Virus record (IMG/VR): IMGVR_UViG_3300021256_000084
Coordinates: 1 to 64,000 of that record
Origin: a virus
Lineage: Duplodnaviria > Caudoviricetes
DNA: 64,000 bases
Direction: 5' to 3' (one strand)
Shown here: positions 1 to 64,000 of the stretch, piece after piece
Position numbering within the stretch: position 1 is the first letter of the stretch
Layout of the letters: every line of letters starts with the position of its first letter
The notes under the pieces: generated by a model
Told to the model about the DNA's origin: nothing
The model's input: the letters and a program-made list of their open reading frames with translations, nothing else
Database searches by the model: none
Program-made: the position numbers and the translations under genes

Positions 1-1113
1 AAGGATATTCTCGCCGCGCTGCCATATCTTTTCAGCAGCATACTTCCAAACTCCGTTGTCGTTGTACTTTGCCTGCGTGTACCACTGTATGAGGTAGTAC
101 AGCTCTGGGTAGTCAACAACATTGTCGCCCGTGTTGAGCAGCACTTGGTTTTGGTACACCTTCATTGCAGGCGTGATGTCTGCTCCGCGTAGCGGCTTGC
201 CGCCCGTGGGCATCGTTGTGGAAGTATGCAGGCCAATGGTACAGCGTGCTACGATGTTGCCGCTCTGTAAGAACTGCACTTCGTACTCCCCTTTCGCTAT
301 CATGCGCATGTCGAACTTGACAAGCGGATAGGTAGCGGCAAGCAGCTCGGGAGCTGCTTCGCTGTTGGGCGTTAATGCCGCGCTGCTGCCCAAACGCACG
401 ACGCGCATAGTAGTACCGCTTGGCAATGCCGTAAGCTCTACTGTGCCGCTTGTAAGCAGCACGTTCACGCTTTGCTCGTAGCATTTGCCGTCCACATAGT
501 CGGCGCGTGTGCCCTGCACGGCTATTCCACGCGCTACCTTGTAGTCGTACAGCAGCAGCAAGTCATAGAATGGGTCATACGTAATGTTTGGCTTGTCAAC
601 GCAGCAGCTCAAAACGTCAGAGCCTCTGTCAGTGCAGGACAACGCTATTTCGTCGCTCTCCACGTTGTACGGAATGCCCGTGCGCCAATCAAGGAACTTG
701 CCCTTGAAAGTAAGCACAGCCTTTGCGCTTGCAGGCAGGTTTTTCTTCACTCGCAGCATGCCGCGCGTGTCGCTCGCACTTGTGTCAATCTCGTAGTCCG
801 TGCCAGCAGTCCACACGTCCGCAATAGGCTCGCCGTCCACAAACCACTGCAAGTCGCCTGCGTTGATAGACAGAAATTCGTTTGCAGCGCCGCGATGGAA
901 TACGCCGTCAGGATCGTTGGCACGTACTTCGGGCAGTATCATCGTAGGCGTTGCTGTGCGGTCGGGCTCGTATTCGGGTGGGGAAACGAGCGAGTTCACT
1001 GTCTGTGCTGCTGGCGACATCGGGGTAAGGCATACCAAGTGACAGCTTGTAGTAAGCGGCTGAAACTTCACTCGCGTATGCGTCCTTTGTGATGTAAATG
1101 TATTCTCGTTCAT
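1..1113 (-). CDS. Tail-associated structural protein, partial (runs off the left edge)
   Basis: Not in ORF track; read manually from ATG at 1113 (MNENTFTSQRTHTRVKFQPL...) with no stop to position 1; directly downstream of the large tail gene. Confidence 0.75.
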   Translation of the reverse strand, partial: MNENTFTSQRTHTRVKFQPLTTSCHLVCLTPMSPAAQTVNSLVSPPEYEPDRTATPTMILPEVRANDPDGVFHRGAANEFLSINAGDLQWFVDGEPIADVWTAGTDYEIDTSASDTRGMLRVKKNLPASAKAVLTFKGKFLDWRTGIPYNVESDEIALSCTDRGSDVLSCCVDKPNITYDPFYDLLLLYDYKVARGIAVQGTRADYVDGKCYEQSVNVLLTSGTVELTALPSGTTMRVVRLGSSAALTPNSEAAPELLAATYPLVKFDMRMIAKGEYEVQFLQSGNIVARCTIGLHTSTTMPTGGKPLRGADITPAMKVYQNQVLLNTGDNVVDYPELYYLIQWYTQAKYNDNGVWKYAAEKIWQRGENIL

Positions 1114-1134
1114 ATAGAAATGTTGTTTTGTTCT

Positions 1135-3972
1135 TTAGCTGAAATAATCTGCTGTTGCGCGTGCTGTCGCTCCTGTCGCTTCGTTTGTTGCCAAGACATA
1201 GAAAGTTGAGACGAGCTTGTGGATGCCGTCAATGCCAAGGTCGTTGAAGCTTATCTGGAACGGATTGGTAACGCTTGTATGCGAAGCGTTCCAAACAGCG
1301 TCACTTGCAGCGTCGCCGCTGTTGCGCGTGACGGCATAGTGCGTAAACTGCTCCGTCACGTCCTCCCCGTAGCCGTTAAGGATAGTCACGGCAACGTCCT
1401 CTGTTTCGCCCGGTGCAAGCGAGCCGCCAAGCGACTGCTCTGTGAAGCAGCGGAAAGCGATACGCTCAAACTGGTCTATCTGCCCAAAGATATAGGCATT
1501 TCCGAACACTTGTCCGTAGCCGTGGAAAACCTTTGTGTATGGCCGTCCGCTGCTGTCTATTGCAGGCATGGAGAAGCCTTCCAAGTGTCCGTGTATCTCG
1601 TAGTAGTTCGACGGCTGGAACTCCCACGTGCTCACGCCCGTAAGCGAAAGCGAGTATTCCGTCGTGGAGTACTTGAAAGCCTGCCGTTCCGTATTCTCGA
1701 TGTTGCCGCGACCTGCAAAGTGCATACCCTCAAACGGGTGGAAGCCGTTACCGCCTTCAAGCGTACTGCGTAGCACATACGTAAAGTTTTCGTTATGCGC
1801 TCCGCTGACACCCGTTATTTGGAAGTACACAGTCTTAAAGCCTGCAAACGTGAAGTTACCTATGTTGTCGTCGCTGTTTGCGTTTGCGTTGCCACTTTGG
1901 TCGTGCCAAATGCCCATGCAAAGGTCGCCCACTGCAATAGCTCCTATCTCGCCATCGTCCAGCTTAAGCGTGCCGCTGCCCGTCTCTGCACCCGTGCTGT
2001 CGGGCGTGACAGTCTCGATAATGCCACCGCCAAACGTGTCAAAGCGGATGCCTATGTAGATGCTGACCTTGTTGAAACGCAGTTCGGGCACTTCCAGCCA
2101 TTCCCACAGCGTGAGCGAGCGTAGCTCTGCGTGTCCTCTGCCGTCAAGCTTACCGCCAATACCAAGTAGTCCAGGCACAAAAGCCTGTCCCAGCTGCAAG
2201 CCCTCGTTGTGCTGCGACTGCTGCTCAAACGTGATGCGTCCGCGTGCAATGTCCGAAACGTCCTTGCGTAGGAACTGCGCAAGCTGCCTGCGTGCAGAAA
2301 ACACGTTGCTGTCGCTTGCTGGCGTGCTGTCGCCAACAGCTATCACGTACACGCTGCTCCCGCCGCTGCTGTTGCCGCCAATGTAGCTTACTCCGTTGAC
2401 GGTTAGCTGCTGCACCTGCTTTTCCACGTTGCTAAGACGCGAGTATTCCGCGTTTTCGCCCACGATATACTGTGCGCTGTCATACGTGTAGTCCAGCTTC
2501 AGCTCGTAGCCGATTACGCGGCTGCTCCTGCCTTGCGGGAAATACTGCGTGTTGACGAGCTTGATTTTCTTGCCCAAGTCAAACGTGCGTGCCGTAACGT
2601 TGTCCGCTACCCAGTCGCTGAAAAGCGTGCAGTTGTACGTGTTTGGGTCTATGCGCGTCTTTTCAAGCCACTGCACAGCTTTGTCGTACAGCTCCATTTC
2701 GGCATTCTGTATGATACCCGTGCTTGCCATCTTGGAAGCGTCCCAGCCGTACAGCACAAACTCGTCGTCGGGTGCAGGGCAAATAAGGCTGTCGGGCAGC
2801 AAGCGCCCGTAGTCCTCGTTGGCAACTATCTCGTAGTACTTATCCTTGTCGCTGTACTGACATTCAAAGTCCAAGCCGTTCATGCGCCCGCTGGTAAACT
2901 GTATGTGGAGCGTATGCCCTTCAAGTATCAAGTCCGTGCTGAAATTGAAGCCGCTCTTGTCAGTCACGCGGTAGAACGTCTGCACCTCGCCCGTTTCCTT
3001 GCCGTCCTCGTCAACGACGGGCTTGTCATACGTTGTCACGACACCTACAACACATTGCGTCCGTGGGTAAACGTCGTCAAAGACGATAACCGTTTCTACC
3101 GCCTGTTCCTCGTTCTCCACGTTTGCTGCCTGCACATAGCCATGAGGACAAAGGGGCTGTCCTTGGTTGTTAAGCAGCGGCAGCATCAAGCGTTTCTGTA
3201 TGACACCGTTTCGGGTAATGTCCGCTGACGTGTCCTTACGGTAGTCAGTAGGCAGGTTGCGGTCAGAGCCGAAAGCATACACACGCGTCGCATACTCCCC
3301 GCTGCTTTGCGAGCTTGACATTGTTGCCACGTTGTCGCCCAGCTCAAAAGTCTGTTCATCCGTTCCAAGCTCGCAGCGTCCAAAGTTTATGCAGTTATCC
3401 GTAACCCACCACTCACATTCAAACGCTTCCGCAATGGCTGTAAGTGCGTCGATGATATTTGTGTTGTCATACGTTATCAGCTTTGCTGCATTCACGTCGC
3501 CCGTGAAGTGCGCAAGGCTGTAGACATAGTCCGTCGTGCCGTTGTACTTGTAGCTGCTGCTGACAGTACCAAGTTGGTTGATGCAGCGCAAAGCGACTTG
3601 TATATGCACGCTGATAGCAGCGGTAAGCGAGAAGCTTGTTTCCGTCGCTGCACTTTCGGGTACGTACTTACACTTTTTGTTTTTCCACTTCCAGTAGTAC
3701 GCATCCAAGCGAAGCTCGTAGTCATAGCCGCCCGATTTCGCGTTGAACGTAGGCGAGTATGGGTCAACAAGCTCAAAGCGTCCAAAGCCCTCGATGTCGC
3801 AGTAGTCGCCCACCTTGAAATAGACGGGCTCTGCCGTCGTAAACGCAAGCTGCACGTAATGCTCGCTCATTAGTTCCCGGTGAACTAACGAGCCAGCATT
3901 AAGCACGGAGCTGAAAACGTTGCTTACAACACCGCTGCTGTTCCTGCGTTTTATCGTAAAGTTTTCAATCAT
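1135..3972 (-). CDS. Large minor tail (hub/Tal-like) protein
   Basis: 945 aa; follows tape measure and Dit-like gene; TRVYAFGSDRNLP-type N-terminal region typical of Bacteroidales phage tail proteins. Confidence 0.75.
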   Translation of the reverse strand: MIENFTIKRRNSSGVVSNVFSSVLNAGSLVHRELMSEHYVQLAFTTAEPVYFKVGDYCDIEGFGRFELVDPYSPTFNAKSGGYDYELRLDAYYWKWKNKKCKYVPESAATETSFSLTAAISVHIQVALRCINQLGTVSSSYKYNGTTDYVYSLAHFTGDVNAAKLITYDNTNIIDALTAIAEAFECEWWVTDNCINFGRCELGTDEQTFELGDNVATMSSSQSSGEYATRVYAFGSDRNLPTDYRKDTSADITRNGVIQKRLMLPLLNNQGQPLCPHGYVQAANVENEEQAVETVIVFDDVYPRTQCVVGVVTTYDKPVVDEDGKETGEVQTFYRVTDKSGFNFSTDLILEGHTLHIQFTSGRMNGLDFECQYSDKDKYYEIVANEDYGRLLPDSLICPAPDDEFVLYGWDASKMASTGIIQNAEMELYDKAVQWLEKTRIDPNTYNCTLFSDWVADNVTARTFDLGKKIKLVNTQYFPQGRSSRVIGYELKLDYTYDSAQYIVGENAEYSRLSNVEKQVQQLTVNGVSYIGGNSSGGSSVYVIAVGDSTPASDSNVFSARRQLAQFLRKDVSDIARGRITFEQQSQHNEGLQLGQAFVPGLLGIGGKLDGRGHAELRSLTLWEWLEVPELRFNKVSIYIGIRFDTFGGGIIETVTPDSTGAETGSGTLKLDDGEIGAIAVGDLCMGIWHDQSGNANANSDDNIGNFTFAGFKTVYFQITGVSGAHNENFTYVLRSTLEGGNGFHPFEGMHFAGRGNIENTERQAFKYSTTEYSLSLTGVSTWEFQPSNYYEIHGHLEGFSMPAIDSSGRPYTKVFHGYGQVFGNAYIFGQIDQFERIAFRCFTEQSLGGSLAPGETEDVAVTILNGYGEDVTEQFTHYAVTRNSGDAASDAVWNASHTSVTNPFQISFNDLGIDGIHKLVSTFYVLATNEATGATARATADYFS

Positions 3973-4390
3973 TTACTGCTGCCTTTGGATTGGGCTCTGT
4001 GAATTTGAGCGTAAAGATACCCTTTTTCAAGCCGTAATTTCCGTATTTTGTGCAGCTCGTGTAAACAAGTTTATACGTTCTATTGTTTAAGGCGGGAACA
4101 CGCAGCGAAAACAGCCCTTTCGTGATAGCAGCAAGGAAACTTTCGTAGTTCTGCAAGTATGCAGCCTGCGTCGCTCCCTCAATCATTACTTGCAGCTGCA
4201 CTTCGCGCTTGTCAAGCTTCGTGTTCTGCTCATTGGCTACGACGCGGATGCCGTGCTCCAAGCGCGAGTTGTTACTGATGTACTGCTTTGTCGGGGCTGG
4301 AGTAAGCAGTGCTTCGTACCAGCCGCGAATGAACGTTGCCCCGTAGTTGGCAACGTCCACGTCGTTGATGTATGCTTGTCCGCTTATCAT
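3965..4390 (-). CDS. Distal tail (Dit-like) protein
   Basis: 141 aa immediately after tape measure; size and synteny. Confidence 0.55.
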   Translation of the reverse strand: MISGQAYINDVDVANYGATFIRGWYEALLTPAPTKQYISNNSRLEHGIRVVANEQNTKLDKREVQLQVMIEGATQAAYLQNYESFLAAITKGLFSLRVPALNNRTYKLVYTSCTKYGNYGLKKGIFTLKFTEPNPKAAVND

Positions 4391-4395
4391 ACTTC

Positions 4396-7300
4396 TTACT
4401 TTTTGTTTACGTTCTTTACTGCGTTGTAAATCTTTTCTATCACTGTTGCCATGTCGGGCAGCGGTTCAGTGTGCATGTCTATATTCTGCAAGTGCGTAAG
4501 GCTTTCAAGCTGCACGTCCAGCAGTTCCGAAACATTACCTTGTATCTGCTGTGTGTACTGCTTCAAAGCAGAAACATCAGCCGTTACAAATGTCAGCAGC
4601 TCGTTACGCTGCACGCTTAAGTCAAGCAGCTGCAAGCCGCACTCATACAAGGCCGTGAAGCGCCCGTTAAGCTCTTCCGCTGTGTCCTGTGACATCGTTT
4701 GCCATGACTTGCTGCTCGCTTCCTGCTCAAACTGCTGTTCGTCAGAAGTGGAAGCGATAATGCCTGCGTCGCGCAAGTCCTCCACTTGCTGCTGTGCTTT
4801 CTTAACATAGTTGTCGTACTCCTGCCTTAGCTGCTCCAGCTGACGCGCATACGTAGCGTTGTCTATCTCTCCATTGTTGCGCCGCTCGTTAAGCTTTGCA
4901 AGCCGTTCATACCAACTGTTCAAGTCCTGCTGGAAGCTCTCGCCAATAAGGTTGTTGATAACCATTTTATTGACCATATCCTGCCAGCTTTTTGATATGT
5001 CGTCGAACACATCTTCCGACTTGTTGGCAAGCTCATACAGCGAGTTAAGGAAGCTGTCAAACACGTTGTCGGAAGTTGTAGTGGTAAGCTTTTCCCAGGT
5101 TGCCTGCTGCACTTCCTCCATTGCCTTGCCTGCTTCAATGAACTGTTCGAGATACTTCTGTGCTTCGCCATGCAGCGACTGCCAAAACTTGGTGTTGCTG
5201 TACTTTAGTTTTTCAAGCTCACGCCAGTCTAAATTAAACAAGTTATCCACGCTTCCACCACCATAAAAGGTTCTTCCAAAAAAGTTATAGCTTTGCACAC
5301 CAACTTGCTTTGCAATATCGGGGTTGTTTGCTACAAGTGCGCCCCAATCCGTATCTTCATTGACGTTGTAACCATTGGAATGCGAAAACCATCCAGCGCC
5401 GCTCCCTGCCCAGCCGCGATAAATCTCTGCTGCTGCTGCTTGCGCGTTTTTTAATCCCTGCATCGTTTCCTTCTGCAAGTTAAGCAAGTCACCGCCATAC
5501 GCCTTTTCCATGAGTTGCTTTTCGTACTTCAGGTTATCCTCCCAAGTGTTGAGGATATGCCCCCACTTATCCACAGCTTCCTCGTATGCGCTGTTGTCTG
5601 CACCACCGCCAAACAAGCTTGCAACACCTTCCGCAAGTCCTGTAAAGATACTGCCTACAATGTTGCCCACGCCCTTGATAGCGGATGCAATGATTTCGGG
5701 CAGCTGTGACAGCACAGCTTCCAGCACATCGGCAACCTTTGCAAGCAAATCGTCTATGAACTTTGCGGGTTCTGTTCCGAGTATGTCTATAATTTGCAGG
5801 ATAGCACCAACAAGACCGCCTATCTGCTTGCCTGCTTCGCCAAACAGCTCTCCAAAGTTCGTTGCCACTTCATCGTTGCTGCCGCTAATCTTCTTTATGA
5901 TATTGCCTACAGCAGTGGCAAAGCCCGACAAAGAGCCGGACGTTATCTGCCCAAGTATGGTGTTGAAGTTGTTGAAGCCTTTGGCAACGCTTTCCGTCTT
6001 AGTGCGCAAATCCTCCTGCGACTCCACGTATTCCGTCTGCGCATCGTTGACGGCTGTTCCTGCTTCGTCCAGCTGCTTGCGTAGTTGTGCAACATTATCC
6101 TGCAAGCCTTTATTTGTCGGGTTGCTTGCAGCAGCCTGTTCCGCTTGCGTCAGCTGCTCGCGTATCTGCTCTGCACGCTCGTTTGCCTTGTTAAGGTTCA
6201 ATACGCTGTTGCGATAACGCTGTGCTGCATCACCAATCTCTTTCCACACTTGCCCGCTGAAAGGATTGCTTGCGCTTATGCCGCCAGCGTCAACAAGCTG
6301 TGTGCGTAGCTCTTGATATGTCTTTTTGTCCGTAGGGGAAAGTTTCTTGTACTCGTCAGTTTTCATGTAGTCACTGACTTTTTTCAACGTTTCCTGTGCT
6401 ATGCCTTGCAGCACGTTACCCACACCGCTGAACATCTGTCCCCAATTTATGTTCTGTGCGAGGTTTTGCGCGTTCATCTGTGCAAGGCGCGACTGCTTTT
6501 CAGCTTCCAGTGCCTTGCGTCTGTATTCGTCCTGCTCCTTGGCAATCTTTTCGTCGTACTCCTTGGCAATAGCGTACTTCTGCTGCTGTATAGAGCCGTA
6601 CTGCTTTAGGTAGTCAAGCATAGATGCAAGCTCTGCCCTTTGCCGTTCCTGCTCTATGGCTGCAATGTCCGCGTTCTGCTTTGCGTTGATTGCTACGATT
6701 GCGTCCGCTGCCTGCTGTTGCAGCTGTGCGCGTCGCTCCGTGTACTGCTGCTCATTCAATCCGCTCTTACCGCCTTTGTAGCTTGCGTCAAGGTCTGCAA
6801 CGGCTTCGTCACTTGCCTTCTGTACTGCACGCCTGTCTGCTTCCGCTTGCAGCGCAATACGCTCACGCATCAGCTGCTCCCAACGTTTTGTTCCTTCCTT
6901 TTCTGCTTCCAGCTCACGCTCCACGCGCTCCTGTGTAAGCTTCAGCAGCTCGTCGTTAAGCTCCGCAGCGGACTTGTATTTTGGCTCGTTCTTTACTGTA
7001 GGCTTGTCGCGTGTGTCCTTGTCAGGGTCGTTTGGGTCGTAAGTCTTTACCTTAAGCCCGTCAAGAATAGCCTGCGCCTGCTCGTTCATTTCGTCACGCT
7101 CCTTGCGTAGTGCTTCTGCGGACTTTTCCGCTGCTTCCATAGCACGGCGGTTAAGCTCGCGCACACCTTCCTCGCTAAGATAGAAATCATCCGAGAAGAT
7201 GCCACCTACCATGTTTGCGTACTGCGTGTCGCCAATATGGTTCTTGAAGCCAGCATACGCGGGGAAAAGCTCTTTGAACTTGCTTTCGCTTATCTTGTCA

Positions 7301-9291
7301 CCTACCTTGTATTCCTGTCCTGCAAGCGCATCATTGTACAGCTTTGTAATCTGGGCAGCATAGGCAGCAGCACGCGCACGCAAGTCGAATGCTTTGATGA
7401 TTTGGTCTGTGTTCTGCGCAAACACAGTTTCCGTATCGTGAATGTCCTTAAGCTCCAAGCCAAGCTCATGAAACTTGTCCTTGTTGTCCTTTATCCACTT
7501 TGTTTTTTCCTTTTCGGACTTTAGCCGTTTGTAGGCGTGCTCCAAGTCGCGGTACTTTTCTATCGAGCTTGTCAGCGTACTGTTGTACGTTTCATAGAAA
7601 GCTTTCTGTGCTTCCTGCACGCGCTGCAATTCCTCTTCCGCTTTCTTTGCTTTCTCCGAGCCTATGGCAAAGGCAGCAAGTGCGCCTACAACAGTAATAA
7701 TGGCAGTGGCAAGTAGCACATACGGGTTTGCTTTGGCAATGGCATTGAAGATACCTTGCGCAACTGTAGCCGCTTTCGTTGCAACAATGTTACGCCCCTT
7801 TGCAGCTGTTTCCATGTCAATAGCTTTTGCAGCTGCCCACGTCTGTATTGTGCTGATACCACGCATCAATGCACTTTGCCCTTGAAGCGCATTACCTGCT
7901 TCCGTGAGGAAGTTTGTTGCAGCAAGCGAGCCTTGTATGACAGTCTGCGCACGCGCCAATTCTTCCTCGCTCATGCCGAAAGCAGCAGCAGCACCCTCGG
8001 CAGCACCAAAGCCTGATATAAGCAAGTTAAGACCTTGCGTTACAGCTGAAAAAGCAGCAGTATCGTTTGCATCGTTCTTAATCTGCTCCTGCACGTCACC
8101 GAAAGCGTCTTGCAGGTTAGCAGCTTTTGCGGAAAGCTCGTCAAGCTTCTTTTTTAGTTCCTGCCCCTCTGCACTGGCACGCTCCGCGTCCGTCATTTCG
8201 CGCCACTGCAAAGTAAGCATGGTTATCTCGTTACGCAGGTTCATAAGCTCCTGCCGTGGGCTTGTCTGCTTCACTTGCTCATGCGCCTGCGTTGTCTGTT
8301 GTGTCTGCTGCTCGTGCTCCTTCAAGCTTGCATTCAGCGCATCCAGCCCTTGACGGGCAAGAGCTTCCTCGTCGCGGTACTCTTGCAGCGACTTCTTAAG
8401 CTCGTTGTATTCCTTTGCTATCTTCTGCATGTGCGCCACAACGTTTTCGTTGTAGCCAGCAGCATTCTTGTCAGCTTTGTACTTTCCTTCGCCCGTTTGC
8501 GTGACATATCCACCTTCAATTCCACGCGAAGCCCATGCCTTCATGTTCTCGCGTAGCTTTTCCATGCGCTTTTGTGCCGCTTCCTGCTTCTCTACAAGGC
8601 TGTCAATCGTCTTTTGCGTGTCAGTAATGGCAGCTTTTATGTCCTTTTGTGCTTCCGCTTCGTCCTTTGCCGACTGCACGTGTTCACGAGCAGCTTCCGT
8701 TGCCTGCTCCGTAGCCTGCGTTTGTTCGCGCTGTGCCTGCGTTGCATCAGTGGTAGCTTGCTGTTGCTCGTACTGCGCTTCGTTCGCGCCTTGTAGCGAA
8801 GATATAAACGTGTCGTACATGCTTTGCAGCTTGTCAACCGTAGCTGCTGCGTGCTCATGCGCTGCACGCATATCCGCAACGTCCGCAGTCTGCAACCGCA
8901 GCGTTTCGCGCTCGCTTTCCAGCTGCTGCTTAAGCTCGTCGAACTCCTTAGAGCCTACAACGGTCTTGCCAAGCTCGCTTTCCAGCTTAGACACAGCGCC
9001 CTGCAAGCGCGTTGCTTCCTGCTCCGCGTTCTTAAGCATTTCGGGCGTAGTAGTCAGCTGCTTGTTTGTCTGCGCAATAGCGTCGTTGAGTACCTGCATA
9101 GCAGCTTTCGTCTTTGCCGCCAAGTCCTTTTCGCTGCTGTTTGCAATGTCCGTCAGTGCCTTCGACATGCGAGCACTGATAACGTCCGTTTCCGCGCCAA
9201 GCCTGTCAAGGTCGCTTATCAGCGCGTCAAACGTTTTCTTTATGTCGTCAATATTGACTATACCAGTAATGCCTAATACGTCCTCTGCCAT
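4396..9291 (-). CDS. Tape measure protein
   Basis: 1631 aa, Ala/Gln/Glu-rich coiled coil with hydrophobic Gly/Ala segments; follows the tail chaperone genes. Confidence 0.9.
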   Translation of the reverse strand: MAEDVLGITGIVNIDDIKKTFDALISDLDRLGAETDVISARMSKALTDIANSSEKDLAAKTKAAMQVLNDAIAQTNKQLTTTPEMLKNAEQEATRLQGAVSKLESELGKTVVGSKEFDELKQQLESERETLRLQTADVADMRAAHEHAAATVDKLQSMYDTFISSLQGANEAQYEQQQATTDATQAQREQTQATEQATEAAREHVQSAKDEAEAQKDIKAAITDTQKTIDSLVEKQEAAQKRMEKLRENMKAWASRGIEGGYVTQTGEGKYKADKNAAGYNENVVAHMQKIAKEYNELKKSLQEYRDEEALARQGLDALNASLKEHEQQTQQTTQAHEQVKQTSPRQELMNLRNEITMLTLQWREMTDAERASAEGQELKKKLDELSAKAANLQDAFGDVQEQIKNDANDTAAFSAVTQGLNLLISGFGAAEGAAAAFGMSEEELARAQTVIQGSLAATNFLTEAGNALQGQSALMRGISTIQTWAAAKAIDMETAAKGRNIVATKAATVAQGIFNAIAKANPYVLLATAIITVVGALAAFAIGSEKAKKAEEELQRVQEAQKAFYETYNSTLTSSIEKYRDLEHAYKRLKSEKEKTKWIKDNKDKFHELGLELKDIHDTETVFAQNTDQIIKAFDLRARAAAYAAQITKLYNDALAGQEYKVGDKISESKFKELFPAYAGFKNHIGDTQYANMVGGIFSDDFYLSEEGVRELNRRAMEAAEKSAEALRKERDEMNEQAQAILDGLKVKTYDPNDPDKDTRDKPTVKNEPKYKSAAELNDELLKLTQERVERELEAEKEGTKRWEQLMRERIALQAEADRRAVQKASDEAVADLDASYKGGKSGLNEQQYTERRAQLQQQAADAIVAINAKQNADIAAIEQERQRAELASMLDYLKQYGSIQQQKYAIAKEYDEKIAKEQDEYRRKALEAEKQSRLAQMNAQNLAQNINWGQMFSGVGNVLQGIAQETLKKVSDYMKTDEYKKLSPTDKKTYQELRTQLVDAGGISASNPFSGQVWKEIGDAAQRYRNSVLNLNKANERAEQIREQLTQAEQAAASNPTNKGLQDNVAQLRKQLDEAGTAVNDAQTEYVESQEDLRTKTESVAKGFNNFNTILGQITSGSLSGFATAVGNIIKKISGSNDEVATNFGELFGEAGKQIGGLVGAILQIIDILGTEPAKFIDDLLAKVADVLEAVLSQLPEIIASAIKGVGNIVGSIFTGLAEGVASLFGGGADNSAYEEAVDKWGHILNTWEDNLKYEKQLMEKAYGGDLLNLQKETMQGLKNAQAAAAEIYRGWAGSGAGWFSHSNGYNVNEDTDWGALVANNPDIAKQVGVQSYNFFGRTFYGGGSVDNLFNLDWRELEKLKYSNTKFWQSLHGEAQKYLEQFIEAGKAMEEVQQATWEKLTTTTSDNVFDSFLNSLYELANKSEDVFDDISKSWQDMVNKMVINNLIGESFQQDLNSWYERLAKLNERRNNGEIDNATYARQLEQLRQEYDNYVKKAQQQVEDLRDAGIIASTSDEQQFEQEASSKSWQTMSQDTAEELNGRFTALYECGLQLLDLSVQRNELLTFVTADVSALKQYTQQIQGNVSELLDVQLESLTHLQNIDMHTEPLPDMATVIEKIYNAVKNVNKK

Positions 9292-9303
9292 AATGCTTCG
9301 TTG

Positions 9304-9528
9304 TTACATGAATTGTTGGAAGAAAGTGTTTGCGTGCCCGCCTTGCGGCTTGACGTGCTTAACGCCTGCTGATGCACGTTCGCTTCCTTTTTTGCTGCTT
9401 GGCGTGCCGTCCTCTGCGTCCTTGCTGCTGGACTTGAAGTTTGGTATTGCCTTGTTGAGCAGCATAATGTTGATGTATGAGCGCCTAAATACGACCTCCT
9501 CGTAACTCATACGGAAGTATTTCATCAC
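9304..9528 (-). CDS. Tail assembly chaperone, downstream (T-like) frame
   Basis: Frame is open upstream to the slippery site at 9615-9621 (..DSPWATVGGVMKYFRMSYEEVV..). Confidence 0.7.
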   Translation of the reverse strand: MMKYFRMSYEEVVFRRSYINIMLLNKAIPNFKSSSKDAEDGTPSSKKGSERASAGVKHVKPQGGHANTFFQQFM

Positions 9529-9986
9529 GCCTCCGACTGTTGCCCATGGGCTGTCGTTTGCTTGGGCTCCGTTATCTTCGTCGTCTGCTTGAGGAAAATT
9601 ATAGAGGTCAAGAAAAAATTTATGTTGAAGCTCCTGCCTACGATTGCCACAAGCTCGTTGAACTTGTCAACGGTCAAGCGGTGCAGGATATAACGCTTCC
9701 ACGCCCAGCGCCACAGCTTGCGACGGAACAGCAGTATCATGAAAACCTGCTGCATGATGCGAGCGTCGTTATAGTGTGTGATAGCTTCCGCAATGACGTT
9801 GACGCGCTGTGCGCTTTCCATTTTCTCGCGCAGGTCTGCATCTTGTATATTGATAGCTACTGCGCCCATATCGTATATCTGCCCAAGCGTAGGCTGCTTG
9901 ACGAGGAACTTGAACAAGCCCACTTTGATAGGCGTTGCCGTTTCCTGCAAGGTGTCGCTTACTTGCTGTTTCTTTTCGCTTTCCAT
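9525..9986 (-). CDS. Tail assembly chaperone (G-like)
   Basis: Between major tail and tape measure genes; contains in-frame A-AAT-TTT heptamer. Confidence 0.75.
   Translation of the reverse strand: MESEKKQQVSDTLQETATPIKVGLFKFLVKQPTLGQIYDMGAVAINIQDADLREKMESAQRVNVIAEAITHYNDARIMQQVFMILLFRRKLWRWAWKRYILHRLTVDKFNELVAIVGRSFNINFFLTSIIFLKQTTKITEPKQTTAHGQQSEA
9615..9621 (-). other. -1 ribosomal frameshift slippery heptamer A AAT TTT
   Basis: X XXY YYZ pattern in the correct phase; the -1 frame is open and joins ORF 9304-9528. Confidence 0.75.
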
Positions 9987-10018
9987 AAACTTAACTTTTT
10001 TCTGTCAGCTTTCCTAAG

Positions 10019-10058
10019 AAAAAGGCGGTGCGGCTCGCTGTTCACGCTCCACACCGCC
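10019..10058 (-). terminator. Intrinsic terminator after major tail gene
   Basis: GGCGGTG/CACCGCC stem followed by a T-run on the minus strand. Confidence 0.6.
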
Positions 10059-10087
10059 CATTTTGTCGCTTCAAGTGTTACGCAGAC

Positions 10088-10636
10088 TTAACCGCCAGGG
10101 GTGGTAATGTCTGCGGTCTTAGCCCAGCGTGCGCCGCCCACGGCGTTGCCGTTTGCGTCAGTGTGTACCAACTGGCGGAACGTTGCGGTAAGGTTGGGGA
10201 ATCCGCTCTTACCGATAGTGCCAGCCTTGGTCACGTCAATGCGCATACGCGCCCACTCGAATGTCTTGCTCGGGAAGTCGCCAAAGGTCTTGGTGACAAT
10301 CTGCACAGCCTTTTCAAGCGTCTGCTTGGTGGCAGGCTCGACGTTCCACTTCTCGCCCGTAGCCTTGGTGTAGCCAAGCAGTGCAGAGTAGGCGGCTTCG
10401 GACAAGTCGTAGATTTGCAGCGTGAAGCCCTTCTGTGCGGCACTGCTTTCCAGCACTGCATACGGGTCGTCGCTGTCCTCAATCTCGATGTCGGTAGTGC
10501 CAGCAGCCTGATCGTTGAACTGCAAGCTGTCCTTCACGATAGCCTTAAAGGCGTAACCGCTGAAAGCAGTAGGGAAACCACCTACAACGGGGTCGGCGAG
10601 CTTTACGCTCTCAATGCCGTAAACTCCATCTTTCAT
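10088..10636 (-). CDS. Major tail (tube) protein
   Basis: 182 aa, Thr/Ala-rich; position after tail terminator and before chaperones. Confidence 0.75.
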   Translation of the reverse strand: MKDGVYGIESVKLADPVVGGFPTAFSGYAFKAIVKDSLQFNDQAAGTTDIEIEDSDDPYAVLESSAAQKGFTLQIYDLSEAAYSALLGYTKATGEKWNVEPATKQTLEKAVQIVTKTFGDFPSKTFEWARMRIDVTKAGTIGKSGFPNLTATFRQLVHTDANGNAVGGARWAKTADITTPGG

Positions 10637-10651
10637 ATTTCAGTCCTTTCT

Positions 10652-11077
10652 TTAAGTTGTTTCTGTTACTCTTTTCAAGTTGTTAAAGGTGCAGTCAAGC
10701 TCGACGTTGCAGTAGTAGGTATCGTCGTTGTCAAGCACGGGACGGGAATCGGAAAAGTACTTGTAGTAAGCACCGTCTATGAAAGCTCCGTCTGCTGTGT
10801 CGAACAACGCAACGACTGCCGCTACTATCTGCTCCAGCCGCTTAGTATCGGGCTGTTCCGTCTTGGGCTGTTTGGGGACGTGGACGTTGACGTTTACGGT
10901 GCATACCTGCACTGCGTCGCGGTGGATGAAAGGCAGGTTGTTTACGGCAATATACTCGCCGCTGTAGCCCTTTTCCTTTTCGTACTTGAACACCTTACCC
11001 GCTTTGCTGCCAAAGACAGACGGGGTTGCAGCGTTGATGTACTTTGCGACTGCTGTCACTGCTTGTAGTCCTGTCAT
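10652..11077 (-). CDS. Tail terminator/completion protein
   Basis: 141 aa; synteny. Confidence 0.55.
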   Translation of the reverse strand: MTGLQAVTAVAKYINAATPSVFGSKAGKVFKYEKEKGYSGEYIAVNNLPFIHRDAVQVCTVNVNVHVPKQPKTEQPDTKRLEQIVAAVVALFDTADGAFIDGAYYKYFSDSRPVLDNDDTYYCNVELDCTFNNLKRVTETT

Positions 11078-11535
11078 ACGTCACGTGTCTTTAAGTCCTC
11101 TATTGTTTCCAGCACAATCTGTTTCAGCTCGTTTTGCAGGAAATCGCGTGTCAAGTACAGCACATTGTAGCCCTTGTGTTCTACGTGCTGTGCATAAGAC
11201 ATTCCTGCAACGACAATTATCGTGAAGCCCTTGGGCTGTACGTGCTCGCTCGCATACGCTTCAAAGCGTTCATTGACGCTCTGCTGTGCGTCCGCTTGCA
11301 CCTTTCCCACTGCCTTGACAATCGGCTCGCCGTCGAAGTACAGCGCATAGCTGATACTGTTCTTTAGGTTTGCCGTGCGGTCTTTATATCCTTTGTGAAG
11401 CTTTGCGTGCGTTGCCGCATCCTCGCCCAGCTTCTTTAAGATGTCCGTCAGCTCGTCTATCAGCTCGTCACGTGCCTGTTTCAAGCGTTGCTGCAAAGCT
11501 GCAAGCCCATTGAGACGTAACTGTACTAACGACAT
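11074..11535 (-). CDS. HK97 gp10-like neck protein
   Basis: DRTANLKNSI and GMSYAQHVE motifs; synteny. Confidence 0.7.
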   Translation of the reverse strand: MSLVQLRLNGLAALQQRLKQARDELIDELTDILKKLGEDAATHAKLHKGYKDRTANLKNSISYALYFDGEPIVKAVGKVQADAQQSVNERFEAYASEHVQPKGFTIIVVAGMSYAQHVEHKGYNVLYLTRDFLQNELKQIVLETIEDLKTRDV

Positions 11536-11537
11536 AG

Positions 11538-11876
11538 CTATATCCAGATTTTTAAGTACCGCTGCTTAAGCGTGAGAAAGCCCTGCACTGTTGCTTCCTT
11601 GTCAATCGTTCCGTCCTTTTTCACGAAGCGCACCTGCTGCCCCTCTTTCGGAATGAGCGCGTCGCGGTAGTGCTGCTTCTTTAATGTGGCTACTATTTCG
11701 TACTGATATACATACTCGCTCCCGTCTGCAAGCGTTGTTTTCACAGCCCGCGTGTTGGGTAGGATAATGCACTTGCCGAACTCAACCCATTCAGTCGTTG
11801 GCTCAATAGGGTTCAAGTCCTCGTCATAACCGCCCTCTGTCACTTGCTGCACAAACAGCTTGTCGTCAAACTTCAT
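11538..11876 (-). CDS. Head closure/stopper protein
   Basis: 112 aa; synteny. Confidence 0.5.
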   Translation of the reverse strand: MKFDDKLFVQQVTEGGYDEDLNPIEPTTEWVEFGKCIILPNTRAVKTTLADGSEYVYQYEIVATLKKQHYRDALIPKEGQQVRFVKKDGTIDKEATVQGFLTLKQRYLKIWI

Positions 11877-11900
11877 ACGATATGCTTTACACTGCGAATA

Positions 11901-12248
11901 TTACCACACGGGACAGTACGTAACAACGTTGTCACCGTCGCCGTCAAGCACAAGGTCGGGGTTCACGCCAATGTCCTTGGCAATGCCCTTTATCAAGTCC
12001 TCCACGTCCTTTTTGTACGTGTTGGAAATGCCGCCAATGTTTTCTGCTTGCAGCGTGATAACTTGACGAAGCAGCAGCATAGCAGCAAAGCCGCACGGCT
12101 TCTTCATCGTCGGCGAATAGTCCGTTGACGTGTCAACGCTTTCTTCGCCGCCAAAGCGGTAAAAGGCATCCATAGCAGCCTTATCCACTGCCTCGTCGGA
12201 CAGCGAATAAGGCTCTATGCTTGCTGCTATTGCTTCACGTATTGTCAT
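11901..12248 (-). CDS. Head-tail connector/adaptor
   Basis: 115 aa directly after capsid gene; MTIREAIAASIEPYSL start. Confidence 0.55.
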   Translation of the reverse strand: MTIREAIAASIEPYSLSDEAVDKAAMDAFYRFGGEESVDTSTDYSPTMKKPCGFAAMLLLRQVITLQAENIGGISNTYKKDVEDLIKGIAKDIGVNPDLVLDGDGDNVVTYCPVW

Positions 12249-12277
12249 ACTGTCTTAGCTTGCTGCATTACGTTCCA

Positions 12278-13375
12278 CTACGCCGAAGTCCTGCTCGTGT
12301 CAAGAATAGCGTAGTCCTTCTTGCCCGTGAATACGGGAGTAGCCCACATTTCGTAGTCAACGAAACGGCCCTCGGAAGTACGGTAGTTACCGACAAGGTT
12401 GTCCTCGTAGGTGCTGTACTGCTTGTTGGGCAGGCGGTCGATGGTCTCCACGCCCTCGCTGACCTTAAGGACAGCAACCTTGGGCGCGAACATGAAGCAC
12501 ACGCGGTCGGCGGGAATCATGTTCATGCTGGTGTTGTTAGGCAGCAGCACAAACTTGGGCTTCTCAATCTCGATAGCGGGCAGCTCGATGCTCTCCAGGT
12601 ACTCGTTGAGCGTGTTGAGGGGAACGATGCTCGGCTGTACAGGGTTCACGTCAGCCTTTGACAGCTTCAGCACAAACTTCGTCTGGATTTCCGAAGCCTT
12701 GCACATCTTCACGTAGGTAGCACGCGACATACGGATGCGCAGAATGGGCTTGCCGATAGTCTCGGCATACTCGCATACCTGCTCAATGTCGGCGATAGGA
12801 GTAGCTTCAGCAGTGCCCCATGCGGCAGTCTTTGCGTAGAAACGCTTGATGCCGAGGTCAAGGGCGTAACGGACACCCGACTTGCTGTTATTATCCAGCG
12901 TAACGTCCTGCATGCCGTTGAACAGACCCTCGAAGTAGCTGATGTCAATACGCTTCCAAGGAGCAATGACAGCCTTCTCGTAGGGGTCAAAGAGGAACTT
13001 CACGATCTTGCGGTACTCGGCTACGCGCTGCTCGGGCGTGTAGTTAGCCTGCTTGTCGCGGTAGCGGCGTTCCATGAGGAAGTACTGGTCGAGACGCTCG
13101 TTGTCCATCTGCCACTCGTCAGCCATGCGGACAATCTTACCGTAGAGGTAGCTTGCCTCCGGCATAACGTGCAACGGCTTGTTGGCATTCTTGTCAACAA
13201 CCGAGCCAGCCATTGCAGCGGCATACTCTGCAACGTAAGCTGCATAAGCCTTGCTGGCGCAATACTCCACGTCAAGCTCGGGCTTTGCTACAGACTGGTA
13301 CGTTGAGGTCTTCATGTTTTCCTGAATGAAGGCATCAAATACCTCCTGTTCAGTCAGTTTCTCAATTATTGTCAT
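12278..13375 (-). CDS. Major capsid protein
   Basis: 365 aa; position after decoration and scaffold genes; codon usage consistent with high expression. Confidence 0.8.
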   Translation of the reverse strand: MTIIEKLTEQEVFDAFIQENMKTSTYQSVAKPELDVEYCASKAYAAYVAEYAAAMAGSVVDKNANKPLHVMPEASYLYGKIVRMADEWQMDNERLDQYFLMERRYRDKQANYTPEQRVAEYRKIVKFLFDPYEKAVIAPWKRIDISYFEGLFNGMQDVTLDNNSKSGVRYALDLGIKRFYAKTAAWGTAEATPIADIEQVCEYAETIGKPILRIRMSRATYVKMCKASEIQTKFVLKLSKADVNPVQPSIVPLNTLNEYLESIELPAIEIEKPKFVLLPNNTSMNMIPADRVCFMFAPKVAVLKVSEGVETIDRLPNKQYSTYEDNLVGNYRTSEGRFVDYEMWATPVFTGKKDYAILDTSRTSA

Positions 13376-13412
13376 AACTGTTTTGCGTTTTAGAGTTTAG
13401 AACTGCACACTG

Positions 13413-13982
13413 TTAGGAGTGGGTGGCGTAGTTCAGCGCGAAGTGGTGGCGCGAAGTCAGCTTCTCCTTGATAGTGTCGTTAATCGGGAACGGCAGCGTG
13501 CTCTCGTCAATCTCGTATGCCTGCACGGTGTACGTAACGCTTGGGTACGCATCCATCTTGGTACGGGCATAGTTCAAGCCGAGAATGTTGTCTACGTTGT
13601 CGTCGTTGAGCACAGTGTCCTTTGTCACAGCCTTACCCAGTGCCGTGATAGTCAGAGCGTCATAGTCCGTGTTGGACTTGTCAATAGCGGATATTGTGCT
13701 GCCTGCAATCTTGTCGCCGACCTTAAGGGCATGACCCTTTGCGACGTTGAGCGTGGTAGCGTCCTTTGCAGCGTTTGCGGCTACAGTGGCAGTCTTTACC
13801 AGCACGGCAACGTAGCCAGCGGCAGTCAGCTTGGAAGCAAGCACAACGCCCTTGGGCAGAAACTCCACACCGTCGGGCAGGCAGGTCTTGTCGAAGTTAA
13901 GACCTGCAATGCTGCGGACGCAAGACTTAACGTCCCACATAGCGCCCTGCTGGCTGTCAAATGTCTTAGTTCCTATTTCCAT
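13413..13982 (-). CDS. Head decoration protein
   Basis: 189 aa between scaffold and capsid; LPKGVVLA and HALKVGD motifs. Confidence 0.6.
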   Translation of the reverse strand: MEIGTKTFDSQQGAMWDVKSCVRSIAGLNFDKTCLPDGVEFLPKGVVLASKLTAAGYVAVLVKTATVAANAAKDATTLNVAKGHALKVGDKIAGSTISAIDKSNTDYDALTITALGKAVTKDTVLNDDNVDNILGLNYARTKMDAYPSVTYTVQAYEIDESTLPFPINDTIKEKLTSRHHFALNYATHS

Positions 13983-14012
13983 AGTTGCTTACTTTACTTT
14001 GGTTCTACTTTG

Positions 14013-14729
14013 TTACTTTGCGGCAGGAGCAGCGGGTGCTTCCACCTCGTTCACTTTCTTGAACATATCAATCATAGCCTGGTTCTCGCTTGCAGGCGTT
14101 GCAGGCTGTGGAGCTTCCACGATAGTACCAGTCTTGAACATTTCCTGCTTAAGGGCAGTGTAGTCCGTCTTGATAGTCTGTACAAGCTGTGCAAGGTTTT
14201 CCTCCTTGTCAAGCACGTACTTGTTTCGGAAGCTCGCGGGTACGTCCTTAAGGTCTGCGCTGTTGGCAAGCAGTCCTGCAAGGCGTTCCGTCTCGCGCTG
14301 TTGTGCAAGAGGTGCAAGTCCTTGTGCGATACCCTCCTTGATAAGCTGCGTAATCCGTTCCTCTGTAAGCGGCGCGGGCGCAGGTGTCGGGGTTGGTGCT
14401 GGAGTGGGTGCAGGTGTCGGTGAGGGCGCAGGCGTTGGTGTAGGCGTTGGAGTTGGCGTAGGTGTGGGTGTCGGCGTAGGCGTTGCCTTCGGGTCAATCC
14501 ATCCCTCGTACTTCTTTTCGATTTCACCTTGTTTTCTATTCCCTACTGACTGCATCATTTCAGCGTAAAACTCTGCTGCTTTAACGGCAGCGTTCAGCAC
14601 ATCGTCAGTTGTCTCGTCTGTGAGACCGCCAGCAATGTTGTTTGCAATCTTGTCGAGTTCCTCTGCTTTCAAGCCATACTTCGCGTAAGCAGTCTTGACG
14701 GCAGCAAGCGCCCGTTCTTTAATTGTCAT
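14013..14729 (-). CDS. Capsid scaffolding protein with Pro-Thr/Pro-Ala linker
   Basis: 238 aa helical protein with a (TP)n/(AP)n stretch; first gene of the capsid operon. Confidence 0.65.
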
Positions 14730-14769
14730 AATGCTACGATTTTTTAGTTTGAAAATGAATTTGTCGCAG

Positions 14770-14777
14770 CAAAGTTA
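14770..14777 (-). promoter_or_regulatory. Bacteroidetes -7 promoter element for the capsid operon
   Basis: TAACTTTG matches TAnnTTTG, about 40 nt upstream of the scaffold ATG. Confidence 0.6.
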
Positions 14778-14853
14778 AGCAAAAGTAAGACGTGTTATTA
14801 GTTTTGTATAGGTTTACGTGTAAACAATGGCACGCTGTTTGTGTAAACAGCAC

Positions 14854-14906
14854 AAAAAAACAGCGCAAAACGTCGTTTGCCGTCGTTTTGGGGGCGTTTT
14901 ACGCTG
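14854..14906 (-). terminator. Terminator after DUF559-like nuclease
   Basis: CAGCGTAAAACG/CGTTTTGCGCTG stem plus T-run on the minus strand. Confidence 0.6.
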
Positions 14907-14936
14907 GAAGCAGTAAGTTGTTCGGGTGAAGTCCTT

Positions 14937-15284
14937 TTAACGCTGTAGGAGCTTTAATTTTGCTTTGATAGCAGTAGCGGAGCGTGCGTCATGGTTGCTT
15001 AAGCGCAACACATGCAGCCCCAGCCGCCACAAGCCCTGACTTCTGTTTGTGTCCTTTCTGTGCTGCTGACGTGTGTTGTGGTAGCCCCCGTCTATTTCCA
15101 CGATGCAGCGACGCGAGGGAATGTAGAGGTCTGCAAAGTACGTGCGCTTTCCCGTCTGTATGGGGTACTGCCGCACAACGTCATAACCCAGCTTCTGCAA
15201 CAGTGCGAAAGCTGCCTTTTCCGCGTCGCTGCTGTTCGCCAGCAGCTCGTTACGCCTTTGTATTATCCACTTTTCCCAGCTCAT
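14937..15284 (-). CDS. DUF559/Vsr-like endonuclease
   Basis: RQY..., ADLY, VEIDGGYH, KD..R, VLRLSN motifs; own TAACTTTG at 15294-15301. Confidence 0.8.
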   Translation of the reverse strand: MSWEKWIIQRRNELLANSSDAEKAAFALLQKLGYDVVRQYPIQTGKRTYFADLYIPSRRCIVEIDGGYHNTRQQHRKDTNRSQGLWRLGLHVLRLSNHDARSATAIKAKLKLLQR

Positions 15285-15370
15285 AAGCAGCTGCAAAGTT
15301 ACGTGTTTGGCAGCGATTTTTAGGCATCGGCGACTTTTTTGTATTTACAGCTGTAGTTTTATTTGTGTCT

Positions 15371-15530
15371 ATACGCGCATATACGCACGCATACGCGCAC
15401 TATCCTAAGTAATTTATTATCAACGTATTATAATTAAATAATAATATATTTATATATATCCTTATCCTTAAGACCTTGCATGGGGCTTAATTGTAACTGC
15501 CTGTAAATCAATAACTAAAAGAGAAGTAAA
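15371..15530. repeat. Degenerate ~160 bp repeat, copy A (copy B at 36805-36958)
   Basis: Shared blocks CGCATACGC, AT-rich tract, CCTTATC, ATGGGGCTTAA, TAACT, TCAA, TAAAAGA..AGTAAA in the same order. Confidence 0.75.
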
Positions 15531-15712
15531 CGCGAAATTTAACGTTTCGCAAAACCCTTTAACGCTAAACACCCGATTCTTTAACACTTAGTTCCGCTTA
15601 CAAAACGCCCTGCTTTTGTGCCGCATTTGTAGCTCAAAAGTGGAAACAAATGTAAACAAAATATAGTTTTGCTTAGTATTTGGGTTAAACAAATTAAAAA
15701 CGCTTACTTTTT

Positions 15713-15806
15713 TATAGTGATTATTAGGTTTATTGCAAAAAACTTAATAACTTTGCCCTTGTAAACGACAAACAACAGTTTAACAACTTAAAAAGAAACG
15801 ACAATG
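15713..15806 (+). promoter_or_regulatory. Promoter/leader cassette 1 (TTAGGTTT-N16-TAACTTTG ... AGTTTAAC ... ACGACAATG)
   Basis: Same architecture at 23317, 29013 and 58648. Confidence 0.8.
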
Positions 15807-16223
15807 TTACAGAGCGAATTTACAACGAGAACAAAAGTACAAGTAAGCGCAGAGGAATACGCGCACATTGAAGCTGTGTACATGGCAAGCGACGTTGACA
15901 AGGATGAGTTTTGCCGCTTGTGGGTGCTGATGAACAAGGAGCGCGTAGCACGCTCAAAGGAAGAAGCGAAGCAGCAGGCAGCGGAGCAGTCAAGGCGCGA
16001 GAGCCTTTGGCGCATTGTTGAACGCTACGACGGCGCTGATTGGGAAACATGCTGCAAGCGTGCCGACGACGTGCTGACCGACAAGCAGAAGCAGCTTGTA
16101 CAAAGTGCAGGCATTGAACTTAGCGAGCTGCATATAGAGCCGTTCTTCGGACACGAAGTAAGAGACTACAAGCAGCTGGGTACGGTAATCTACGAGCTTA
16201 AGAAATACTTAAAAGCAGCATAA
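15804..16223 (+). CDS. Hypothetical protein
   Basis: 139 aa ORF directly after cassette 1. Confidence 0.75.
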   Translation: MLQSEFTTRTKVQVSAEEYAHIEAVYMASDVDKDEFCRLWVLMNKERVARSKEEAKQQAAEQSRRESLWRIVERYDGADWETCCKRADDVLTDKQKQLVQSAGIELSELHIEPFFGHEVRDYKQLGTVIYELKKYLKAA

Positions 16224-16271
16224 CACTAACCCGCAGGGCGGGCACGCCTGCCCTGCACAACAGATACAACT

Positions 16272-16418
16272 ATGTACAAGCATATTTACAACGACTTCAA
16301 GGAAATTATGCGCGACAAGCACGAGCGCAAGGAGTTCATAGGCGGCTTCGCCAGCGTGATAGCAATGTTCGCAATCATGTACTTTTGGCTTTGGATAGCC
16401 TACGCAATACAAGGGTAA
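16272..16418 (+). CDS. Small membrane protein (48 aa)
   Basis: Read manually: MYKHIYNDFKEIMRDKHERKEFIGGFASVIAMFAIMYFWLWIAYAIQG. Confidence 0.6.
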   Translation: MYKHIYNDFKEIMRDKHERKEFIGGFASVIAMFAIMYFWLWIAYAIQG

Positions 16419-16441
16419 TTACACTAAAACAGTACGACGAT

Positions 16442-16756
16442 ATGGAAGTAACGACAACGATGGTTTTGTTCCAGCTTGACAAGGCGCAAGTTGAGACACG
16501 CACGGACAAGGCAGTGCTGCTTGCACTTGTCAGCGACGAGCAGGAAAGCAGCACAGTAAAGGAGTGGGTGCCGCTTTCCAAGATTGAGATTGAGGAAAGC
16601 CGTAGCGACAGCAACAAAGTGGACTGCATCATGCCCAAGTGGCTGTACTACAAAAAGGAAGTGCTGCCGCAGTACACAACGGTAAGGCAGGAGTTCATCG
16701 TAACAAGCTACGCAGACAAGTACGAGCTGCTGGCAGAAGCCTACAGACAACAGTAA
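16442..16756 (+). CDS. Hypothetical protein
   Basis: ATG after ACGACGAT leader; ETRTDKAVLL...EWVPLSKIE. Confidence 0.65.
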   Translation: MEVTTTMVLFQLDKAQVETRTDKAVLLALVSDEQESSTVKEWVPLSKIEIEESRSDSNKVDCIMPKWLYYKKEVLPQYTTVRQEFIVTSYADKYELLAEAYRQQ

Positions 16757-16805
16757 CAACATTTCAGTAACAACTTAGTGTATAACAATTAAAATCGTAA
16801 CGACA

Positions 16806-17792
16806 ATGAAAATCAGTAACACATTTGGCGCACAGCCGCAGGTAATGGAAGCTGCACCCGTAGCAGCAGTACAGGAAGTACGCAACGAAAACCAGTTCTT
16901 TGACTTCGAGAAAGCAAAGGTGCAGACGTTGACGTTGGAACAGCTTAAGCGTACCAACATCGAGAATCGCGGTGATGATCGCAGCAAGCCGCACGGCATC
17001 TACCACTTCGAGCTTATCCAGCAGGTGCTTGACTTAGCAGCACAGCACGGCTACGATGCAGAAGTGTACGACTTGTTTGCAACGAACAACCGGGACAAGC
17101 AGGCAAACGGTGTCTCGCTGTTCCCCGAGCTGGAAGCAAAGTACGGCGAGCGTGCTATTGAAGCACACGCGCTTCGCAGGGTGTACGCCAACGTGCGGCT
17201 TAAGAACTTCGACACGCCCGAGCTGACAACAAACCTTGCTATCAGCTACACGCAGAAAGGCATACAGGTGGGCTTCGGCAGCATGGTTAAGGTGTGCCAC
17301 AATCAGAACATCATGGGCAGCGGACAGTTCGTCAGCGACTACTCAACGGGTGCTTTCCGCTACGCCAAGGGCAGCAAGGAAAAGACGAATCTTGAAGGCA
17401 TTATGCAAACGATTGGCGGCTGGCTGACAAGCGCGGAGCACATCTTCATCACGGAGCAGGAAACAATCGAGCGCATGAAGCACAGCGTGCTGACGGCAGA
17501 GCAGATTTACACAGTGCTGGGCATTCTTGTAACGCTGCGTGTAACCTACGACACGGAGAACAAGAAAATCCGCAACCAGCAGGGCGGTGTGTACCCACTG
17601 AACGGTATGCAGATTAACAAGTTCACGGAGCTGCTGCTGTTGAAGCAGAAGGAGCAGGGAATGATTACTGCCTGGGATTTCTACAACAGCGCAACAGAGC
17701 TGTACAAGCCTACGATAGTTGACCAGAACATGATACTGCCGCAGGTGCAGCGCATGAATCAGTTCATGCAGGAATACGAGCTTTACGTGTAA
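16806..17792 (+). CDS. DUF932-like protein
   Basis: 328 aa; G..VKVCHNQ resembles the DUF932 G.FR.VC.NG motif; family call tentative. Confidence 0.5.
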   Translation: MKISNTFGAQPQVMEAAPVAAVQEVRNENQFFDFEKAKVQTLTLEQLKRTNIENRGDDRSKPHGIYHFELIQQVLDLAAQHGYDAEVYDLFATNNRDKQANGVSLFPELEAKYGERAIEAHALRRVYANVRLKNFDTPELTTNLAISYTQKGIQVGFGSMVKVCHNQNIMGSGQFVSDYSTGAFRYAKGSKEKTNLEGIMQTIGGWLTSAEHIFITEQETIERMKHSVLTAEQIYTVLGILVTLRVTYDTENKKIRNQQGGVYPLNGMQINKFTELLLLKQKEQGMITAWDFYNSATELYKPTIVDQNMILPQVQRMNQFMQEYELYV

Positions 17793-17856
17793 GACAACAG
17801 CAGCGGGCAGCGGGCGTTTTGCGTGCGCTGTCCGCGTTAAAACAGCAGCAAGCGAT

Positions 17857-18155
17857 ATGTATTACAGACAAGGATATAAAACGCGGTACAGCGCAAGACA
17901 GCGCGAAACTACCCCCCCCCCACCTGCCACAAGCCCGCAACGTTGAAGTTCGACGTTATGCTGAAAGAGCGTTGGGTATGCACGATGCAGATGCCGCTTG
18001 GACTACCCGTTGCCTACGACGGCGACAAGCCCGTATTTCAGCTTCAAAAAGGACAGCTGGAGCAATACGTGGAACAGCAGAAGCCCTCGCTTAAGGGCAA
18101 GCCGTGGCACGCAGAGCTTGTAACAAAGGAAACAAAGGATTTGTGGCGGTATTGA
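17857..18155 (+). pseudogene. ORF interrupted at a C10 tract (possible phase-variable gene)
   Basis: ATG 17857 frame stops at 17946; C11 or C8 at 17912-17921 would join it to ORF 17943-18155. Confidence 0.5.
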
Positions 18156-18189
18156 GCCACGTAGTATTAACAATAAAAACAGCAAAAAG

Positions 18190-18579
18190 ATGAGCGACCT
18201 ACAAGGAAGTGTGGATTTGCTTAAGCTGCGCAACGCTTGCGTTGTTACGCTGGGCAAGGAAACAAAGAAAAGATGCGTTGTCATTCCTATCGACGACAAC
18301 GACCTCTATGTGAAATGTGAGGACGGCAGCACCAAGCCCCGTTCCGTGTACTTCGGTATTAACGTATGGGAACGCCAGCAGGCTTCGCAGTACGGGCATA
18401 CCCATTACGTCAAGCAGTCCTTTAGCAAGGCTTTCCGCGAGAGCCATTCCAAAGAGGAACTTGACGCTGCACCTTTCTTAGGTGACATGAAGCCTATCAT
18501 CAGGCAGAACGGAGCAACGCAGTTTGCAGCTCCAGCAGTTGAAATGCCGCAGGAGCAGCAGGACGATTTACCATTCTAA
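18190..18579 (+). CDS. SSB-like protein
   Basis: 129 aa with acidic C-terminal tail ending DDLPF. Confidence 0.55.
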   Translation: MSDLQGSVDLLKLRNACVVTLGKETKKRCVVIPIDDNDLYVKCEDGSTKPRSVYFGINVWERQQASQYGHTHYVKQSFSKAFRESHSKEELDAAPFLGDMKPIIRQNGATQFAAPAVEMPQEQQDDLPF

Positions 18580-18594
18580 ACAACAGTAACGACT

Positions 18595-19071
18595 ATGGCA
18601 ATGAGAACAAGGACAGCGAATTGGTTTGAAACCAAAATCCGCTACGAAAAGACAATGGAGGACGGCTTGCAGAAAAAGGTGTCCGAAAAGTATGTTGTGA
18701 ACGCGCTTTCTCACACAGAAGCGGAAGAGCGTATCATTGAGGAAATGAGCAGCTATATCAGCGGCGAGTTTGATGTCAAGGGTATTGTGCCCGCAAGCTA
18801 CACGGAAATCTTTTTCAGCGACGATGCAAATGCTGACCGCTGGTACAAGGCAAAGCTCCAGTTCATCACGATTGACGAGCACACGGAGAAAGAGAAACGC
18901 AGTAATGCGTACTACCTTGTGCAGGCAGCTACGTTTGACGCTGCTGTCAAGGGCATCCACGAAGTGATGGGCGGCACGATGATTGACTACGTGATAGCCA
19001 GCGTTGCCGAAACGCCTATCATGGACGTGTTCGAGTGCGAGCACAGCGACAAGCCGGAAGTGGAACAGTAA
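18595..19071 (+). CDS. DUF4494 family protein
   Basis: WFETKIRYEKTMEDGLQKKVSEKYVVNALSHTEAEERIIEEM signature. Confidence 0.85.
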   Translation: MAMRTRTANWFETKIRYEKTMEDGLQKKVSEKYVVNALSHTEAEERIIEEMSSYISGEFDVKGIVPASYTEIFFSDDANADRWYKAKLQFITIDEHTEKEKRSNAYYLVQAATFDAAVKGIHEVMGGTMIDYVIASVAETPIMDVFECEHSDKPEVEQ

Positions 19072-19085
19072 ACGCGAATGCAACT

Positions 19086-19283
19086 ATGGGCAATATCAAA
19101 GTATTACGCGAGTTGCAGGAACAGTACACAACGCTGCGCCAAAGCAATGCTGTTGAGAGCATCCAGCTCAACAGCACTGCTGGCGCGGTGCTTATCAGCA
19201 ACAGAAACGTTATCAATACGCTGCTTGACACGCTTATAGCGGAAACGCAAAAGCAGCTGACAGAACAAATAAAGGAGCAATGA
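19086..19283 (+). CDS. Hypothetical protein
   Basis: ORF in tightly packed operon. Confidence 0.6.
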   Translation: MGNIKVLRELQEQYTTLRQSNAVESIQLNSTAGAVLISNRNVINTLLDTLIAETQKQLTEQIKEQ

Positions 19284-19486
19284 CAGCAGTAAAAGTGTTA
19301 TTCAAGCAGTCGGGCAATACGCAGTATTTCAAAAGCTGTGCTGAAATCTACAAGCAGCACAGCAGCAGCGAACTTGGCATTTGCTTGGCTGCACTTTGGA
19401 ACGTACTGTCACCAAAGAAAGGTAATGGCAAGTACGAAAACGGAAAGTGTGTTATAGAGCGCACATCATTCAAAAATTGGCAGTAG
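19280..19486 (+). CDS. Hypothetical protein
   Basis: ATGA overlap with upstream stop. Confidence 0.65.
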   Translation: MTAVKVLFKQSGNTQYFKSCAEIYKQHSSSELGICLAALWNVLSPKKGNGKYENGKCVIERTSFKNWQ

Positions 19487-19489
19487 AGT

Positions 19490-20305
19490 ATGACATCAAC
19501 GACAAAAAAACTGAAAAAATTTGAGCAGCGTGTGCAGCAGGAAGTCAAGAAGCTGCAACGTACTGTGTATGCAAAGCGGTTAGAACATACACGCCTGCGC
19601 GACGCTGCTATGGAGAAGCGCAAGACGGAAACGCCCGAGGAACGGGAGCAGCGCATGACGGCGATTGCAACGTTCTACAGCGTATTCTTCATCAACGACA
19701 TCGTAGGCAGCTTGGTCGTGGATTTAGTTGCAGCAGTACGCAATGACACGGACATTTACCGCTTCACGGAGAAGCACGAAATAGAAATGCTGGAAGGCTC
19801 GCGCACGCTGTACGAGCAGCGCCTTGACAAAGTGGCAAGGAACTACGGATATTATCTGTACGACATGATGGACTACGTTTCGGAAAAGCTGCGTAACGAC
19901 ATCTTCCTGTACCGCAACGCCGTACAGATGCAGTTTATGAAAAACAAACTGCCAAAGTACGAGCTGCTTGCGCTGCTGGAAACAGCACGCTCGCTTGCCT
20001 GGTATGCGTGCCAGCTGTGCGACGCACGCATCAAGTCCATTTCAAAGTACGAGGACTTGGCGTTTGAGTTCCAGCGTTGCCGCATTACGGACATTGAGCA
20101 CAGGCTGACACGCTTTGCAGACAAGATGTACAAGCGTTACTGCCCAAAAGGCATTACTATCAAGCTGTACGAGGATGCAAACGCTGCAAACGGAGTGCAG
20201 ATTATAGCCAACAAGATTGAAAGCGGCAATATGATAGCTGCTGCCATACAGTTTGCGGACGGCAATGCAGCAAACAACAAAAACAAGCAGGAGGACGAAC
20301 AATGA
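19490..20305 (+). CDS. Hypothetical helical protein
   Basis: 271 aa ORF with genome-typical codon usage. Confidence 0.75.
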   Translation: MTSTTKKLKKFEQRVQQEVKKLQRTVYAKRLEHTRLRDAAMEKRKTETPEEREQRMTAIATFYSVFFINDIVGSLVVDLVAAVRNDTDIYRFTEKHEIEMLEGSRTLYEQRLDKVARNYGYYLYDMMDYVSEKLRNDIFLYRNAVQMQFMKNKLPKYELLALLETARSLAWYACQLCDARIKSISKYEDLAFEFQRCRITDIEHRLTRFADKMYKRYCPKGITIKLYEDANAANGVQIIANKIESGNMIAAAIQFADGNAANNKNKQEDEQ

Positions 20306-20739
20306 GCAAAGTAAACCACAATGATCTGCGCGAGCGTGCTGCCATAGCTGCCATGCAAGGGCTGATAACGACAATGAGCAACACGCAGATTCTACAGACA
20401 ATCTACAGCAAGGCAGCACAGGACGGCATAGACACGGAAGCGTGGGTGGCAAAGACGGCTGCTGAATATGCGGACGAGCTTGTGAACGCGCTGTACCCAG
20501 AGCAGCAGGAAAAGCAGCAGCAGGAAGAAGAAATTCGTGAGATAGCCGTCGGCGAGGAACGCGAGATTAACGGCTGCAAGTACCGCTGCGTAGTAGCGGA
20601 CGGCAGGGATTGCGAATGCTGCGCACTCAACGACGGCAGCGGCAATGCCGAATGCCAGCGTCCCGCTGGGTTTGGCTACTGTGCTGCTTGTTACCGCAAG
20701 GACGGAACAGATGTAATCTTTGAAAAAGTAACCCAATAA
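20302..20739 (+). CDS. Hypothetical protein with Cys-rich C-terminus
   Basis: LRERAAIAAMQGL N-terminus; CECC..C..C..C cluster. Confidence 0.7.
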   Translation: MSKVNHNDLRERAAIAAMQGLITTMSNTQILQTIYSKAAQDGIDTEAWVAKTAAEYADELVNALYPEQQEKQQQEEEIREIAVGEEREINGCKYRCVVADGRDCECCALNDGSGNAECQRPAGFGYCAACYRKDGTDVIFEKVTQ

Positions 20740-20750
20740 CAAACAACAGT

Positions 20751-21059
20751 ATGGAACAGACAAGAAAAAGATGTCCTGTTTGCGGAAAGTTCGCAACGGA
20801 CGCTATGGTACAGAAGTACGATGCACTTGTAAGCGAAAAGGAAACGCTGCAAACGCAGCTGAATAACAATCGTGCTATGTACGAGCGTATGAACGAGGAA
20901 CGCCAGCGTGTGTCCGAACAGCTTGCAGCAGCGAAAGCAGAAGCTAAGAAAGCGGAAGCGGAGCGCGACTACTACCGCAAAGCGGACGCAGAGAAAGCAG
21001 AACGCATTGAGCAGCTGCTGTCACGCTCTTTGTGGCAGCGTATTATCAACAAAAAGTAA
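20751..21059 (+). CDS. Zn-ribbon/coiled-coil protein
   Basis: CPVCGKF then coiled coil; ends RSLWQRIINK. Confidence 0.7.
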   Translation: MEQTRKRCPVCGKFATDAMVQKYDALVSEKETLQTQLNNNRAMYERMNEERQRVSEQLAAAKAEAKKAEAERDYYRKADAEKAERIEQLLSRSLWQRIINKK

Positions 21060-21065
21060 TGCGCT

Positions 21066-21506
21066 ATGAGTAACAACTGGCACACACTACAAGAGCAGCA
21101 GCCGCGACGGAATAGCCGCGTGCTGTTGCAGTATGTTGACGGCTACGGCAACTTCTGTGACTACGACGTTGCAAGCTATACGCGGGTTGGGCATGGCGTG
21201 GACTGCACGCTCAACACGCACGGCACTACGCTGTTCTACAACAAAGTGAAACGCTGGATGCAGATAAGCGACATTGACAAGGAGCTTTGGCACACAGCGG
21301 ACGAGAAGCCGACAGAGGGCGCGTTTGTGCTTGCGCTGATATACCGCGAGCTGTACGGCAGTCCTATGGAAACGACGTACATCGTGCTACAGCGCAGACA
21401 GCTGTCATGCCCCAAGTTCACGGGCATTGGATATGTGCGTTACAACTTGTACCACGAGGACGAGCGCGTTGTGCGCTGGTGCTACATAAAAGACTTGGCA
21501 AAATGA
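21066..21506 (+). CDS. Tandem DUF551-like repeat protein
   Basis: Two WH....P....VL / V.RW..I.D units. Confidence 0.55.
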   Translation: MSNNWHTLQEQQPRRNSRVLLQYVDGYGNFCDYDVASYTRVGHGVDCTLNTHGTTLFYNKVKRWMQISDIDKELWHTADEKPTEGAFVLALIYRELYGSPMETTYIVLQRRQLSCPKFTGIGYVRYNLYHEDERVVRWCYIKDLAK

Positions 21507-21877
21507 GGGATAGAATCTACATCAGCGGCCCAATTACGGGCTATGACATTGAGGAACGCAGAAAAGCTTTCAAGAAAGCACAGCTGTACCTTGAACAGGA
21601 ATGTGGATTCAAGCGCACCTTCAACCCAATGGAAAACGGACTGCCTGCCAATGCGCACAGGTCGGAGCACATAAGGGAAGATTTGAAGCAGTTGCTTAAG
21701 TGTACGTCAATCTATTTGATGCGCGGCTGGGAGAAAAGCGCGGGCTGTCAGCTGGAGTTCCAAACGGCTACGCAGATAGGGTTGGCTGTGCTGCCCGAAG
21801 CGCATGGTAAGTGGATTGTGGACTTTTCAATAGCAAAATTTATGGACTATGAAAAAGATAACAAGAAAACAGTTTGA
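21503..21877 (+). CDS. DUF4406 family protein
   Basis: RIYISGPITG, FNP, IYLMRGWEKSAGCQLE motifs. Confidence 0.85.
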   Translation: MRDRIYISGPITGYDIEERRKAFKKAQLYLEQECGFKRTFNPMENGLPANAHRSEHIREDLKQLLKCTSIYLMRGWEKSAGCQLEFQTATQIGLAVLPEAHGKWIVDFSIAKFMDYEKDNKKTV

Positions 21878-22275
21878 GCTTGGCTGCGGATGCATCTGCT
21901 GGGCAGTGCTCGCGGCAGCTGTGTGGGCGTTAATAAAGTTTGTGCTATGAGGTACGCGCTACGCCACCAGCAGAAGATTGAACAGGCATACGGGCAGCAG
22001 TACGTTGAACAGCTGCTTAAGTGCCTGACGAAGTTCTTTGACGTGTACAGCAGCGAGGAAGTGCTGCAAGCAGTCAAGACCGATTTCCCGTACCCGGTGC
22101 TGCGCGTGTCGCAGTACGACTTCTACGTGACAAAGCAAGTGTACGACGTGCTGCACTTGGCGTTGAAAGTGAAATAAGCGGTTTTAAGAGCGTTTTGCAG
22201 CTTCGCCCGATACGTTGCAAGCAAACAGCGCAAAAGGGCAGCACAGCAAGCGCAAAGGAGCAAAACGAGCAATAA

Positions 22276-22776
22276 ATGGCAACAAGGTTTGACAAGATGT
22301 TAGAAAAGGAGCGTGCAGCGGCAAAGCAGTACGACTATGCGATAGGAATAGACACGGGCGTAAACACAGCGATTGCCGTCTGGGATATTAGGCGCAAGCT
22401 GTTCATCCACGTTGAAACGACGATGATCCACCGTGCGCTGCTGTACATTTGGCAGTTCATGCAGAAGTGTGAGCAGCAAAACGCATCGTTTTACGTGCGC
22501 GTCGAGGACGCACGGCAGCGCAACTGGTTTGGGCCGCGCTCGCAATACAAGCTGCAAGGTGCTGGAAGCGTCAAGCGCGACAGTAAGATTTGGGAAGATT
22601 TCTTGCGCGACTACCACATCAGCTTTGAAATGGTAGCGCCACAGCGGCAGCAGGGCTTAACGAAAATGTCAGCAGCAGCGTTTAAGCAGCTCACACACTA
22701 CACGGGCAGGACAACGGAGCACTCACGCGACGCTGCAATGCTCGTATTTGGAAGTAACAGAACAATACCATTTTGA
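22276..22776 (+). CDS. RuvC/RNase H-fold Holliday junction resolvase-like nuclease
   Basis: IGIDTG, VRVED and RDAAML acidic motifs. Confidence 0.65.
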   Translation: MATRFDKMLEKERAAAKQYDYAIGIDTGVNTAIAVWDIRRKLFIHVETTMIHRALLYIWQFMQKCEQQNASFYVRVEDARQRNWFGPRSQYKLQGAGSVKRDSKIWEDFLRDYHISFEMVAPQRQQGLTKMSAAAFKQLTHYTGRTTEHSRDAAMLVFGSNRTIPF

Positions 22777-23243
22777 CTATGATTAGAGAAGTAAGAAGTA
22801 AAACAAACAAGCATTTGCACTTTCCGCAAGGCAAAGTGTTCAAGGCATGGCGACCCAACATCAACAACGTGCTTGTCTTTGACGGGAAGCATGCGCTGCT
22901 GCTGGGCATCTGCCGCTTCTATATGGACTTTGAAGTAGTGCTGCACAAGGAGCTGGCGCTTGACATAGACGGAAGCGGGCAGGCTTGCAAGCAGGTCGTT
23001 ATTGAAAACCAAAAGCAGCTGCTTGAAGCTATTGCATTGTACAAGAAGCTATATCCGCAGTCATACACACGCTTTGACGAACTTTACTGCTGGCTGCGCG
23101 ACGATGCGGACAGGAACAGCGGCGGAGGACTGTTTGGGCATAGCGTCGCAGGCGAGCTGGATGACGATTGCTACGGGTTTGAATGCCGCTATAACGACGA
23201 GCAGGCAGTAGTGTACGAGTACGTGGGTATTTGCAAGTGCTAA
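22773..23243 (+). CDS. Hypothetical protein
   Basis: 156 aa; start overlaps upstream stop. Confidence 0.65.
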   Translation: MTMIREVRSKTNKHLHFPQGKVFKAWRPNINNVLVFDGKHALLLGICRFYMDFEVVLHKELALDIDGSGQACKQVVIENQKQLLEAIALYKKLYPQSYTRFDELYCWLRDDADRNSGGGLFGHSVAGELDDDCYGFECRYNDEQAVVYEYVGICKC

Positions 23244-23293
23244 CGGTTAAGCAACGGTTAATTCCCAGGCACAAGGGTTAAGTATGGGTAAAA

Positions 23294-23397
23294 ATGCTTA
23301 GTTTTGCTTAGTTTTATTAGGTTTTTACAAACAAAGTCCGTAACTTTGCCCTACGACAAACGACATTAAGTTTAACTTTTTAATAGATACGACAATG
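23294..23397 (+). promoter_or_regulatory. Promoter/leader cassette 2
   Basis: TTAGGTTT 23317-23324, N16, TAACTTTG 23341-23348, AGTTTAAC, ACGACAATG; tandem GCTTAGTTTT upstream. Confidence 0.8.
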
Positions 23398-24129
23398 ACA
23401 CAGAAAGAAAAATTGTACTTCGAGTACTTGACAATCAAAAACAGCATTTACGCTGTAAAGGGTGAAACGGACAAGCAGATTAACTTGGACGAGTTTTGCA
23501 AAACAGGACGCTTTTGGAAGGAAGCAAAGGACAGCACAGTAGCAGACTTGCAACAGGACATTGAAAACGCAAAGCGTTCGCTGGAGCAGCACAAGCGCGA
23601 CAAGAAGCGAGACGAGTGGTTTGCAACGCCCGAAGGCGCACAGTGGAAGCAGGACAAGGAAGCACAGATGCAGTCTATCCGGGAGCAGGAAATGGAGCTG
23701 CTGGAACGCGCACGTCAATACGCCAGCGTTACAGTGCAGCAGGTAATCGGCGCACACTTCGACGTTACGAGCTTTGGCGAGCGTTGCATGACTATAGGGC
23801 TTGTCAAGGAGTACAAGGAAGGAAAGCCTGTAGCTCTTTTCGGACACACCTTTGACGTGTACTATGAGCTCGACTATTTCAACGGAAACAAAGCCCGCTG
23901 GGAGCTCAACTACGGCACGCTGGGCGCGTTTGACTTGGACGAGGACAACAATACACGCACACAGTACCTTGTAGGGCTTGCAAAGTTCGCAGCCAACAAG
24001 ACGCTTGTGCCGTCGCTGCGTGACTTCCTGCACGGCTTTGGTAAGTCTATGAGCACACTGTTTCACGCCTACTGCGACGCAGAGCGCGAGCTTAAGAATC
24101 CATCAGTACTTGCAGACAATAACGAGTAA
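23395..24129 (+). CDS. Hypothetical protein
   Basis: 244 aa directly after cassette 2. Confidence 0.75.
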   Translation: MTQKEKLYFEYLTIKNSIYAVKGETDKQINLDEFCKTGRFWKEAKDSTVADLQQDIENAKRSLEQHKRDKKRDEWFATPEGAQWKQDKEAQMQSIREQEMELLERARQYASVTVQQVIGAHFDVTSFGERCMTIGLVKEYKEGKPVALFGHTFDVYYELDYFNGNKARWELNYGTLGAFDLDEDNNTRTQYLVGLAKFAANKTLVPSLRDFLHGFGKSMSTLFHAYCDAERELKNPSVLADNNE

Positions 24130-24134
24130 GGACT

Positions 24135-24482
24135 ATGAAAAGGTACTATGAAGTAGCCTTGATGCAGCACGTAGCAGGCAGCGTTGAGGACGATTACGAG
24201 ACAGTGACATTCGAGTGCGAGGGTGGTTACGGCTACTACGAGTGCAAGCGTAAGGCAAAGGAGTTTTCCATGCACATTGGCAAGGTAAACGTACCGGGCT
24301 GTGGCTACACTTTCAACGGAAGGACACACAATAGCGACTTCCCGCAACAGCGCCTTGACGCTGGGCTTGCTGCTGTCAAAATAGTGTGTTACACGGAAAC
24401 GGAAGAAACGTCCTACGAGCCGTTGTATTACGAGTATTACAAGGACGGCAAAGTTGACTACAAGATTGATTTTACTAAATAG
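24135..24482 (+). CDS. Hypothetical protein
   Basis: 115 aa ORF. Confidence 0.7.
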   Translation: MKRYYEVALMQHVAGSVEDDYETVTFECEGGYGYYECKRKAKEFSMHIGKVNVPGCGYTFNGRTHNSDFPQQRLDAGLAAVKIVCYTETEETSYEPLYYEYYKDGKVDYKIDFTK

Positions 24483-24524
24483 CACAGCTATAGCAAGAAC
24501 GATAACGAATAACAGCAAGCAACT

Positions 24525-24896
24525 ATGACAGAGCAAGAATTGAAAAAGTACAAGCAGGAAGTACCAAAGGACTTCCTGCTTAAGGTGCGTGACATACGCA
24601 TGGTTGACAAGTACGGCGTGTACGAGACAGGGCTGTACAAGTACAAGGGCATGGATATTCTGATAACGGTTGACGCGAAGAAGTGGCACTTGTCCGTCAG
24701 CGCGAAGTTCCCGCTGGGCTACCAGCAGCTGAAGGACGTGCGCTACAAGTTCATGCCCAACGATATGAGCGTTGCCCAGATATTCCCACGGCGTGAGGAA
24801 TTTGTCAACGTACATACGTGCTGCTGGCATCTGTGGGAGATAGACGAGGACGAGGAAGAATTGAACAAGTACAGCGTCGACAGCGAACATGAGTAA
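24525..24896 (+). CDS. Conserved phage hypothetical protein
   Basis: WHLSVS...QIFP...VNVH..CWHLW pattern. Confidence 0.7.
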   Translation: MTEQELKKYKQEVPKDFLLKVRDIRMVDKYGVYETGLYKYKGMDILITVDAKKWHLSVSAKFPLGYQQLKDVRYKFMPNDMSVAQIFPRREEFVNVHTCCWHLWEIDEDEEELNKYSVDSEHE

Positions 24897-25056
24897 CAAG
24901 ATACTGCACTTTGCCCTTTGGCTGCTGTTTGTCTGCTGCCTTGCAGCGTGCATTTACTTCGCGCTGCACGCGCAATACATGGAAGCTGGCATGTTTGTAC
25001 TGAGCACAGGGCAAAGTGCGTGTAATCTCATTTTATTTAAGGAAACAGAGCTATGA
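24889..25056 (+). CDS. Small membrane protein (55 aa)
   Basis: Read manually: MSNKILHFALWLLFVCCLAACIYFAL... Confidence 0.55.
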   Translation: MSNKILHFALWLLFVCCLAACIYFALHAQYMEAGMFVLSTGQSACNLILFKETEL

Positions 25057-25221
25057 TAGTAAACATCACTTTTATTGCAGAACAAGGAAAGCTTAAGCTG
25101 GAAGAGTGCAGCAAATCCCCATTGGTTGAAGCGGTAGAGGAATCGTTAAAGGACTTTGACGACCTTTGCGTTGGCAAGCCCAAGAAAATAGTTATTGACA
25201 TCATAAAACAGTAGTACGACT

Positions 25222-25734
25222 ATGGCACAGCAGAAGATGATTGGCTCGGAAGCGTTTGTGGAGCGCATACAAGCGTTTTTGGACGAGCAGGCTGCAACGG
25301 ACGAAGCGTTTGCAGCAAAGCTTAAGAAAGACAAGCGCACGGTGCAGGACTGCGCAAACTGGATGATTGAAAAGCTTGCACAGGACTTCCGCGACACGGG
25401 CAAAATGGGCTACGACGACAGCGAGATTTACGGGCTCGCCCTGCATTTCTTTGACGAGCCGGAACTGAAAGCAAAGGGCAACCTTAACTTTCAAGGGCTG
25501 ATAATGAGCAACCGCCCTCGCACGCAGGAGTACAAGCCGCGTGAGCTGACGGACGAGGAAAAAGCAGGCTTGGATGCAGCAGCACGCGAGCAGTACAAGC
25601 AGGAACAAGTGCGCAAGCTGCGCGAAGCGGAGCAGAAAGCACAGGAAGCAGAGCAAAGACGCTTGGAGCGCATCAAGGAGAAGCGACAGAAGCAGGCAGA
25701 ACAGTATGCACAACCCTCATTATTCGACATGTAG
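25222..25734 (+). CDS. PcfK-like protein (family that includes AcrIIA9)
   Basis: K.K.T..DC..., GYDDSEIYGLALHFFDE; ends QPSLFDM. Confidence 0.8.
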   Translation: MAQQKMIGSEAFVERIQAFLDEQAATDEAFAAKLKKDKRTVQDCANWMIEKLAQDFRDTGKMGYDDSEIYGLALHFFDEPELKAKGNLNFQGLIMSNRPRTQEYKPRELTDEEKAGLDAAAREQYKQEQVRKLREAEQKAQEAEQRRLERIKEKRQKQAEQYAQPSLFDM

Positions 25735-25736
25735 CT

Positions 25737-26264
25737 ATGACACAGATACAAGTTTACCAAGAAATGTATGTTGACGCATTAAAGCGTCGCATCAGCGCAT
25801 CAGTGGACGAAGAGAATGCGCTGAAAAACATCTTTGGCTTAAAGATTGATTATGTTGGAAAGCAAGTTGCTGATAAGGTTTACAATCTTGACGGCTGCTT
25901 GTACAAAGTAGTGTGCATGAAATACTGTGACTGCTGGAGCTACGATAACGGTGTCAAATTTGAGTTGAACTTCGCCATTGTACCACAAAGCGTGCGTGAA
26001 GCTTTCACCTTGACAAAAACGGAGCGCAAGCTGCTTGACGCTTACGAGCGTGACGTTTTTGAGAAATTCACGAAAAAGCCTTCAAAAGAAAACAGTGTGC
26101 TTTTGGATAAATTGCACCGGGATTTCTACTGGCCTTTGTACAACTGCAAGAACTGTATAACGCCTGTTAAAGACTTCGCATGGATGTACAAACTTGAAGA
26201 AATTACATGCAGCACGTTTGCAACGAACGGAATGATTTACGAGAACGGAAAAACTCTTTGGTAA
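25737..26264 (+). CDS. Hypothetical protein inserted between pcfK and pcfJ
   Basis: 175 aa, more AT-rich than neighbours. Confidence 0.65.
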   Translation: MTQIQVYQEMYVDALKRRISASVDEENALKNIFGLKIDYVGKQVADKVYNLDGCLYKVVCMKYCDCWSYDNGVKFELNFAIVPQSVREAFTLTKTERKLLDAYERDVFEKFTKKPSKENSVLLDKLHRDFYWPLYNCKNCITPVKDFAWMYKLEEITCSTFATNGMIYENGKTLW

Positions 26265-26270
26265 GCAGCT

Positions 26271-27581
26271 ATGAAGCCACATACAAAAGCACATAACGAG
26301 GTGATGCAGCTGCGCGAACAGCTGCGCCCTCTTACAGCAAAGGAAAGATGCTGGGCGTTGAAGCACGTGCCGTACTTCACGGGTCATGCAAGCTACGGCA
26401 AGGTGACGTGCCAGCACTGCGGACATGTCTTTGAGCACAACGGCAAGGACGAGCAGCGTTGCCCACACTGCAAACGGACACTGCACATCACGCAGACGAA
26501 GAAGGAAAGTGCGGACGATATAGAGTGCTTTGTGCTGATGGACGCAGTGGAGCAGTGGCAGGTAATGCGCTACTTCCACGTCATTACGCAAAGCAGGAAG
26601 CGTGGCACGAAAACATCGACGCGTATTTCGGAAATCATGCAGCGTTGGATCGGCGCGGAAGGCAAGTACGTCATCGTTGCCAAGCAGCGCAACATCTGCT
26701 TCTACAACATACGCTGGGTGTATGACAGCGAAATGCAGATACACGGCATACCTGACGAGCACTACATCAACCGCATAGACAACGAGGGCTTTTGCACGTA
26801 CACCGTGCGCAAGTGGCACGCTGCACTGCAACACGTGCAGTACGACTTCGACAAGCTGCAAATGCCGCTGTTCAACTTTGTGCGTGCTTTCATGTCAAGC
26901 TCCTACGCGGAAACGCTGTTCAAGCAAGGACGCTTGCAGCTGTTCAAGTACTGTGCGGAAAACAACTTATTTGGCAGCAAGGAGTTCGTTGCAGCCATGC
27001 GTATTGCGCTGCGTCACAAGTACGACATTGAAAAGGACGTTACGCTTTGGTGTGACTACGTGCAAACGCTGCTGAAGCTCAAAAAGGACGTGCATAATGC
27101 TGTGTACGTCTGCCCGAAGGACTTGCACGCTGCGCATGACTTGTACTTGCAGCGTTGGCGCAAGATTGAAGCGGAGAAGCAGCGCAAGCTTGACGAAAAG
27201 CGCAAGCTTGAAAAGGTGCTGCGTGCAAAGATGGATAACGAAGCGTACATCAAGCGCATGCAGCCGTTCCTTGGGCTGCTGTTTACGGACGGCAAGGGCA
27301 TTTCGCTTCATGTCCTGCGCGACGTTTCGGAGTTCGCAGAAGAAGCCGCCGTTATGCAGCACTGCGTTTTTGATAACGCGTATTACAAAAAGCCGCAGTC
27401 GCTTATTATGAGTGCGCAAGTCAACGGAGAACGCACGGAAACGGTGGAAGTGTCGCTGGCTGATTTTACTATACAGCAGTCACGCGGGCACAGGAACTAC
27501 CCGAGCAAGTACCACAAGCGCATTGTACAGCTTGTAAGGAACAGCTTGCCGATGATTAAGCAGGCAGCGTGTGCAGGATAA
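26271..27581 (+). CDS. PcfJ domain protein
   Basis: C-terminal F.EEAAVMQHCV...YY...SLIMSA...ETVEV...QSRG. Confidence 0.85.
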   Translation: MKPHTKAHNEVMQLREQLRPLTAKERCWALKHVPYFTGHASYGKVTCQHCGHVFEHNGKDEQRCPHCKRTLHITQTKKESADDIECFVLMDAVEQWQVMRYFHVITQSRKRGTKTSTRISEIMQRWIGAEGKYVIVAKQRNICFYNIRWVYDSEMQIHGIPDEHYINRIDNEGFCTYTVRKWHAALQHVQYDFDKLQMPLFNFVRAFMSSSYAETLFKQGRLQLFKYCAENNLFGSKEFVAAMRIALRHKYDIEKDVTLWCDYVQTLLKLKKDVHNAVYVCPKDLHAAHDLYLQRWRKIEAEKQRKLDEKRKLEKVLRAKMDNEAYIKRMQPFLGLLFTDGKGISLHVLRDVSEFAEEAAVMQHCVFDNAYYKKPQSLIMSAQVNGERTETVEVSLADFTIQQSRGHRNYPSKYHKRIVQLVRNSLPMIKQAACAG

Positions 27582-28067
27582 CTACTGCACACGTTTGTTT
27601 TTTGGCAAGTTACGCTGTATCATTTCTTCCGTAGCGGCAGGGAGCTCTCCGTACACTTCACCGCAACGACGCATTATACGAGCCATATTATCGTAGTCCT
27701 TACGCTTTTTGTAAAGTATGCGCAGACGCTCGTAACAATGGCTTGCACGATAACCTAGTGTTGCACATTGTTCATAAACAGCTATTGCTTCATCAATCTT
27801 TCCCTCTTTCTCCAGTGCTATTCCTTTGCTGTTTAGATTTGAAGTTTCAGCCAACAGTTGTTCTTCTTTAATATTCGCTTCATAATACGATTTCGCAGCT
27901 TTGTAATCTGCATCTTCTGTGTCAAACTCTACATAGTCGGGGCGCACACCATTTATATACTCACGCTTGACAATACACCGCAATATACGCCTGCTCAACT
28001 CGTAATCGTTAAATGTACAAGCTGCGCTCATCTTTATTGCGTCGTCAACAGTCATTCTTTGTTTCAT
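27582..28067 (-). CDS. TPR-like protein (moron gene 3)
   Basis: NSKGIALEKEGKIDEAIAVYEQC...CYERLRILYKK helical-repeat pattern. Confidence 0.6.
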   Translation of the reverse strand: MKQRMTVDDAIKMSAACTFNDYELSRRILRCIVKREYINGVRPDYVEFDTEDADYKAAKSYYEANIKEEQLLAETSNLNSKGIALEKEGKIDEAIAVYEQCATLGYRASHCYERLRILYKKRKDYDNMARIMRRCGEVYGELPAATEEMIQRNLPKNKRVQ

Positions 28068-28070
28068 ACG

Positions 28071-28502
28071 TCACATATCTATGCCGTTAAGCATACCCAC
28101 AAACTCCTTGCCGTCTATCTGCAAGTATTTCAGCCCTTGCCCGTCTGCTTTGTTGAGCTGGTACACGACAAGCGTTTTGAACTTGTCCGTTTCAAACGTT
28201 ACTTCCACGTGTGGCGCATTGACAACATACGTAAACGATTCCGCTGCAAGCCTGCTGTCCTGCTTGTACGTGCCAGTCAGCTTGTCGCCTATCCGCTGGA
28301 AGCTGTAACGCTCGCAGTCCGCAAGGGCTTTTTCTGTTAGCAGTCCATCTTCTGGGATTGAGTACCAAAACATAACAGACGTAAGGTACTGCACTGTAAC
28401 GGGCGACGTAGTAGCTGCTGCTGTTTCCTCTTCATTATCACTGCTGCAAGACACAAAGGCAAACGGCACTGCCAGCAGCAGCGCAAATATCCATTTTTTC
28501 AT
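28071..28502 (-). CDS. Lipoprotein (moron gene 2)
   Basis: MKKWIFALLLAVPFAFVS-C signal peptide II followed by acidic SSDNEEE. Confidence 0.85.
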   Translation of the reverse strand: MKKWIFALLLAVPFAFVSCSSDNEEETAAATTSPVTVQYLTSVMFWYSIPEDGLLTEKALADCERYSFQRIGDKLTGTYKQDSRLAAESFTYVVNAPHVEVTFETDKFKTLVVYQLNKADGQGLKYLQIDGKEFVGMLNGIDM

Positions 28503-28843
28503 ATTGCTTTTTCGTATTTAGGGTTAAGTGATGAAAGCATTTCGGACAGCTGTGCTTGACAAGGCACGCAGTCCTCACTTGTGATGTCATACGCTGCTGC
28601 AAAAGCTTCATCAGCAGCAAGCAGTGCTGCAACGTTGCTGCGAATGGAAGCAAGCAGACGCAGTGTTTGGTAGCTGTGACACACGCGCACAGCGTCAGGG
28701 AACGCGCTGCTGTCAGTACATACTTGGGGCTGTGACATACGCAGTACGTGTGCTGCTGCCTGGCAATAGTCCGCGAGCTGCCTGCTGACTTCTTTGTGCA
28801 ACAGCATAGCTTCGCGCAAGTTTTGTTGTTCGTATTTGTGCAT
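28499..28843 (-). CDS. Hypothetical protein (moron gene 1)
   Basis: ATG at 28843, downstream of TATCTTTG at 28868-28875. Confidence 0.55.
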   Translation of the reverse strand: MHKYEQQNLREAMLLHKEVSRQLADYCQAAAHVLRMSQPQVCTDSSAFPDAVRVCHSYQTLRLLASIRSNVAALLAADEAFAAAYDITSEDCVPCQAQLSEMLSSLNPKYEKAI

Positions 28844-29000
28844 ATCCAAAAGCTTAAAATCCGCTTGCAAAGATAGTAAAAACCTGCCAAAATCGGTAGG
28901 TTTTACGCATTGTTTAACAAATAAAAACACGCTATATATTGCAGCTTTGCAGGTTCATGTTGGTTAATACTAAGCGTTTTGGGTTAATCATTCATAAATT

Positions 29001-29077
29001 GTATAGTAATTGTTAGGTTTGTATAGTTTTTCTTAATAACTTTGCCGTACAGTTTAACAAAAAGCGATACGACAATG
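29001..29077 (+). promoter_or_regulatory. Promoter/leader cassette 3
   Basis: TTAGGTTT 29013-29020, N16, TAACTTTG 29037-29044, AGTTTAAC, ACGACAATG. Confidence 0.8.
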
Positions 29078-29431
29078 AAACAAGTATTTAAGAACATCGA
29101 CGAAGAATTGGACGCCTACAGCGCATTTCTTGACAGCAGCGAGTATGGAAAAACAGTGAAACAGATACGTGAAGCCTGCAAGGATATGTTTTACACGTAC
29201 AAAGGCGAGTTTGGGCTGGAGAGCAGCGAGCTTACTGACTACGGCACGATGTACAGCTGGGGCTTTAACGGCAATGAAAAGTGCTTTGCAGAAAACTTAA
29301 CGGGCTTCCTTGCAGAGTATGACATTGTACTGCGCAAGAAGGACGGCACGGCTGACGAGCGCAACAGCAACCACAACGATGTAGCAAAGCTGCTTAACAA
29401 GCTGTACCAGCTGGCAGAACAGACAAAGTAA
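29075..29431 (+). CDS. Hypothetical protein
   Basis: Starts at ACGACAATG. Confidence 0.7.
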   Translation: MKQVFKNIDEELDAYSAFLDSSEYGKTVKQIREACKDMFYTYKGEFGLESSELTDYGTMYSWGFNGNEKCFAENLTGFLAEYDIVLRKKDGTADERNSNHNDVAKLLNKLYQLAEQTK

Positions 29432-29453
29432 CAAACCATAAATAGACACGACA

Positions 29454-29831
29454 ATGAAGTACGACATGGAAGTTTGGCAGCAAGCCGTAACACAGATGCA
29501 GGACGCAAACAAGGTAATGCGCGAGCGCATCAACAGCAAGCCCAAGGGCTACGTAATCGTAAGCAACACGTTTGACCACTGCGTAGGCTGCGACGATAAA
29601 AGGTACGCAACAGCGGAAGTAATCGCTTTCAGCACACAGCCAGTAGTGTTGCAGCGTAACAACGCAGAACGTCTTGCACGCACATTCAAAGCATACTGCG
29701 GACGCGACGAGCAGCGCATCTATTGGCAGGTGATGAACGTGCTGGAGTATTACAAGCGGCTTATCAACCGCAACGAGCAGACGATCCAGCTGATGCAGGA
29801 CGTGCTGGCAGGAAAGGGAATAGGACAATAA
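29454..29831 (+). CDS. Hypothetical protein
   Basis: Starts at ACGACAATG. Confidence 0.7.
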   Translation: MKYDMEVWQQAVTQMQDANKVMRERINSKPKGYVIVSNTFDHCVGCDDKRYATAEVIAFSTQPVVLQRNNAERLARTFKAYCGRDEQRIYWQVMNVLEYYKRLINRNEQTIQLMQDVLAGKGIGQ

Positions 29832-29885
29832 TAGTTTAACACGGGCAGCGTACACGCTGCGCTGCCCACAATAGAAGCAACGACA

Positions 29886-30269
29886 ATGAAACAAACACTT
29901 TGGGTAGAGTTTAAGTCACAGCGCAAGCGTGCTGCTGACTGCACAGTAAGGGCGCTCATGAAGCTGCTGGGCGTTACCTGGGAAGAAGCTTACGACGAGC
30001 TTTGCAAGCAAGGGCGCAGGCTTAAGCGAATGACAAACGAAACGGAATGCGTGTATGCAGCACTTGCAGGCTACGGCTACGTCAAGCGTTCAATCAGCGT
30101 AGAAAAGGGCAGCAAGCGCCCGACGGTACAGAGCTTTGCAGCAGCACACCCGAAAGGGCACTACTTGCTGAAAGTTGCCAACCATGTTGTAGCTGTAGTG
30201 GACGGACACTATTACGACAGCTGGGATTGCGGCGACAAGTGCTTGTACGGATATATGGAGCTGCCATAA
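29886..30269 (+). CDS. Putative papain-like (Cys-His-Asp) peptidase-fold protein
   Basis: DCTVRA, HVVAVVDG and YYDSWD in the order of a catalytic triad. Confidence 0.5.
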   Translation: MKQTLWVEFKSQRKRAADCTVRALMKLLGVTWEEAYDELCKQGRRLKRMTNETECVYAALAGYGYVKRSISVEKGSKRPTVQSFAAAHPKGHYLLKVANHVVAVVDGHYYDSWDCGDKCLYGYMELP

Positions 30270-30332
30270 TTTTATATATAAGTTTGACGCAGGGAGCAGC
30301 AACACGGCTGCTCCCACAAAAAGAGAAGCAGA

Positions 30333-30506
30333 ATGGCAAGACTAAAGTACGTTCCAGTAGCACAGCGCGACGCATACTTGCAGGGCAAGCAGTACGCAAG
30401 CATCAGCTGTACGGGCAGCTTGCACGGCATGAAAAAGCGTTACGGCTGGGACAAGGCAAAGGAGATTTTCAAAAGTGGTAACTATTACTACGCAGTATGG
30501 AACTAA
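30333..30506 (+). CDS. Small hypothetical protein (57 aa)
   Basis: Read manually: MARLKYVPVAQRDAYLQGKQYASISCTGS... Confidence 0.6.
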   Translation: MARLKYVPVAQRDAYLQGKQYASISCTGSLHGMKKRYGWDKAKEIFKSGNYYYAVWN

Positions 30507-30522
30507 CAAAAACAGTACGACG

Positions 30523-30879
30523 ATGAAAAGAATAGACGAGTTAAAGAAAGGCGACGTTGTTAGCTGCATCAGCAGAGACTCAAGGAGCGGCAACGTTGAA
30601 GCAACGGTAAAGAGCATTGGACGCAAGTACATTACTGTGGATGGTGTGAATAAGTCTTACTCCAAGTACGAGCGCGAAACGCTGGTGTGCGCTGATTGGT
30701 CAAGCTGGGAACTGTTTCCCGGTACGCTGGACGAATATGCACAGCACCTTAAAGACGAGCATGAGCGCGAAGAAACTATCAGGCGCATAAACCGACAGCT
30801 GCAAAAGCTGGAATTGAGCCAGCTGAAAAGCTTGACAGAAGCATTACAGAACATCTTAACACCACAAAGCAAAGGATGA
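30523..30879 (+). CDS. Hypothetical protein with SH3/KOW-like N-terminus
   Basis: LKKGDVV...ATVKSIGRKYITV. Confidence 0.65.
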   Translation: MKRIDELKKGDVVSCISRDSRSGNVEATVKSIGRKYITVDGVNKSYSKYERETLVCADWSSWELFPGTLDEYAQHLKDEHEREETIRRINRQLQKLELSQLKSLTEALQNILTPQSKG

Positions 30880-31101
30880 TGAAACAGAGCAGCACAACGT
30901 ACCCTGCACGCATAGCAGCTATGGTGCAGCAGTTTGAGACAATCGAAACACAACCCGCAATCAGCACACAGCAGATGTCTATACGCATGGAGCAGCCCTG
31001 CGGCTGTAACCTTACGGAACACTTCAACTGCCACAAGGAGGACTTGCAGCAGCGTTACTACGTAGAACTTTGCGACGAACACAAATTAAATCTATAAGAT
31101 T

Positions 31102-31440
31102 ATGCAAGCAGTATCAAACATCAAGCAGTCACAACGCCTGCTGAAGCTTTTAGGCAACGACAGCACAGCGGACTTTTGGCGCACGCCCAAGGTTGGCGGG
31201 TACACAGTAAGCACGGAGAAAGCTGCAAACAGCATGCCGTGCTGGAGCGTGCAGGCTCTTATGGATATGCTGGACGAGTATTGGGACGATGAAAACGGAA
31301 CTGCACTTCCGTTTATCAACTGCGAGGAAAACAGCGTGTACTTTGAAGCAAACGGCTTTCTTGTCGAGGACTTTTCACAAAGCACGCTGCTGATAGACAA
31401 TATCATCGACGCGCTGGAATGGCAGTCTAAACAAGAATAA
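31102..31440 (+). CDS. Hypothetical protein
   Basis: STADFW..., PCWSVQALMDML. Confidence 0.65.
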   Translation: MQAVSNIKQSQRLLKLLGNDSTADFWRTPKVGGYTVSTEKAANSMPCWSVQALMDMLDEYWDDENGTALPFINCEENSVYFEANGFLVEDFSQSTLLIDNIIDALEWQSKQE

Positions 31441-31447
31441 AAGCATT

Positions 31448-31925
31448 ATGGTAAAAACCAAACTAAACATTGAGCTTGCAGATAACGGTGTTATCCTGCG
31501 AGACCCCGAAAACAGCGACATAGTAACTGTTGCTAAAGTAGATGACTACGGGCACAGCAAGGACAAAAACGATGTGTACAATGCTGTAGGCAAACAACTC
31601 ATGCTTGCGCTTGAAGCAATCGTTCCGCCACAGGGAATGAAGCTGTACGGCTATAAGCTCGACATCAGCGTGCAGCTTGTAACAAAACCATTGGGCGAGT
31701 TTTAGCGGAAATACAAAACATTTTAGGACAATGAAAGAATACGAAATTGAAGTAAAGCTGTCATTCACGGGCTGTGTAACGGTGAACGCTGACAGCAAGA
31801 TTGAAGCCCTGCAAATCGTGCGAGACAACTTCCGCGCTATGCTTGGGCAGTGCGAGGACAATGGGTGTGACGCGATTGTTGATTGGGATATAGACCCGCA
31901 CAACAGCGCGATAGTTGCGAAATAA
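31448..31925 (+). CDS. Two small hypothetical genes (31448-31705 and 31731-31925)
   Basis: ORF track; A-rich leaders. Confidence 0.6.
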
Positions 31926-32009
31926 CGTGGTTTGCCGCGCTGCTGCTCGCTTTTAATTCCGTTTCCGCGTAGTTATTCGGGCAGCAGCGTGTGCGTGCCT
32001 TACAGCGAC

Positions 32010-32049
32010 AAAAAAAGCCGCTGTGCAAGTACGACAAACACACAGCGGC
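32010..32049 (-). terminator. Minus-strand terminator upstream of the ARH operon
   Basis: GCCGCTGTG/CACAGCGGC stem with T-run on the minus strand. Confidence 0.55.
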
Positions 32050-32224
32050 CACGACATTTCAGTTTAACTTTGTGTAAAAAACTGCACGAGCAAGCACAGT
32101 CGATACAACAATGTCAGTGCAAAGGTAGCATTTTTAACCCAATAAATAGCTCAAAAGTGCAGAATTTTGGGTAATTTTGCAGAAAAATAAGTAAACAAAG
32201 GATATTTTAAGACGTTTCAGTATT

Positions 32225-32977
32225 ATGTTAGGAGCAATTATAGGCGACATTGTAGGGTCGCGCTTTGAGTTCAACAACACGAACAAGTACGACTTCGGGG
32301 AGCTGTTTACGCACGAATGCAGCTTCACGGATGATACAATCTGCACCGTAGCAATAGCGGATGCACTGCTTAACGGCAGCAAGGACTATAAAGGAAGCCT
32401 GCTTAAGTGGTGCAGGAAGTACAATGGTCTTTGCTATGGTCGTGCTTTTAAGGCATGGATAGACAATCCAGTACCTTACAACAGCTTTGGCAATGGTGCT
32501 GCAATGCGCGTCAGCCCGGTAGCATGGGCGTACAGTACAGCAGCGGAAGTCACCAGCGAATCTATTGCTACAGCAAACGTGTCTCATAACCACCCAGAGG
32601 GCATAAAGGGAGCAATGGCAGCTGCGCTTGCTGTGTACTACCTACGCACGACAAAAAAGCGGGAGTGCCTGGACGTTATAGAGGGTATGTTCTATGACCG
32701 TAAGGCAAAGTATAAGCGTGGCGTGTTTGACACGACTTGTCAAGGAACAGTACCTATCGCACTGCGCATCGTGCATGACAGCAAGGACTTTGAGGACGCA
32801 ATAAGGCTGTCAATGGCTTGGGGCGGCGACAGCGACACCTTGGGCGCAATAGTCGGCTCAATGGCAGAAGCGTTGTACGGCATACCCGTTGGCATACAGC
32901 GTTACGCAAAAAGCTATCTGCCCGACGATATGCTGCAAGTTGTGAACATGTTCTATAAGAAATTCATACTGCTGTAG
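32225..32977 (+). CDS. ADP-ribosylglycohydrolase (DraG/ARH1 family)
   Basis: GDIVGS, FTDDT, GNGAAMRVSP, HNHPE and GGDSDT motifs all intact; own TAATTTTG at 32172-32179. Confidence 0.92.
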   Translation: MLGAIIGDIVGSRFEFNNTNKYDFGELFTHECSFTDDTICTVAIADALLNGSKDYKGSLLKWCRKYNGLCYGRAFKAWIDNPVPYNSFGNGAAMRVSPVAWAYSTAAEVTSESIATANVSHNHPEGIKGAMAAALAVYYLRTTKKRECLDVIEGMFYDRKAKYKRGVFDTTCQGTVPIALRIVHDSKDFEDAIRLSMAWGGDSDTLGAIVGSMAEALYGIPVGIQRYAKSYLPDDMLQVVNMFYKKFILL

Positions 32978-32981
32978 GTTT

Positions 32982-33791
32982 ATGAAAAAGACTATAACGA
33001 TAGAGATTGAGGACGGCGTAGGCGTAAACGTGTACTACGAAAAAGAGGGCGAGCAGCGCAAGCACTGGAGCAAGTGCGAGCCAATGGAAAGCGTGGAAAT
33101 CTACGCTGCTTCGCGTGTCCTTGCAGCAGGCACGGAAATGACTGCTGCCTACATTGCTTCGGGCATGCACAGGACTGTAGAGGAACTTGCAGGCACTATC
33201 AAGGAGTTCAACAAGGTTATGGGTAAAGTAAAATGATTACAGCAAAGACATACAAAGCGTTGAAGCTGCTGGAGCACACACAGCGTTTCAGCAAGGTAAT
33301 GACTGCGCACGACTTCGCGCTTGCTTTTTGGGGCAACGACGCGGACAAGCAGTATTTGTTTACGGCTGTGTCTAACAGCGGTAACGGGGCGTGCAGCGGA
33401 AAGAAAGCTTGGCTGTGTGCTGGTTCTTATCTCTCTGCACTATACAAGCGTGGTCTTACACGCTGGCAACCTCGCTGCGACTATCACCCGACGGGGTACA
33501 AAATAACGGAGGCAGGAATGCAAGCAATAAAGGAGTACGAACTTCAAAACAACATACACAATGGCTAAGAAAAAAAAGTTTTCGATGTTTAACGATCCGT
33601 CCTTCTCTAATTTTACGGACAAGGATTGGAAAAAATGGAAAAGGAACGAGCACAAGACACCTGACGGCACGCCGCCTTTTATCTGTGAGAAGTGCATGCT
33701 TTGCACAGAAGATGATACTTGTGAAATTCTCACGCAGGCACAGCAGCAAGCCCGCATAAACTTGGGCGAGTGCGAAGATAAAATAGAGTAG
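32982..33791 (+). CDS. Three small genes in the ARH operon (32982-33236; 33233-33568 winged-helix-like; 33561-33791)
   Basis: Overlapping starts and stops; YKITEAG wing-like motif in the middle gene. Confidence 0.6.
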
Positions 33792-33814
33792 GTACTTGTA
33801 TGTACCTGCTCTAT

Positions 33815-36760
33815 TTATTTCACACGACATTTTATCTCTACGATTTTACGCGTGCTGTTGTACTCCACTTCCAGAAGCTCTAAGTGTGTGTTGCGTCCTA
33901 AAACGCATTCACTCTCGTAATCGTTTCTTGTTACATATACAGGTGTTCCTTGCGGTATTTCAATTTGCAACTGAAATTTTCTGCTTGTGAATACGTTCAT
34001 GCGTGCATCTGTTGATACAGACATGAAACCTGCATCTGCTTCCAGCTCCTTCAGCGGAAGTGCTTTAAGCTTTGTTGCAATTTCATTGACGCTGAGCTTG
34101 GTTTCGGAATCGACTGGAAGTGTACCACCAAACAAAGGATTTACGCCGTCAAAAGTAAGGTTACGTACTATTTTTATCGGGAACGGCAAACTGTTTCTTG
34201 CGATAACAGCGTCCAGTGTCTCAATGGTTTTTATATCATCATCATTTAGCATGCCGCCGTACAAATCCATTGCAAACTGCACGTTCTTATTGCCTTTAAG
34301 CGTACCGACAATCTTGTTTTTTCCTTTGCCATGCACGTCGCGCAAAGCTCCATTTATTTTGAAGCTGTTGCTCGTGCCAATGTAGCCGCCGGGAGAGTGT
34401 GCCCACGTCTGCGTCTTCTCTGTATTTGTGATGTCACAAATTTTTGCCAATACCATATGCTGCTTAGACGTAAGATACACACAGCCGTCCACAATGTTGA
34501 TGTCGGCAGCGGAAAGACTTTCTCCATGCTGCGTGAACAGTCGTACCATTGCATCTTTAATCTCCGTGTCAGTCATTTTTTGCGTGGGCATGGCTGCTGC
34601 ACTTGCCTTTGGCGTCGCACTTGCCGAACTTTTAGCAGCCCTTAAGCGTGCTTCTGCTTCCAGCCGCTTAACGCGTTGCTTTAAGTCTGCGGCTTTTGCA
34701 CGTACTTCCACAAGGCTTGCGTCGTTGTCCTTAAGCATGCCCTGCAATTCAACACCGAGATTAGAAACTATCTTACTTCGCGTTGTAGCTGCAAACTGCA
34801 ATTCATGCTGTATGCTTGCACTTATTGCATTGAACTCTATTCGCTTGTTCACGATGTCAAGCCTATGCTGTAATGCGGCTTTTGAAATCTCTTTCGTTTT
34901 GTACTTCGTGCCGTTGACAACGTTAATTTCACGCTCCAAGCGACCTTTGAGGAACTGCAATGAAGCGTCTGTATCAAAGTCCCACGTCCAGCGGTTGAAT
35001 GTACGCTGTATGGCTGCTTGTGCGCCTTGCACTTCTGCTGACGTAAACTGCTTAAACCACGCAAGGGCGTTTGGTGTAAACTGTTCCAGCTGTGCTGCCT
35101 GCTTCTTGACTTCCGCAATCTGCTTTGCAAGCGTCTTGGTAAGGTTGGCAGCTTCTTTGAGCTTGTACTGCAACAGCAGGTCACGCAACAGCCCTGCGCT
35201 GGCTGACGTGTCAACGAAAGCAAGCTTGTCGGCAACGGCAAGCACGTTGCGCCCTGTCTTGAGAATAAGCTGATGTTCCTTCTGCCGCTCATACCATGCA
35301 ACCTTAACGGACATGTCGTTACGCTTGGCGTGCCGTGTGTCTGCAAGCTGCTGTATGCGTATGCCGTTCCAAATGTCCGCGTATGCAGTCTTGATTGCGT
35401 CCTTGTTTCCGCTGCTAATCGCGTTTTGCAACGCGGTAAGGCGTTTTAGCAGCACGGGCGAGCTACTATTCAGGCCAGCATTACTTATTGCCCTGTGCGC
35501 CCTTTTTAGCTGGTATTCATTCCAACGCTTCTGTGCTGCTGCATCATCACGCTGCGCGTGCCGCCACACCTTTGCTTCTTCGGGAGTACGTCCGCGTGTC
35601 TGCAAGCCCATGTCCTGCAACTTCTCCTTGTCGAAGATAGTACGCAGGTACTTCGGGTTATCACGGAACACGTAGGCAAGCGTGCCGCGCTCACCTGCAC
35701 GCTGGATCTGCTCGCGGTGCTGCTGCAAGTAGTCCTTGTACTGCTGCGGAACGTCCTTAACAGTACCCTTGCACTCAAAGTTTGACACGTCCTCGCCTGC
35801 ACGTTTCCGACGGTGGTACTCGCGTATTTCCTCACGGCTGGCAGTAATGGCGCTTGCAGCACACATGCACTGCGGATGGAAGCCGCTAAACTTGAAGTCC
35901 TTCGGGTAGTCGCCCCATAACTCGTCGCAAATATCGGGCTCGGGATGCTGCGGACTGCCCCAAATGCGTATGCCAATGACAAACGGCTCGTTTTTCCAAC
36001 GCTCGCAGTTTGCGTAATGGTAAGACATGTTTATTTCCGTGCGCATCAAGCGGAACGTGTTGCGGTAGCTGCTGCGGTACACGCCCTGTCCTACTTCTTC
36101 CAGCGGTGCTTCAATGAAGCGTACTTTGCCTTCCTCGTCAATAATGCGCTTGTGCCACTTCACAACGTCCTTGGCAGCACCGCCCTTGGTAATGACCTTG
36201 TGATGATAGCGTCTGTACATCATGTCCGGCTCTTGCAGCTGCCCGTACACCTTACGGGAAAGCTCCGCTGCACTTGTGCCCTTTGCAAGCCCGTCCGTAA
36301 TGACGTTGCTCATAGCCATTTCAAACTCGCTTTTCGTCTGCTCCGCATAGTTCCACACACGCTGCGACAAGTTCAAGCCCTGCGGCGTGTTCATGCGCTG
36401 CGCAAGGAAAGCACTTGCAGCAAGGTTGCGTACCTGCATGACTGCTTCATCGTTGAGCACCGTGTAGCCTTTCAGTGTGCGTGCATCCTGCCCGAAAGCA
36501 AGCCCTACGCCCGACTGTATGCCGCTTTGCGCGAGCAACAGCTGCTCGCGGACGTACTGACGGAAGATGTCGTTAAGACGCGTCTTAAGCTCTGGGAAGT
36601 TGTCAAACAGAAACAGCGCGTCCTCACTAAGCTTCTGTTCAACGTTGATGCCCAGTGCTGACAGCTGCTTGATAAACTTGCCGTACAGCATGCCTATCCG
36701 TATGTTGTACTTGGCAAACAGTGCCGTGAGTTCTTTTTGCTGCGCTATGTTTTGAGCCAT
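33815..36760 (-). CDS. MuF (SPP1 gp7-like) minor head protein with C-terminal ADP-ribosyltransferase domain
   Basis: N-terminal LSQRVW, RLMRTE, HPQCMC MuF motifs; C-terminal IVRN, FMSVST, ESE (R-S-E class); follows portal. Confidence 0.88.
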   Translation of the reverse strand: MAQNIAQQKELTALFAKYNIRIGMLYGKFIKQLSALGINVEQKLSEDALFLFDNFPELKTRLNDIFRQYVREQLLLAQSGIQSGVGLAFGQDARTLKGYTVLNDEAVMQVRNLAASAFLAQRMNTPQGLNLSQRVWNYAEQTKSEFEMAMSNVITDGLAKGTSAAELSRKVYGQLQEPDMMYRRYHHKVITKGGAAKDVVKWHKRIIDEEGKVRFIEAPLEEVGQGVYRSSYRNTFRLMRTEINMSYHYANCERWKNEPFVIGIRIWGSPQHPEPDICDELWGDYPKDFKFSGFHPQCMCAASAITASREEIREYHRRKRAGEDVSNFECKGTVKDVPQQYKDYLQQHREQIQRAGERGTLAYVFRDNPKYLRTIFDKEKLQDMGLQTRGRTPEEAKVWRHAQRDDAAAQKRWNEYQLKRAHRAISNAGLNSSSPVLLKRLTALQNAISSGNKDAIKTAYADIWNGIRIQQLADTRHAKRNDMSVKVAWYERQKEHQLILKTGRNVLAVADKLAFVDTSASAGLLRDLLLQYKLKEAANLTKTLAKQIAEVKKQAAQLEQFTPNALAWFKQFTSAEVQGAQAAIQRTFNRWTWDFDTDASLQFLKGRLEREINVVNGTKYKTKEISKAALQHRLDIVNKRIEFNAISASIQHELQFAATTRSKIVSNLGVELQGMLKDNDASLVEVRAKAADLKQRVKRLEAEARLRAAKSSASATPKASAAAMPTQKMTDTEIKDAMVRLFTQHGESLSAADINIVDGCVYLTSKQHMVLAKICDITNTEKTQTWAHSPGGYIGTSNSFKINGALRDVHGKGKNKIVGTLKGNKNVQFAMDLYGGMLNDDDIKTIETLDAVIARNSLPFPIKIVRNLTFDGVNPLFGGTLPVDSETKLSVNEIATKLKALPLKELEADAGFMSVSTDARMNVFTSRKFQLQIEIPQGTPVYVTRNDYESECVLGRNTHLELLEVEYNSTRKIVEIKCRVK

Positions 36761-36804
36761 TTGTGCGACTTTTTTTATTTTCTACACTTTGTTTTTTCTT
36801 GTCT

Positions 36805-36958
36805 TACGCGCACGCATACGCACGCACGTTAATTACCATTGCTTTACTGTTTATTATTTATTAAATATTATATTATATATATGTCCTTATCTTTAGGGGC
36901 TTCGATGGGGCTTAAACGTAACTTGCTGATATTCAACGCATAAAAGACGAGTAAAACC
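36805..36958. repeat. Degenerate ~160 bp repeat, copy B
   Basis: Aligns block by block with 15371-15530. Confidence 0.75.
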
Positions 36959-37223
36959 GCTGTTTTGCATTTCGTAACATTTTTGCAAGGTATTTTTGCA
37001 GTTAGCGATTAGGTTTTAACAAAACCTTAACACATTTCAGCCGTTTTTGCCCTGCTTTGCTTCTTCGTTTAGATTTGTTTGCTGTTTTAACACGCCCTTA
37101 ACTAAAAAAGTGCGCCTGCGCTGCTGTTTTCCTTAATTCCCGTTAATTACAACGGTTAATATCAGTTAATCAGCTTTACAGACGCACCGCTGTGGGCGAA
37201 ATCGAACAACAGCCTACATATTA

Positions 37224-38696
37224 CTATTCATCACCAGCACTGAAGCTGTCGCCAGCCCCAAACAAGTCACGCTGCTGCTTTGCCGCTTCCGCTGCTTCTG
37301 CCTTTAGCTGCTTCAGCGTTTCCTCGGGATTGTCAACAATCGGATTCTTGTACACACCTTCCTCTTGTGACATCGTGGGCTTGCCGTTAGTGCTTAAGTT
37401 GATGATTTCTATTTCTTCCTTTTTGTTCTTGGGCAGGTACAGCTCAAAGTGCGGCTCGACAAACGTCTGCTCTACCGTTTCCGTACCCACGCCGTCACGC
37501 TGCGCACAGCCGCCCTTTACGACGTTGAAGCGACGTTCAAAGTTCTCGCCGAAAAGCTCCTGCTTGTCGTCTGCCTTCATAAACGCATCCGTGAACATAA
37601 GGCTTATGGCAACGCCGCTTGTGTTGCTGCCTATCTCCTTCATGGACTTAAAGCTGATGTCGGGTGTCTGCGTATAGCTGAATATGACGTTGAACAGCTC
37701 CGCAAGCTCGCCCTTGATGCTTTCGGGGCTGCTGTCCCATGACAGCACCTTCATGTCCGTCTCGTTGCCCTCGCCTTGGTACACCTTGCCCTGCTCGCCC
37801 TTTTCGGCAAAGCCCTTAAGCTTTCCCTTGAAGAAGTACGAGGGAGAGCCGAAGTAGTCGTTGGTGTCGCCCCAATTAGACAGCAGCGTATCTACGCGGT
37901 CACAAGCTGGCTGCACATCGTCCCATTCCGTTTTTTCCTGCCTGTAGTACACAATGGGCAGGCGGTCGAAGCCGTGCGGTACGGGTGCTGTATCTACTGC
38001 GTACAGCTGTGCGCCGTTTGCTTCCGTCGCAAAGCGGTAAACAAAGCGGTTGGTGTAGATGTCGAAGTGCATGATGTACTGACCCAGCAAGTCCATCGTG
38101 CGGTAGCCGCGCCCGAAGCCGTCCATGCGTCCGTAGTCGTCAAAGTGCGGCAGCAGCAAGTCACCACGCGACGGGCTTAACAGCTGCACGCGCATTTCAC
38201 CGCTTGTCGGCTTGCCGTTCGCGTCCGGCACAAAGTACCAAAGCTCCGCTGCTTCACGCTCGCGGAACACTGTGCGGGCAAGCTTCTTGTCAAAGTACGG
38301 CATCTTGTTCTGCTCAAAGACAGTCATAACGCTGTCAAAGAGCTGCTGCGAAGCGTCGCTTGTAGCGCCTTTGCCCTTAAGCTGGTACGTGACGGGCTTA
38401 CCAAGCAAGAAGCCTGCCGTGCGCTCAACAAGCAGCTTCTGAACGGGAACAGCAACACGGCACACATCCACGTACTTAACCTTGTAGATGGGATTGCCGT
38501 CTGCGTCGAACTTGTCCGTCTTGACTTTCACTTGCTTGCGCTTGCGCTTCGTGCGGTCAAAGACTGCGTGACGGTACACGTCATACTCCGCTTCCGTCTC
38601 GGAAAAAGACTTGCTGAACTTGGGCTTGCAGCGTTGCAGCGAATCACGCATCTGCTCGCCGCTGCTAAGTGCCAATACTTCTTCTATCTTGCTCAT
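37224..38696 (-). CDS. Portal protein (SPP1 gp6-like)
   Basis: 490 aa after TerL; GFLLGKPVTY, YSYTQTPD, SGVAI motifs. Confidence 0.9.
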   Translation of the reverse strand: MSKIEEVLALSSGEQMRDSLQRCKPKFSKSFSETEAEYDVYRHAVFDRTKRKRKQVKVKTDKFDADGNPIYKVKYVDVCRVAVPVQKLLVERTAGFLLGKPVTYQLKGKGATSDASQQLFDSVMTVFEQNKMPYFDKKLARTVFREREAAELWYFVPDANGKPTSGEMRVQLLSPSRGDLLLPHFDDYGRMDGFGRGYRTMDLLGQYIMHFDIYTNRFVYRFATEANGAQLYAVDTAPVPHGFDRLPIVYYRQEKTEWDDVQPACDRVDTLLSNWGDTNDYFGSPSYFFKGKLKGFAEKGEQGKVYQGEGNETDMKVLSWDSSPESIKGELAELFNVIFSYTQTPDISFKSMKEIGSNTSGVAISLMFTDAFMKADDKQELFGENFERRFNVVKGGCAQRDGVGTETVEQTFVEPHFELYLPKNKKEEIEIINLSTNGKPTMSQEEGVYKNPIVDNPEETLKQLKAEAAEAAKQQRDLFGAGDSFSAGDE

Positions 38697-38699
38697 AAA

Positions 38700-40325
38700 T
38701 TACAGTATATCCAATAGTCCTTCTGCATCCAATCCCTCGCCGTTCTGTCCGAGTACTTCTTCAAGTATGACGTAGCGGATTGCGTCGATGCAGTTGTGTA
38801 CAAGCAGGCCGTTGGCGTAGTATTCATGCTGTTGCGCTACTTCCAAGTCAAAGACTTGGGCCTCGCCTGCGTCCTCTGCAAAGATAGCTTTAATTTCCCG
38901 TGCTGTTTGCTCGTTGCGCTTTGTTTGTGTAAACACAACGTCGCCTGCGTGCAAACACGCGATTTTTTGCCACTTTGCAGCCGTTTTTACAAGGTGATTG
39001 GGCGTTGCCCGAACAACTATCTGCGCATCGTCAAAAACAAGCGTGTAACGCTGAATTTTGCGCTTTCCGTTCTTCCACAGCTTTGTTACGCGCTTGTAGC
39101 CTGCACTCGTCAGCACCAAATCGTCCGTCGTGATGTTGGCAATACGCTTTGCGCCCATCGATGTTGTTACAAGCGTGTCTGCTGTGAAGCAGTGGTTGAA
39201 GGCATCTACTGGCTCGTTGAGCCACTTGCCGTTTTTGTCTCGTCTGTACACGTAGCTTTTCAGTTCTTTTATTAGGTTGACACTGCGACGCGTCACGACA
39301 AGCTTAAACTGCTGCATCTTCTGCAAGCCAGCCTTTACGCTGCCGGGGTACTTCTTCACGCCGTGAATGTCAATGCCTGTGTTGTAAATTTCGTCTATTT
39401 CTCGCGGCTCTGCGCTGTCAGCCCACACCTTGGGCATCCATACTTGCTGCTGCTTAAGCTCCTTGATGATGTCCTCCGTACCCATCTGCGTGCGGTAGCA
39501 AAGCTCGTCCAAGTAGATTGTCTTGCCCACAATGCTGACAAGCACAATGGCCGTCGGGTCGTTGGTGTAGCCGAAGTCAAGTCCAAGGAAGCGGTGTCGG
39601 CGTGCCTGGGGCGGCAGCTCGTCCACGATTTCAAACGACTTGAAGATACGCCCCTCAATGATTGCACGCTGCCCAAGCCCGTACACTTGCCACAGCGAGG
39701 GCGACGTGTCCTTAAGTTCCTCAATGCTGTCAATGACGCTTTGCTCCAGAAACGGGTTGTCCTTGTATGTGCTGATGAAGAACTTCGTGCGGGGGCTGTT
39801 GTTTACTTTGGTAACTATCCAGTGGTCTTCGTCAAAGCTCGGGTTGTAGTCTATCAGCGTGAACAGCGTAGTACGGAGCTTAAGCTGCGTCCACTCGTCA
39901 AAGGACAGCTCGTTAGCTTCGTTCACGTACAGTATCATGCGCTTACGACCACGCAAACGCTGATCATCCGTCGCAGGGAAGAACTCTATCCAGCTGCCGT
40001 TTGGAAACGTGTAAATGAAGTCCGTCAGGTTCATGCACTTGTCGCTCCACTGACCCATGCGCTGCATGATGTCCTTGAAGTCGCGGAACACAGTACCTTT
40101 CAACGCAGGGCGCGTGCCACGAACAACTGCAACAGTAGTACCGGGAAACGACAGACAGCGCACGATAAGCCAAATGACGATGGTGTACGTCTTGCTGCTT
40201 CGTGCGCTACCTTGTGCCGACACTGTGCTGTAGCCCGCGTCAAAGGCACTCTGTATAACGTTGTAAACCCTGCTGACTTGTATCTTCACGTTCCTTTTCT
40301 TATATACGTGCGTATGTGCGTGCAA
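38700..40325 (-). CDS. terL: Terminase large subunit (PBSX-like) with intein
   Basis: QGSARSSKT Walker A, YVNEANE Walker B, GLDFGYTNDP nuclease motif, D..NH..DA.RY; start codon uncertain. Confidence 0.92.
   Translation of the reverse strand: MHAHTHVYKKRNVKIQVSRVYNVIQSAFDAGYSTVSAQGSARSSKTYTIVIWLIVRCLSFPGTTVAVVRGTRPALKGTVFRDFKDIMQRMGQWSDKCMNLTDFIYTFPNGSWIEFFPATDDQRLRGRKRMILYVNEANELSFDEWTQLKLRTTLFTLIDYNPSFDEDHWIVTKVNNSPRTKFFISTYKDNPFLEQSVIDSIEELKDTSPSLWQVYGLGQRAIIEGRIFKSFEIVDELPPQARRHRFLGLDFGYTNDPTAIVLVSIVGKTIYLDELCYRTQMGTEDIIKELKQQQVWMPKVWADSAEPREIDEIYNTGIDIHGVKKYPGSVKAGLQKMQQFKLVVTRRSVNLIKELKSYVYRRDKNGKWLNEPVDAFNHCFTADTLVTTSMGAKRIANITTDDLVLTSAGYKRVTKLWKNGKRKIQRYTLVFDDAQIVVRATPNHLVKTAAKWQKIACLHAGDVVFTQTKRNEQTAREIKAIFAEDAGEAQVFDLEVAQQHEYYANGLLVHNCIDAIRYVILEEVLGQNGEGLDAEGLLDIL
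38793..39191 (-). mobile_element. Mini-intein (133 aa) in TerL nuclease domain
   Basis: Begins CFTADT, contains TPNH, ends YYANGLLVHN before Cys+1; removal restores PVDAFNH-CIDAIRY. Confidence 0.92.
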
Positions 40326-40371
40326 GCGTGCGCATCATTTTCGTGCAGTCACGAAAATGGTAGGCTGCACG

Positions 40372-40854
40372 TTACTCGTCTATGCGCTCGTCCACTTGCT
40401 CGCGCTTGTCAATGACCTCTATCGTCAACGGCTCATGCTTAAGCTTCTCGCCGCCGCTGGTAATATCCAGCTTGTCGCCGACCTTGCCCAGCGAGCGGTC
40501 AAGCATCTTTTCAGCATACTCAAAGCCTTTCTTGCTCAACAGCGACTTGATGCACAGACGCACGATAAAGGGCGTTTCCTTGTCGTTGACAAGCTGCTTC
40601 ATGCGTTCCTCGCCCATGCTCATGCAGTACAAGTACACCTTGGAAACGTCCGACTTGCCAAACTCCTTGTAACCCTCTTTCTTTAGCTGCTTGCAGATAC
40701 TTTGCACTGTAAGGGGCGGGCGACCTTTTGCGTTACCCGACTGCCCTTTCTTGAACTGGAACGGCTCAATAGCTTTGTTGCTCTTTTCCCGTCCCGTCAA
40801 CTCGTGCTGCCCGTCCTGCTGCTGCTCGCCTTGCATTTCTACTCCCTGTTCCAT
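40372..40854 (-). CDS. terS: Terminase small subunit
   Basis: FKKGQSGNAKGRP and LDRSLGKV...DITSGGE motifs; upstream of terL. Confidence 0.85.
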   Translation of the reverse strand: MEQGVEMQGEQQQDGQHELTGREKSNKAIEPFQFKKGQSGNAKGRPPLTVQSICKQLKKEGYKEFGKSDVSKVYLYCMSMGEERMKQLVNDKETPFIVRLCIKSLLSKKGFEYAEKMLDRSLGKVGDKLDITSGGEKLKHEPLTIEVIDKREQVDERIDE

Positions 40855-40914
40855 AGTTTCGCTGTTTCTCGCTGTTATTTCAGCTTGTTTCGCTTACTTT
40901 CCTCTACTTTTGGC

Positions 40915-41232
40915 TTATTTGCCGTTAATGTAGCTCACGTTGCACACCTGCGCCTTTGCAGCCGTCAAGCGTCCGCATGCCTCGTCTTGGAACTGCGCAT
41001 ACACTTCCATGAAGTTGTTCAGCTGGCACTCAACAAGTAGCCTTGCGCTCAATGCTATGAACGCAGGGTACTTGCTTTGTGTCAGTTCCTTTAGCTTCTC
41101 GTGCGGCTGCTCCAAGAGGTACTGCATAATGAGCACCTTGTCCTTGGCGGGGAGCATTTCGCGGAACTTTACGCCCAGCTCCCTTTCAAGCTCTGTACGC
41201 ACTAAATGCGTCCTTTCCCGTCGCTCTGCCAT
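40915..41232 (-). CDS. Hypothetical protein, possible TerS-core paralogue
   Basis: Weak ungapped similarity to the TerS core (EKLKELTQSKYPAFI vs ERMKQLVNDKETPFI). Confidence 0.5.
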   Translation of the reverse strand: MAERRERTHLVRTELERELGVKFREMLPAKDKVLIMQYLLEQPHEKLKELTQSKYPAFIALSARLLVECQLNNFMEVYAQFQDEACGRLTAAKAQVCNVSYINGK

Positions 41233-41844
41233 TTACTCAATCTTAGTGTTGTTGACTAAGTTCATGAACTCGCTGCGTACAGCTGCGTCCGTGAGGAACA
41301 GCCCTTTAAGGCAGGAGTTTGACATAATGCCCTTCTTGCGTGCTCCGCGTATTTCCTTGCACGTGTGATGGGCTTTCATTACGCAGGCAATGCCCAGCGG
41401 AGCGCACTCTGCTGGCACGTCGCTTGTCAGTGCTTCCTCAATCATATTCACTACGTCATGCACCAAACGCTCCTGTATCTGCATGCGTGCAGCACAGTAG
41501 TCCACGACGCGGGCAATCTTGCTCAAACCGAGTATCTTGCCGTTGGGGTGTGGAATGTAGGCAAAGAAGTACTGCCCCATGAAAGGCAGCACGTGGTGCT
41601 CGCACATTGAAGCAAAGTCGCCCGTGTCCGTAACCATTTGGTCGCACACAAGGTTGTCCTTGCCGTTGTCAAACACTGTAATCTTGGGCTTCTGCGCCGG
41701 GTCGTAGCCGCGAAACAGCTCTTTCCACATACGCACGACACGCTCAGGCGTGCCTTGCAGCCCAGCACGGTTCGGGTCTTCGCCCACATACTCCAGCAGC
41801 TCGCGCACATGCTGCTCTGCTTGTTCCTTTGTCAGCTTTGCCAT
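41233..41844 (-). CDS. folE: GTP cyclohydrolase I
   Basis: TPERV, SMCEHH, GLSKIAR, QIQERL and HTC..IRG motifs; start at MAKLTKEQ. Confidence 0.95.
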   Translation of the reverse strand: MAKLTKEQAEQHVRELLEYVGEDPNRAGLQGTPERVVRMWKELFRGYDPAQKPKITVFDNGKDNLVCDQMVTDTGDFASMCEHHVLPFMGQYFFAYIPHPNGKILGLSKIARVVDYCAARMQIQERLVHDVVNMIEEALTSDVPAECAPLGIACVMKAHHTCKEIRGARKKGIMSNSCLKGLFLTDAAVRSEFMNLVNNTKIE

Positions 41845-41848
41845 AGTG

Positions 41849-42187
41849 CTATTCCTCGTCAAGTTTGTAAGTAGCAACGTTGCTCTCGCTTTCCTGCACG
41901 TCAGCACGGTAGCACTGCGGAATGGTGTCAACAATCCACTTTGCAATGTTCTCGGCTGTCGGGTTGAAAGGCAGCAGCTCGTTAAGGTTGCCGTGGTCGA
42001 GCCTTCCGTGTATTGCACGCTTGATAAGCGCGAAGTCTGCAACCATGCCGTCCTTGTTCAGCTCCTTTGCCTTGCAATAGACGGTGACAATCCAGTTGTG
42101 GCCGTGCAAGTTTGCGCACTTGCTTTCGTAGGACAGCTGCAAGTGATGGCAGGCAGCTATTTCCATTCTTTTCTTTACGTAGTACAT
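41849..42187 (-). CDS. queD: 6-carboxy-5,6,7,8-tetrahydropterin synthase
   Basis: ACHHL, C.NLHGHNW, LDHGNLNE and NPTAENIA motifs. Confidence 0.93.
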   Translation of the reverse strand: MYYVKKRMEIAACHHLQLSYESKCANLHGHNWIVTVYCKAKELNKDGMVADFALIKRAIHGRLDHGNLNELLPFNPTAENIAKWIVDTIPQCYRADVQESESNVATYKLDEE

Positions 42188-42237
42188 AGTCTTTATACTT
42201 TTACAGTTCTTTCCAATTCTTCTAACACTTGAAAGTT

Positions 42238-42912
42238 TTACACGCCGCGCTTGTCCGCGTCCCAGATGAACTTGTGGATTTGCAGCTGCATTTTAACCCC
42301 GTTAAGGCGATTTTGAATAAGGAACGATGCAATGTCTTGAAGCTCTATCGTTCCGAAGCATGCGCTCACTAAAACGTTGGTACGTGCAAGCAAGTTGTTT
42401 TGCTCGACAACGTACTTCATAATCTGCAAGTCGTGCAAGCTGCCCACAACAAACTTAACGCAGTCCGTCTTGTTGAGGTAGGCATAATTGCTTTGCTTCA
42501 TCAGCTTTTGGTATGCGTTGCCTGCGCACTCCGTCTTGTAGTCCAGCGTTAGGCAAGGGCGATAAGACAAAGGCAGCTCCGCAAGCTCTGCAACGGACAT
42601 ACTGCCGTTTGTCTCTATCTCTACCCGGTAGCCGTTGTTTGCAAGCTGCAAAACAAGTTCCTTGATGTTCGCTTGCATAAGCGGCTCGCCACCCGTCAGC
42701 GTGACGTTCTTTACGTCCTGCTGCTGCACGTACTCCAGTAGCTCCTTTGCTGTCAGCTCTTCGTACTGTTCCGCTTTGTCGTAAGAATACTTGCTGTCGC
42801 AGTAGTCGCAGCGCAAGTTACAACCGAAGAAGCGGATGAACACGGCAAGCTCGCCACTGTGCAAGCCCTCACCGTTAATGCTTACGAATTTCTCTACTAC
42901 TTTGTACCGCAT
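42238..42912 (-). CDS. queE: 7-carboxy-7-deazaguanine synthase (radical SAM)
   Basis: SINGEG, CNLRCDYCDS, TLTGGEP and QIHKFIW motifs. Confidence 0.93.
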   Translation of the reverse strand: MRYKVVEKFVSINGEGLHSGELAVFIRFFGCNLRCDYCDSKYSYDKAEQYEELTAKELLEYVQQQDVKNVTLTGGEPLMQANIKELVLQLANNGYRVEIETNGSMSVAELAELPLSYRPCLTLDYKTECAGNAYQKLMKQSNYAYLNKTDCVKFVVGSLHDLQIMKYVVEQNNLLARTNVLVSACFGTIELQDIASFLIQNRLNGVKMQLQIHKFIWDADKRGV

Positions 42913-42917
42913 ACAGA

Positions 42918-43586
42918 TTACTCCTTGTAAACAGTCATGTCTTCAACGCCTGCTGCGGCAAATGCAGCCTTACGGTTGCGGCAGCTGTCACACACACCAC
43001 ACTGGCACTCTCCGTTCTCGTAGCACGACCACGTCTCTGCCAAGATGTCCTTGTCTTTCTCGTAGGCATACTTGATAAGGTCTGTTTTGTGCAGCCCAAG
43101 CAGCGAAGCGGTTTCAATCTTTACGTGCTTCTCGCCACGGAACGTGCCCATATCCATTGCAAGCTCAAAGGCTTTGAAGAACGCGGGCGAGCAGTCGGGG
43201 AAAGCATACTCACCGTTGACAAGCACACAATCGTCCATGTGGCTTCCCAGCACGATCTTGTCAAAGCCGTTGGAATACGCGTACACCATAGCGATTTGCA
43301 GGAACATAGCATTACGCAAAGGCACGACTACGCTTTTTTTGTAGCCCTGCTCTACTGCAACATCGTTTGTCAGCTGGTTTTCCTTGCCAAAGATGTGCTT
43401 AAGCGAGGAAATATCCATGCGCTCAAAGCCGAGGTTGTACTTGCTTGCAAGCTTCTCTACCACCTCGCTTTCCCGTTTTGCTTTCTGACCGTAGTAAAAG
43501 GTCATAAGCGTGGTGTCCTCGTTTACGTAACGGAGTGCCATAGACACCGAATCAAGCCCTCCCGAACAAATAACTAATACTTTCAT
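42918..43586 (-). CDS. queC: 7-cyano-7-deazaguanine synthase
   Basis: SGGLDS, VPLRNAMF, FPDC and TWSCY..CGVCDSC motifs. Confidence 0.95.
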   Translation of the reverse strand: MKVLVICSGGLDSVSMALRYVNEDTTLMTFYYGQKAKRESEVVEKLASKYNLGFERMDISSLKHIFGKENQLTNDVAVEQGYKKSVVVPLRNAMFLQIAMVYAYSNGFDKIVLGSHMDDCVLVNGEYAFPDCSPAFFKAFELAMDMGTFRGEKHVKIETASLLGLHKTDLIKYAYEKDKDILAETWSCYENGECQCGVCDSCRNRKAAFAAAGVEDMTVYKE

Positions 43587-43598
43587 ATTCGTTGTTTT

Positions 43599-44360
43599 CT
43601 AAAAGTTTACGTCTGCATACTTTTGGAACTTTACCCATTCAAGGAAGTTATGCGTCATGACCTCTTTGTAATTGCGTATCTTTGTTCCCTCGGGTCTGTT
43701 GCAGGTCTTTACTTTGCCTGCCTGCAAATCAAACTTGCAATACCCTCCCGATATGTTACCCATGAGCCAACTGCTGCTGTCAACGCTGTCGAAGCGGAAG
43801 TTGCCAAGCTTGGAGCTTGTATAGCCAAGCCCGTGTATCTTTGCGTTGTTCTTGTGTGCAGTAGCAATAAACCATGGAAAGTATTTCTCTATCACGCTTG
43901 ACGGCAGGCCGTCAGTGAGTATGCCGCCGAAAGCCACGTATGAGTAGTTTTTGCACATCCATTCAAAGTACTGCTTGCCACGCGAGAGGTGAAACACTGG
44001 AATAGAACGCTTGCCCGTAAGGCTCTCCAGCCGTTCACGCAGTTGCTCCACCTTTTCCAGCCCGACAATGCTGTCAATGTCAAGCTCAAAGAAGTGCTTG
44101 ATGTCGTATTTGTTTATGAAGTCCGCGTAGGCTTCCGTGTACTTCATCCAGTCCGTATCGTCCTTGCCCTTTACCATGTAGGTGAACGCTCCGCTGTCAA
44201 GCAGGAAATTGTCGTTAGCCGTCCAAATGCTTTCGGGAGCTTTCTTGTTGCTCAAAAGGTAGTAGTAGCTTTCGAGCAGGTACACACTGCGGAAGTCTAT
44301 GTCGGAAAACTCCCGAATGTTCTTGTACTGATTTATTGCTGCTGCCAGGAATACACGCAT
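43599..44360 (-). CDS. dpdA: DpdA-like DNA transglycosylase (TGT fold)
   Basis: LLDSGAFT, PVFH, FGG, IHGLG and DSVDSSSW motifs; adjacent to the preQ0 genes. Confidence 0.8.
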   Translation of the reverse strand: MRVFLAAAINQYKNIREFSDIDFRSVYLLESYYYLLSNKKAPESIWTANDNFLLDSGAFTYMVKGKDDTDWMKYTEAYADFINKYDIKHFFELDIDSIVGLEKVEQLRERLESLTGKRSIPVFHLSRGKQYFEWMCKNYSYVAFGGILTDGLPSSVIEKYFPWFIATAHKNNAKIHGLGYTSSKLGNFRFDSVDSSSWLMGNISGGYCKFDLQAGKVKTCNRPEGTKIRNYKEVMTHNFLEWVKFQKYADVNF

Positions 44361-44362
44361 AC

Positions 44363-44953
44363 CTATTTCACTTTTACGTTTTCGTAGCCTGCAAGTGCAG
44401 CTTCAATGGCTGCTTTAATTTCTGCCTGCTGTTCCTCCATTTCGGGCGGGAACGTGACTTCAATCTTCAAGTCCTTTACCTTTTCCTCTTTGGGCTTTTC
44501 CTCAAAAAGCTTGTCGATGTCAACGTCCTCGTTGCCACCAAGGAAAGAGCAGTCAAGTCCCCAATCCTGCACGTCGCCCGTGTCCCACTCATTGGCAATC
44601 AGCTCCCAATCAATGTTACCGAAAGCCACGTTGTCCTTGATGGTGTACTCGCACAGTTTTTCTACGGGCGTGTCCTGCTTGAACACATAGCAGGGCAGCT
44701 CCTTGAAGCCAAGCTCGCGGCAGGCACGCAGGCGCATGTTACCGCCAATGACTACGTAGTGCCCGTTTTGCAGCGGATAGACAAGCAGCGTGCGTGCTTC
44801 CAGCAGCTCGGGCGCGTCCTCAATGCTCTTTTTAAGTGCTTCGTAACGCTCGTCCTTTATCCAGCGAGGATTTTTTGGCAGTCCTTCAAGCTGTCCGCTG
44901 TTAAGCTCCAGCAGACTGATGTCGAGCGTCTGATACGGAATGTTGTTACTCAT
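44363..44953 (-). CDS. ParB/Srx-domain protein
   Basis: NPRWI, VIGGNMRLRACRELG and DNVAFG motifs; first gene of the dpd operon; TACTTTTG at 44984-44991. Confidence 0.8.
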   Translation of the reverse strand: MSNNIPYQTLDISLLELNSGQLEGLPKNPRWIKDERYEALKKSIEDAPELLEARTLLVYPLQNGHYVVIGGNMRLRACRELGFKELPCYVFKQDTPVEKLCEYTIKDNVAFGNIDWELIANEWDTGDVQDWGLDCSFLGGNEDVDIDKLFEEKPKEEKVKDLKIEVTFPPEMEEQQAEIKAAIEAALAGYENVKVK

Positions 44954-45304
44954 GCGTTTTACTTGATTTTGAAATAAACTACGCAAAAGTAAGCAAAACT
45001 AAGCAAAATAAACAGATTTTAGGCTGCTGTGTGTAAACAGTAAACACAACGAGGGCGCAAAGCCGTATTGCCTTGCGCCCATACCTAACCTAAATAAACA
45101 TCTATATTACACCGTGGGAAAAAAGTTTCTTTGAAAGAAGCGCACACCGCTGTATGCGCTTGAAGCAGTACGTAATGCTTCTATATAGCTTTTGGATAGC
45201 TTTCTTATGGGAGTGCAGTACCAGCTTCACAGCCAACTGCACGTGTAGTTATTTGCCTATGTTCACAATCTATGAGTTATTATTGACTGAAAGGTGTTGC
45301 TTCG

Positions 45305-45335
45305 AAAAAGCAGCTGCGTTTCACAACGGGGCTGC
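45305..45335 (-). terminator. Terminator after 45354-45698
   Basis: GCAGC stem with inner CGTT-GTGA-AACG and T-run. Confidence 0.55.
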
Positions 45336-45353
45336 TGGTGTATGAATAAAAAG

Positions 45354-45698
45354 TTAATCAGTTCGTTGCTTATTACTAAGCGCGTCTTGTTTGGATTGAA
45401 GATAATCGACTATTTTATTGTAGAGATTTGTCGTTACAGCGTCGCGCACTTCCAGATAGCCCTTGTAGTGCTTGGCAACAGTTATAACGTTGGCACGGCT
45501 GCGCTTTATCGTTGCTGCTGCATCCGTCGGGTGTATGCCTGCCAGCTTCGTTACAGCACAGTACAGCCCGCGAGCAAGGTTTACGTCGCGTGACTTCGGT
45601 GCATAGACAAGTTGCTCGCTGCTGATGTTGCAGACTGCACAAACAGCCTGTGCCACCTGCTCGGAGCTGCAAATAATGTCTAACTTTGGTACTGTCAT
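45354..45698 (-). CDS. DnaA C-terminal (domain IV)-like HTH protein
   Basis: VC..CNIS.EQL....KSRDVNLARGLYC...IKRSRANVI; own TACCTTTG at 45724-45731. Confidence 0.6.
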   Translation of the reverse strand: MTVPKLDIICSSEQVAQAVCAVCNISSEQLVYAPKSRDVNLARGLYCAVTKLAGIHPTDAAATIKRSRANVITVAKHYKGYLEVRDAVTTNLYNKIVDYLQSKQDALSNKQRTD

Positions 45699-45766
45699 TT
45701 ACGCGTTTTCTGTAATTTTGCGTCAAAGGTAAGCAAAATTAAGCGAAACTAAGCGTAAATAAAGTA

Positions 45767-46939
45767 TTATTTAGTATCATTTAACAAATAGTCTATCACG
45801 GCACGGTTGGCTTCGTCCACCTTTTTATTGCTTGCGCGTATGTACACGCGTGTAACGTTTGCGCCCGAAGTCTGCGAATGCCCAAGCGCACGGCTGATGG
45901 TGTCGTCGGGAATATCAAGGTTGTACGCAAACGTTGCCCACGTGTGGCGTGCCCAGTACAGCGTAAGGTTATCAATGCCTATGCGCTTACCCATTTCGCC
46001 CAGCCAGTAGTTACATTTGTTGGCGAACATGTTGTAGCGCGAAACGCTGTCAAACCATACGAGCAAGTGCTGCCTGCCGCGATACTTGTCAAGCAGTGCC
46101 TGCGCTTCCGGCTCAATCTTTATGTCGTACAGCTTGTGTGTCTTGCTGCGCAAATACTGCAAGCGTCCGTCCGTCGGCTCTGCGAGGTCTGCAAGGTCTG
46201 CGACGTTAATGCCAATGAGGTAGAACGTAAGCAGAAAGCAGTCCTTGTAACGCTGTTCGTGCGCTGCACAAGGCAACGACATGAAGCTGCGCATCTGCTG
46301 TAGGCTTAAGCTGCGCTTCTGCGTTTCCTCGTGCTCCATTTCAAACTTTCGGAAAGGGTAGCACGTAATGGTGTCCTGCTTGATGGCGAAGTTGAACACG
46401 GCACGCAGGTTACGGAAGTGTATGCTGCGCCCGTTGGGCTTCGGGCTGTACTTCATGAGGAACAGCTTGAAGTCATTGAGCCAGCGCACCGTCATTTCCT
46501 CAAACGTAAGGCTGTTCCAGTCCGCAAACTTGCCCACAAGGGCTGCTGTGCGTGCATAAATTCGCTGTGTGCTGCTGTTTTGCTTCAACGCGATAAACTG
46601 CTCGTAGGTGTCCCGAAACAAGTGCGGCAGCTCGTTCTCATCCTCTTTTTGCAGCAGGGCTATGATCTGCTTGTCTGTCAGCGAGCGCATCTTGCCGCTT
46701 GCCTGCAACTGCAACAGCTTTGTTTCCGCGTCGCTTTGCCGCTGGCGCAAGACAGCGTTGAGCACCTTGCGGTTTGCCATGTTGACAATCTGCTGCGTCC
46801 GCTCGTTCCAGTCCTGCGGCAGCACGTCTATCCCGACAGGCACATAGAACGTGTGCTTGCGGGCTACAGCAAGCTTCAGCGGATAAGTGCCGTCCTTGTG
46901 CTTGTAACGTGTGTCAAGCCGTACTGATACCTTTACCAT
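45767..46939 (-). CDS. int: Tyrosine integrase, Bacteroidales type
   Basis: LDTR..KDGTYPL arm domain; catalytic R position reads N (GINVAD), then K, Y.ARHTWAT, ALGH and Y motifs. Confidence 0.93.
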   Translation of the reverse strand: MVKVSVRLDTRYKHKDGTYPLKLAVARKHTFYVPVGIDVLPQDWNERTQQIVNMANRKVLNAVLRQRQSDAETKLLQLQASGKMRSLTDKQIIALLQKEDENELPHLFRDTYEQFIALKQNSSTQRIYARTAALVGKFADWNSLTFEEMTVRWLNDFKLFLMKYSPKPNGRSIHFRNLRAVFNFAIKQDTITCYPFRKFEMEHEETQKRSLSLQQMRSFMSLPCAAHEQRYKDCFLLTFYLIGINVADLADLAEPTDGRLQYLRSKTHKLYDIKIEPEAQALLDKYRGRQHLLVWFDSVSRYNMFANKCNYWLGEMGKRIGIDNLTLYWARHTWATFAYNLDIPDDTISRALGHSQTSGANVTRVYIRASNKKVDEANRAVIDYLLNDTK

Positions 46940-46973
46940 AGTGTGCCGTAGTCAAAACATAAGGGGCAAATAA

Positions 46974-47207
46974 TTTGCAACTTTTTTGCAACTTTTTTGC
47001 CCCAAACAGTCCTAAAATGTCACTCTTTGTCTGCCTTGCAGCAGCAGCGGTTTTCTTTGTAAATCGCGGAGAGACGGGGATTCGAACCCCGGATGCGCTT
47101 TTGACGCATACACGCTTTCCAGACCTATCTACTCCGCGTCTTAACCAGCTGTTAAACAATAAATTAAAAATCGCTTTGCGAGCGTTTGCAACTTTTTTGC
47201 AACTTTT
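46974..47207. repeat. Integrase arm-type direct repeats flanking attP core
   Basis: TTTGCAACTTTTTTGCAACTTTT at 46974-46996 and at 47185-47207. Confidence 0.75.
47066..47122 (-). mobile_element. attP core: 3' part of tRNA-Ser(GGA)
   Basis: CTGGAAAGCGTGT, long variable arm, CGGGGTTCGAATCCCCG T-arm and TCTCTCCGC acceptor strand; no D arm. Confidence 0.85.
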
Positions 47208-47210
47208 CGC

Positions 47211-47837
47211 TTATTTCAGTGACATCAGCATCAGCACTCTATACCATGCGCGAATGTCCTCTTTGGCAATCGTGAAATCGTCAAAGTCGGGGTTGATGCT
47301 GCGGCACACTATACGGCTGTCATCCTCTTTGCAGGGAAACACGTTCTTTACAACAGGGCCGTTTACCGTATCAAGCTCGTAAGTCCTGCCCCACTCAATG
47401 AACGCTGCTTCGTTGATACGCTTGACGAGTATCTTGCAGCCGCTCGGGTATTCGGGAGCCATGCTGTCGCCCGTTATCGTGCTGGCGTGGCTTGCATCCT
47501 TTATCGGGCTTACGACCATTTCACATTCGTATTCGTGTACCTGTGCTTCAAAATCCGTAGGACTGCCACCCTGCACACTGATGGGCAGCAGCGGAACATA
47601 GACTGCATCATCCTTACCAGCCGCAAACAAGTGAGCAGGCATCATTTCGCCCTCGCCCGTTTTCAGCCAGTCAGCATTGACTTGCGGGAACTGCTCACGC
47701 AGTGCTGCAAGCACCTTTGCGCTCGGCGACTTCGTATTCTGCGCGTAGGCATTGCTAACGCCGAGCTTCTTCTGTAACTGCGCAACACTTAAGCCAAGCG
47801 CATACGCGAGTTTGCTAAATCGTTCCTTAAAATCCAT
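47211..47837 (-). CDS. CI-like repressor (HTH plus S24 peptidase)
   Basis: N-terminal HTH, VNADWLKTGEGEM, ITGDSMAPEYPSG and VVKNV motifs. Confidence 0.9.
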   Translation of the reverse strand: MDFKERFSKLAYALGLSVAQLQKKLGVSNAYAQNTKSPSAKVLAALREQFPQVNADWLKTGEGEMMPAHLFAAGKDDAVYVPLLPISVQGGSPTDFEAQVHEYECEMVVSPIKDASHASTITGDSMAPEYPSGCKILVKRINEAAFIEWGRTYELDTVNGPVVKNVFPCKEDDSRIVCRSINPDFDDFTIAKEDIRAWYRVLMLMSLK

Positions 47838-47876
47838 AAAAAAGCTATCCAAAAATCTTAATAATATGTAATTTTG

Positions 47877-47950
47877 TATAGTAATTTATAGGCAAATTTA
47901 GTTTTTTATAGTAACTTTGCCCTTGCATTACGTTTACGGGTGCAAAGTTA
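47877..47950. promoter_or_regulatory. Face-to-face lytic/lysogenic promoter pair
   Basis: TAACTTTG on + at 47912-47919 and on - at 47943-47950. Confidence 0.65.
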
Positions 47951-47993
47951 CAAAATTATCTTCAAATTGATATACATTATTAAGTATTTTTAT

Positions 47994-48167
47994 ATGGAAA
48001 TAACATCAAAACAGGAAAAGCACGAAGCTGTTTACAACAGATTCAAGCAGCTTTGCAGCGACGGGCTGACGAAAACAGCCGCGACGTACAAGGTAATGTC
48101 AGAGTTTAACATCTGCACTCCAACGACAGTGAACAACATCCGAAAGAAGTTTGAAGGAGGGAACTAA
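47994..48167 (+). CDS. Cro-like small regulator
   Basis: 57 aa, first gene divergent from the repressor. Confidence 0.5.
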   Translation: MEITSKQEKHEAVYNRFKQLCSDGLTKTAATYKVMSEFNICTPTTVNNIRKKFEGGN

Positions 48168-48170
48168 GCT

Positions 48171-48368
48171 ATGACAAGTACAGAACCTAAAGTAAGTGAT
48201 AGCGGCTGGTACGACACGGGGCAGACGGCGCTTGCGCTGGGCGTTGACCGTCGTACTATTGCACGGCACACTGAAAAGGGCTATATCAAGTGTAAAGTAA
48301 GGAAGTGTAACAACCGACGCGTGTACTCAGGGCGTGAGATAAAACGCTATTGGGGAGCACAGTATTAA
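48171..48368 (+). CDS. Excisionase-like/MerR-type HTH protein
   Basis: YDTGQTALALGVDRRTIARH...GYIKC...RVYSG. Confidence 0.7.
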   Translation: MTSTEPKVSDSGWYDTGQTALALGVDRRTIARHTEKGYIKCKVRKCNNRRVYSGREIKRYWGAQY

Positions 48369-48441
48369 GTACGACAACTTTATGGACGAGCAAGCAATTT
48401 ACAATCTTTACAGCGTGCAATGCGCACTAAACACAATTGAT

Positions 48442-49239
48442 ATGGCTAAGAGATTTACGGACACGGAAAAGTACAAGAAGCATTTTGTCCGTTCACTCAA
48501 AGCACCTTACAAACTGCTGTGGGACTACATTCTTTGCGACTGTAACCACGCAGGGATATGGATTGTGGACTTTGAAGCGGCACGAATGTACTTGGGCAAG
48601 GACGTTAAGATTTGCGAGCGTGCTGCACTGGAAGCGTTCAACAAGGACGAAAAGCGCGTCATACCCATTGACTATGGCGAGAAGTGGTTTATCGTTGGCT
48701 TCATTGAATATCAGTACGGGGAGCTTAACCCGCGTAACCGCGTACATGCAAGCGTTATCAAAATGCTGGAACGCTACGGGCTGTGGAAGGACGGCAAGCT
48801 CAACGTCGATGTAAGCAACGTGCCCGTCCGTAAACTTCCGCAACAGAAGCAGCTTGCAGACACGCAAGAGCAGCAGGAGCAGCAGGAAACGGAGGACGAG
48901 CTGCTGGCAGCGGTAACGGACGTGAAGCCAAAGGGGTACGAGCAGATGAACCTGGACTTCATCAGCGAGGACTTTAGGGACATCTTCTACACATGGCTTG
49001 ACTACAAGCGTGAACGCAGGGAGCGTTACAAGACACAAAGCTCGCTGGAAACAGCGTACAAGCGCATGCTTAACTTGGGCAACAGCGACCGCCTGCAAGT
49101 ACGCCTTGTCGTTGAGCAGAGCATTGGCAACAACTGGGCAGGGCTGTTTGCGCTGCGTGAAGCTCGCAAGCAGACAAGTACGACAACACACACAACGGAC
49201 AAAATCAGCGAGGACTATCCAAAATGGCAAAAGCGTTAA
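48442..49239 (+). CDS. Replication initiator protein
   Basis: MAKRFTDTEK N-terminus; WLDYKRER...EQSIGNNWAGLF C-terminus; next to DnaC-like gene. Confidence 0.75.
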   Translation: MAKRFTDTEKYKKHFVRSLKAPYKLLWDYILCDCNHAGIWIVDFEAARMYLGKDVKICERAALEAFNKDEKRVIPIDYGEKWFIVGFIEYQYGELNPRNRVHASVIKMLERYGLWKDGKLNVDVSNVPVRKLPQQKQLADTQEQQEQQETEDELLAAVTDVKPKGYEQMNLDFISEDFRDIFYTWLDYKRERRERYKTQSSLETAYKRMLNLGNSDRLQVRLVVEQSIGNNWAGLFALREARKQTSTTTHTTDKISEDYPKWQKR

Positions 49240-49808
49240 GCGAGATATTCAACGACCTAAAGGACTTCGGCTTTCAAGTACCCGAACGCTTCTTCTTCAA
49301 AGTGCCAAACGCACGCCAAAGGCTTGCAAAGGGGTTGCAGTATTGGTTGCAGCGCGAGGGAGTGCAGCCGGAATGGCTACCAGAGTACGAACTTGTAGCG
49401 GACTGGCTTTCCGACAACAAAGGGAAAGGGCTGCTGCTTGCAGGAAGCTGTGGACGCGGCAAGACGCTGATAGCAACACGCATCCTGCCCGTGTTCTTTC
49501 ACGAGTTCAAGCGCGTGTATTCCATCTATAACAGCTACGACCTTAACAGCAAGCAGCGCGAGGTTTTCACGTCGCACTTCCTTTGTATTGACGACTTGGG
49601 CGTTGAAAACGAAAGCGTGCAGTACGGAGAGCGTCGCAACGTGTTTGTCGAGCTGATTGACAGCGTGGAAAAGAAAGGAAAGCTGCTGGTAGTGACAACG
49701 AACCTAACGCCCACTGAAATTGAAGAAAAGTACGGCACGCGCACGATTGACAGGCTGTACAGCTGCTGTACGATAGTGGAGTTCAACGGAGCAAGCCTAA
49801 GAAAGTAA
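49224..49808 (+). CDS. DnaC/IstB-like ATPase (helicase loader)
   Basis: GSCGRGKT, LCIDDLG, TTNL and R..DRL motifs. Confidence 0.88.
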   Translation: MAKALSEIFNDLKDFGFQVPERFFFKVPNARQRLAKGLQYWLQREGVQPEWLPEYELVADWLSDNKGKGLLLAGSCGRGKTLIATRILPVFFHEFKRVYSIYNSYDLNSKQREVFTSHFLCIDDLGVENESVQYGERRNVFVELIDSVEKKGKLLVVTTNLTPTEIEEKYGTRTIDRLYSCCTIVEFNGASLRK

Positions 49809-49837
49809 CATACACCTATTATATAAATATAAGTAAT

Positions 49838-51769
49838 ATGGCAAAACAAGTAATCATTCAAAAAATGCAACTGCAAAACTTCAAGAACATTCGCAGCTTG
49901 AACTTGGAGTTTGGCACGCACACGACAACTGTAAGCGGTACGAACGAGCAGGGCAAAAGCACTGTGTACGACGCTTACTTGTGGTGTCTGTTTGGCAACA
50001 CGACGCGCAAGAACGACTGCGTGCAGCCGACGGACAAGGACAACGAGATTGTTCACAAGATTGACACGGAAGTAACCGTCGTGCTGCTTGTGGACGGAAT
50101 GGAAACTGTTCTGCGCCGACGCTTGACGGAAAAGTGGAAAGCAGAGGGAACGGGCGAGGAAAAGTTCATCAGTGCCGCAATGGAACGCTTCTACAACGAC
50201 GTGCCTTGCAGCGTGAAGGAGTTTGAAGCAAAGCTGTCTGCAATCTTCAACCTTAACGGCTGGCTCATGCTTTCCAACATTAAGACGTTCATGCAGCAGA
50301 AAATGGAGGACAGACGGCGCATCCTTGCAAGCATCACGGGCGAGCTTGACACGACGGCACTGCTTGCGGAGTTCCCGCTTGTCAAGGCAGAAGTTGACAA
50401 GGGCAAGACGCTGGAAGAACTGCTGAAACAGACGTTGAGCACGAAGAAGCGTGCGCAAAAGGAAATCGACACGATACCCAAGCAGATTGCAGCACAGGAC
50501 AACTTGCGCGTTGAAGCGGACTTTGCGGCATTGCGCACGCAGAAGCAGGAACTTGACACGCAGATTGCCGACATTGAAAAGCTGTTGCAGGCTGATCCTG
50601 CGGAGCTTGAAGCAGACAAGCGCAACAGAGCGGAGCTGCAAACGCTGGAAACGCAGTTACAGCAGGCACGTAAGAAGTGGCAGGACGAGCACTTTGCCGC
50701 ATTACAAAAGCTGCGTGTGGCAGTTATGAACGCACAAGACACGCTGGGCACTGCTGAAAAACAGCAGCGCAAGTCAGCGGACGCATACAACACGGCACGC
50801 AAGAAGCTTAAGGACTTGCAGCAGCAGTTTGACGAGAAGAAGCAGGCATGGTTTGCAAAGAACGCAGAGGAATTTACGTACACACCCATCACCGTTTGCG
50901 CCTGCTGCGGACAGCCACTTTCAGCGGAAGCACAGCAGCGCATGCAGGACAAGGCCGCTACGCAGTTCAACTCTGACAAAGCAAACGCACTGCAACAGCT
51001 GTACAGCGATAGCGCACAGCTTAAGGAGCAGATAGTGGTGCTTGACAAGCAGGTGAAGCAGTACGAGCAGCAGACGCAGGCAGAGGATGCGAAAGCTGTT
51101 GCGGAAGCAAACGCTGCCATAAAGACGGCAAAGGAAGCTGTTGCAGCAGAGGAACAGCGCACGGTTGACACTGACAACACAGTTGCCGAGATTATAAGCA
51201 AGATTGGCGTGCTGCGTGCATCCATGCAGAAGCCCGGAATGTCCGCTTCGGAGCAGGAGCAGCATGCGAAGCTTAACGAGCTGAAAGCACAGCGCGACGA
51301 CATAGTACGCCAGCTTGCAGGGGAGCAAACAAACGCTAACATCAACAAGGAAAAGGAACGTCTGAACGGTGTCGCACAGCAGCAGTCGCAGATAGTAGCG
51401 GACTGTAACGCAGTGCTGGAGCAGCTGCGCAAATACAACCGCAAGGTGTTGGACGCTACGGAAAGCAAGCTGTCACAGTATTTCAAGCTTGCACGCTGGA
51501 AGTTCTCGGAGCAGAACAAGACCAACGACGACGAGCAGCAGGTGTGTACAGCTGTGTACAACGGCATTGAGTACGACCGCTTGAACAATGCAGGACAAGT
51601 CAACGTCGGTATTGACATCTGCGACGGCATTAAGAAAGCGTTTGACGTGGAGCTGCCGCTGTTCGTGGATAACACGGAAAGCGTGGAGCACGTGCTGGAA
51701 ACGCAGTCACAAATTATCAAGCTGCGCTTTGTACCGGGCGCACAACTGACAGTAGAAAAAGACGTGTAA
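49838..51769 (+). CDS. SMC/Rad50(SbcC)-like ATPase
   Basis: GTNEQGKS Walker A, coiled coil with CACC zinc hook, LFVDNTES. Confidence 0.85.
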   Translation: MAKQVIIQKMQLQNFKNIRSLNLEFGTHTTTVSGTNEQGKSTVYDAYLWCLFGNTTRKNDCVQPTDKDNEIVHKIDTEVTVVLLVDGMETVLRRRLTEKWKAEGTGEEKFISAAMERFYNDVPCSVKEFEAKLSAIFNLNGWLMLSNIKTFMQQKMEDRRRILASITGELDTTALLAEFPLVKAEVDKGKTLEELLKQTLSTKKRAQKEIDTIPKQIAAQDNLRVEADFAALRTQKQELDTQIADIEKLLQADPAELEADKRNRAELQTLETQLQQARKKWQDEHFAALQKLRVAVMNAQDTLGTAEKQQRKSADAYNTARKKLKDLQQQFDEKKQAWFAKNAEEFTYTPITVCACCGQPLSAEAQQRMQDKAATQFNSDKANALQQLYSDSAQLKEQIVVLDKQVKQYEQQTQAEDAKAVAEANAAIKTAKEAVAAEEQRTVDTDNTVAEIISKIGVLRASMQKPGMSASEQEQHAKLNELKAQRDDIVRQLAGEQTNANINKEKERLNGVAQQQSQIVADCNAVLEQLRKYNRKVLDATESKLSQYFKLARWKFSEQNKTNDDEQQVCTAVYNGIEYDRLNNAGQVNVGIDICDGIKKAFDVELPLFVDNTESVEHVLETQSQIIKLRFVPGAQLTVEKDV

Positions 51770-51771
51770 TA

Positions 51772-52548
51772 TTGGACGAAATGGAAGTTTGGAAAGCTGT
51801 TGTAGGTTGGGAAGGACTGTACGAAGTGTCAAGTATGGGTAACGTGCGCTCGTTAGACCGTGACATTCCTTTGAATGGTGGAATAGCCCACAAAAAAGGA
51901 AAGCTGTTGCACACATACAAGCAAAAGAACGGTTATATGTGTACACATTTGTACGGAAACGGAAAGCACGCTACTGTCAGCATACATCAGCTTGTAGCCA
52001 ACGCTTTTATACCAAAACCGAAGGACAAATGTGTAGAAGTAAATCACATCAACTGTATTCGCCACGACAACCGTGTTGAAAATTTGGAATGGCTGACACA
52101 TTTTGAAAACCAGCAAGCTACGCCCAAAAAGCACTACGGTAAAGTAGGCCACGAAAACTACATGGCAGTACATTGTGGAAGCGAACATCATTCCGCACGG
52201 GCTGTTTTACAAATGGATATGCAAGGAAATGTTATTGCTGAACACAAAACGATAACCGCTGCAAGCGTTGCAACAGGTATAGAAGAAAGCCAAATTAGCC
52301 TTTGCGTCCGTGGTGCTCACAAATACTGCAAAGGTTATAAATGGGCGTACAAAGAAAAGGACTGTGTACCTAAAAAGTACAGGAACACGAAGCGCATAGC
52401 ACAGCTTAATGACGAAAAGAAAGTAATCAAAGTTTGGGAACGCGCTTTAGACATTACACGCGAATTGGGCATAAACTTGTCAAGTGTCTATCTTTGCGTA
52501 CAAGGCAAGCGCAAACGCGCTGGAGGTTATTATTGGCAAGAAGTTTAA
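51772..52548 (+). CDS. NUMOD4-HNH-NUMOD1 homing endonuclease
   Basis: WKAVVGWEGLYEVSSMGNVRS, HQLVANAF, VNHINCIRHDNRVENLEW; lower GC than neighbours. Confidence 0.9.
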   Translation: MDEMEVWKAVVGWEGLYEVSSMGNVRSLDRDIPLNGGIAHKKGKLLHTYKQKNGYMCTHLYGNGKHATVSIHQLVANAFIPKPKDKCVEVNHINCIRHDNRVENLEWLTHFENQQATPKKHYGKVGHENYMAVHCGSEHHSARAVLQMDMQGNVIAEHKTITAASVATGIEESQISLCVRGAHKYCKGYKWAYKEKDCVPKKYRNTKRIAQLNDEKKVIKVWERALDITRELGINLSSVYLCVQGKRKRAGGYYWQEV

Positions 52549-52571
52549 CTTTTCAAAAAACAAGTAACGCA

Positions 52572-53375
52572 ATGGAAAACGAAATTACAGTAACGAAGCC
52601 TGCACAGTTGCAGTTCTTCGGCTCGTCAGAAGGTTTCGAGCTCGTACAAAGAATGGCAAAAGTATTTGCTACAAGTTCACTTGTGCCGCCACAGTACCAA
52701 AACAACATGTCTAACTGCATCATCGCAATGGAAATGGCTTCGCGCATCGGGGCGAGCCCACTGCAAGTTATGCAGAACTTGTATCTCGTCCACAACAACC
52801 CCGGCTTCAGTGCAAAGTTCCTTATCGCCTGCATCAACGCAAGCGGCAAGTTCAGCCCGCTTCGCTACGAGTTCAAGGGCAAGGAAAACACGGACGAGTG
52901 GAGCTGCCGCGCCTACGCTGTTGACAAGGAGGGCGAAGTGCTGCACGGAGCATGGGTGTCTATCGCAATGGCAAAGAAAGAGGGCTGGTACAGCAAGCCA
53001 GGCAGCAAGTGGCAGACAATGCCGGAGCTGATGCTTCAGTACCGCGCTGCTGCTTTCTTCCAGCGCACGTATGCACCCGAAATCAGCTTGGGTATGCAGT
53101 CCGCAGAGGAACTTGCGGACGCAGTGGAACTTGTCGATGCACCTGCACAGTCTGCCGTCAGCACTGCTTCGCCCGAAAACATAGCTGCTGAAATGGAGAA
53201 GCAGGACAACGCGAACACGGAGCAGCTGGGTATGGGCGACAATGCGGAAGCAGCACAGCCAGCAGCACCCGAAGCTCCTGCGCCTGCTGCTGCACCCGCC
53301 AGCAACGGCACTGCTGCACCTGTGGGCACTGTCAAGCCGATGGGCGCACAGCCAACACCCGACATGTTCAAGTAA
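52572..53375 (+). CDS. Single-strand annealing recombinase (RecT/Bet-like)
   Basis: LQVMQNL and KWQTMPELMLQYRAAAFF..YAPE motifs; between Rad50-like and MBL nuclease genes. Confidence 0.75.
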   Translation: MENEITVTKPAQLQFFGSSEGFELVQRMAKVFATSSLVPPQYQNNMSNCIIAMEMASRIGASPLQVMQNLYLVHNNPGFSAKFLIACINASGKFSPLRYEFKGKENTDEWSCRAYAVDKEGEVLHGAWVSIAMAKKEGWYSKPGSKWQTMPELMLQYRAAAFFQRTYAPEISLGMQSAEELADAVELVDAPAQSAVSTASPENIAAEMEKQDNANTEQLGMGDNAEAAQPAAPEAPAPAAAPASNGTAAPVGTVKPMGAQPTPDMFK

Positions 53376-53390
53376 TCTTCCTTGCAGCGT

Positions 53391-54116
53391 ATGAAACTGA
53401 CAGTATTAGGCAGCGGCTCGGACGCTAACGGCTACATACTACAGAATGAGAGTGAAGCAATCGTACTGGAGTGCGGTTGCTCACTCGCACGCTGCGAAGA
53501 AGCGTTGGGCTACAACATCAGCAAGGTTGCTGGCTGCTTGATAACGCACGAGCACGGCGATCATGCACGTTTTGCGGCTAAGTATGTGCAACGCATGCCG
53601 CTTTATGCGACAAAGGGCACGCTTGACGCGCTGCGCTTGCAGCAGGGAAGCAACGCTACGGCACTGGAGCTTAAGCGCACAGTGCAGATAGGCAGCTTCA
53701 AGGTTATGCCCTTTGCGACACAGCACGACGCGGCACAACCTTGCGGCTACCTTATCAAGCATCCCGACTTTGGGCTGCTGCTGTTTGCTACGGACACGTT
53801 CTACCTGCGCTACACGTTTGCAGGGCTGAACTACGTCATGCTGGAGTGCAACTATGACAAGCGCATACTTGACGAGAACACGCGCAACGGCGTTGTTCCT
53901 ATGGTTGTACGCGAGCGTGTGCTGCGTAGCCACATGAGCGTCGTTGACTGCATAAAGACGCTCAAAGCAAACGACCTGTCACAAGTACGCGCAATCGTAC
54001 TGCTGCACCTTTCAAGCAGCAACAGCAACGCGGACAACTTCTTGGAGCGCGTCAAGCGCAATACGGGCAAGCATACTGTTGTGGCACAAAAAGGCGTAGA
54101 ACTGGAATTGTTATAG
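53391..54116 (+). CDS. MBL-fold metallo-hydrolase (exonuclease-like)
   Basis: THEHGDH, TQHDA, ATDT and LLHLS motifs. Confidence 0.88.
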   Translation: MKLTVLGSGSDANGYILQNESEAIVLECGCSLARCEEALGYNISKVAGCLITHEHGDHARFAAKYVQRMPLYATKGTLDALRLQQGSNATALELKRTVQIGSFKVMPFATQHDAAQPCGYLIKHPDFGLLLFATDTFYLRYTFAGLNYVMLECNYDKRILDENTRNGVVPMVVRERVLRSHMSVVDCIKTLKANDLSQVRAIVLLHLSSSNSNADNFLERVKRNTGKHTVVAQKGVELELL

Positions 54117-54126
54117 ACAAAAAAGT

Positions 54127-54723
54127 ATGGACTACACATTGAATGTTGATATAGACAGAGAAAACAGCTATGTAAAGCAGGCATACGAAACGGCCTGCAA
54201 GCATGGCTTTCACAACGAGCACCGCAGTGACGCGCACTGGCTGATGCTTGTTATTACAGAAGTGTCGGAAGCAGTGGAAGCCGACCGCAAGCTGCGCTTC
54301 GCACAGCTGGAAATGTTCAAGCGTGAGAGCTGTACGCCACAAGCGGAAGCTCACAAGGAAAAGCATTGGCAGTTCTGCTTCGAGCAGTTTATCAAGGACA
54401 CTGTTGCTGACGAGTTCGCCGACATCTGCATACGCCTTTACGACTTCTTGGGCGTGCTTGGCGGCAAGCTACAGCAGAAGCCTTCCACCGACAGCTTTGT
54501 GCTTTGGCTTGACGTGTACGGGAACTTCACTTTTGCTGAATGCGCGTATGAGCTTTGCACCATGCTTGCAAAAAAAAGAAACAACGTCGAGAGTGCAATC
54601 GCTGCCGCATTGAGCTTTACGCGCTGCTGGGCAAAGCATCTGGGCGTGGATTTGCAGCAGCACATTGAGCTGAAAATGCAGTATAACGCTATGCGTGCTC
54701 CTTTGCACGGAAAACAATACTAA
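54127..54723 (+). CDS. MazG-like NTP pyrophosphohydrolase
   Basis: ITEVSEAVEA, DEFADICIRLYD and IELKMQYN..R...HGK motifs. Confidence 0.75.
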   Translation: MDYTLNVDIDRENSYVKQAYETACKHGFHNEHRSDAHWLMLVITEVSEAVEADRKLRFAQLEMFKRESCTPQAEAHKEKHWQFCFEQFIKDTVADEFADICIRLYDFLGVLGGKLQQKPSTDSFVLWLDVYGNFTFAECAYELCTMLAKKRNNVESAIAAALSFTRCWAKHLGVDLQQHIELKMQYNAMRAPLHGKQY

Positions 54724-54744
54724 ACGTAAAAAGAACAGAGAATT

Positions 54745-55149
54745 ATGATGCAGTATAACGACTTTGTGCAGCTCGTAAGCAGAATGCGCGACGCACAGAA
54801 AGCATATTTTAGAGGACGCACGTCAATGGACTTGTCACGCAGTAAGCAGCTTGAAAAGCAAGTTGACGCAGAGCTTTCACAGTACACAACAGCAAACGGC
54901 AAGCTCGTTGCACAGCCAAGCTTGTTTGACGAGCAGCCAGCACAGCAGCAAGAAAAGCCCTACAAGCCCGTGCTTGTCATGCGCTGCAAGCACTGCAAGG
55001 CAACGTTTCTGATGCACGCGCTCGCCTACCCAATGGACGGAGAGACTGCACAGGCGGTTGCGCGTGCCGTGCAAAGCGGCGACGAAGCGTTTGTTGCCAA
55101 CGCGGACGAAGTACATTTGCAGCAGTGTACTTGCAAACCGCATCCATAA
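54745..55149 (+). CDS. Hypothetical protein
   Basis: MRDAQKAYF..SKQLEKQVD N-terminus; C-terminal CxxC. Confidence 0.7.
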   Translation: MMQYNDFVQLVSRMRDAQKAYFRGRTSMDLSRSKQLEKQVDAELSQYTTANGKLVAQPSLFDEQPAQQQEKPYKPVLVMRCKHCKATFLMHALAYPMDGETAQAVARAVQSGDEAFVANADEVHLQQCTCKPHP

Positions 55150-55263
55150 AGCTGCTGTACAGGCGCAGACGCGACGCACAAGAGCGTTTTGCGCTGCGCC
55201 TGCACACTTTATCGGGCGTGCTTTCAAAAAGCTCTTAAAACGAACATTTAATTACCAAAAGCA

Positions 55264-56418
55264 ATGAATAAAGACGTTGACGGACAAATAGTAGCGTGGA
55301 ATGACGGCAGGACAATAGCCGTGCTGGAAACGGAAAACTGGTTTTACGTAGCACTGAACTACCGGGACAGAGAGGACGAGCAAGACAGACTTTGGGTGCT
55401 TGACCCTGCACCCGCAGGCGAGTACCGCCCTGCAACTTACGACGAGCGCGTGCGCTTCCTTAAGGAGCTGCCGCGTGAGTGCAAGTTTAGGATAGACAAT
55501 CGCGGGCGTGTCGTTGACATCGTTTTCTTGGATATGCTGGAGCAGGACAAGGAAGAAGTGCTTCCACCGCTGCAAAGCAAGCAACCAGAGCAGGAGCAAA
55601 GGCAGCAGCCCGTAAACACTTATGAGCGGCTGGGGCTTGCGTTCCTGCCGTACTTGGATGGCAGCAAGCCTTACGACAAGGACTTTCCAAAGTTCTTTGA
55701 CGAGGACTTCGCGGACTGTAACTACTTGCAGCTCGTAGGGGCTACGATAGGATATTTCAACAAGGCTATTCGCCGCAACGCGCACGCTTTCATTCTAAGC
55801 CAGGAATACGAGCGTAACCTTGTCAATCTTGGCGCACAGCTTGCAAACATTGACTTTTCCGAGCTGATGCGCGACAATATGCAGCACTTGTACAGCGGAC
55901 TGCTTTGCTTAAGCAACGGCAGCGGCTACAACGCGCTGCTATGGAAAACGGAAAAGGACGCTAAGACTATGAGCGCGGTTTTCCTTTTCGACTGCTGCAA
56001 AATAGGAGCAGTTGCAACGTACAATAATAAGGGCAAGCAGGAAACGGTACTTGTCAGCAAGCGTATCGGCAACGCTGAAAGCATAGCATACAGTATGTTC
56101 CGTATGCTGTACTTGTTCCTTTACGCAGAGAAGCACGGCAAGGTGCGCGAAGTGGAGTACGGAGAGGATGCACACACAAAGTGGCTGTCCGTGCGCAACC
56201 TTGCGCCCAACCCTCTTGTGGAGTACCGCAACAGCACGTACTACACGACTATCAGCGTTGACACGCCCTTTGTTATCAGCGGGCATTGGCGCAACCAGTT
56301 CTGCGGGCGCGACAAGGACGGCAACGCCATTCACAAGCGCATCTGGATTGAGGAACACGAGCACAGCGGCTACCACCGCGTTGCAGGTATTCTAAAAGCG
56401 AAAGGAGAGCAGCTATGA
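55264..56418 (+). CDS. Hypothetical protein
   Basis: 384 aa; C-terminal SGHWRNQ...KRIWI motif. Confidence 0.75.
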   Translation: MNKDVDGQIVAWNDGRTIAVLETENWFYVALNYRDREDEQDRLWVLDPAPAGEYRPATYDERVRFLKELPRECKFRIDNRGRVVDIVFLDMLEQDKEEVLPPLQSKQPEQEQRQQPVNTYERLGLAFLPYLDGSKPYDKDFPKFFDEDFADCNYLQLVGATIGYFNKAIRRNAHAFILSQEYERNLVNLGAQLANIDFSELMRDNMQHLYSGLLCLSNGSGYNALLWKTEKDAKTMSAVFLFDCCKIGAVATYNNKGKQETVLVSKRIGNAESIAYSMFRMLYLFLYAEKHGKVREVEYGEDAHTKWLSVRNLAPNPLVEYRNSTYYTTISVDTPFVISGHWRNQFCGRDKDGNAIHKRIWIEEHEHSGYHRVAGILKAKGEQL

Positions 56419-56568
56419 AGCGTGTGCTGATAACTGTGCTGCAAGTGCTGCTGTTCGTTGCCTTGTGCTACGCTGCTGCACGCTGCTCGTCCTACATGGC
56501 AAGCAAATACTGCAAGCCTAAACTATATGCGATATAACTTTTTGTCTAACATATTAAAACTAAAAGCA

Positions 56569-57207
56569 ATGGAAACAGGAATTTTGGAGTTTAACAACAC
56601 TGTCGAGAGTGAAGTAACACGCGGCAAGGTGAAAGTGAATGGTGTTACGCTGAAAACCTACAAAAAGCAGATTGACAGCGCAAACAGCATTGAAGTGGAA
56701 GTCGGCACTACGGGCTACATGGGTGGCGACAGCGGACACGGCGGGCGTACTTACCTGCGCATCAAAGACGTAACAAGTACGGACTTGACGTGTCGCCTGC
56801 CGTCGGGTGCAGAACATCACGGCGGCGTTGAGCTGCTGCTTGGTGGCGACAGCGAGCTTGACACGCTGATTGAAGCACTGCGCTTTGGCGTGGACGTGCT
56901 TTCGGGAGAGTACGAGCGTAGGCAGCAGATGCAGCTTACGGGCAAGCAGAAGCGCGAGCAGCGTTTCTTCGAGTATCTCAATGACGTTGTGCGCCTGTAC
57001 CACAACACGGGCAAGCTTAAGGACATCAGCAAGCTTCAGAAGAAGCACAACGTTTCCTCTATTTCGCAACAGCTGTTTTTTGAAATCGGGCTGCACAAGA
57101 CCCCAAACAGCGAGGACTTCACGCTGCCAAAGGAGTTTTGCGACACTGTGTATAACTACATACTCAACCCGACGAAGTGTGACAAGAAACCGCAGTACGA
57201 AGCATGA
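56569..57207 (+). CDS. Hypothetical protein
   Basis: TTGYMGGDSGHGGRTY motif. Confidence 0.7.
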   Translation: METGILEFNNTVESEVTRGKVKVNGVTLKTYKKQIDSANSIEVEVGTTGYMGGDSGHGGRTYLRIKDVTSTDLTCRLPSGAEHHGGVELLLGGDSELDTLIEALRFGVDVLSGEYERRQQMQLTGKQKREQRFFEYLNDVVRLYHNTGKLKDISKLQKKHNVSSISQQLFFEIGLHKTPNSEDFTLPKEFCDTVYNYILNPTKCDKKPQYEA

Positions 57208-57226
57208 CTGTTTCGATTTTGAGCAA

Positions 57227-58413
57227 ATGCAGTTTGGCGATGCTGTCCGCGTAAAGCGCAACGGCACTGCCAAGCTGCTGCGTGTCTGCGGCAAGCGTAA
57301 CGGCTTCCTTATTGCCAGCGACGGCAGTGAATATGAGCTGGACGAGTGTGAGCCTATCCTGCTGACCGATACGGACGCGCTGCTTAAGCTGGGCTTTCGC
57401 AAGCAATATGGGTTGTTTGATCCTAACGGCTGCTATTGCTTCGGCTGGCTTGACATCTATTCAGACCACATCTGTATATGGATGGAGCAGTGTGGAGTGC
57501 AACAGCGGGGCGTTCACGGCTACAAGTACCTGCATCAGGCACAGCAAAAATTTCGGGAGTTACACAACGTAGAATTAAAATTCAAGTACGACAAATAAAT
57601 GTTAGAAGGTTATAGGAAAGGGTATGCAGTAATGACACCCGATTTTGAAGGCATCGGTTTTGAGGACGAAAGCCTTGAAAAATGCAAGGAATACTGCTAT
57701 AACGGTCACGTTATTGTAGAAGCAATCCCAAAGAAATACGGCGTAAACATTGAAATCAAGTGGTACAAGCCTTATAGGTGGGTAGAGTTCTGCATGAGAA
57801 GACGCGAGTTCAATGTGCTGTGGCTGCACGTAAGATGGTGGCATGTATATCGGCACAAGTACGGGCGTGAAGTTCTTTACACAGGTGGTAAGTACGGAAG
57901 CAGGAAAGGAGGGTTTATTGATTGAATGAATAAACAGATTCGCAAGGATTTAAGTATGCTATACAGTGTGTATAAAAACGTCTGCAAGCAGCGTAATGAG
58001 CAGCCGATTTGCTTTAGCAAATGGGTAAAAAAGAACTTTATTTTTGCACAGTATTTATGAGTAAGCACAAAAAACAAGTACGACAAGAAGCCGTCAAAGT
58101 GCTGCAAAGGCACTTGAACTATTTCTATAAGCTGGGCTATAAGCAGTTTATGGCAAGTGTTTCCACGTTCAACTTTATTGCAATATGGCTTACAGCAAAG
58201 GACAGTGAAGGCAGGGACATCTACCTGACATTACGCATTGACTTGGACGCACAAGACTTGGAGTTTGAAACGGTGCTGAAGCTTGACAAGCGCGTATGCG
58301 TCAACCGCACGCTAAAGGGTTTTGATTTGAAGGACAGCAGCGGTCAGCAGATGCAACTGCTGTACACGCGCACGCTTAAGGAAAAACGAATATTGATAGG
58401 CTATGCACGGTGA
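57227..58413 (+). CDS. Three hypothetical genes (57227-57598, 57599-57925, 58057-58413)
   Basis: ORF track with starts adjusted manually. Confidence 0.55.
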
Positions 58414-58636
58414 TATGTCACGGATGGACTTGCCGCTGCTTCTGTCTATCGCATTCGTGTATGCGCTTGGGTGGGCTGATACGGACAAGGCTACATTTGC
58501 ACTCTTATGGGTAACAACCTGCAAAGTATGCGCTGCTGCCAACAAGTTTTTAGAGCAAAAATAAGCGAAACTAAGCGGAAATAAATGTAAATATCAAGCA
58601 GAATTGGCTAAAATTGCTTAATTCTGCTTATTTTCA

Positions 58637-58728
58637 TATAGTATTTATTAGGTTTTTACAACTTTTCTTGGTAACTTTGCCAATGCAAACGACAAACAAC
58701 AGTTTAACTTTTAATAGAAACGACAATG
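58637..58728 (+). promoter_or_regulatory. Promoter/leader cassette 4
   Basis: TTAGGTTT 58648-58655, N16, TAACTTTG 58672-58679; leader nearly identical to cassette 1. Confidence 0.82.
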
Positions 58729-58935
58729 ACAACGTACACAGCAACATTCAACAGGCAAGTGTTTCCTTGGAGCACACCCTACAAAACAACGCGCGAGATT
58801 AAGGCTGCTGACAAGTGGCAGGCAATGGAAATCGCAGAGCAGATTGCAGTCGAAAACACGCACGAGTTTGACGTGCAGGGCGGCGGCAAAAGCTTTGTTG
58901 GAAAGATGCAAGTATTAACAGTAGAAGCAAACTAA
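58726..58935 (+). CDS. Hypothetical protein
   Basis: Starts at ACGACAATG. Confidence 0.65.
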   Translation: MTTYTATFNRQVFPWSTPYKTTREIKAADKWQAMEIAEQIAVENTHEFDVQGGGKSFVGKMQVLTVEAN

Positions 58936-58950
58936 TAGGAGGCACGAGCA

Positions 58951-60123
58951 ATGAGTAACAATATTAACTACACAATTCCTGCACACAGCAAGGACGAGTT
59001 TTTGAAGCTCGTAAGCAAGGCAAGCAAGAATATTACGGGCTTGCAGTGGACGGTAGGCGAAACGCGCAATCAAACATTCCGGCACTACTTTGACGGCGAA
59101 ATCGTTAAGATGTCACACAGCGTTTGCGACGTAACGATTGAGCTGCCCGAAGTAAACGATTGGGTGCTTCTTGCAACAGTTGTTGACGGTGCAATGTTCA
59201 TAACAGACCACAAGCAGCAGCTTGTACTTAAGAACGGACACGGTGCGGACTACAAGCTTTGCGACGTGTGCAAGCATAGGCAGTGGAAGAAAAGCTATAT
59301 CGTGCGCAACAGCAAGACAAACGAGGAACTGCAAGTAGGCGCAGAGTGCGCTAAGAAGTTCGGCATTGGCATGATGCACGCTATTTACCTGCTGACAAAG
59401 GAACTGTACCAAAGCTATTCGCTGTATTCCTGCGAGTACGACGGCTTAGAGCCTGTTGAATGGCCAGCGCACATCAGCGACCCGCACGCAGTCAAAAGCG
59501 TTGAAACGTCCATCCTTGTGCAAGCTGCAAAGCACTACTACGACGAGCACAACGGCGTATGGAAGAAGGGCTACTACGTTGACCGCTTCTACTACCCAAG
59601 CGAAAGTGCTGCTGATATACGCGCAAGCCTTGACAAGTTTACAGCAGACGCAGACAACGCTTACTACAAGGAGCTTGCTGCTTGGCTGTGCAACACGTTT
59701 GAAGCTGACGCTTACAGCGAGTTCGACGAGAAGATAAAGTGCGTTGGCACTGACTACTACATGTCCGCAGGTGACACGGCAGCAGCATTCTTTGCAATCA
59801 AGAAGTACGAGCAGTACAAGCGCGAGCAGGCCGCTAAAGCAGCTGGAAAGTATTTGCCCAAAGCTGGCGATTACATTCATATCGTTGGAAAAATCATCAG
59901 CTCGGAAACAAAGAGCGGCTACTATGGAGTTTTTGTTGAGTACGAAATCCTTAACTCGCTGGACGGCAATACGTACAAGCGTAGCGGAGCTGTTAAGGCA
60001 GACAAGGACAACAACGTTGACTGCTATGCTTTTATCCGCGACGTTTGGAAGGGCTGCAACGTGCTCGACCGTACTACACAGCACGCTAAGAAAGGGGTGA
60101 CAATAGCAAATGTTTTACAATAA
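58951..60123 (+). CDS. Hypothetical protein with Zn-ribbon
   Basis: CDVCKH...LQVGAECAK; 390 aa. Confidence 0.75.
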   Translation: MSNNINYTIPAHSKDEFLKLVSKASKNITGLQWTVGETRNQTFRHYFDGEIVKMSHSVCDVTIELPEVNDWVLLATVVDGAMFITDHKQQLVLKNGHGADYKLCDVCKHRQWKKSYIVRNSKTNEELQVGAECAKKFGIGMMHAIYLLTKELYQSYSLYSCEYDGLEPVEWPAHISDPHAVKSVETSILVQAAKHYYDEHNGVWKKGYYVDRFYYPSESAADIRASLDKFTADADNAYYKELAAWLCNTFEADAYSEFDEKIKCVGTDYYMSAGDTAAAFFAIKKYEQYKREQAAKAAGKYLPKAGDYIHIVGKIISSETKSGYYGVFVEYEILNSLDGNTYKRSGAVKADKDNNVDCYAFIRDVWKGCNVLDRTTQHAKKGVTIANVLQ

Positions 60124-60137
60124 AAAAAGACACGACA

Positions 60138-60779
60138 ATGGCAACGACAATTCGACTTCAAGAAGGCTTTTTTAGCTTTGCACAGAACGGAAATATCCAG
60201 TGCGGGACAACAGTAGCAGGCACTTGGCAAAAGCGCGACATCTGGGCAGAAAACGGCAGCATGCACGATAAAAGCGGCAACAAGATTGTTCACTACTTAT
60301 GGGTTGCCAAACTTGCTGACGGCAGCGAAGTAATTGAGTATTCACGCAGCGAGCTACGCAACGCGCTCAACGGACGCAAAGTAACAATAACCACGAGCAA
60401 TAACAACAGTACGACAATGAAGAAAGACAAAGTTTACCAAATTGCATACGAGTACGCGCAGAACGAGTGCTTGGATATGCAGGACGAAAAGCTGGGCTTC
60501 GCAAACGAGCAGATTGCGGAGCTGGTACAGACGCTTGTTAGCAAGCTGTATGCGTGCAACTGCAAGGCACAGCAGGCAGTAGAAGTCGAGTATGGGCAAT
60601 ACACCATCAAAGTACGAAACGCACGGCAAAACAGCTTTGTAAGCGTTTCTACGGGCGACTGTACGGGCGTTGCCCATTCCCTGGCATACATCACAATGAC
60701 TACGCGCCCGATTACGCAGGGCGAAGTGAAGGAGCTGGTGAATATGATTAACGAAGCTTGGTATCACGTAAACAACTAA
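60138..60779 (+). CDS. Hypothetical protein, probably two genes fused in frame (second start 60417)
   Basis: Internal ACGACAATG in frame; linker TITTSNNNSTT reads like intergenic DNA. Confidence 0.6.
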   Translation: MATTIRLQEGFFSFAQNGNIQCGTTVAGTWQKRDIWAENGSMHDKSGNKIVHYLWVAKLADGSEVIEYSRSELRNALNGRKVTITTSNNNSTTMKKDKVYQIAYEYAQNECLDMQDEKLGFANEQIAELVQTLVSKLYACNCKAQQAVEVEYGQYTIKVRNARQNSFVSVSTGDCTGVAHSLAYITMTTRPITQGEVKELVNMINEAWYHVNN

Positions 60780-60794
60780 AAAAACAGTACGACA

Positions 60795-62345
60795 ATGAAT
60801 TTATTTACAAGCAATCCCGACTTCTACCCTACGCCCGAAAACGTCATTGAAAAAATGATGTTGGGTGAAAACGTCGCAGGCAAGACGGTGTTAGAGCCGT
60901 CTGCCGGAAGCGGCAACATAGTGCGCTGGCTGCACAGCAACGGAGCTGCACAGGTGCTTGCGTGCGAAAATGACCCGCACTGCCGCAAGCTGCTGGCAGG
61001 CGAGCAGCTTATTGCAGAGGACTTCCTTACAGTAACGCCCGACATGGTAAGCCACGTGCAGTACATTGTAATGAACCCACCTTTTAGCCACGGTGCAGAG
61101 CATATCCTGCACGCTTGGAACATTGCGCCCGCTGGCTGCACTGTCATTGCGCTGTGCAATACAAGCAACCTGCGCAACGAGTACTACAACACAAAGCACT
61201 TGCAGTTGAGCGAGACAGTGCAGTTGAACGGCAGCAGCGAGGACTTGGGCAGCGCGTTTGACAACGCAGAGCGTCGCACAAACGTAAGAGTGTCGCTTGT
61301 CAAACTGTACAAGCAGGGCAGCGGCGAAAGCGAGTTTGACGGCTACTTCTTTTCCGCTGTTGACGAGGACGCTGCAAGCGAAAAGGAAGGGCTTGTGTCC
61401 TACAACTTCGTGCGTGACATCGTAGGTCGTTACGTGCAGGCTGTAAAGCTGTTTGACGGTGCTATGCAGGCAGCGAAAGCTATCAACGAAGCAGCGGACT
61501 TTTTCGATTACACTACTGTAACGGACGAAAAGACAGGCGAGCAGAAGCAGATAAAGAACACCTACGGCAGCTTGCCCGTCACGTTTGGAGCAATACTGTG
61601 CAAGTCGGACGATGATGTACGCGGAGATAACGGCACAAAGATAACGCACGAGCAGTACAAGAAGTATCTGCAAAAGCACTATTGGCGCATCATCTTCAAG
61701 AAGCTTAATATGGAGCGTTACGCTACGAAGCAACTGCGTGAAAACATCAACAAATTTGTGGAGCAGCAGACCAACGTGCCTTTCACTATGGGCAATATCT
61801 ACCGCGTGCTGGATATTGTCGTACAGACAAACGGACAGCGTATGCTCAACGCGCTTGTGGAAGCTTTCGACACGATATGTAGCTTGTCAGCTGAAAACAG
61901 CACTGCACGCGAAACGTGGAAAACGAATGCAAACTACATGGTAAACAAGCGTTTCATCTGCGACTGGATAACTACCCTAAGCAGCTGGGGCGGCAAGATG
62001 GAAGTGCGCGAGTGGAGCAGCTATAACGACAACGCGACAAAGATTAACGACGTGTGCAAAGCACTGTGCTACATGACCGGGCGTAATTGGGAGGAAATAG
62101 GCACGCTGGGCGAGTACGTGCGTAAGAACGATCCAGCTTGGGGCACTTGGTTTGAATGGGGATTTTTCCGCTGCAAGGGCTTCAAGAAAGGCACGATGCA
62201 CTTTGAATTTTTGGACGAGGACGTTTGGTTTAAGTTCAACTATACCGTTGCACAGCGCAAGGGCTGGAACTTGCCCAAGAAAACGCAGACGGAGCGCAAG
62301 CCGCGCACAAAAAAGCAGGAAGCAAAGGAAACATCATTATTTTAA
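60795..62345 (+). CDS. Amino (N6-adenine type) DNA methyltransferase with DUF4942-like C-terminus
   Basis: DFYPTP, LEPSAGSGNI and VMNPPF motifs; C-terminal FFRCKGFKKGTMHFEF. Confidence 0.85.
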   Translation: MNLFTSNPDFYPTPENVIEKMMLGENVAGKTVLEPSAGSGNIVRWLHSNGAAQVLACENDPHCRKLLAGEQLIAEDFLTVTPDMVSHVQYIVMNPPFSHGAEHILHAWNIAPAGCTVIALCNTSNLRNEYYNTKHLQLSETVQLNGSSEDLGSAFDNAERRTNVRVSLVKLYKQGSGESEFDGYFFSAVDEDAASEKEGLVSYNFVRDIVGRYVQAVKLFDGAMQAAKAINEAADFFDYTTVTDEKTGEQKQIKNTYGSLPVTFGAILCKSDDDVRGDNGTKITHEQYKKYLQKHYWRIIFKKLNMERYATKQLRENINKFVEQQTNVPFTMGNIYRVLDIVVQTNGQRMLNALVEAFDTICSLSAENSTARETWKTNANYMVNKRFICDWITTLSSWGGKMEVREWSSYNDNATKINDVCKALCYMTGRNWEEIGTLGEYVRKNDPAWGTWFEWGFFRCKGFKKGTMHFEFLDEDVWFKFNYTVAQRKGWNLPKKTQTERKPRTKKQEAKETSLF

Positions 62346-62363
62346 CTCATAACGAAAAGCATT

Positions 62364-62969
62364 ATGAAAGAAGTAACATTACAAGTACCCGACGGAAAGA
62401 AAGTCGAGTGGAGAGAAGTAAACGGCGTAACTGTACCCGTGCTTGTTGACGAACAGCAGCAGGACAACCGCCCCGTAACAGAACGCATAAAGACGTTTGA
62501 GGATGCGTACTACGCACTTGACAGCGAACACCCATTGAGAAAGGAGTGGGATGCACTCGCAGAAGCAATACGTCAGTCCGTCGGCATTGGCAAGGACATC
62601 GTAGCGTTCCTGCAACTGCGTATTATTGCAGCAGCACTTAACGAGGGGTGGGTGCCGCAGTTTACTAACGACGAGTATCGCTATTATCCGTACTTTGTGC
62701 TGTACACGCAGCAGGAAGTGGACGATATGGACGAAGAGGACAAGAAAGAGCTGTGGATGTTCGGCGGCCGCTCGAACTCCGGTGCGGATTGCGGTCTCGC
62801 TTATGCGTACTCGGACGGCGCTTGGTCGCGCTCGGACGCGGCCTGCTCGGCTCGCCTTGCTGTGAAAAGTTCGGAACTTGCAAAGTATTTTGGAAAGCAA
62901 TTCATTGGCATTTGGGCTAACTACGCTTGCCCTCCTGCTTTTGATTGCGCCAGCCCCAAAAAAGCGTGA
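62364..62969 (+). CDS. Protein with C-terminal DGR variable-region signature
   Basis: ERIKTFEDA, ALNEGW.P, YYPYF, then FGGRSNSGADCGLAYAYSDGAWSRSDAACSARL. Confidence 0.75.
   Translation: MKEVTLQVPDGKKVEWREVNGVTVPVLVDEQQQDNRPVTERIKTFEDAYYALDSEHPLRKEWDALAEAIRQSVGIGKDIVAFLQLRIIAAALNEGWVPQFTNDEYRYYPYFVLYTQQEVDDMDEEDKKELWMFGGRSNSGADCGLAYAYSDGAWSRSDAACSARLAVKSSELAKYFGKQFIGIWANYACPPAFDCASPKKA
62751..62861 (+). other. Putative DGR variable region (VR)
   Basis: Fixed TCG/GCG/GGT/TGC codons alternate with NNC/NNT codons, as expected from A-to-N mutagenesis of AAC/AAT codons. Confidence 0.65.
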
Positions 62970-63022
62970 ACGTCAACGTTGGGTGCGCTCGCAAGAGCGC
63001 ACTCGCACATAAAAAAATAACT

Positions 63023-64000
63023 ATGAGCAAGAATGAACTTGAAAAGCAGTATAGCAAGCTGCTGAAAGAGATTGAGACAATGCGAATGTACGACGGCAGG
63101 AACAAAGGCGTTGACGTGTATGTTTGCGACAAATGCGGTAAGACTATCTACACGCGATACAAGGACAAGGGCGTTACGCCTTTCACTATTGCGTGCCGGG
63201 ATAATGAATGCAAGGGTACAATGATGCACAACCGCGCCATTTCTGAAATGGACGCTATGCTTAACAAGCTGACTGTGCATAACTGGGTACGCCCTACGTT
63301 GCAGTGGCTTGACAAGCAGCGTCAAAAAGGTAAAGCGGGGCTTGTTGAGCATGTTTTGAATGGCGGTTTGGTTTTGGAAAGCGAGCTGTGATATGGAAAT
63401 AACACCGAAATTCAAATTTGTTGAGGGCAGCTTTGATACAAAGACAAACAAGATGCTTTGTATTGCCAGCGACAATCACGGCACTGTAGAACTGTGCTTT
63501 AAGGAAGAAGGCTGTGGGTGGAATATCCCGTTTGCGAAGATTGAACTGTTCGACAGCGGCTTATACAAGGACTTCAAGGCTACAATGAGTGATGCAAAAG
63601 CGTTGGGCGACGAGATTGCAAGACGCTGGAACGAGTGTAACGATAAAAAGTAACGACATGGAAGCAATAACTATTACGCAGGAACAAAGCGGCTGGAAAG
63701 TGCAGCAGGGCGACAAGTATGCGGACGGATTGTGCTACGATGAAATGATGGGCGTTGTTTCTGCGCTGACAATGCCGAAGCAGCGACCTTGCTTGTCGTG
63801 GATGCGCACAAAGGAGCAGCACGAAGCTTGGGAACGCACAATGAAAGAAGCGATTGACAAACGCAGCAGCGCACATAAAAAAAATGACTATGCTTAAACC
63901 AGGTAAAAGACAACTGAAAGACATCACCGACCAAGAGCTTCAGGTGATAGTAGAAATGAGCCATCACTACGGCTGCAAGGACTTCTGGGGCAACCCAGTC
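63023..64000 (+). CDS. Hypothetical genes (63023-63391, 63393-63653, 63658-63897, and partial 63884-64000)
   Basis: ORF track with starts adjusted; the last runs off the window. Confidence 0.6.

Follow-up and report, generated by a model that had tools for sequence, protein, structure and literature searches.

The closest described counterpart of the locus reported here is the Bxa/BAH/Bsi system. The prophage MuF-fused ADP-ribosyltransferase (ART) Bxa is arginine-specific (Alexei et al. JBC 2024, PMC11699363); its modification is reversed by the hydrolase BAH (catalytic E15), which rescues E. coli, and the toxin is bound and neutralized by a small protein, Bsi (PMC11699363). BAH does not bind its toxin, whereas Tri1 does (PMC11699363). 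The three genes lie adjacent in a prophage head module of Bacteroides stercoris ATCC 43185 (Brown et al. 2021; PMC11699363). In MuF polymorphic toxins generally, the MuF trafficking domain is conserved, the toxin at the C terminus varies and immunity genes lie alongside (Jamet et al. 2017, PMC5576092), an architecture shared by the locus described below. One enzymatic 'eraser' accompanied by one binding immunity protein is also the arrangement in Apk2/Aph1/Tis1 (PMC10083569), although Apk2 toxins make (p)ppApp. Arginine-type ARTs opposed by an immunity enzyme of the ADP-ribosylhydrolase (ARH) family are found in Tre1–Tri1 (Serratia proteamaculans T6SS; PDB 6DRE/6DRH) and Listeria Lmo0066/Lmo0067 (PDB 8ZA7), delivered by T6SS or another route rather than by a phage head protein; structures of both pairs are matches for the proteins studied here. 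Reversible arginine ADP-ribosylation via an ARH-fold enzyme likewise underlies DraT/DraG, where DraG is a nitrogenase regulator. T4 Alt is a head-packaged, injected Arg-ART; it resembles the present toxin as a virion-associated ART of the Alt/VIP2 group, but T4 has no linked hydrolase. To our knowledge, injection has been shown for no MuF-ART.

The window (the whole stretch analysed, 64,000 nucleotides of a Caudoviricetes record) contains a temperate gut-Bacteroidales phage whose MuF-ART toxin gene lies beside an ARH. It shares with Bxa/BAH/Bsi a MuF head protein, encoded after the portal gene, that ends in an ADPrib_exo_Tox ART with an ExE motif, a convergent cluster of a ~250-residue ARH (E15) plus small ORFs, and a temperate lifestyle in Bacteroidales. 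In contrast, its toxin domain is of another sequence subtype, its MuF-ART is longer (981 versus 869 residues), an unrelated gene, o76, occupies the place of the Bsi-like gene, and two extra small genes separate the ARH from o76. The features are as follows.

31926–32224, plus strand: 299-nt intergenic region 5′ of the ARH, holding a −7 motif and a hairpin, as read from the sequence
32225–32977, plus strand: BAH-like ARH, 250 residues; catalytic E15, metal ligands D36, D37, T38, D202, D204 and T205
32982–33236, plus strand: o84, 84 residues, specific to the phage lineage
33233–33568, plus strand: o111, 111 residues, candidate winged-helix protein
33561–33791, plus strand: o76, 76 residues, candidate cognate (binding) immunity protein of the W-type ART
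33575–35087, no strand: cassette exchanged relative to phage L019, comprising nearly all of o76 and toxin residues ~559–981
33781–33818, no strand: long inverted repeat lying between the convergent stop codons of o76 and MuF-ART
33815–34450, minus strand: C-terminal ART domain of the 'W-type' subtype, residues ~771–981; R866, S914-x-S916, E949-x-E951
33815–36760, minus strand: whole MuF-ART polymorphic toxin, 981 residues; MuF/gp7-like head-morphogenesis region (~1–385), helical middle, ART
37224–40325, minus strand: portal (37224–38696) and large terminase (38700–40325)

The ARH and MuF-ART genes converge, 837 bp from stop to stop. The earlier note had given this convergent spacing as about 840 bp; orientation and distance hold, but the interval is not a spacer, being filled by three tightly packed plus-strand ORFs (o84, o111 and o76) in the same unit as the ARH. 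MuF-ART immediately follows portal and terminase and forms a head module with them; the syntenic relatives have Pfam matches to SPP1_portal and Terminase_3/6N.

For sequence comparisons, phage Versailles served as proxy for the B. stercoris system: its 869-residue MuF-ART, with ExE at E818/E820, matches Bxa in length and catalytic E820, and the KYxE motif of a downstream 107-residue ORF resembles K89/Y90/E92, the residues mapped in Bsi. Residues 57–456 of the window MuF-ART share 32% identity with the Versailles protein. The N-terminal part matches PHROG 16625 ('Bxa ADP-ribosyl transferase', E = 2.4e-66) and PHROGs 7625, 1657 and 115 (head morphogenesis or minor head protein). Pfam Phage_Mu_F (PF04233) gave no match to this part at E ≤ 0.1; its assignment as MuF is drawn from the PHROG matches and from synteny. 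That the protein ends in an R-S-E ART domain, as had been read from motifs, is borne out on three counts. Pfam ADPrib_exo_Tox (PF03496) matches residues 797–968 above its cut-off (27.8 versus 23.4 bits); R866 (IVRN), S914-V-S916-T (FMSVST) and E949-S-E951 are invariant across 14 full-length relatives and seven domain sequences; and the domain as modelled by AF2 (pLDDT 81.5) adopts a fold like the C3, CDTa, Vip2 and Plx2A ARTs (Foldseek E = 1e-9, TM 0.6–0.68 to C3bot, C3stau2, Plx2A and CDTa). The family profile matches Vip2, C3larvin, Plx2A, iota Ia and CDTa. We refer to this ART sequence subtype as W-type. The tip (residues 770–981) has no BLASTP match to the Versailles C-terminal domain at E ≤ 10; with only the Pfam family in common, orthology to the Bxa toxin domain was rejected. 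Arginine is the predicted acceptor, by the ExE motif rule and by analogy with the arginine modification mapped for Bxa (PMC11699363).

The ARH matches Pfam ADP_ribosyl_GH (PF03747, E = 1.3e-31) and PHROG 6572 (E = 9.6e-65), and shares 59% identity with the corresponding enzyme of Versailles, a Bxa-like Bacteroides phage. It had been described as intact, with all metal-binding motifs, and it is: E15, TDDT (35–38), GNG (89–91) and GGDSDT (200–205) are all present, and 66 of 67 columns conserved at ≥97% among 112 homologues are kept. Its dN/dS of 0.18 versus L019 equals that of ARHs paired with Bxa-type toxins, and by these sequence measures the gene is intact and under purifying selection. Matches among PDB sequences include ARH3, DraG, Tri1 and ARH1. 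The label 'DraG-type' is apt at the superfamily level but not at the equivalog level, scores lying far below cut-off for both DraG (TIGR02662, 43.8 versus 337 bits) and Tri1 (NF041672, 41.2 versus 490 bits). The enzyme is better termed BAH-like, and by analogy with B. stercoris BAH it would remove ADP-ribose from arginine and rescue cells from the toxin.

The earlier note had seen no same-strand immunity ORF 3′ of the toxin. There is indeed none, but o76, on the opposite strand, had been missed; it ends 23 bp from the toxin stop and is a candidate immunity gene, with the convergent orientation that Bsi also has in its own system. Firmicutes MuF toxins differ in this respect, their immunity genes usually lying downstream on the same strand. 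The o76 protein has four invariant cysteines (C42, C45, C54 and C71) and an N-terminal FSxFxDPSF...W..W..N motif, in a family of 26 clusters; its AF2 model is poor (pLDDT 70, pTM 0.33). In 10 of 11 lineages of the W-type subtype an o76 homologue sits directly beside the ART gene and convergent with it, an adjacency that holds across phages whose MuF N-domains are only 32–53% identical. A mirror-tree comparison correlated o76 with the ART (r = 0.67) and with the MuF N-domain (r = 0.77), so the ART signal is no better. Against an eight-sequence Bsi-like alignment, o84, o111 and o76 each scored an hhalign probability below 1%, and o76 was rejected as a Bsi homologue. On gene context, o76 is proposed to bind and block the W-type ART as a functional analogue of Bsi.

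Comparison with phage L019 locates the change of tip. By blastn the two are 97.4% identical over 25225–33574 and 98.2% identical over 35088–39542, with no similarity over the intervening 33575–35087. In this interval L019 has a Bsi-like gene, o120, in place of o76 and a Bxa-type tip in place of the W-type one; the variable tip of the MuF toxin has thus been exchanged together with the adjacent candidate immunity gene, and at the sequence level this reads as a clean toxin/immunity cassette swap. The ARH lies outside it.

We consider it probable that the locus is a MuF polymorphic-toxin module of the Bxa family, an ART tip with a protective operon. The minor head protein would carry a C-terminal R-S-ExE ART, predicted to be arginine-specific and toxic to bacteria, and a convergent, separately promoted operon of four genes (ARH, o84, o111 and o76) would protect the producing cell. 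The BAH-type ARH would strip ADP-ribose from modified arginines, as demonstrated for its homologue BAH; o76, a small Cys4 protein, would bind and block the W-type ART; and o84 and o111 would be lineage-specific extras. Tip and o76 would have arrived by recombination as one cassette, displacing a Bxa-type tip and a Bsi-like gene. Since the ARH is outside the cassette, it would act as a generic eraser for several ExE-type ART subtypes, the binding immunity being subtype-specific. Enzymatic immunity to a MuF-fused Arg-type ART, as the earlier note had proposed, is demonstrated for the homologous Bxa/BAH pair (PMC11699363), but the ARH is not tied to the W-type subtype. The note's other ideas, injection by the virion, reprogramming of the host and a 'reset for lysogeny', are speculative.

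What the ARH does can be judged from its distribution. Of the 61 viral loci with a BAH-like ARH and flank of 5 kb or more, 60 have a convergent MuF protein 0.3–3.3 kb away. All facing tips assigned a type (with BLAST, or with Pfam for representatives) are ARTs, spanning three or more subtypes, and the representatives read carry the ExE motif. This coupling argues against an independent anti-defence role, in which the enzyme would counter host or competitor ARTs and have nothing to do with its own MuF-ART. Phage ARHs with no linked ART do occur in large phages of Aeromonas, Erwinia and Bacillus G, and ADPr-removing enzymes with no coupled ART are discussed by Iyer et al. (PMC9503650); however, with the rescue of cells from Bxa by BAH (PMC11699363) and with PADLOC giving no matches, we regard such a role as highly improbable. 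The co-occurrence put forward as a check is nevertheless one-sided, holding for BAH-like ARHs but not for the W-type ART, six of whose eight other lineages have no ARH within 6–10 kb (it is present in two). The ARH is therefore dispensable for the W-type ART, and, given also its position outside the swapped cassette, the idea that the two co-evolved as partners is not sustained. The gene may be a relic of a Bxa-type ancestor, and its closest relatives are all paired with Bxa-type tips. In its full form, this account would have o76 working alone against the W-type ART, with the ARH idle towards the resident toxin or cross-protective only against Bxa-type or other ExE ARTs from other phages. We judge it unlikely. 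A well-diverged Prevotella MAG prophage (L028/L029, 51–63% identity to the window proteins) also has an ARH followed by an o76-like gene opposite a W-type ART; in L101 and L102, too, an ARH accompanies W-like ARTs; the window ARH is intact, at the low dN/dS given above; and a generic eraser of arginine-linked ADP-ribose should work regardless of the ExE ART that attached it. With flanks only 2–3% diverged, there may have been too little time since the swap for selection to act on the ARH/W-type pairing.

A competing interpretation also attaches to o76: it would be a small regulator of the zinc-ribbon kind, acting for instance on lysogeny or excision, and placed at the operon end by chance. Its four invariant cysteines would suit this, as would its neighbour o111, which is winged-helix-like, and its orphan copies, which have no toxin closer than 8 kb and lie in other integrated elements; several are in small chromosomal elements, flanked by an S24 repressor-like gene on one side and an integrase on the other. 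We find this doubtful, because o76 strictly adjoins the 3′ end of W-type ART genes despite the divergence of the MuF N-domains, was swapped jointly with the toxin tip and stands in the place of the L019 Bsi-like gene, and because the closest orphan (L025, 82% identical, beside an integrase) lies in a row with two Bsi-like orphans. If o76 is instead an immunity protein, a further step is conceivable, to which we lend tentative credence short of favouring it: o76 would found a new Cys4 immunity family specific to the W-type ART, and its orphans in other elements would imply that MuF-ARTs enter cells lacking a gene for them, one route being ejection from an infecting virion. On this view, prophages and islands already in the cell would acquire immunity genes to ward off MuF-ART phages, and the near-isogenic window phage and L019 would offer a natural experiment on delivery into other cells.

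The concept of a toxin with enzymatic immunity is already published for Bxa/BAH, and the interpretation is largely known. Because a phage MuF-fused ART checked by a hydrolase and a binding protein was already established, the novelty claimed beforehand was overestimated and that headline adds little. What is new is the exchanged tip of the toxin, accompanied by a small candidate immunity gene of its own. The BAH-type hydrolase emerges as a constant partner of at least three ExE ART sequence subtypes, with a binding immunity gene that varies with the tip. Two phages with flanks 97–98% identical and one clean cassette difference provide an isogenic pair for cross-immunity tests. The o76 gene points to an undescribed small Cys4 family of candidate immunity proteins, and its orphan copies, found in further mobile elements, are relevant to whether other cells receive MuF toxins.

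Two small ORFs remain. The o84 product, 99% identical in L019 and 77% in L021 (dN/dS 0.06–0.36), has no match in Pfam, PHROG, NCBIfam or PADLOC. The o111 product is 94% identical in L019, and homologues (50% identity) lie immediately 5′ of the ARH in six other loci; a Pfam HTH_45 match (E = 0.063) and structural neighbours in the Atlas (MarR, PadR and HrcA winged helices) make it probably a small winged-helix protein, which we offer as a lead only.

Upstream of the ARH, a GC-rich hairpin (~32019–32050) closes the preceding unit, and a gap of about 220–300 nt is kept at this position in the related phages L019–L022. The earlier note had given the ARH its own promoter. A Bacteroidota-type −7 motif, TAATTTTG, is present in the gap (32172–32179, 46 nt 5′ of the ARH ATG), but a motif search found the 8-mer only mildly enriched in the window (61 matches versus 44 expected), so on its own it argues weakly for a promoter. 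At the other end of the operon, the inverted repeat between the convergent stop codons looks like a bidirectional terminator.

The locus adds a member to the Bxa/BAH family; its ADP-ribosyltransferase (ART) tip has been swapped, and one of its small ORFs (o76, 76 aa) represents a candidate for a new family of immunity proteins. According to Alexei et al. (J Biol Chem 2024, PMC11699363), the MuF-ART Bxa, encoded by a prophage in Bacteroides stercoris, modifies arginine and is lethal to E. coli by virtue of its ART activity (E820). An adjacent hydrolase, BAH (catalytic E15), neutralizes Bxa by hydrolysis alone, without binding; Bsi, a small protein that binds Bxa and occupies the Bxa active site in a model, neutralizes it as well. 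In gut Bacteroidales, Bxa orthologues co-occur with BAH-like and Bsi-like genes (PMC11699363). The earlier note had read the MuF-ART and a facing DraG-type hydrolase as a phage writer/eraser pair. Its observation is confirmed and its interpretation is right in its core, a core published before: the enzymatic immunity it proposed has already been shown for Bxa/BAH (PMC11699363). The relevant features are as follows.

32225–32977, plus strand: ARH, an ADP-ribosylglycohydrolase of 250 aa (Pfam, E = 1.3e-31), facing MuF-ART
32982–33236, plus strand: o84, 84 aa
33233–33568, plus strand: o111, 111 aa
33561–33791, plus strand: o76, 76 aa
33815–36760, minus strand: MuF-ART, a 981-aa ORF, in the head module after the portal
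37224–38696, minus strand: portal, in the head module after the terminase
38700–40325, minus strand: terminase, head module
45767–46939, minus strand: tyrosine integrase (PHROG 1, E = 1e-20; Pfam score slightly below cut-off)
47211–47837, minus strand: CI-like repressor

The parent IMG/VR virus record (86,161 bp) is rated complete by CheckV, and from its tyrosine integrase and CI-like repressor the phage looks temperate. A megablast of the 30–40 kb part of the window against GenBank phages gave no match. Upstream of the packaging genes lie preQ0/DpdA-type (queuosine/7-deazaguanine) genes, comprising a QueC-like gene and a DpdA-like transglycosylase (41233–44953, minus strand). In two sister phages the large terminase is 839 aa long with weak intein/Hint Pfam matches (L021:13480–14759 and L022:13206–14765), against 541 aa for the window ORF; this size difference may be an intein presence/absence polymorphism.

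The N-terminal third of MuF-ART matches PHROG head-morphogenesis and minor-head-protein families, its best match being a family annotated 'Bxa ADP-ribosyl transferase' (E = 2.4e-66). The last 200 residues score over the cut-off for Pfam ADPrib_exo_Tox, and the ART motifs picked out by the earlier note are real and functionally placed, with R866, S914/S916 and E949-x-E951 invariant in an alignment of 14 full-length relatives and likewise in the domain alignment. Searched against the PDB, a profile built from the domain picks up Vip2, C3larvin, Plx2A, iota Ia, CDTa and C3, and an AF2 model (pLDDT 81.5) is C3/Vip2/CDTa-like, superimposing on these ARTs with Foldseek at E ~1e-9 and TM up to 0.68. 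The model also matches the ART chain of a Listeria 'ART-ARH toxin effector-immunity pair' (8ZA7). This tip subtype, which we call W-type, is rare (17 clusters among 5.8 billion proteins); an exhaustive profile search places 38 representatives at E ≤ 1e-30 inside a broader family of 704, and the whole toxin queried against GTDB genomes returned only MuF-domain relatives.

The hydrolase is intact, as the earlier note had it: E15, TDDT, GNG and GGDSDT are all present, and 66 of the 67 columns conserved at ≥ 97% among 112 close homologues are kept. ARH can be aligned to ARH3, DraG, Tri1 and ARH1. Identity as a DraG or Tri1 equivalog is ruled out, the scores (44 bits against a cut-off of 337, and 41 against 490) falling so far short that 'DraG-type' holds at superfamily level only. 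A promoter had been proposed for the hydrolase, and a TAATTTTG motif, short and with only mild enrichment across the window, does lie 46 nt 5′ of its start, inside a 299-nt intergenic gap. Sites found in a sigma-70 and terminator consensus scan, a consensus that Bacteroidota promoters fall outside, were no more numerous than in shuffles. Also in the intergenic region upstream of ARH (32010–32127) are a GC-rich hairpin and, on the minus strand, a TACCTTTG motif (32120–32127).

The earlier note overlooked that the 837 bp separating the ARH and toxin stop codons are coding. Three ORFs follow ARH with ends overlapping or abutting, and ARH is the first gene of a four-gene unit with o84, o111 and o76; a long inverted repeat (33781–33818) marks where the unit meets the toxin gene. 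NCBIfam and PADLOC gave no match for the small ORFs.

For sequence comparisons we used Bacteroides phage Versailles as a proxy for B. stercoris Bxa, BAH and Bsi. Its MuF-ART (869 aa, ExE at E818/E820) equals Bxa in length and catalytic position, and a convergent 107-aa ORF bears a KYxE motif. Versailles also has an ARH, 59% identical to that of the window, and the two hydrolases share their first 19 residues, E15 among them. The window differs in its W-type ART domain, which has no BLASTP similarity to the Bxa-type tip of Versailles, and in its small ORFs: o84, o111 and o76 were rejected as Bsi homologues, none resembling the Bsi-like ORF by BLASTP or hhalign profile comparison.

The closest relatives of ARH (70–87% identity) occur in the syntenic phages L019–L022, laid out as ARH, 1–3 small ORFs and then convergent MuF-toxin, portal and terminase. 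Comparison with the near-isogenic L019 divides the window into three segments.

25225–33574: 97.4% identity to L019
33575–35087: similarity to L019 undetectable
35088–39542: 98.2% identity to L019

The replaced piece takes in nearly all of o76 and toxin residues ~559–981, and in L019 this slot is filled by a 120-aa Bsi-like ORF together with a tip of Bxa type, so o76 stands in the position of Bsi; o84 and o111 are common to both phages (99% and 94%). Here a toxin tip and its putative immunity gene have been exchanged as a unit, a textbook case for polymorphic toxins. ARH lies outside the exchanged cassette and forms a divergent patch of its own (~82% nucleotide identity to L019 over 32250–32750, with flanks at 98–99%). 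Its dS of 0.39, against ~0.08 for its neighbours, indicates a hydrolase allele with its own recombination history, separate from that of the toxin cassette; its dN/dS (0.18) is the same as for ARHs paired with Bxa-type toxins.

The o76 family comprises 26 clusters and is marked by a conserved N-terminal motif and by four cysteines that do not vary, a Cys4 set suggestive of zinc; in 10 of 11 W-type lineages a homologue comes directly after the toxin gene, on the other strand. The AF2 model of o76 is of low confidence (pLDDT 70, pTM 0.33). Mirror-tree identities correlate between ART and o76 (r 0.67, Mantel p 4e-4) and more highly between the MuF N-domain and o76 (r 0.77), a signal that shared ancestry explains.

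Copies of o76 also occur away from toxins. The closest homologue (82% identical) follows an integrase and precedes two Bsi-like ORFs (L025:215–2820, also L026 and L027), and the 8 kb examined contain no MuF toxin; this arrangement resembles an orphan poly-immunity row carried by a second mobile element. The contig, from a different element than the window phage, was met in many samples. Further o76-like genes lie in small chromosomal integrated elements, in the order S24 repressor-like gene, o76-like gene, 70-aa ORF, integrase (L030:7627–9881, also L031–L033); housekeeping genes (OmpH, ClpS/ClpB) border these elements. Polymorphic-toxin systems typically feature rows of orphan immunity genes, and these copies support a candidate role for o76 as an immunity protein. 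They also hint that MuF-ART toxins reach non-producing cells. Virion packaging and injection, assumed in the earlier note, are not known for any MuF-ART; the documented extracellular target of Bxa is reportedly the gut epithelium.

BAH-like ARH genes number at least 545 in IMG/VR. A convergent MuF protein is encoded at 60 of the 61 loci that, among the best 80, have ≥ 5 kb of downstream sequence; its tip is Bxa-type in 34, W or W-like in 3 and of a third type in 23. That ARH almost never occurs without a MuF-ART among these best loci argues against an independent anti-defence role. The reverse does not hold, as W-type ARTs are often without a hydrolase. ARH accompanies them in the window lineage and in a diverged Prevotella MAG prophage (L028/L029: ARH, o76-like gene and convergent W-type ART, 51–63% identity to the window), and is absent within 6–10 kb of the W-type toxin in L011, L014 and L114–L117. 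In L011 and L014, Pfam searches of 10 ORFs nearby turned up neither an ARH nor any other recognizable ADP-ribose-removing domain. Together these patterns fit ARH as an accessory, generic eraser and o76 as a subtype-specific candidate binding immunity protein.

Bsi-like ORFs are present at 30 of the 34 Bxa-type loci. The third-type tips (23 loci within L045–L107, for example L045:10044–12506) belong to MuF proteins of 817–823 aa facing BAH-like ARHs; two representatives match PF01129 (NAD:arginine ART) and PF03496 and have an EDE motif. Neither a Bsi-like nor an o76-like ORF was detected next to these 23, so a binding immunity gene, if any, would come from another family. Some W-type-tipped MuF toxins are longer (1196–1301 aa), with Pfam Gln_amidase (PF15644) as an additional toxin domain inside the protein, as in P0010, P0014 (L014:9941–13531) and P0015 (L116:6001–9906); these head proteins thus have two toxin domains each, with extra small ORFs downstream.

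Follow-up and report, generated by a model that had tools for sequence, protein, structure and literature searches.

A second, remote DGR target in the early region of a Bacteroidales phage

Our main finding is that the ORF at 62364-62969 of a phage record of 86,161 bp, rated complete, is almost certainly a remote target on which the phage's own DGR acts or has recently acted. In our explanation, which as a whole is very likely, this second target would encode a soluble, early intracellular binder; a counter-defence role for the protein is possible but somewhat doubtful. The earlier note was made from the window alone (bases 1-64000 of the record, the whole stretch of DNA that was analysed at that point) and had already read the gene as a remote DGR target. 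This reading is supported by the restriction of differences between template repeat (TR) and variable repeat (VR) to adenines, by the presence of a reverse transcriptase (RT) and by the variation among homologues. The idea of a second, remote DGR target is already published (Benler et al. 2021, PMC8008677; Nature 2025, PMC12629997). The locus described here differs from the published ones in its backbone, its single-ORF RT and its methyltransferase neighbour, and the arrangement itself is known.

The DGR cassette and its two variable repeats

We searched the whole 86,161-bp record with 62730-62880 as the query and found matches on the minus strand at 82850-82959 (86% identity) and 83136-83248 (84%). 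In a DGR, errors enter at random opposite adenines as the TR RNA is copied into cDNA, and this cDNA replaces a VR that shares a 3' homing sequence. The parts of the system in this genome are listed here by position.

62364-62969, plus strand: remote DGR target gene, 201 aa, phrog_11581 family
62748-62861, plus strand: VR2, codons 129-166 of the 201-aa target protein
62748-62846, plus strand: mutagenised part of VR2, codons 129-161, with 15 TR/VR2 mismatches, all at TR adenines
62847-62861, plus strand: IMH-like 3' end of VR2, TCGGCTCGCCTTGCT (IMH, initiation of mutagenic homing)
62867-62879, plus strand: hairpin AAGTT-CGG-AACTT (5-bp stem, 3-nt loop), 5 nt 3' of VR2
81159-82601, minus strand: RT, 480 aa, single ORF, matching RVT_1 at 3.2e-9 and phrog_1423 'reverse transcriptase' at 3e-47
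82846-82959, minus strand: TR, an AAC-rich copy of 114 nt
83079-84434, minus strand: tail-type target gene, 451 aa, phrog_5302 at 1.2e-21, with VR1 at its end
83136-83249, minus strand: VR1, inside the tail-type target gene

The strongest evidence comes from the distribution of differences between the repeats. VR2 has 17 mismatches to TR over 114 aligned bases, and these occupy 17 of the 26 TR adenines and none of the 88 non-A positions (hypergeometric P = 4e-14). VR1 differs from TR at 14 positions, of which 13 are TR adenines and one is the first aligned base (P = 2e-10). A chance resemblance between VR2 and TR is ruled out by these adenine statistics, and the complete lack of non-A differences between the two implies recent homing into VR2. 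Read in the VR2 frame, TR encodes ...FGG N S NN GA N CGLAYA N S NN AWS N S N A N Y SARL; ten of its codons are AAY, and mutagenesis at adenines cannot create a stop. The mutable sites of VR2 are the ten AAY-derived codons, two TAY codons, one ATG and one GAG position, and its potential amounts to about 1e14 peptides on the fixed scaffold ...FGG.S..GA.CGLA.A.S..AWS.S.A..SARLA.

The sequence that the earlier note had quoted as a VR is present as written inside the plus-strand ORF. Of the range given with it, 62751-62861, the codons are all there, but the quotation starts at 62760, and the preceding 62751-62759 (CTG TGG ATG) is also part of the repeat. The ten codons it had singled out as AAC/AAT with randomised adenines (cgc tcc gat tac gac ggc cgc gac gcc tgc) are the very ones that differ from TR, where their counterparts are nine AAC/AAT codons and one TAC.

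At the 3' end, the last six bases read CTTGCT in VR1, VR2 and all relatives, and CTAACT in TR. Because residues 165-166 are invariant in the family, the two terminal A positions mark an IMH/IMH* boundary and are not mutagenised. Judging from its sequence, 62847-62861 may serve as an IMH-like element. The hairpin that follows VR2 appears in the minimum-energy fold, and that fold is no better than those of shuffled sequences (z 0.83); a 4-bp stem 3' of VR1 is likewise not better than shuffled sequence. The pairing at 62867-62879 is kept in the relative L025 via two synonymous changes and is not kept in L026. The hairpin is a possible, weak target-site structure.

The statement that the window holds neither an RT nor a template is literally true, since both lie 17-20 kb past its end in the same genome, and the rest of the record supplies what the earlier note had proposed to search for. 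The template sought there as a repeat of ~110 nt is the 114-nt TR, which differs from VR2 only at adenines, and the RT is the 480-aa ORF matching RVT_1 and phrog_1423. This ORF is intact and carries the motifs YLDD and LGIRPSQ, the latter of which we take to be the DGR-type motif 4, [ILV]GxxxSQ. NCBIfam and PADLOC gave generic RT matches only, and neither has a DGR-specific model. The cassette is a minus-strand array at 81.1-84.4 kb, in which the tail-type target with VR1 is followed by TR and then by RT. A 113-aa 'ORF' over TR matches phrog_5302 only because TR resembles a VR. No match to PF05635, the one model used for the common but not obligatory DGR accessory protein Avd, was found across the whole genome, and the stretches between VR1, TR and RT leave no room for an ORF. 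The RT has an additional C-terminal domain of ~140 aa (phrog_19665), which might stand in for Avd. In the mechanism we propose, retrohoming would take place at VR1 beside the cassette and, in trans, at VR2, 20 kb off on the other strand.

Natural variation at VR2 and the same layout in other phages

The target protein belongs to a large family. At 90% identity the phrog_11581-type family comprises 4526 clusters, and at 50% identity 1192 representatives, many of them singletons on short contigs. Prophage copies occur in the genomes of at least 202 species, mostly Bacteroidales, with Bacteroides, Prevotella, Muribaculaceae, Rikenellaceae and Phocaeicola among the host groups. The nearest relatives come from bovine metagenomes. 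Our search of viral contigs for related loci returned relatives of 53% identity or less, and the closer ones were obtained by exact protein look-ups; the VR2 variation described next was measured between contigs and samples.

The earlier note had pointed to position-specific variation among homologues as a mark of diversification, and such variation is seen at the AAY-coded residues. Three contigs (L024, L025 and L027) diverge from the target gene by 1-3% outside VR2 and by 17-23% inside it, and nearly all of their differences in VR2 fall at TR-adenine positions. Among the 18 proteins of the two closest 90% clusters the scaffold is essentially invariant and almost only the AAY residues vary, the varying sites being residues 136, 138, 139, 142, 147, 149, 151, 152, 156, 158, 160 and 161. 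The same pattern extends to 121 members with at least 55% identity, where entropy reaches 3.2-3.5 bits at the ten AAY residues and 2.4-2.5 bits at the two TAY residues, and stays at 0.2-0.6 bits at the scaffold residues in between. Because near-identical strains, and the family, vary at AAY residues and the match to TR at non-A positions is perfect, we take the diversification of VR2 to be recent or ongoing.

It is very unlikely indeed that VR2 is a relic of past homing or duplication that the DGR no longer diversifies. The weak hairpin after VR2 and the missing recognisable Avd would fit a relic, as would the variant P0005, which is identical on contigs of several samples, so that turnover is not necessarily rapid. 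A relic would gain changes at non-A positions too, however, and VR2 has none among 88; its IMH-like end is conserved, and near-identical scaffolds carry a large number of different VR2 variants.

We examined seven other genomes for the layout. The combination of remote VR, TR and tail VR is present in six of these besides the phage described here, as listed with genome size.

LoVEphage (71 kb): remote VR, TR and tail VR, with mismatches at TR adenines in 17 of 17 and 11 of 11 cases
G001 (87 kb): remote VR, TR and tail VR, with mismatches at TR adenines in 12 of 12 and 15 of 15 cases
Versailles (58 kb): three copies, remote VR, TR and tail VR
G003 (102 kb): three copies, remote VR, TR and tail VR
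G004 (56 kb): three copies, remote VR, TR and tail VR
G005 (53 kb): three copies, remote VR, TR and tail VR

In the seventh, G002, which is 96% complete and carries a family member, no TR copy was found. All five relatives probed for an RT (LoVEphage, Versailles, G001, G003 and G004) have one. LoVEphage and G003 show no similarity to the TerL of our phage, and Versailles and G004 show a marginal one; for this reason we regard the target family and the DGR as co-occurring on unrelated backbones. The target homologues in LoVEphage, BI-TP1 and Versailles have a comparable non-structural setting. The closest annotated homologues are those of LoVEphage, BI-TP1 and PV4-TP1 (42-45% identity over residues 31-187), and they lie among methyltransferases, a TIGR02757/DUF2400 protein and RtcB.

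The comparison with the sister phage G001 gives a closer look at how the remote target and the cassette are connected. The two phages share TerL at 86% identity, and their RTs are 27% identical. Between the two, DNA identity is 84% through the methyltransferase gene and the opening 143 nt of the target gene. Over 62507-63022, which takes in the 3' three quarters of that gene with VR2, the sequence is replaced in G001, and similarity returns (82%) at 63023, which is the next gene, so that a mosaic breakpoint falls inside the target gene. In each of the two phages VR2 matches its own TR. Because both differ in G001, the cassette and the VR2 segment have changed in step over a distance of 20 kb, whether by exchange or by divergence, as a functional dependence of VR2 on TR predicts.

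The target protein and its genomic setting

The target protein matches phrog_11581 at E 2.6e-50 over residues 30-189. Because the homology spans this length, the protein belongs to the family by its scaffold and not by the VR alone. It has no match in Pfam, NCBIfam or PADLOC, and Pfam searches of 96 relatives gave no family in common. Inspection by eye showed neither a signal peptide nor a membrane span. In longer phrog_11581 members the N-terminus is extended by 100-180 aa of unrelated sequence; a known or effector domain was looked for in these fused forms and none was found. A Tad2-like match below the cut-off (E 0.0011) was rejected, as it lies in the N-terminal extension of a longer form and is absent from the protein here. 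The N-terminal hairpin module of ~35 aa (62364-62470, PDGKKVEW...VLVDE) is exchangeable: the cluster member P0276 has other first ~35 aa and a near-identical rest of the protein.

A C-type lectin fold is possible for the protein: the motif in its VR (FGG...G..CG...ARLA) has the form usual for CLec proteins, and a C-type lectin domain was stated for the Quimbyvirus homologue (Benler et al. 2021, PMC8008677). Two AlphaFold2 runs, one with an alignment of 96 diverse sequences and the other of 150 closer ones, gave models with mean pLDDT of 80 and 75; in both it falls below 50 over residues 133-162, which lie in the VR. The confident parts are helices at residues 38-93 and 170-188 and the small N-terminal hairpin. 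For the target models, Foldseek on the PDB and VIA-align returned nothing above noise, a fold search of BFVD returned only uncharacterised viral homologues, and the ESM Atlas gave unnamed viral clusters only. PDB-sequence profile matches to TIM44 and to a zinc finger were dismissed as chance matches.

The genes that define the surroundings of the target gene are the following.

45767-46939, minus strand: integrase, adjoining the CI-like repressor
47211-47852, minus strand: CI-like repressor (phrog_4 transcriptional repressor, 3.8e-20; phrog_6201 CI-like repressor, 4e-6)
60795-62345, plus strand: DNA methyltransferase with C-terminal DUF4942, 516 aa (PF13708, E 8e-28)
66391-67560, plus strand: RtcB ligase, beyond the window, 3.4 kb 3' of the target gene

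The phage is a Bacteroidales phage and, to judge from the integrase and CI-like repressor that it encodes, is temperate. The structural genes (tape measure, major head, portal and TerL) are on the minus strand. The rightward (early) block that contains the target gene begins at the repressor (47211-47852). This block spans ~47.9 kb to 72 kb and encodes a replication-initiation O-like protein, an SbcC-like ATPase, a RecT-like protein, a metallo-hydrolase, a pyrophosphatase, the DNA methyltransferase and RtcB, with the SbcC, RecT and hydrolase genes further upstream of the target gene. The description of the target as a non-tail early gene agrees with this position in a rightward block with SbcC-like, RecT-like, methyltransferase and RtcB genes.

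The gap between the methyltransferase-DUF4942 gene and the target gene is 18 nt. Residues 8-175 of the methyltransferase match DNA methyltransferase PHROGs, and the PADLOC models MTase_II and mad2 also match. A fixed functional pairing of the target with this upstream methyltransferase was considered and ruled out, since a different neighbour is found in L026, LoVEphage and Versailles. On the 3' side of the target gene, the region 62975-63025 holds a GC-rich inverted repeat of 8 bp, GTGCGCTC-GCAA-GAGCGCAC. The motif GCGCACATAAAAAAA(N2-3)ACTATG occurs directly 5' of two start codons (62975-63025 and 63868-63893) and, from its sequence and placement, may be a leader or translation-initiation element.

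Several other genes of the phage deserve mention in their own right. Homologues of GTP cyclohydrolase (phrog_2197) and queuine tRNA-ribosyltransferase (phrog_887) are encoded at 41233-42042 (-) and 43599-44360 (-), which suggests a 7-deazaguanine-type modification of DNA or tRNA and a possible further anti-restriction function. The 981-aa head-morphogenesis (MuF-like) protein at 33815-36760 (-) matches the Bxa ADP-ribosyl transferase family phrog_16625 at 2.4e-66. The gene at 53382-54116 (+) encodes a metallo-beta-lactamase-fold hydrolase (phrog_392, 1e-69); its match to the anti-Pycsar protein Apyc1 is sub-threshold (E 0.0033, 17 bits against a cut-off of 50) and probably reflects a shared fold only.

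Known systems and the role of the target

The DGR of Bordetella phage BPP-1 consists of Mtd, Avd, TR and Brt, with a single target, a tail-fibre protein encoded beside the cassette, and it has an Avd gene and a strong GC-rich hairpin. The phage here resembles it in the adenine-specific mutagenesis from TR to VR, in the AAY-rich template, in a VR placed towards the 3' end of its target gene and in the IMH-type 3' boundary. It differs in having two targets, one of which is 20 kb off, on the opposite strand and non-structural, in having no detected Avd and in having only a 5-bp hairpin after VR2. Multi-target DGRs of bacteria (Treponema denticola, Legionella, cyanobacteria) use one TR to serve several VRs in trans, some of them far from the RT. 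The targets there are cellular surface lipoproteins or signalling proteins, whereas the target here is a phage protein of 201 aa in which no signal peptide is seen. Cyanobacterial and gammaproteobacterial multi-target DGRs are cited in PMC8008677.

The closest precedents are in phages. The Quimbyvirus DGR has two targets, one of them in the structural module, and for the second, non-structural one a role in phage-host conflict was proposed (Benler et al. 2021, PMC8008677). In four Bacteroidota prophage species a second VR lies at a distance, close to DNA methyltransferases (Nature 2025, PMC12629997), and both papers place second DGR targets among methyltransferase and RtcB genes (PMC8008677, PMC12629997). 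LoVEphage ('Quimbyviridae') appears to be the Quimbyvirus phage of Benler 2021; PMC12629997 gives two references for it, apparently both discovery papers. Its protein QVQ57199.1 (MW660583) is 45% identical to our target over residues 40-187, its remote VR is ~15 kb from TR, and the methyltransferase/RtcB setting is as here. It differs in genome size (71 kb as opposed to 86 kb) and in TerL, for which no similarity was found. Its RT matches in three pieces, as published for the three-frame Quimbyvirus RT, in contrast to the one 480-aa ORF here, and its upstream neighbour is the TIGR02757/DUF2400 protein where ours is the methyltransferase-DUF4942. BI-TP1 and PV4-TP1, from the same GenBank series (PQ5712xx/PQ5713xx) as the prophages of PMC12629997, carry homologues that are 42-45% identical. 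The genome described here is not among the isolates of that study, and we have checked the link between the family and the DGR in seven genomes with different backbones.

The function of the target protein can be approached from its setting. We propose that it would be a soluble, early-expressed intracellular binder, whose variable surface could engage a variable factor of the host (or of a rival phage) in a conflict of defence and counter-defence. We infer this binder and conflict role because of the fixed position of the gene among DNA-modification, recombination and RNA-repair genes. The intracellular host-interaction protein that the earlier note had imagined is a plausible description. 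As a more tentative and, taken as a whole, rather unlikely extension, the phrog_11581 proteins could form an intracellular 'adaptive' counter-defence module, an early binder re-randomised by the DGR that travels with its matching RT-TR cassette among unrelated Bacteroidales phages. The binder would then neutralise variable host immune proteins or recognise rivals. This travelling-module proposal draws on the joint replacement of the cassette and the VR2 segment between phages that share TerL at 86%.

Two other roles for a diversified protein need to be weighed against the intracellular binder. The protein could be a virion component, either a receptor-binding or a tail accessory protein, that is encoded outside the structural module, and VR2 would then broaden the range of adsorption in the way that VR1 does. 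The homologue in Versailles carries the annotation 'tail protein', the phage DGR targets that are known are mostly tail proteins (PMC12636319), and the protein matches the tail family phrog_5302 at E 4.7e-4. That match, however, is limited to residues 132-170, which is the TR-derived segment, and the 'ORF' over TR matches likewise. Structural-protein homology outside the VR was looked for and none was seen, and in all the phages examined the gene lies within a replication, recombination and DNA-modification block, on the opposite strand to the tail genes or far from them. We therefore consider a virion role improbable. About as poorly placed is a sensor or superinfection-exclusion factor that would act against competing phages, on behalf of the lysogen or of the phage, and would not be a defence inhibitor. 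The integrase and CI-like repressor of a temperate phage are in keeping with such a factor, as is the tie of bacterial DGR targets to defence and signalling cited in PMC8008677. Against it, the gene lies 14.5 kb into a rightward, lytic-type block and not beside the repressor and integrase, and neither the target protein nor the longer forms examined have a fused effector domain; we regard this alternative as quite unlikely too.

The soluble intracellular binder thus remains our preferred reading, and the locus offers a clean case for testing what a hypervariable non-structural protein does. It combines an intact RT in a single ORF, a VR2 that matches TR at every non-A position, a large set of natural VR2 variants on a common scaffold and a sister phage, G001, in which the cassette and the part of the target gene that holds VR2 have both been exchanged. 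As the family has more than 4500 clusters at 90% identity and prophages in at least 202 species, any function found for the protein would apply widely in gut and rumen viromes.
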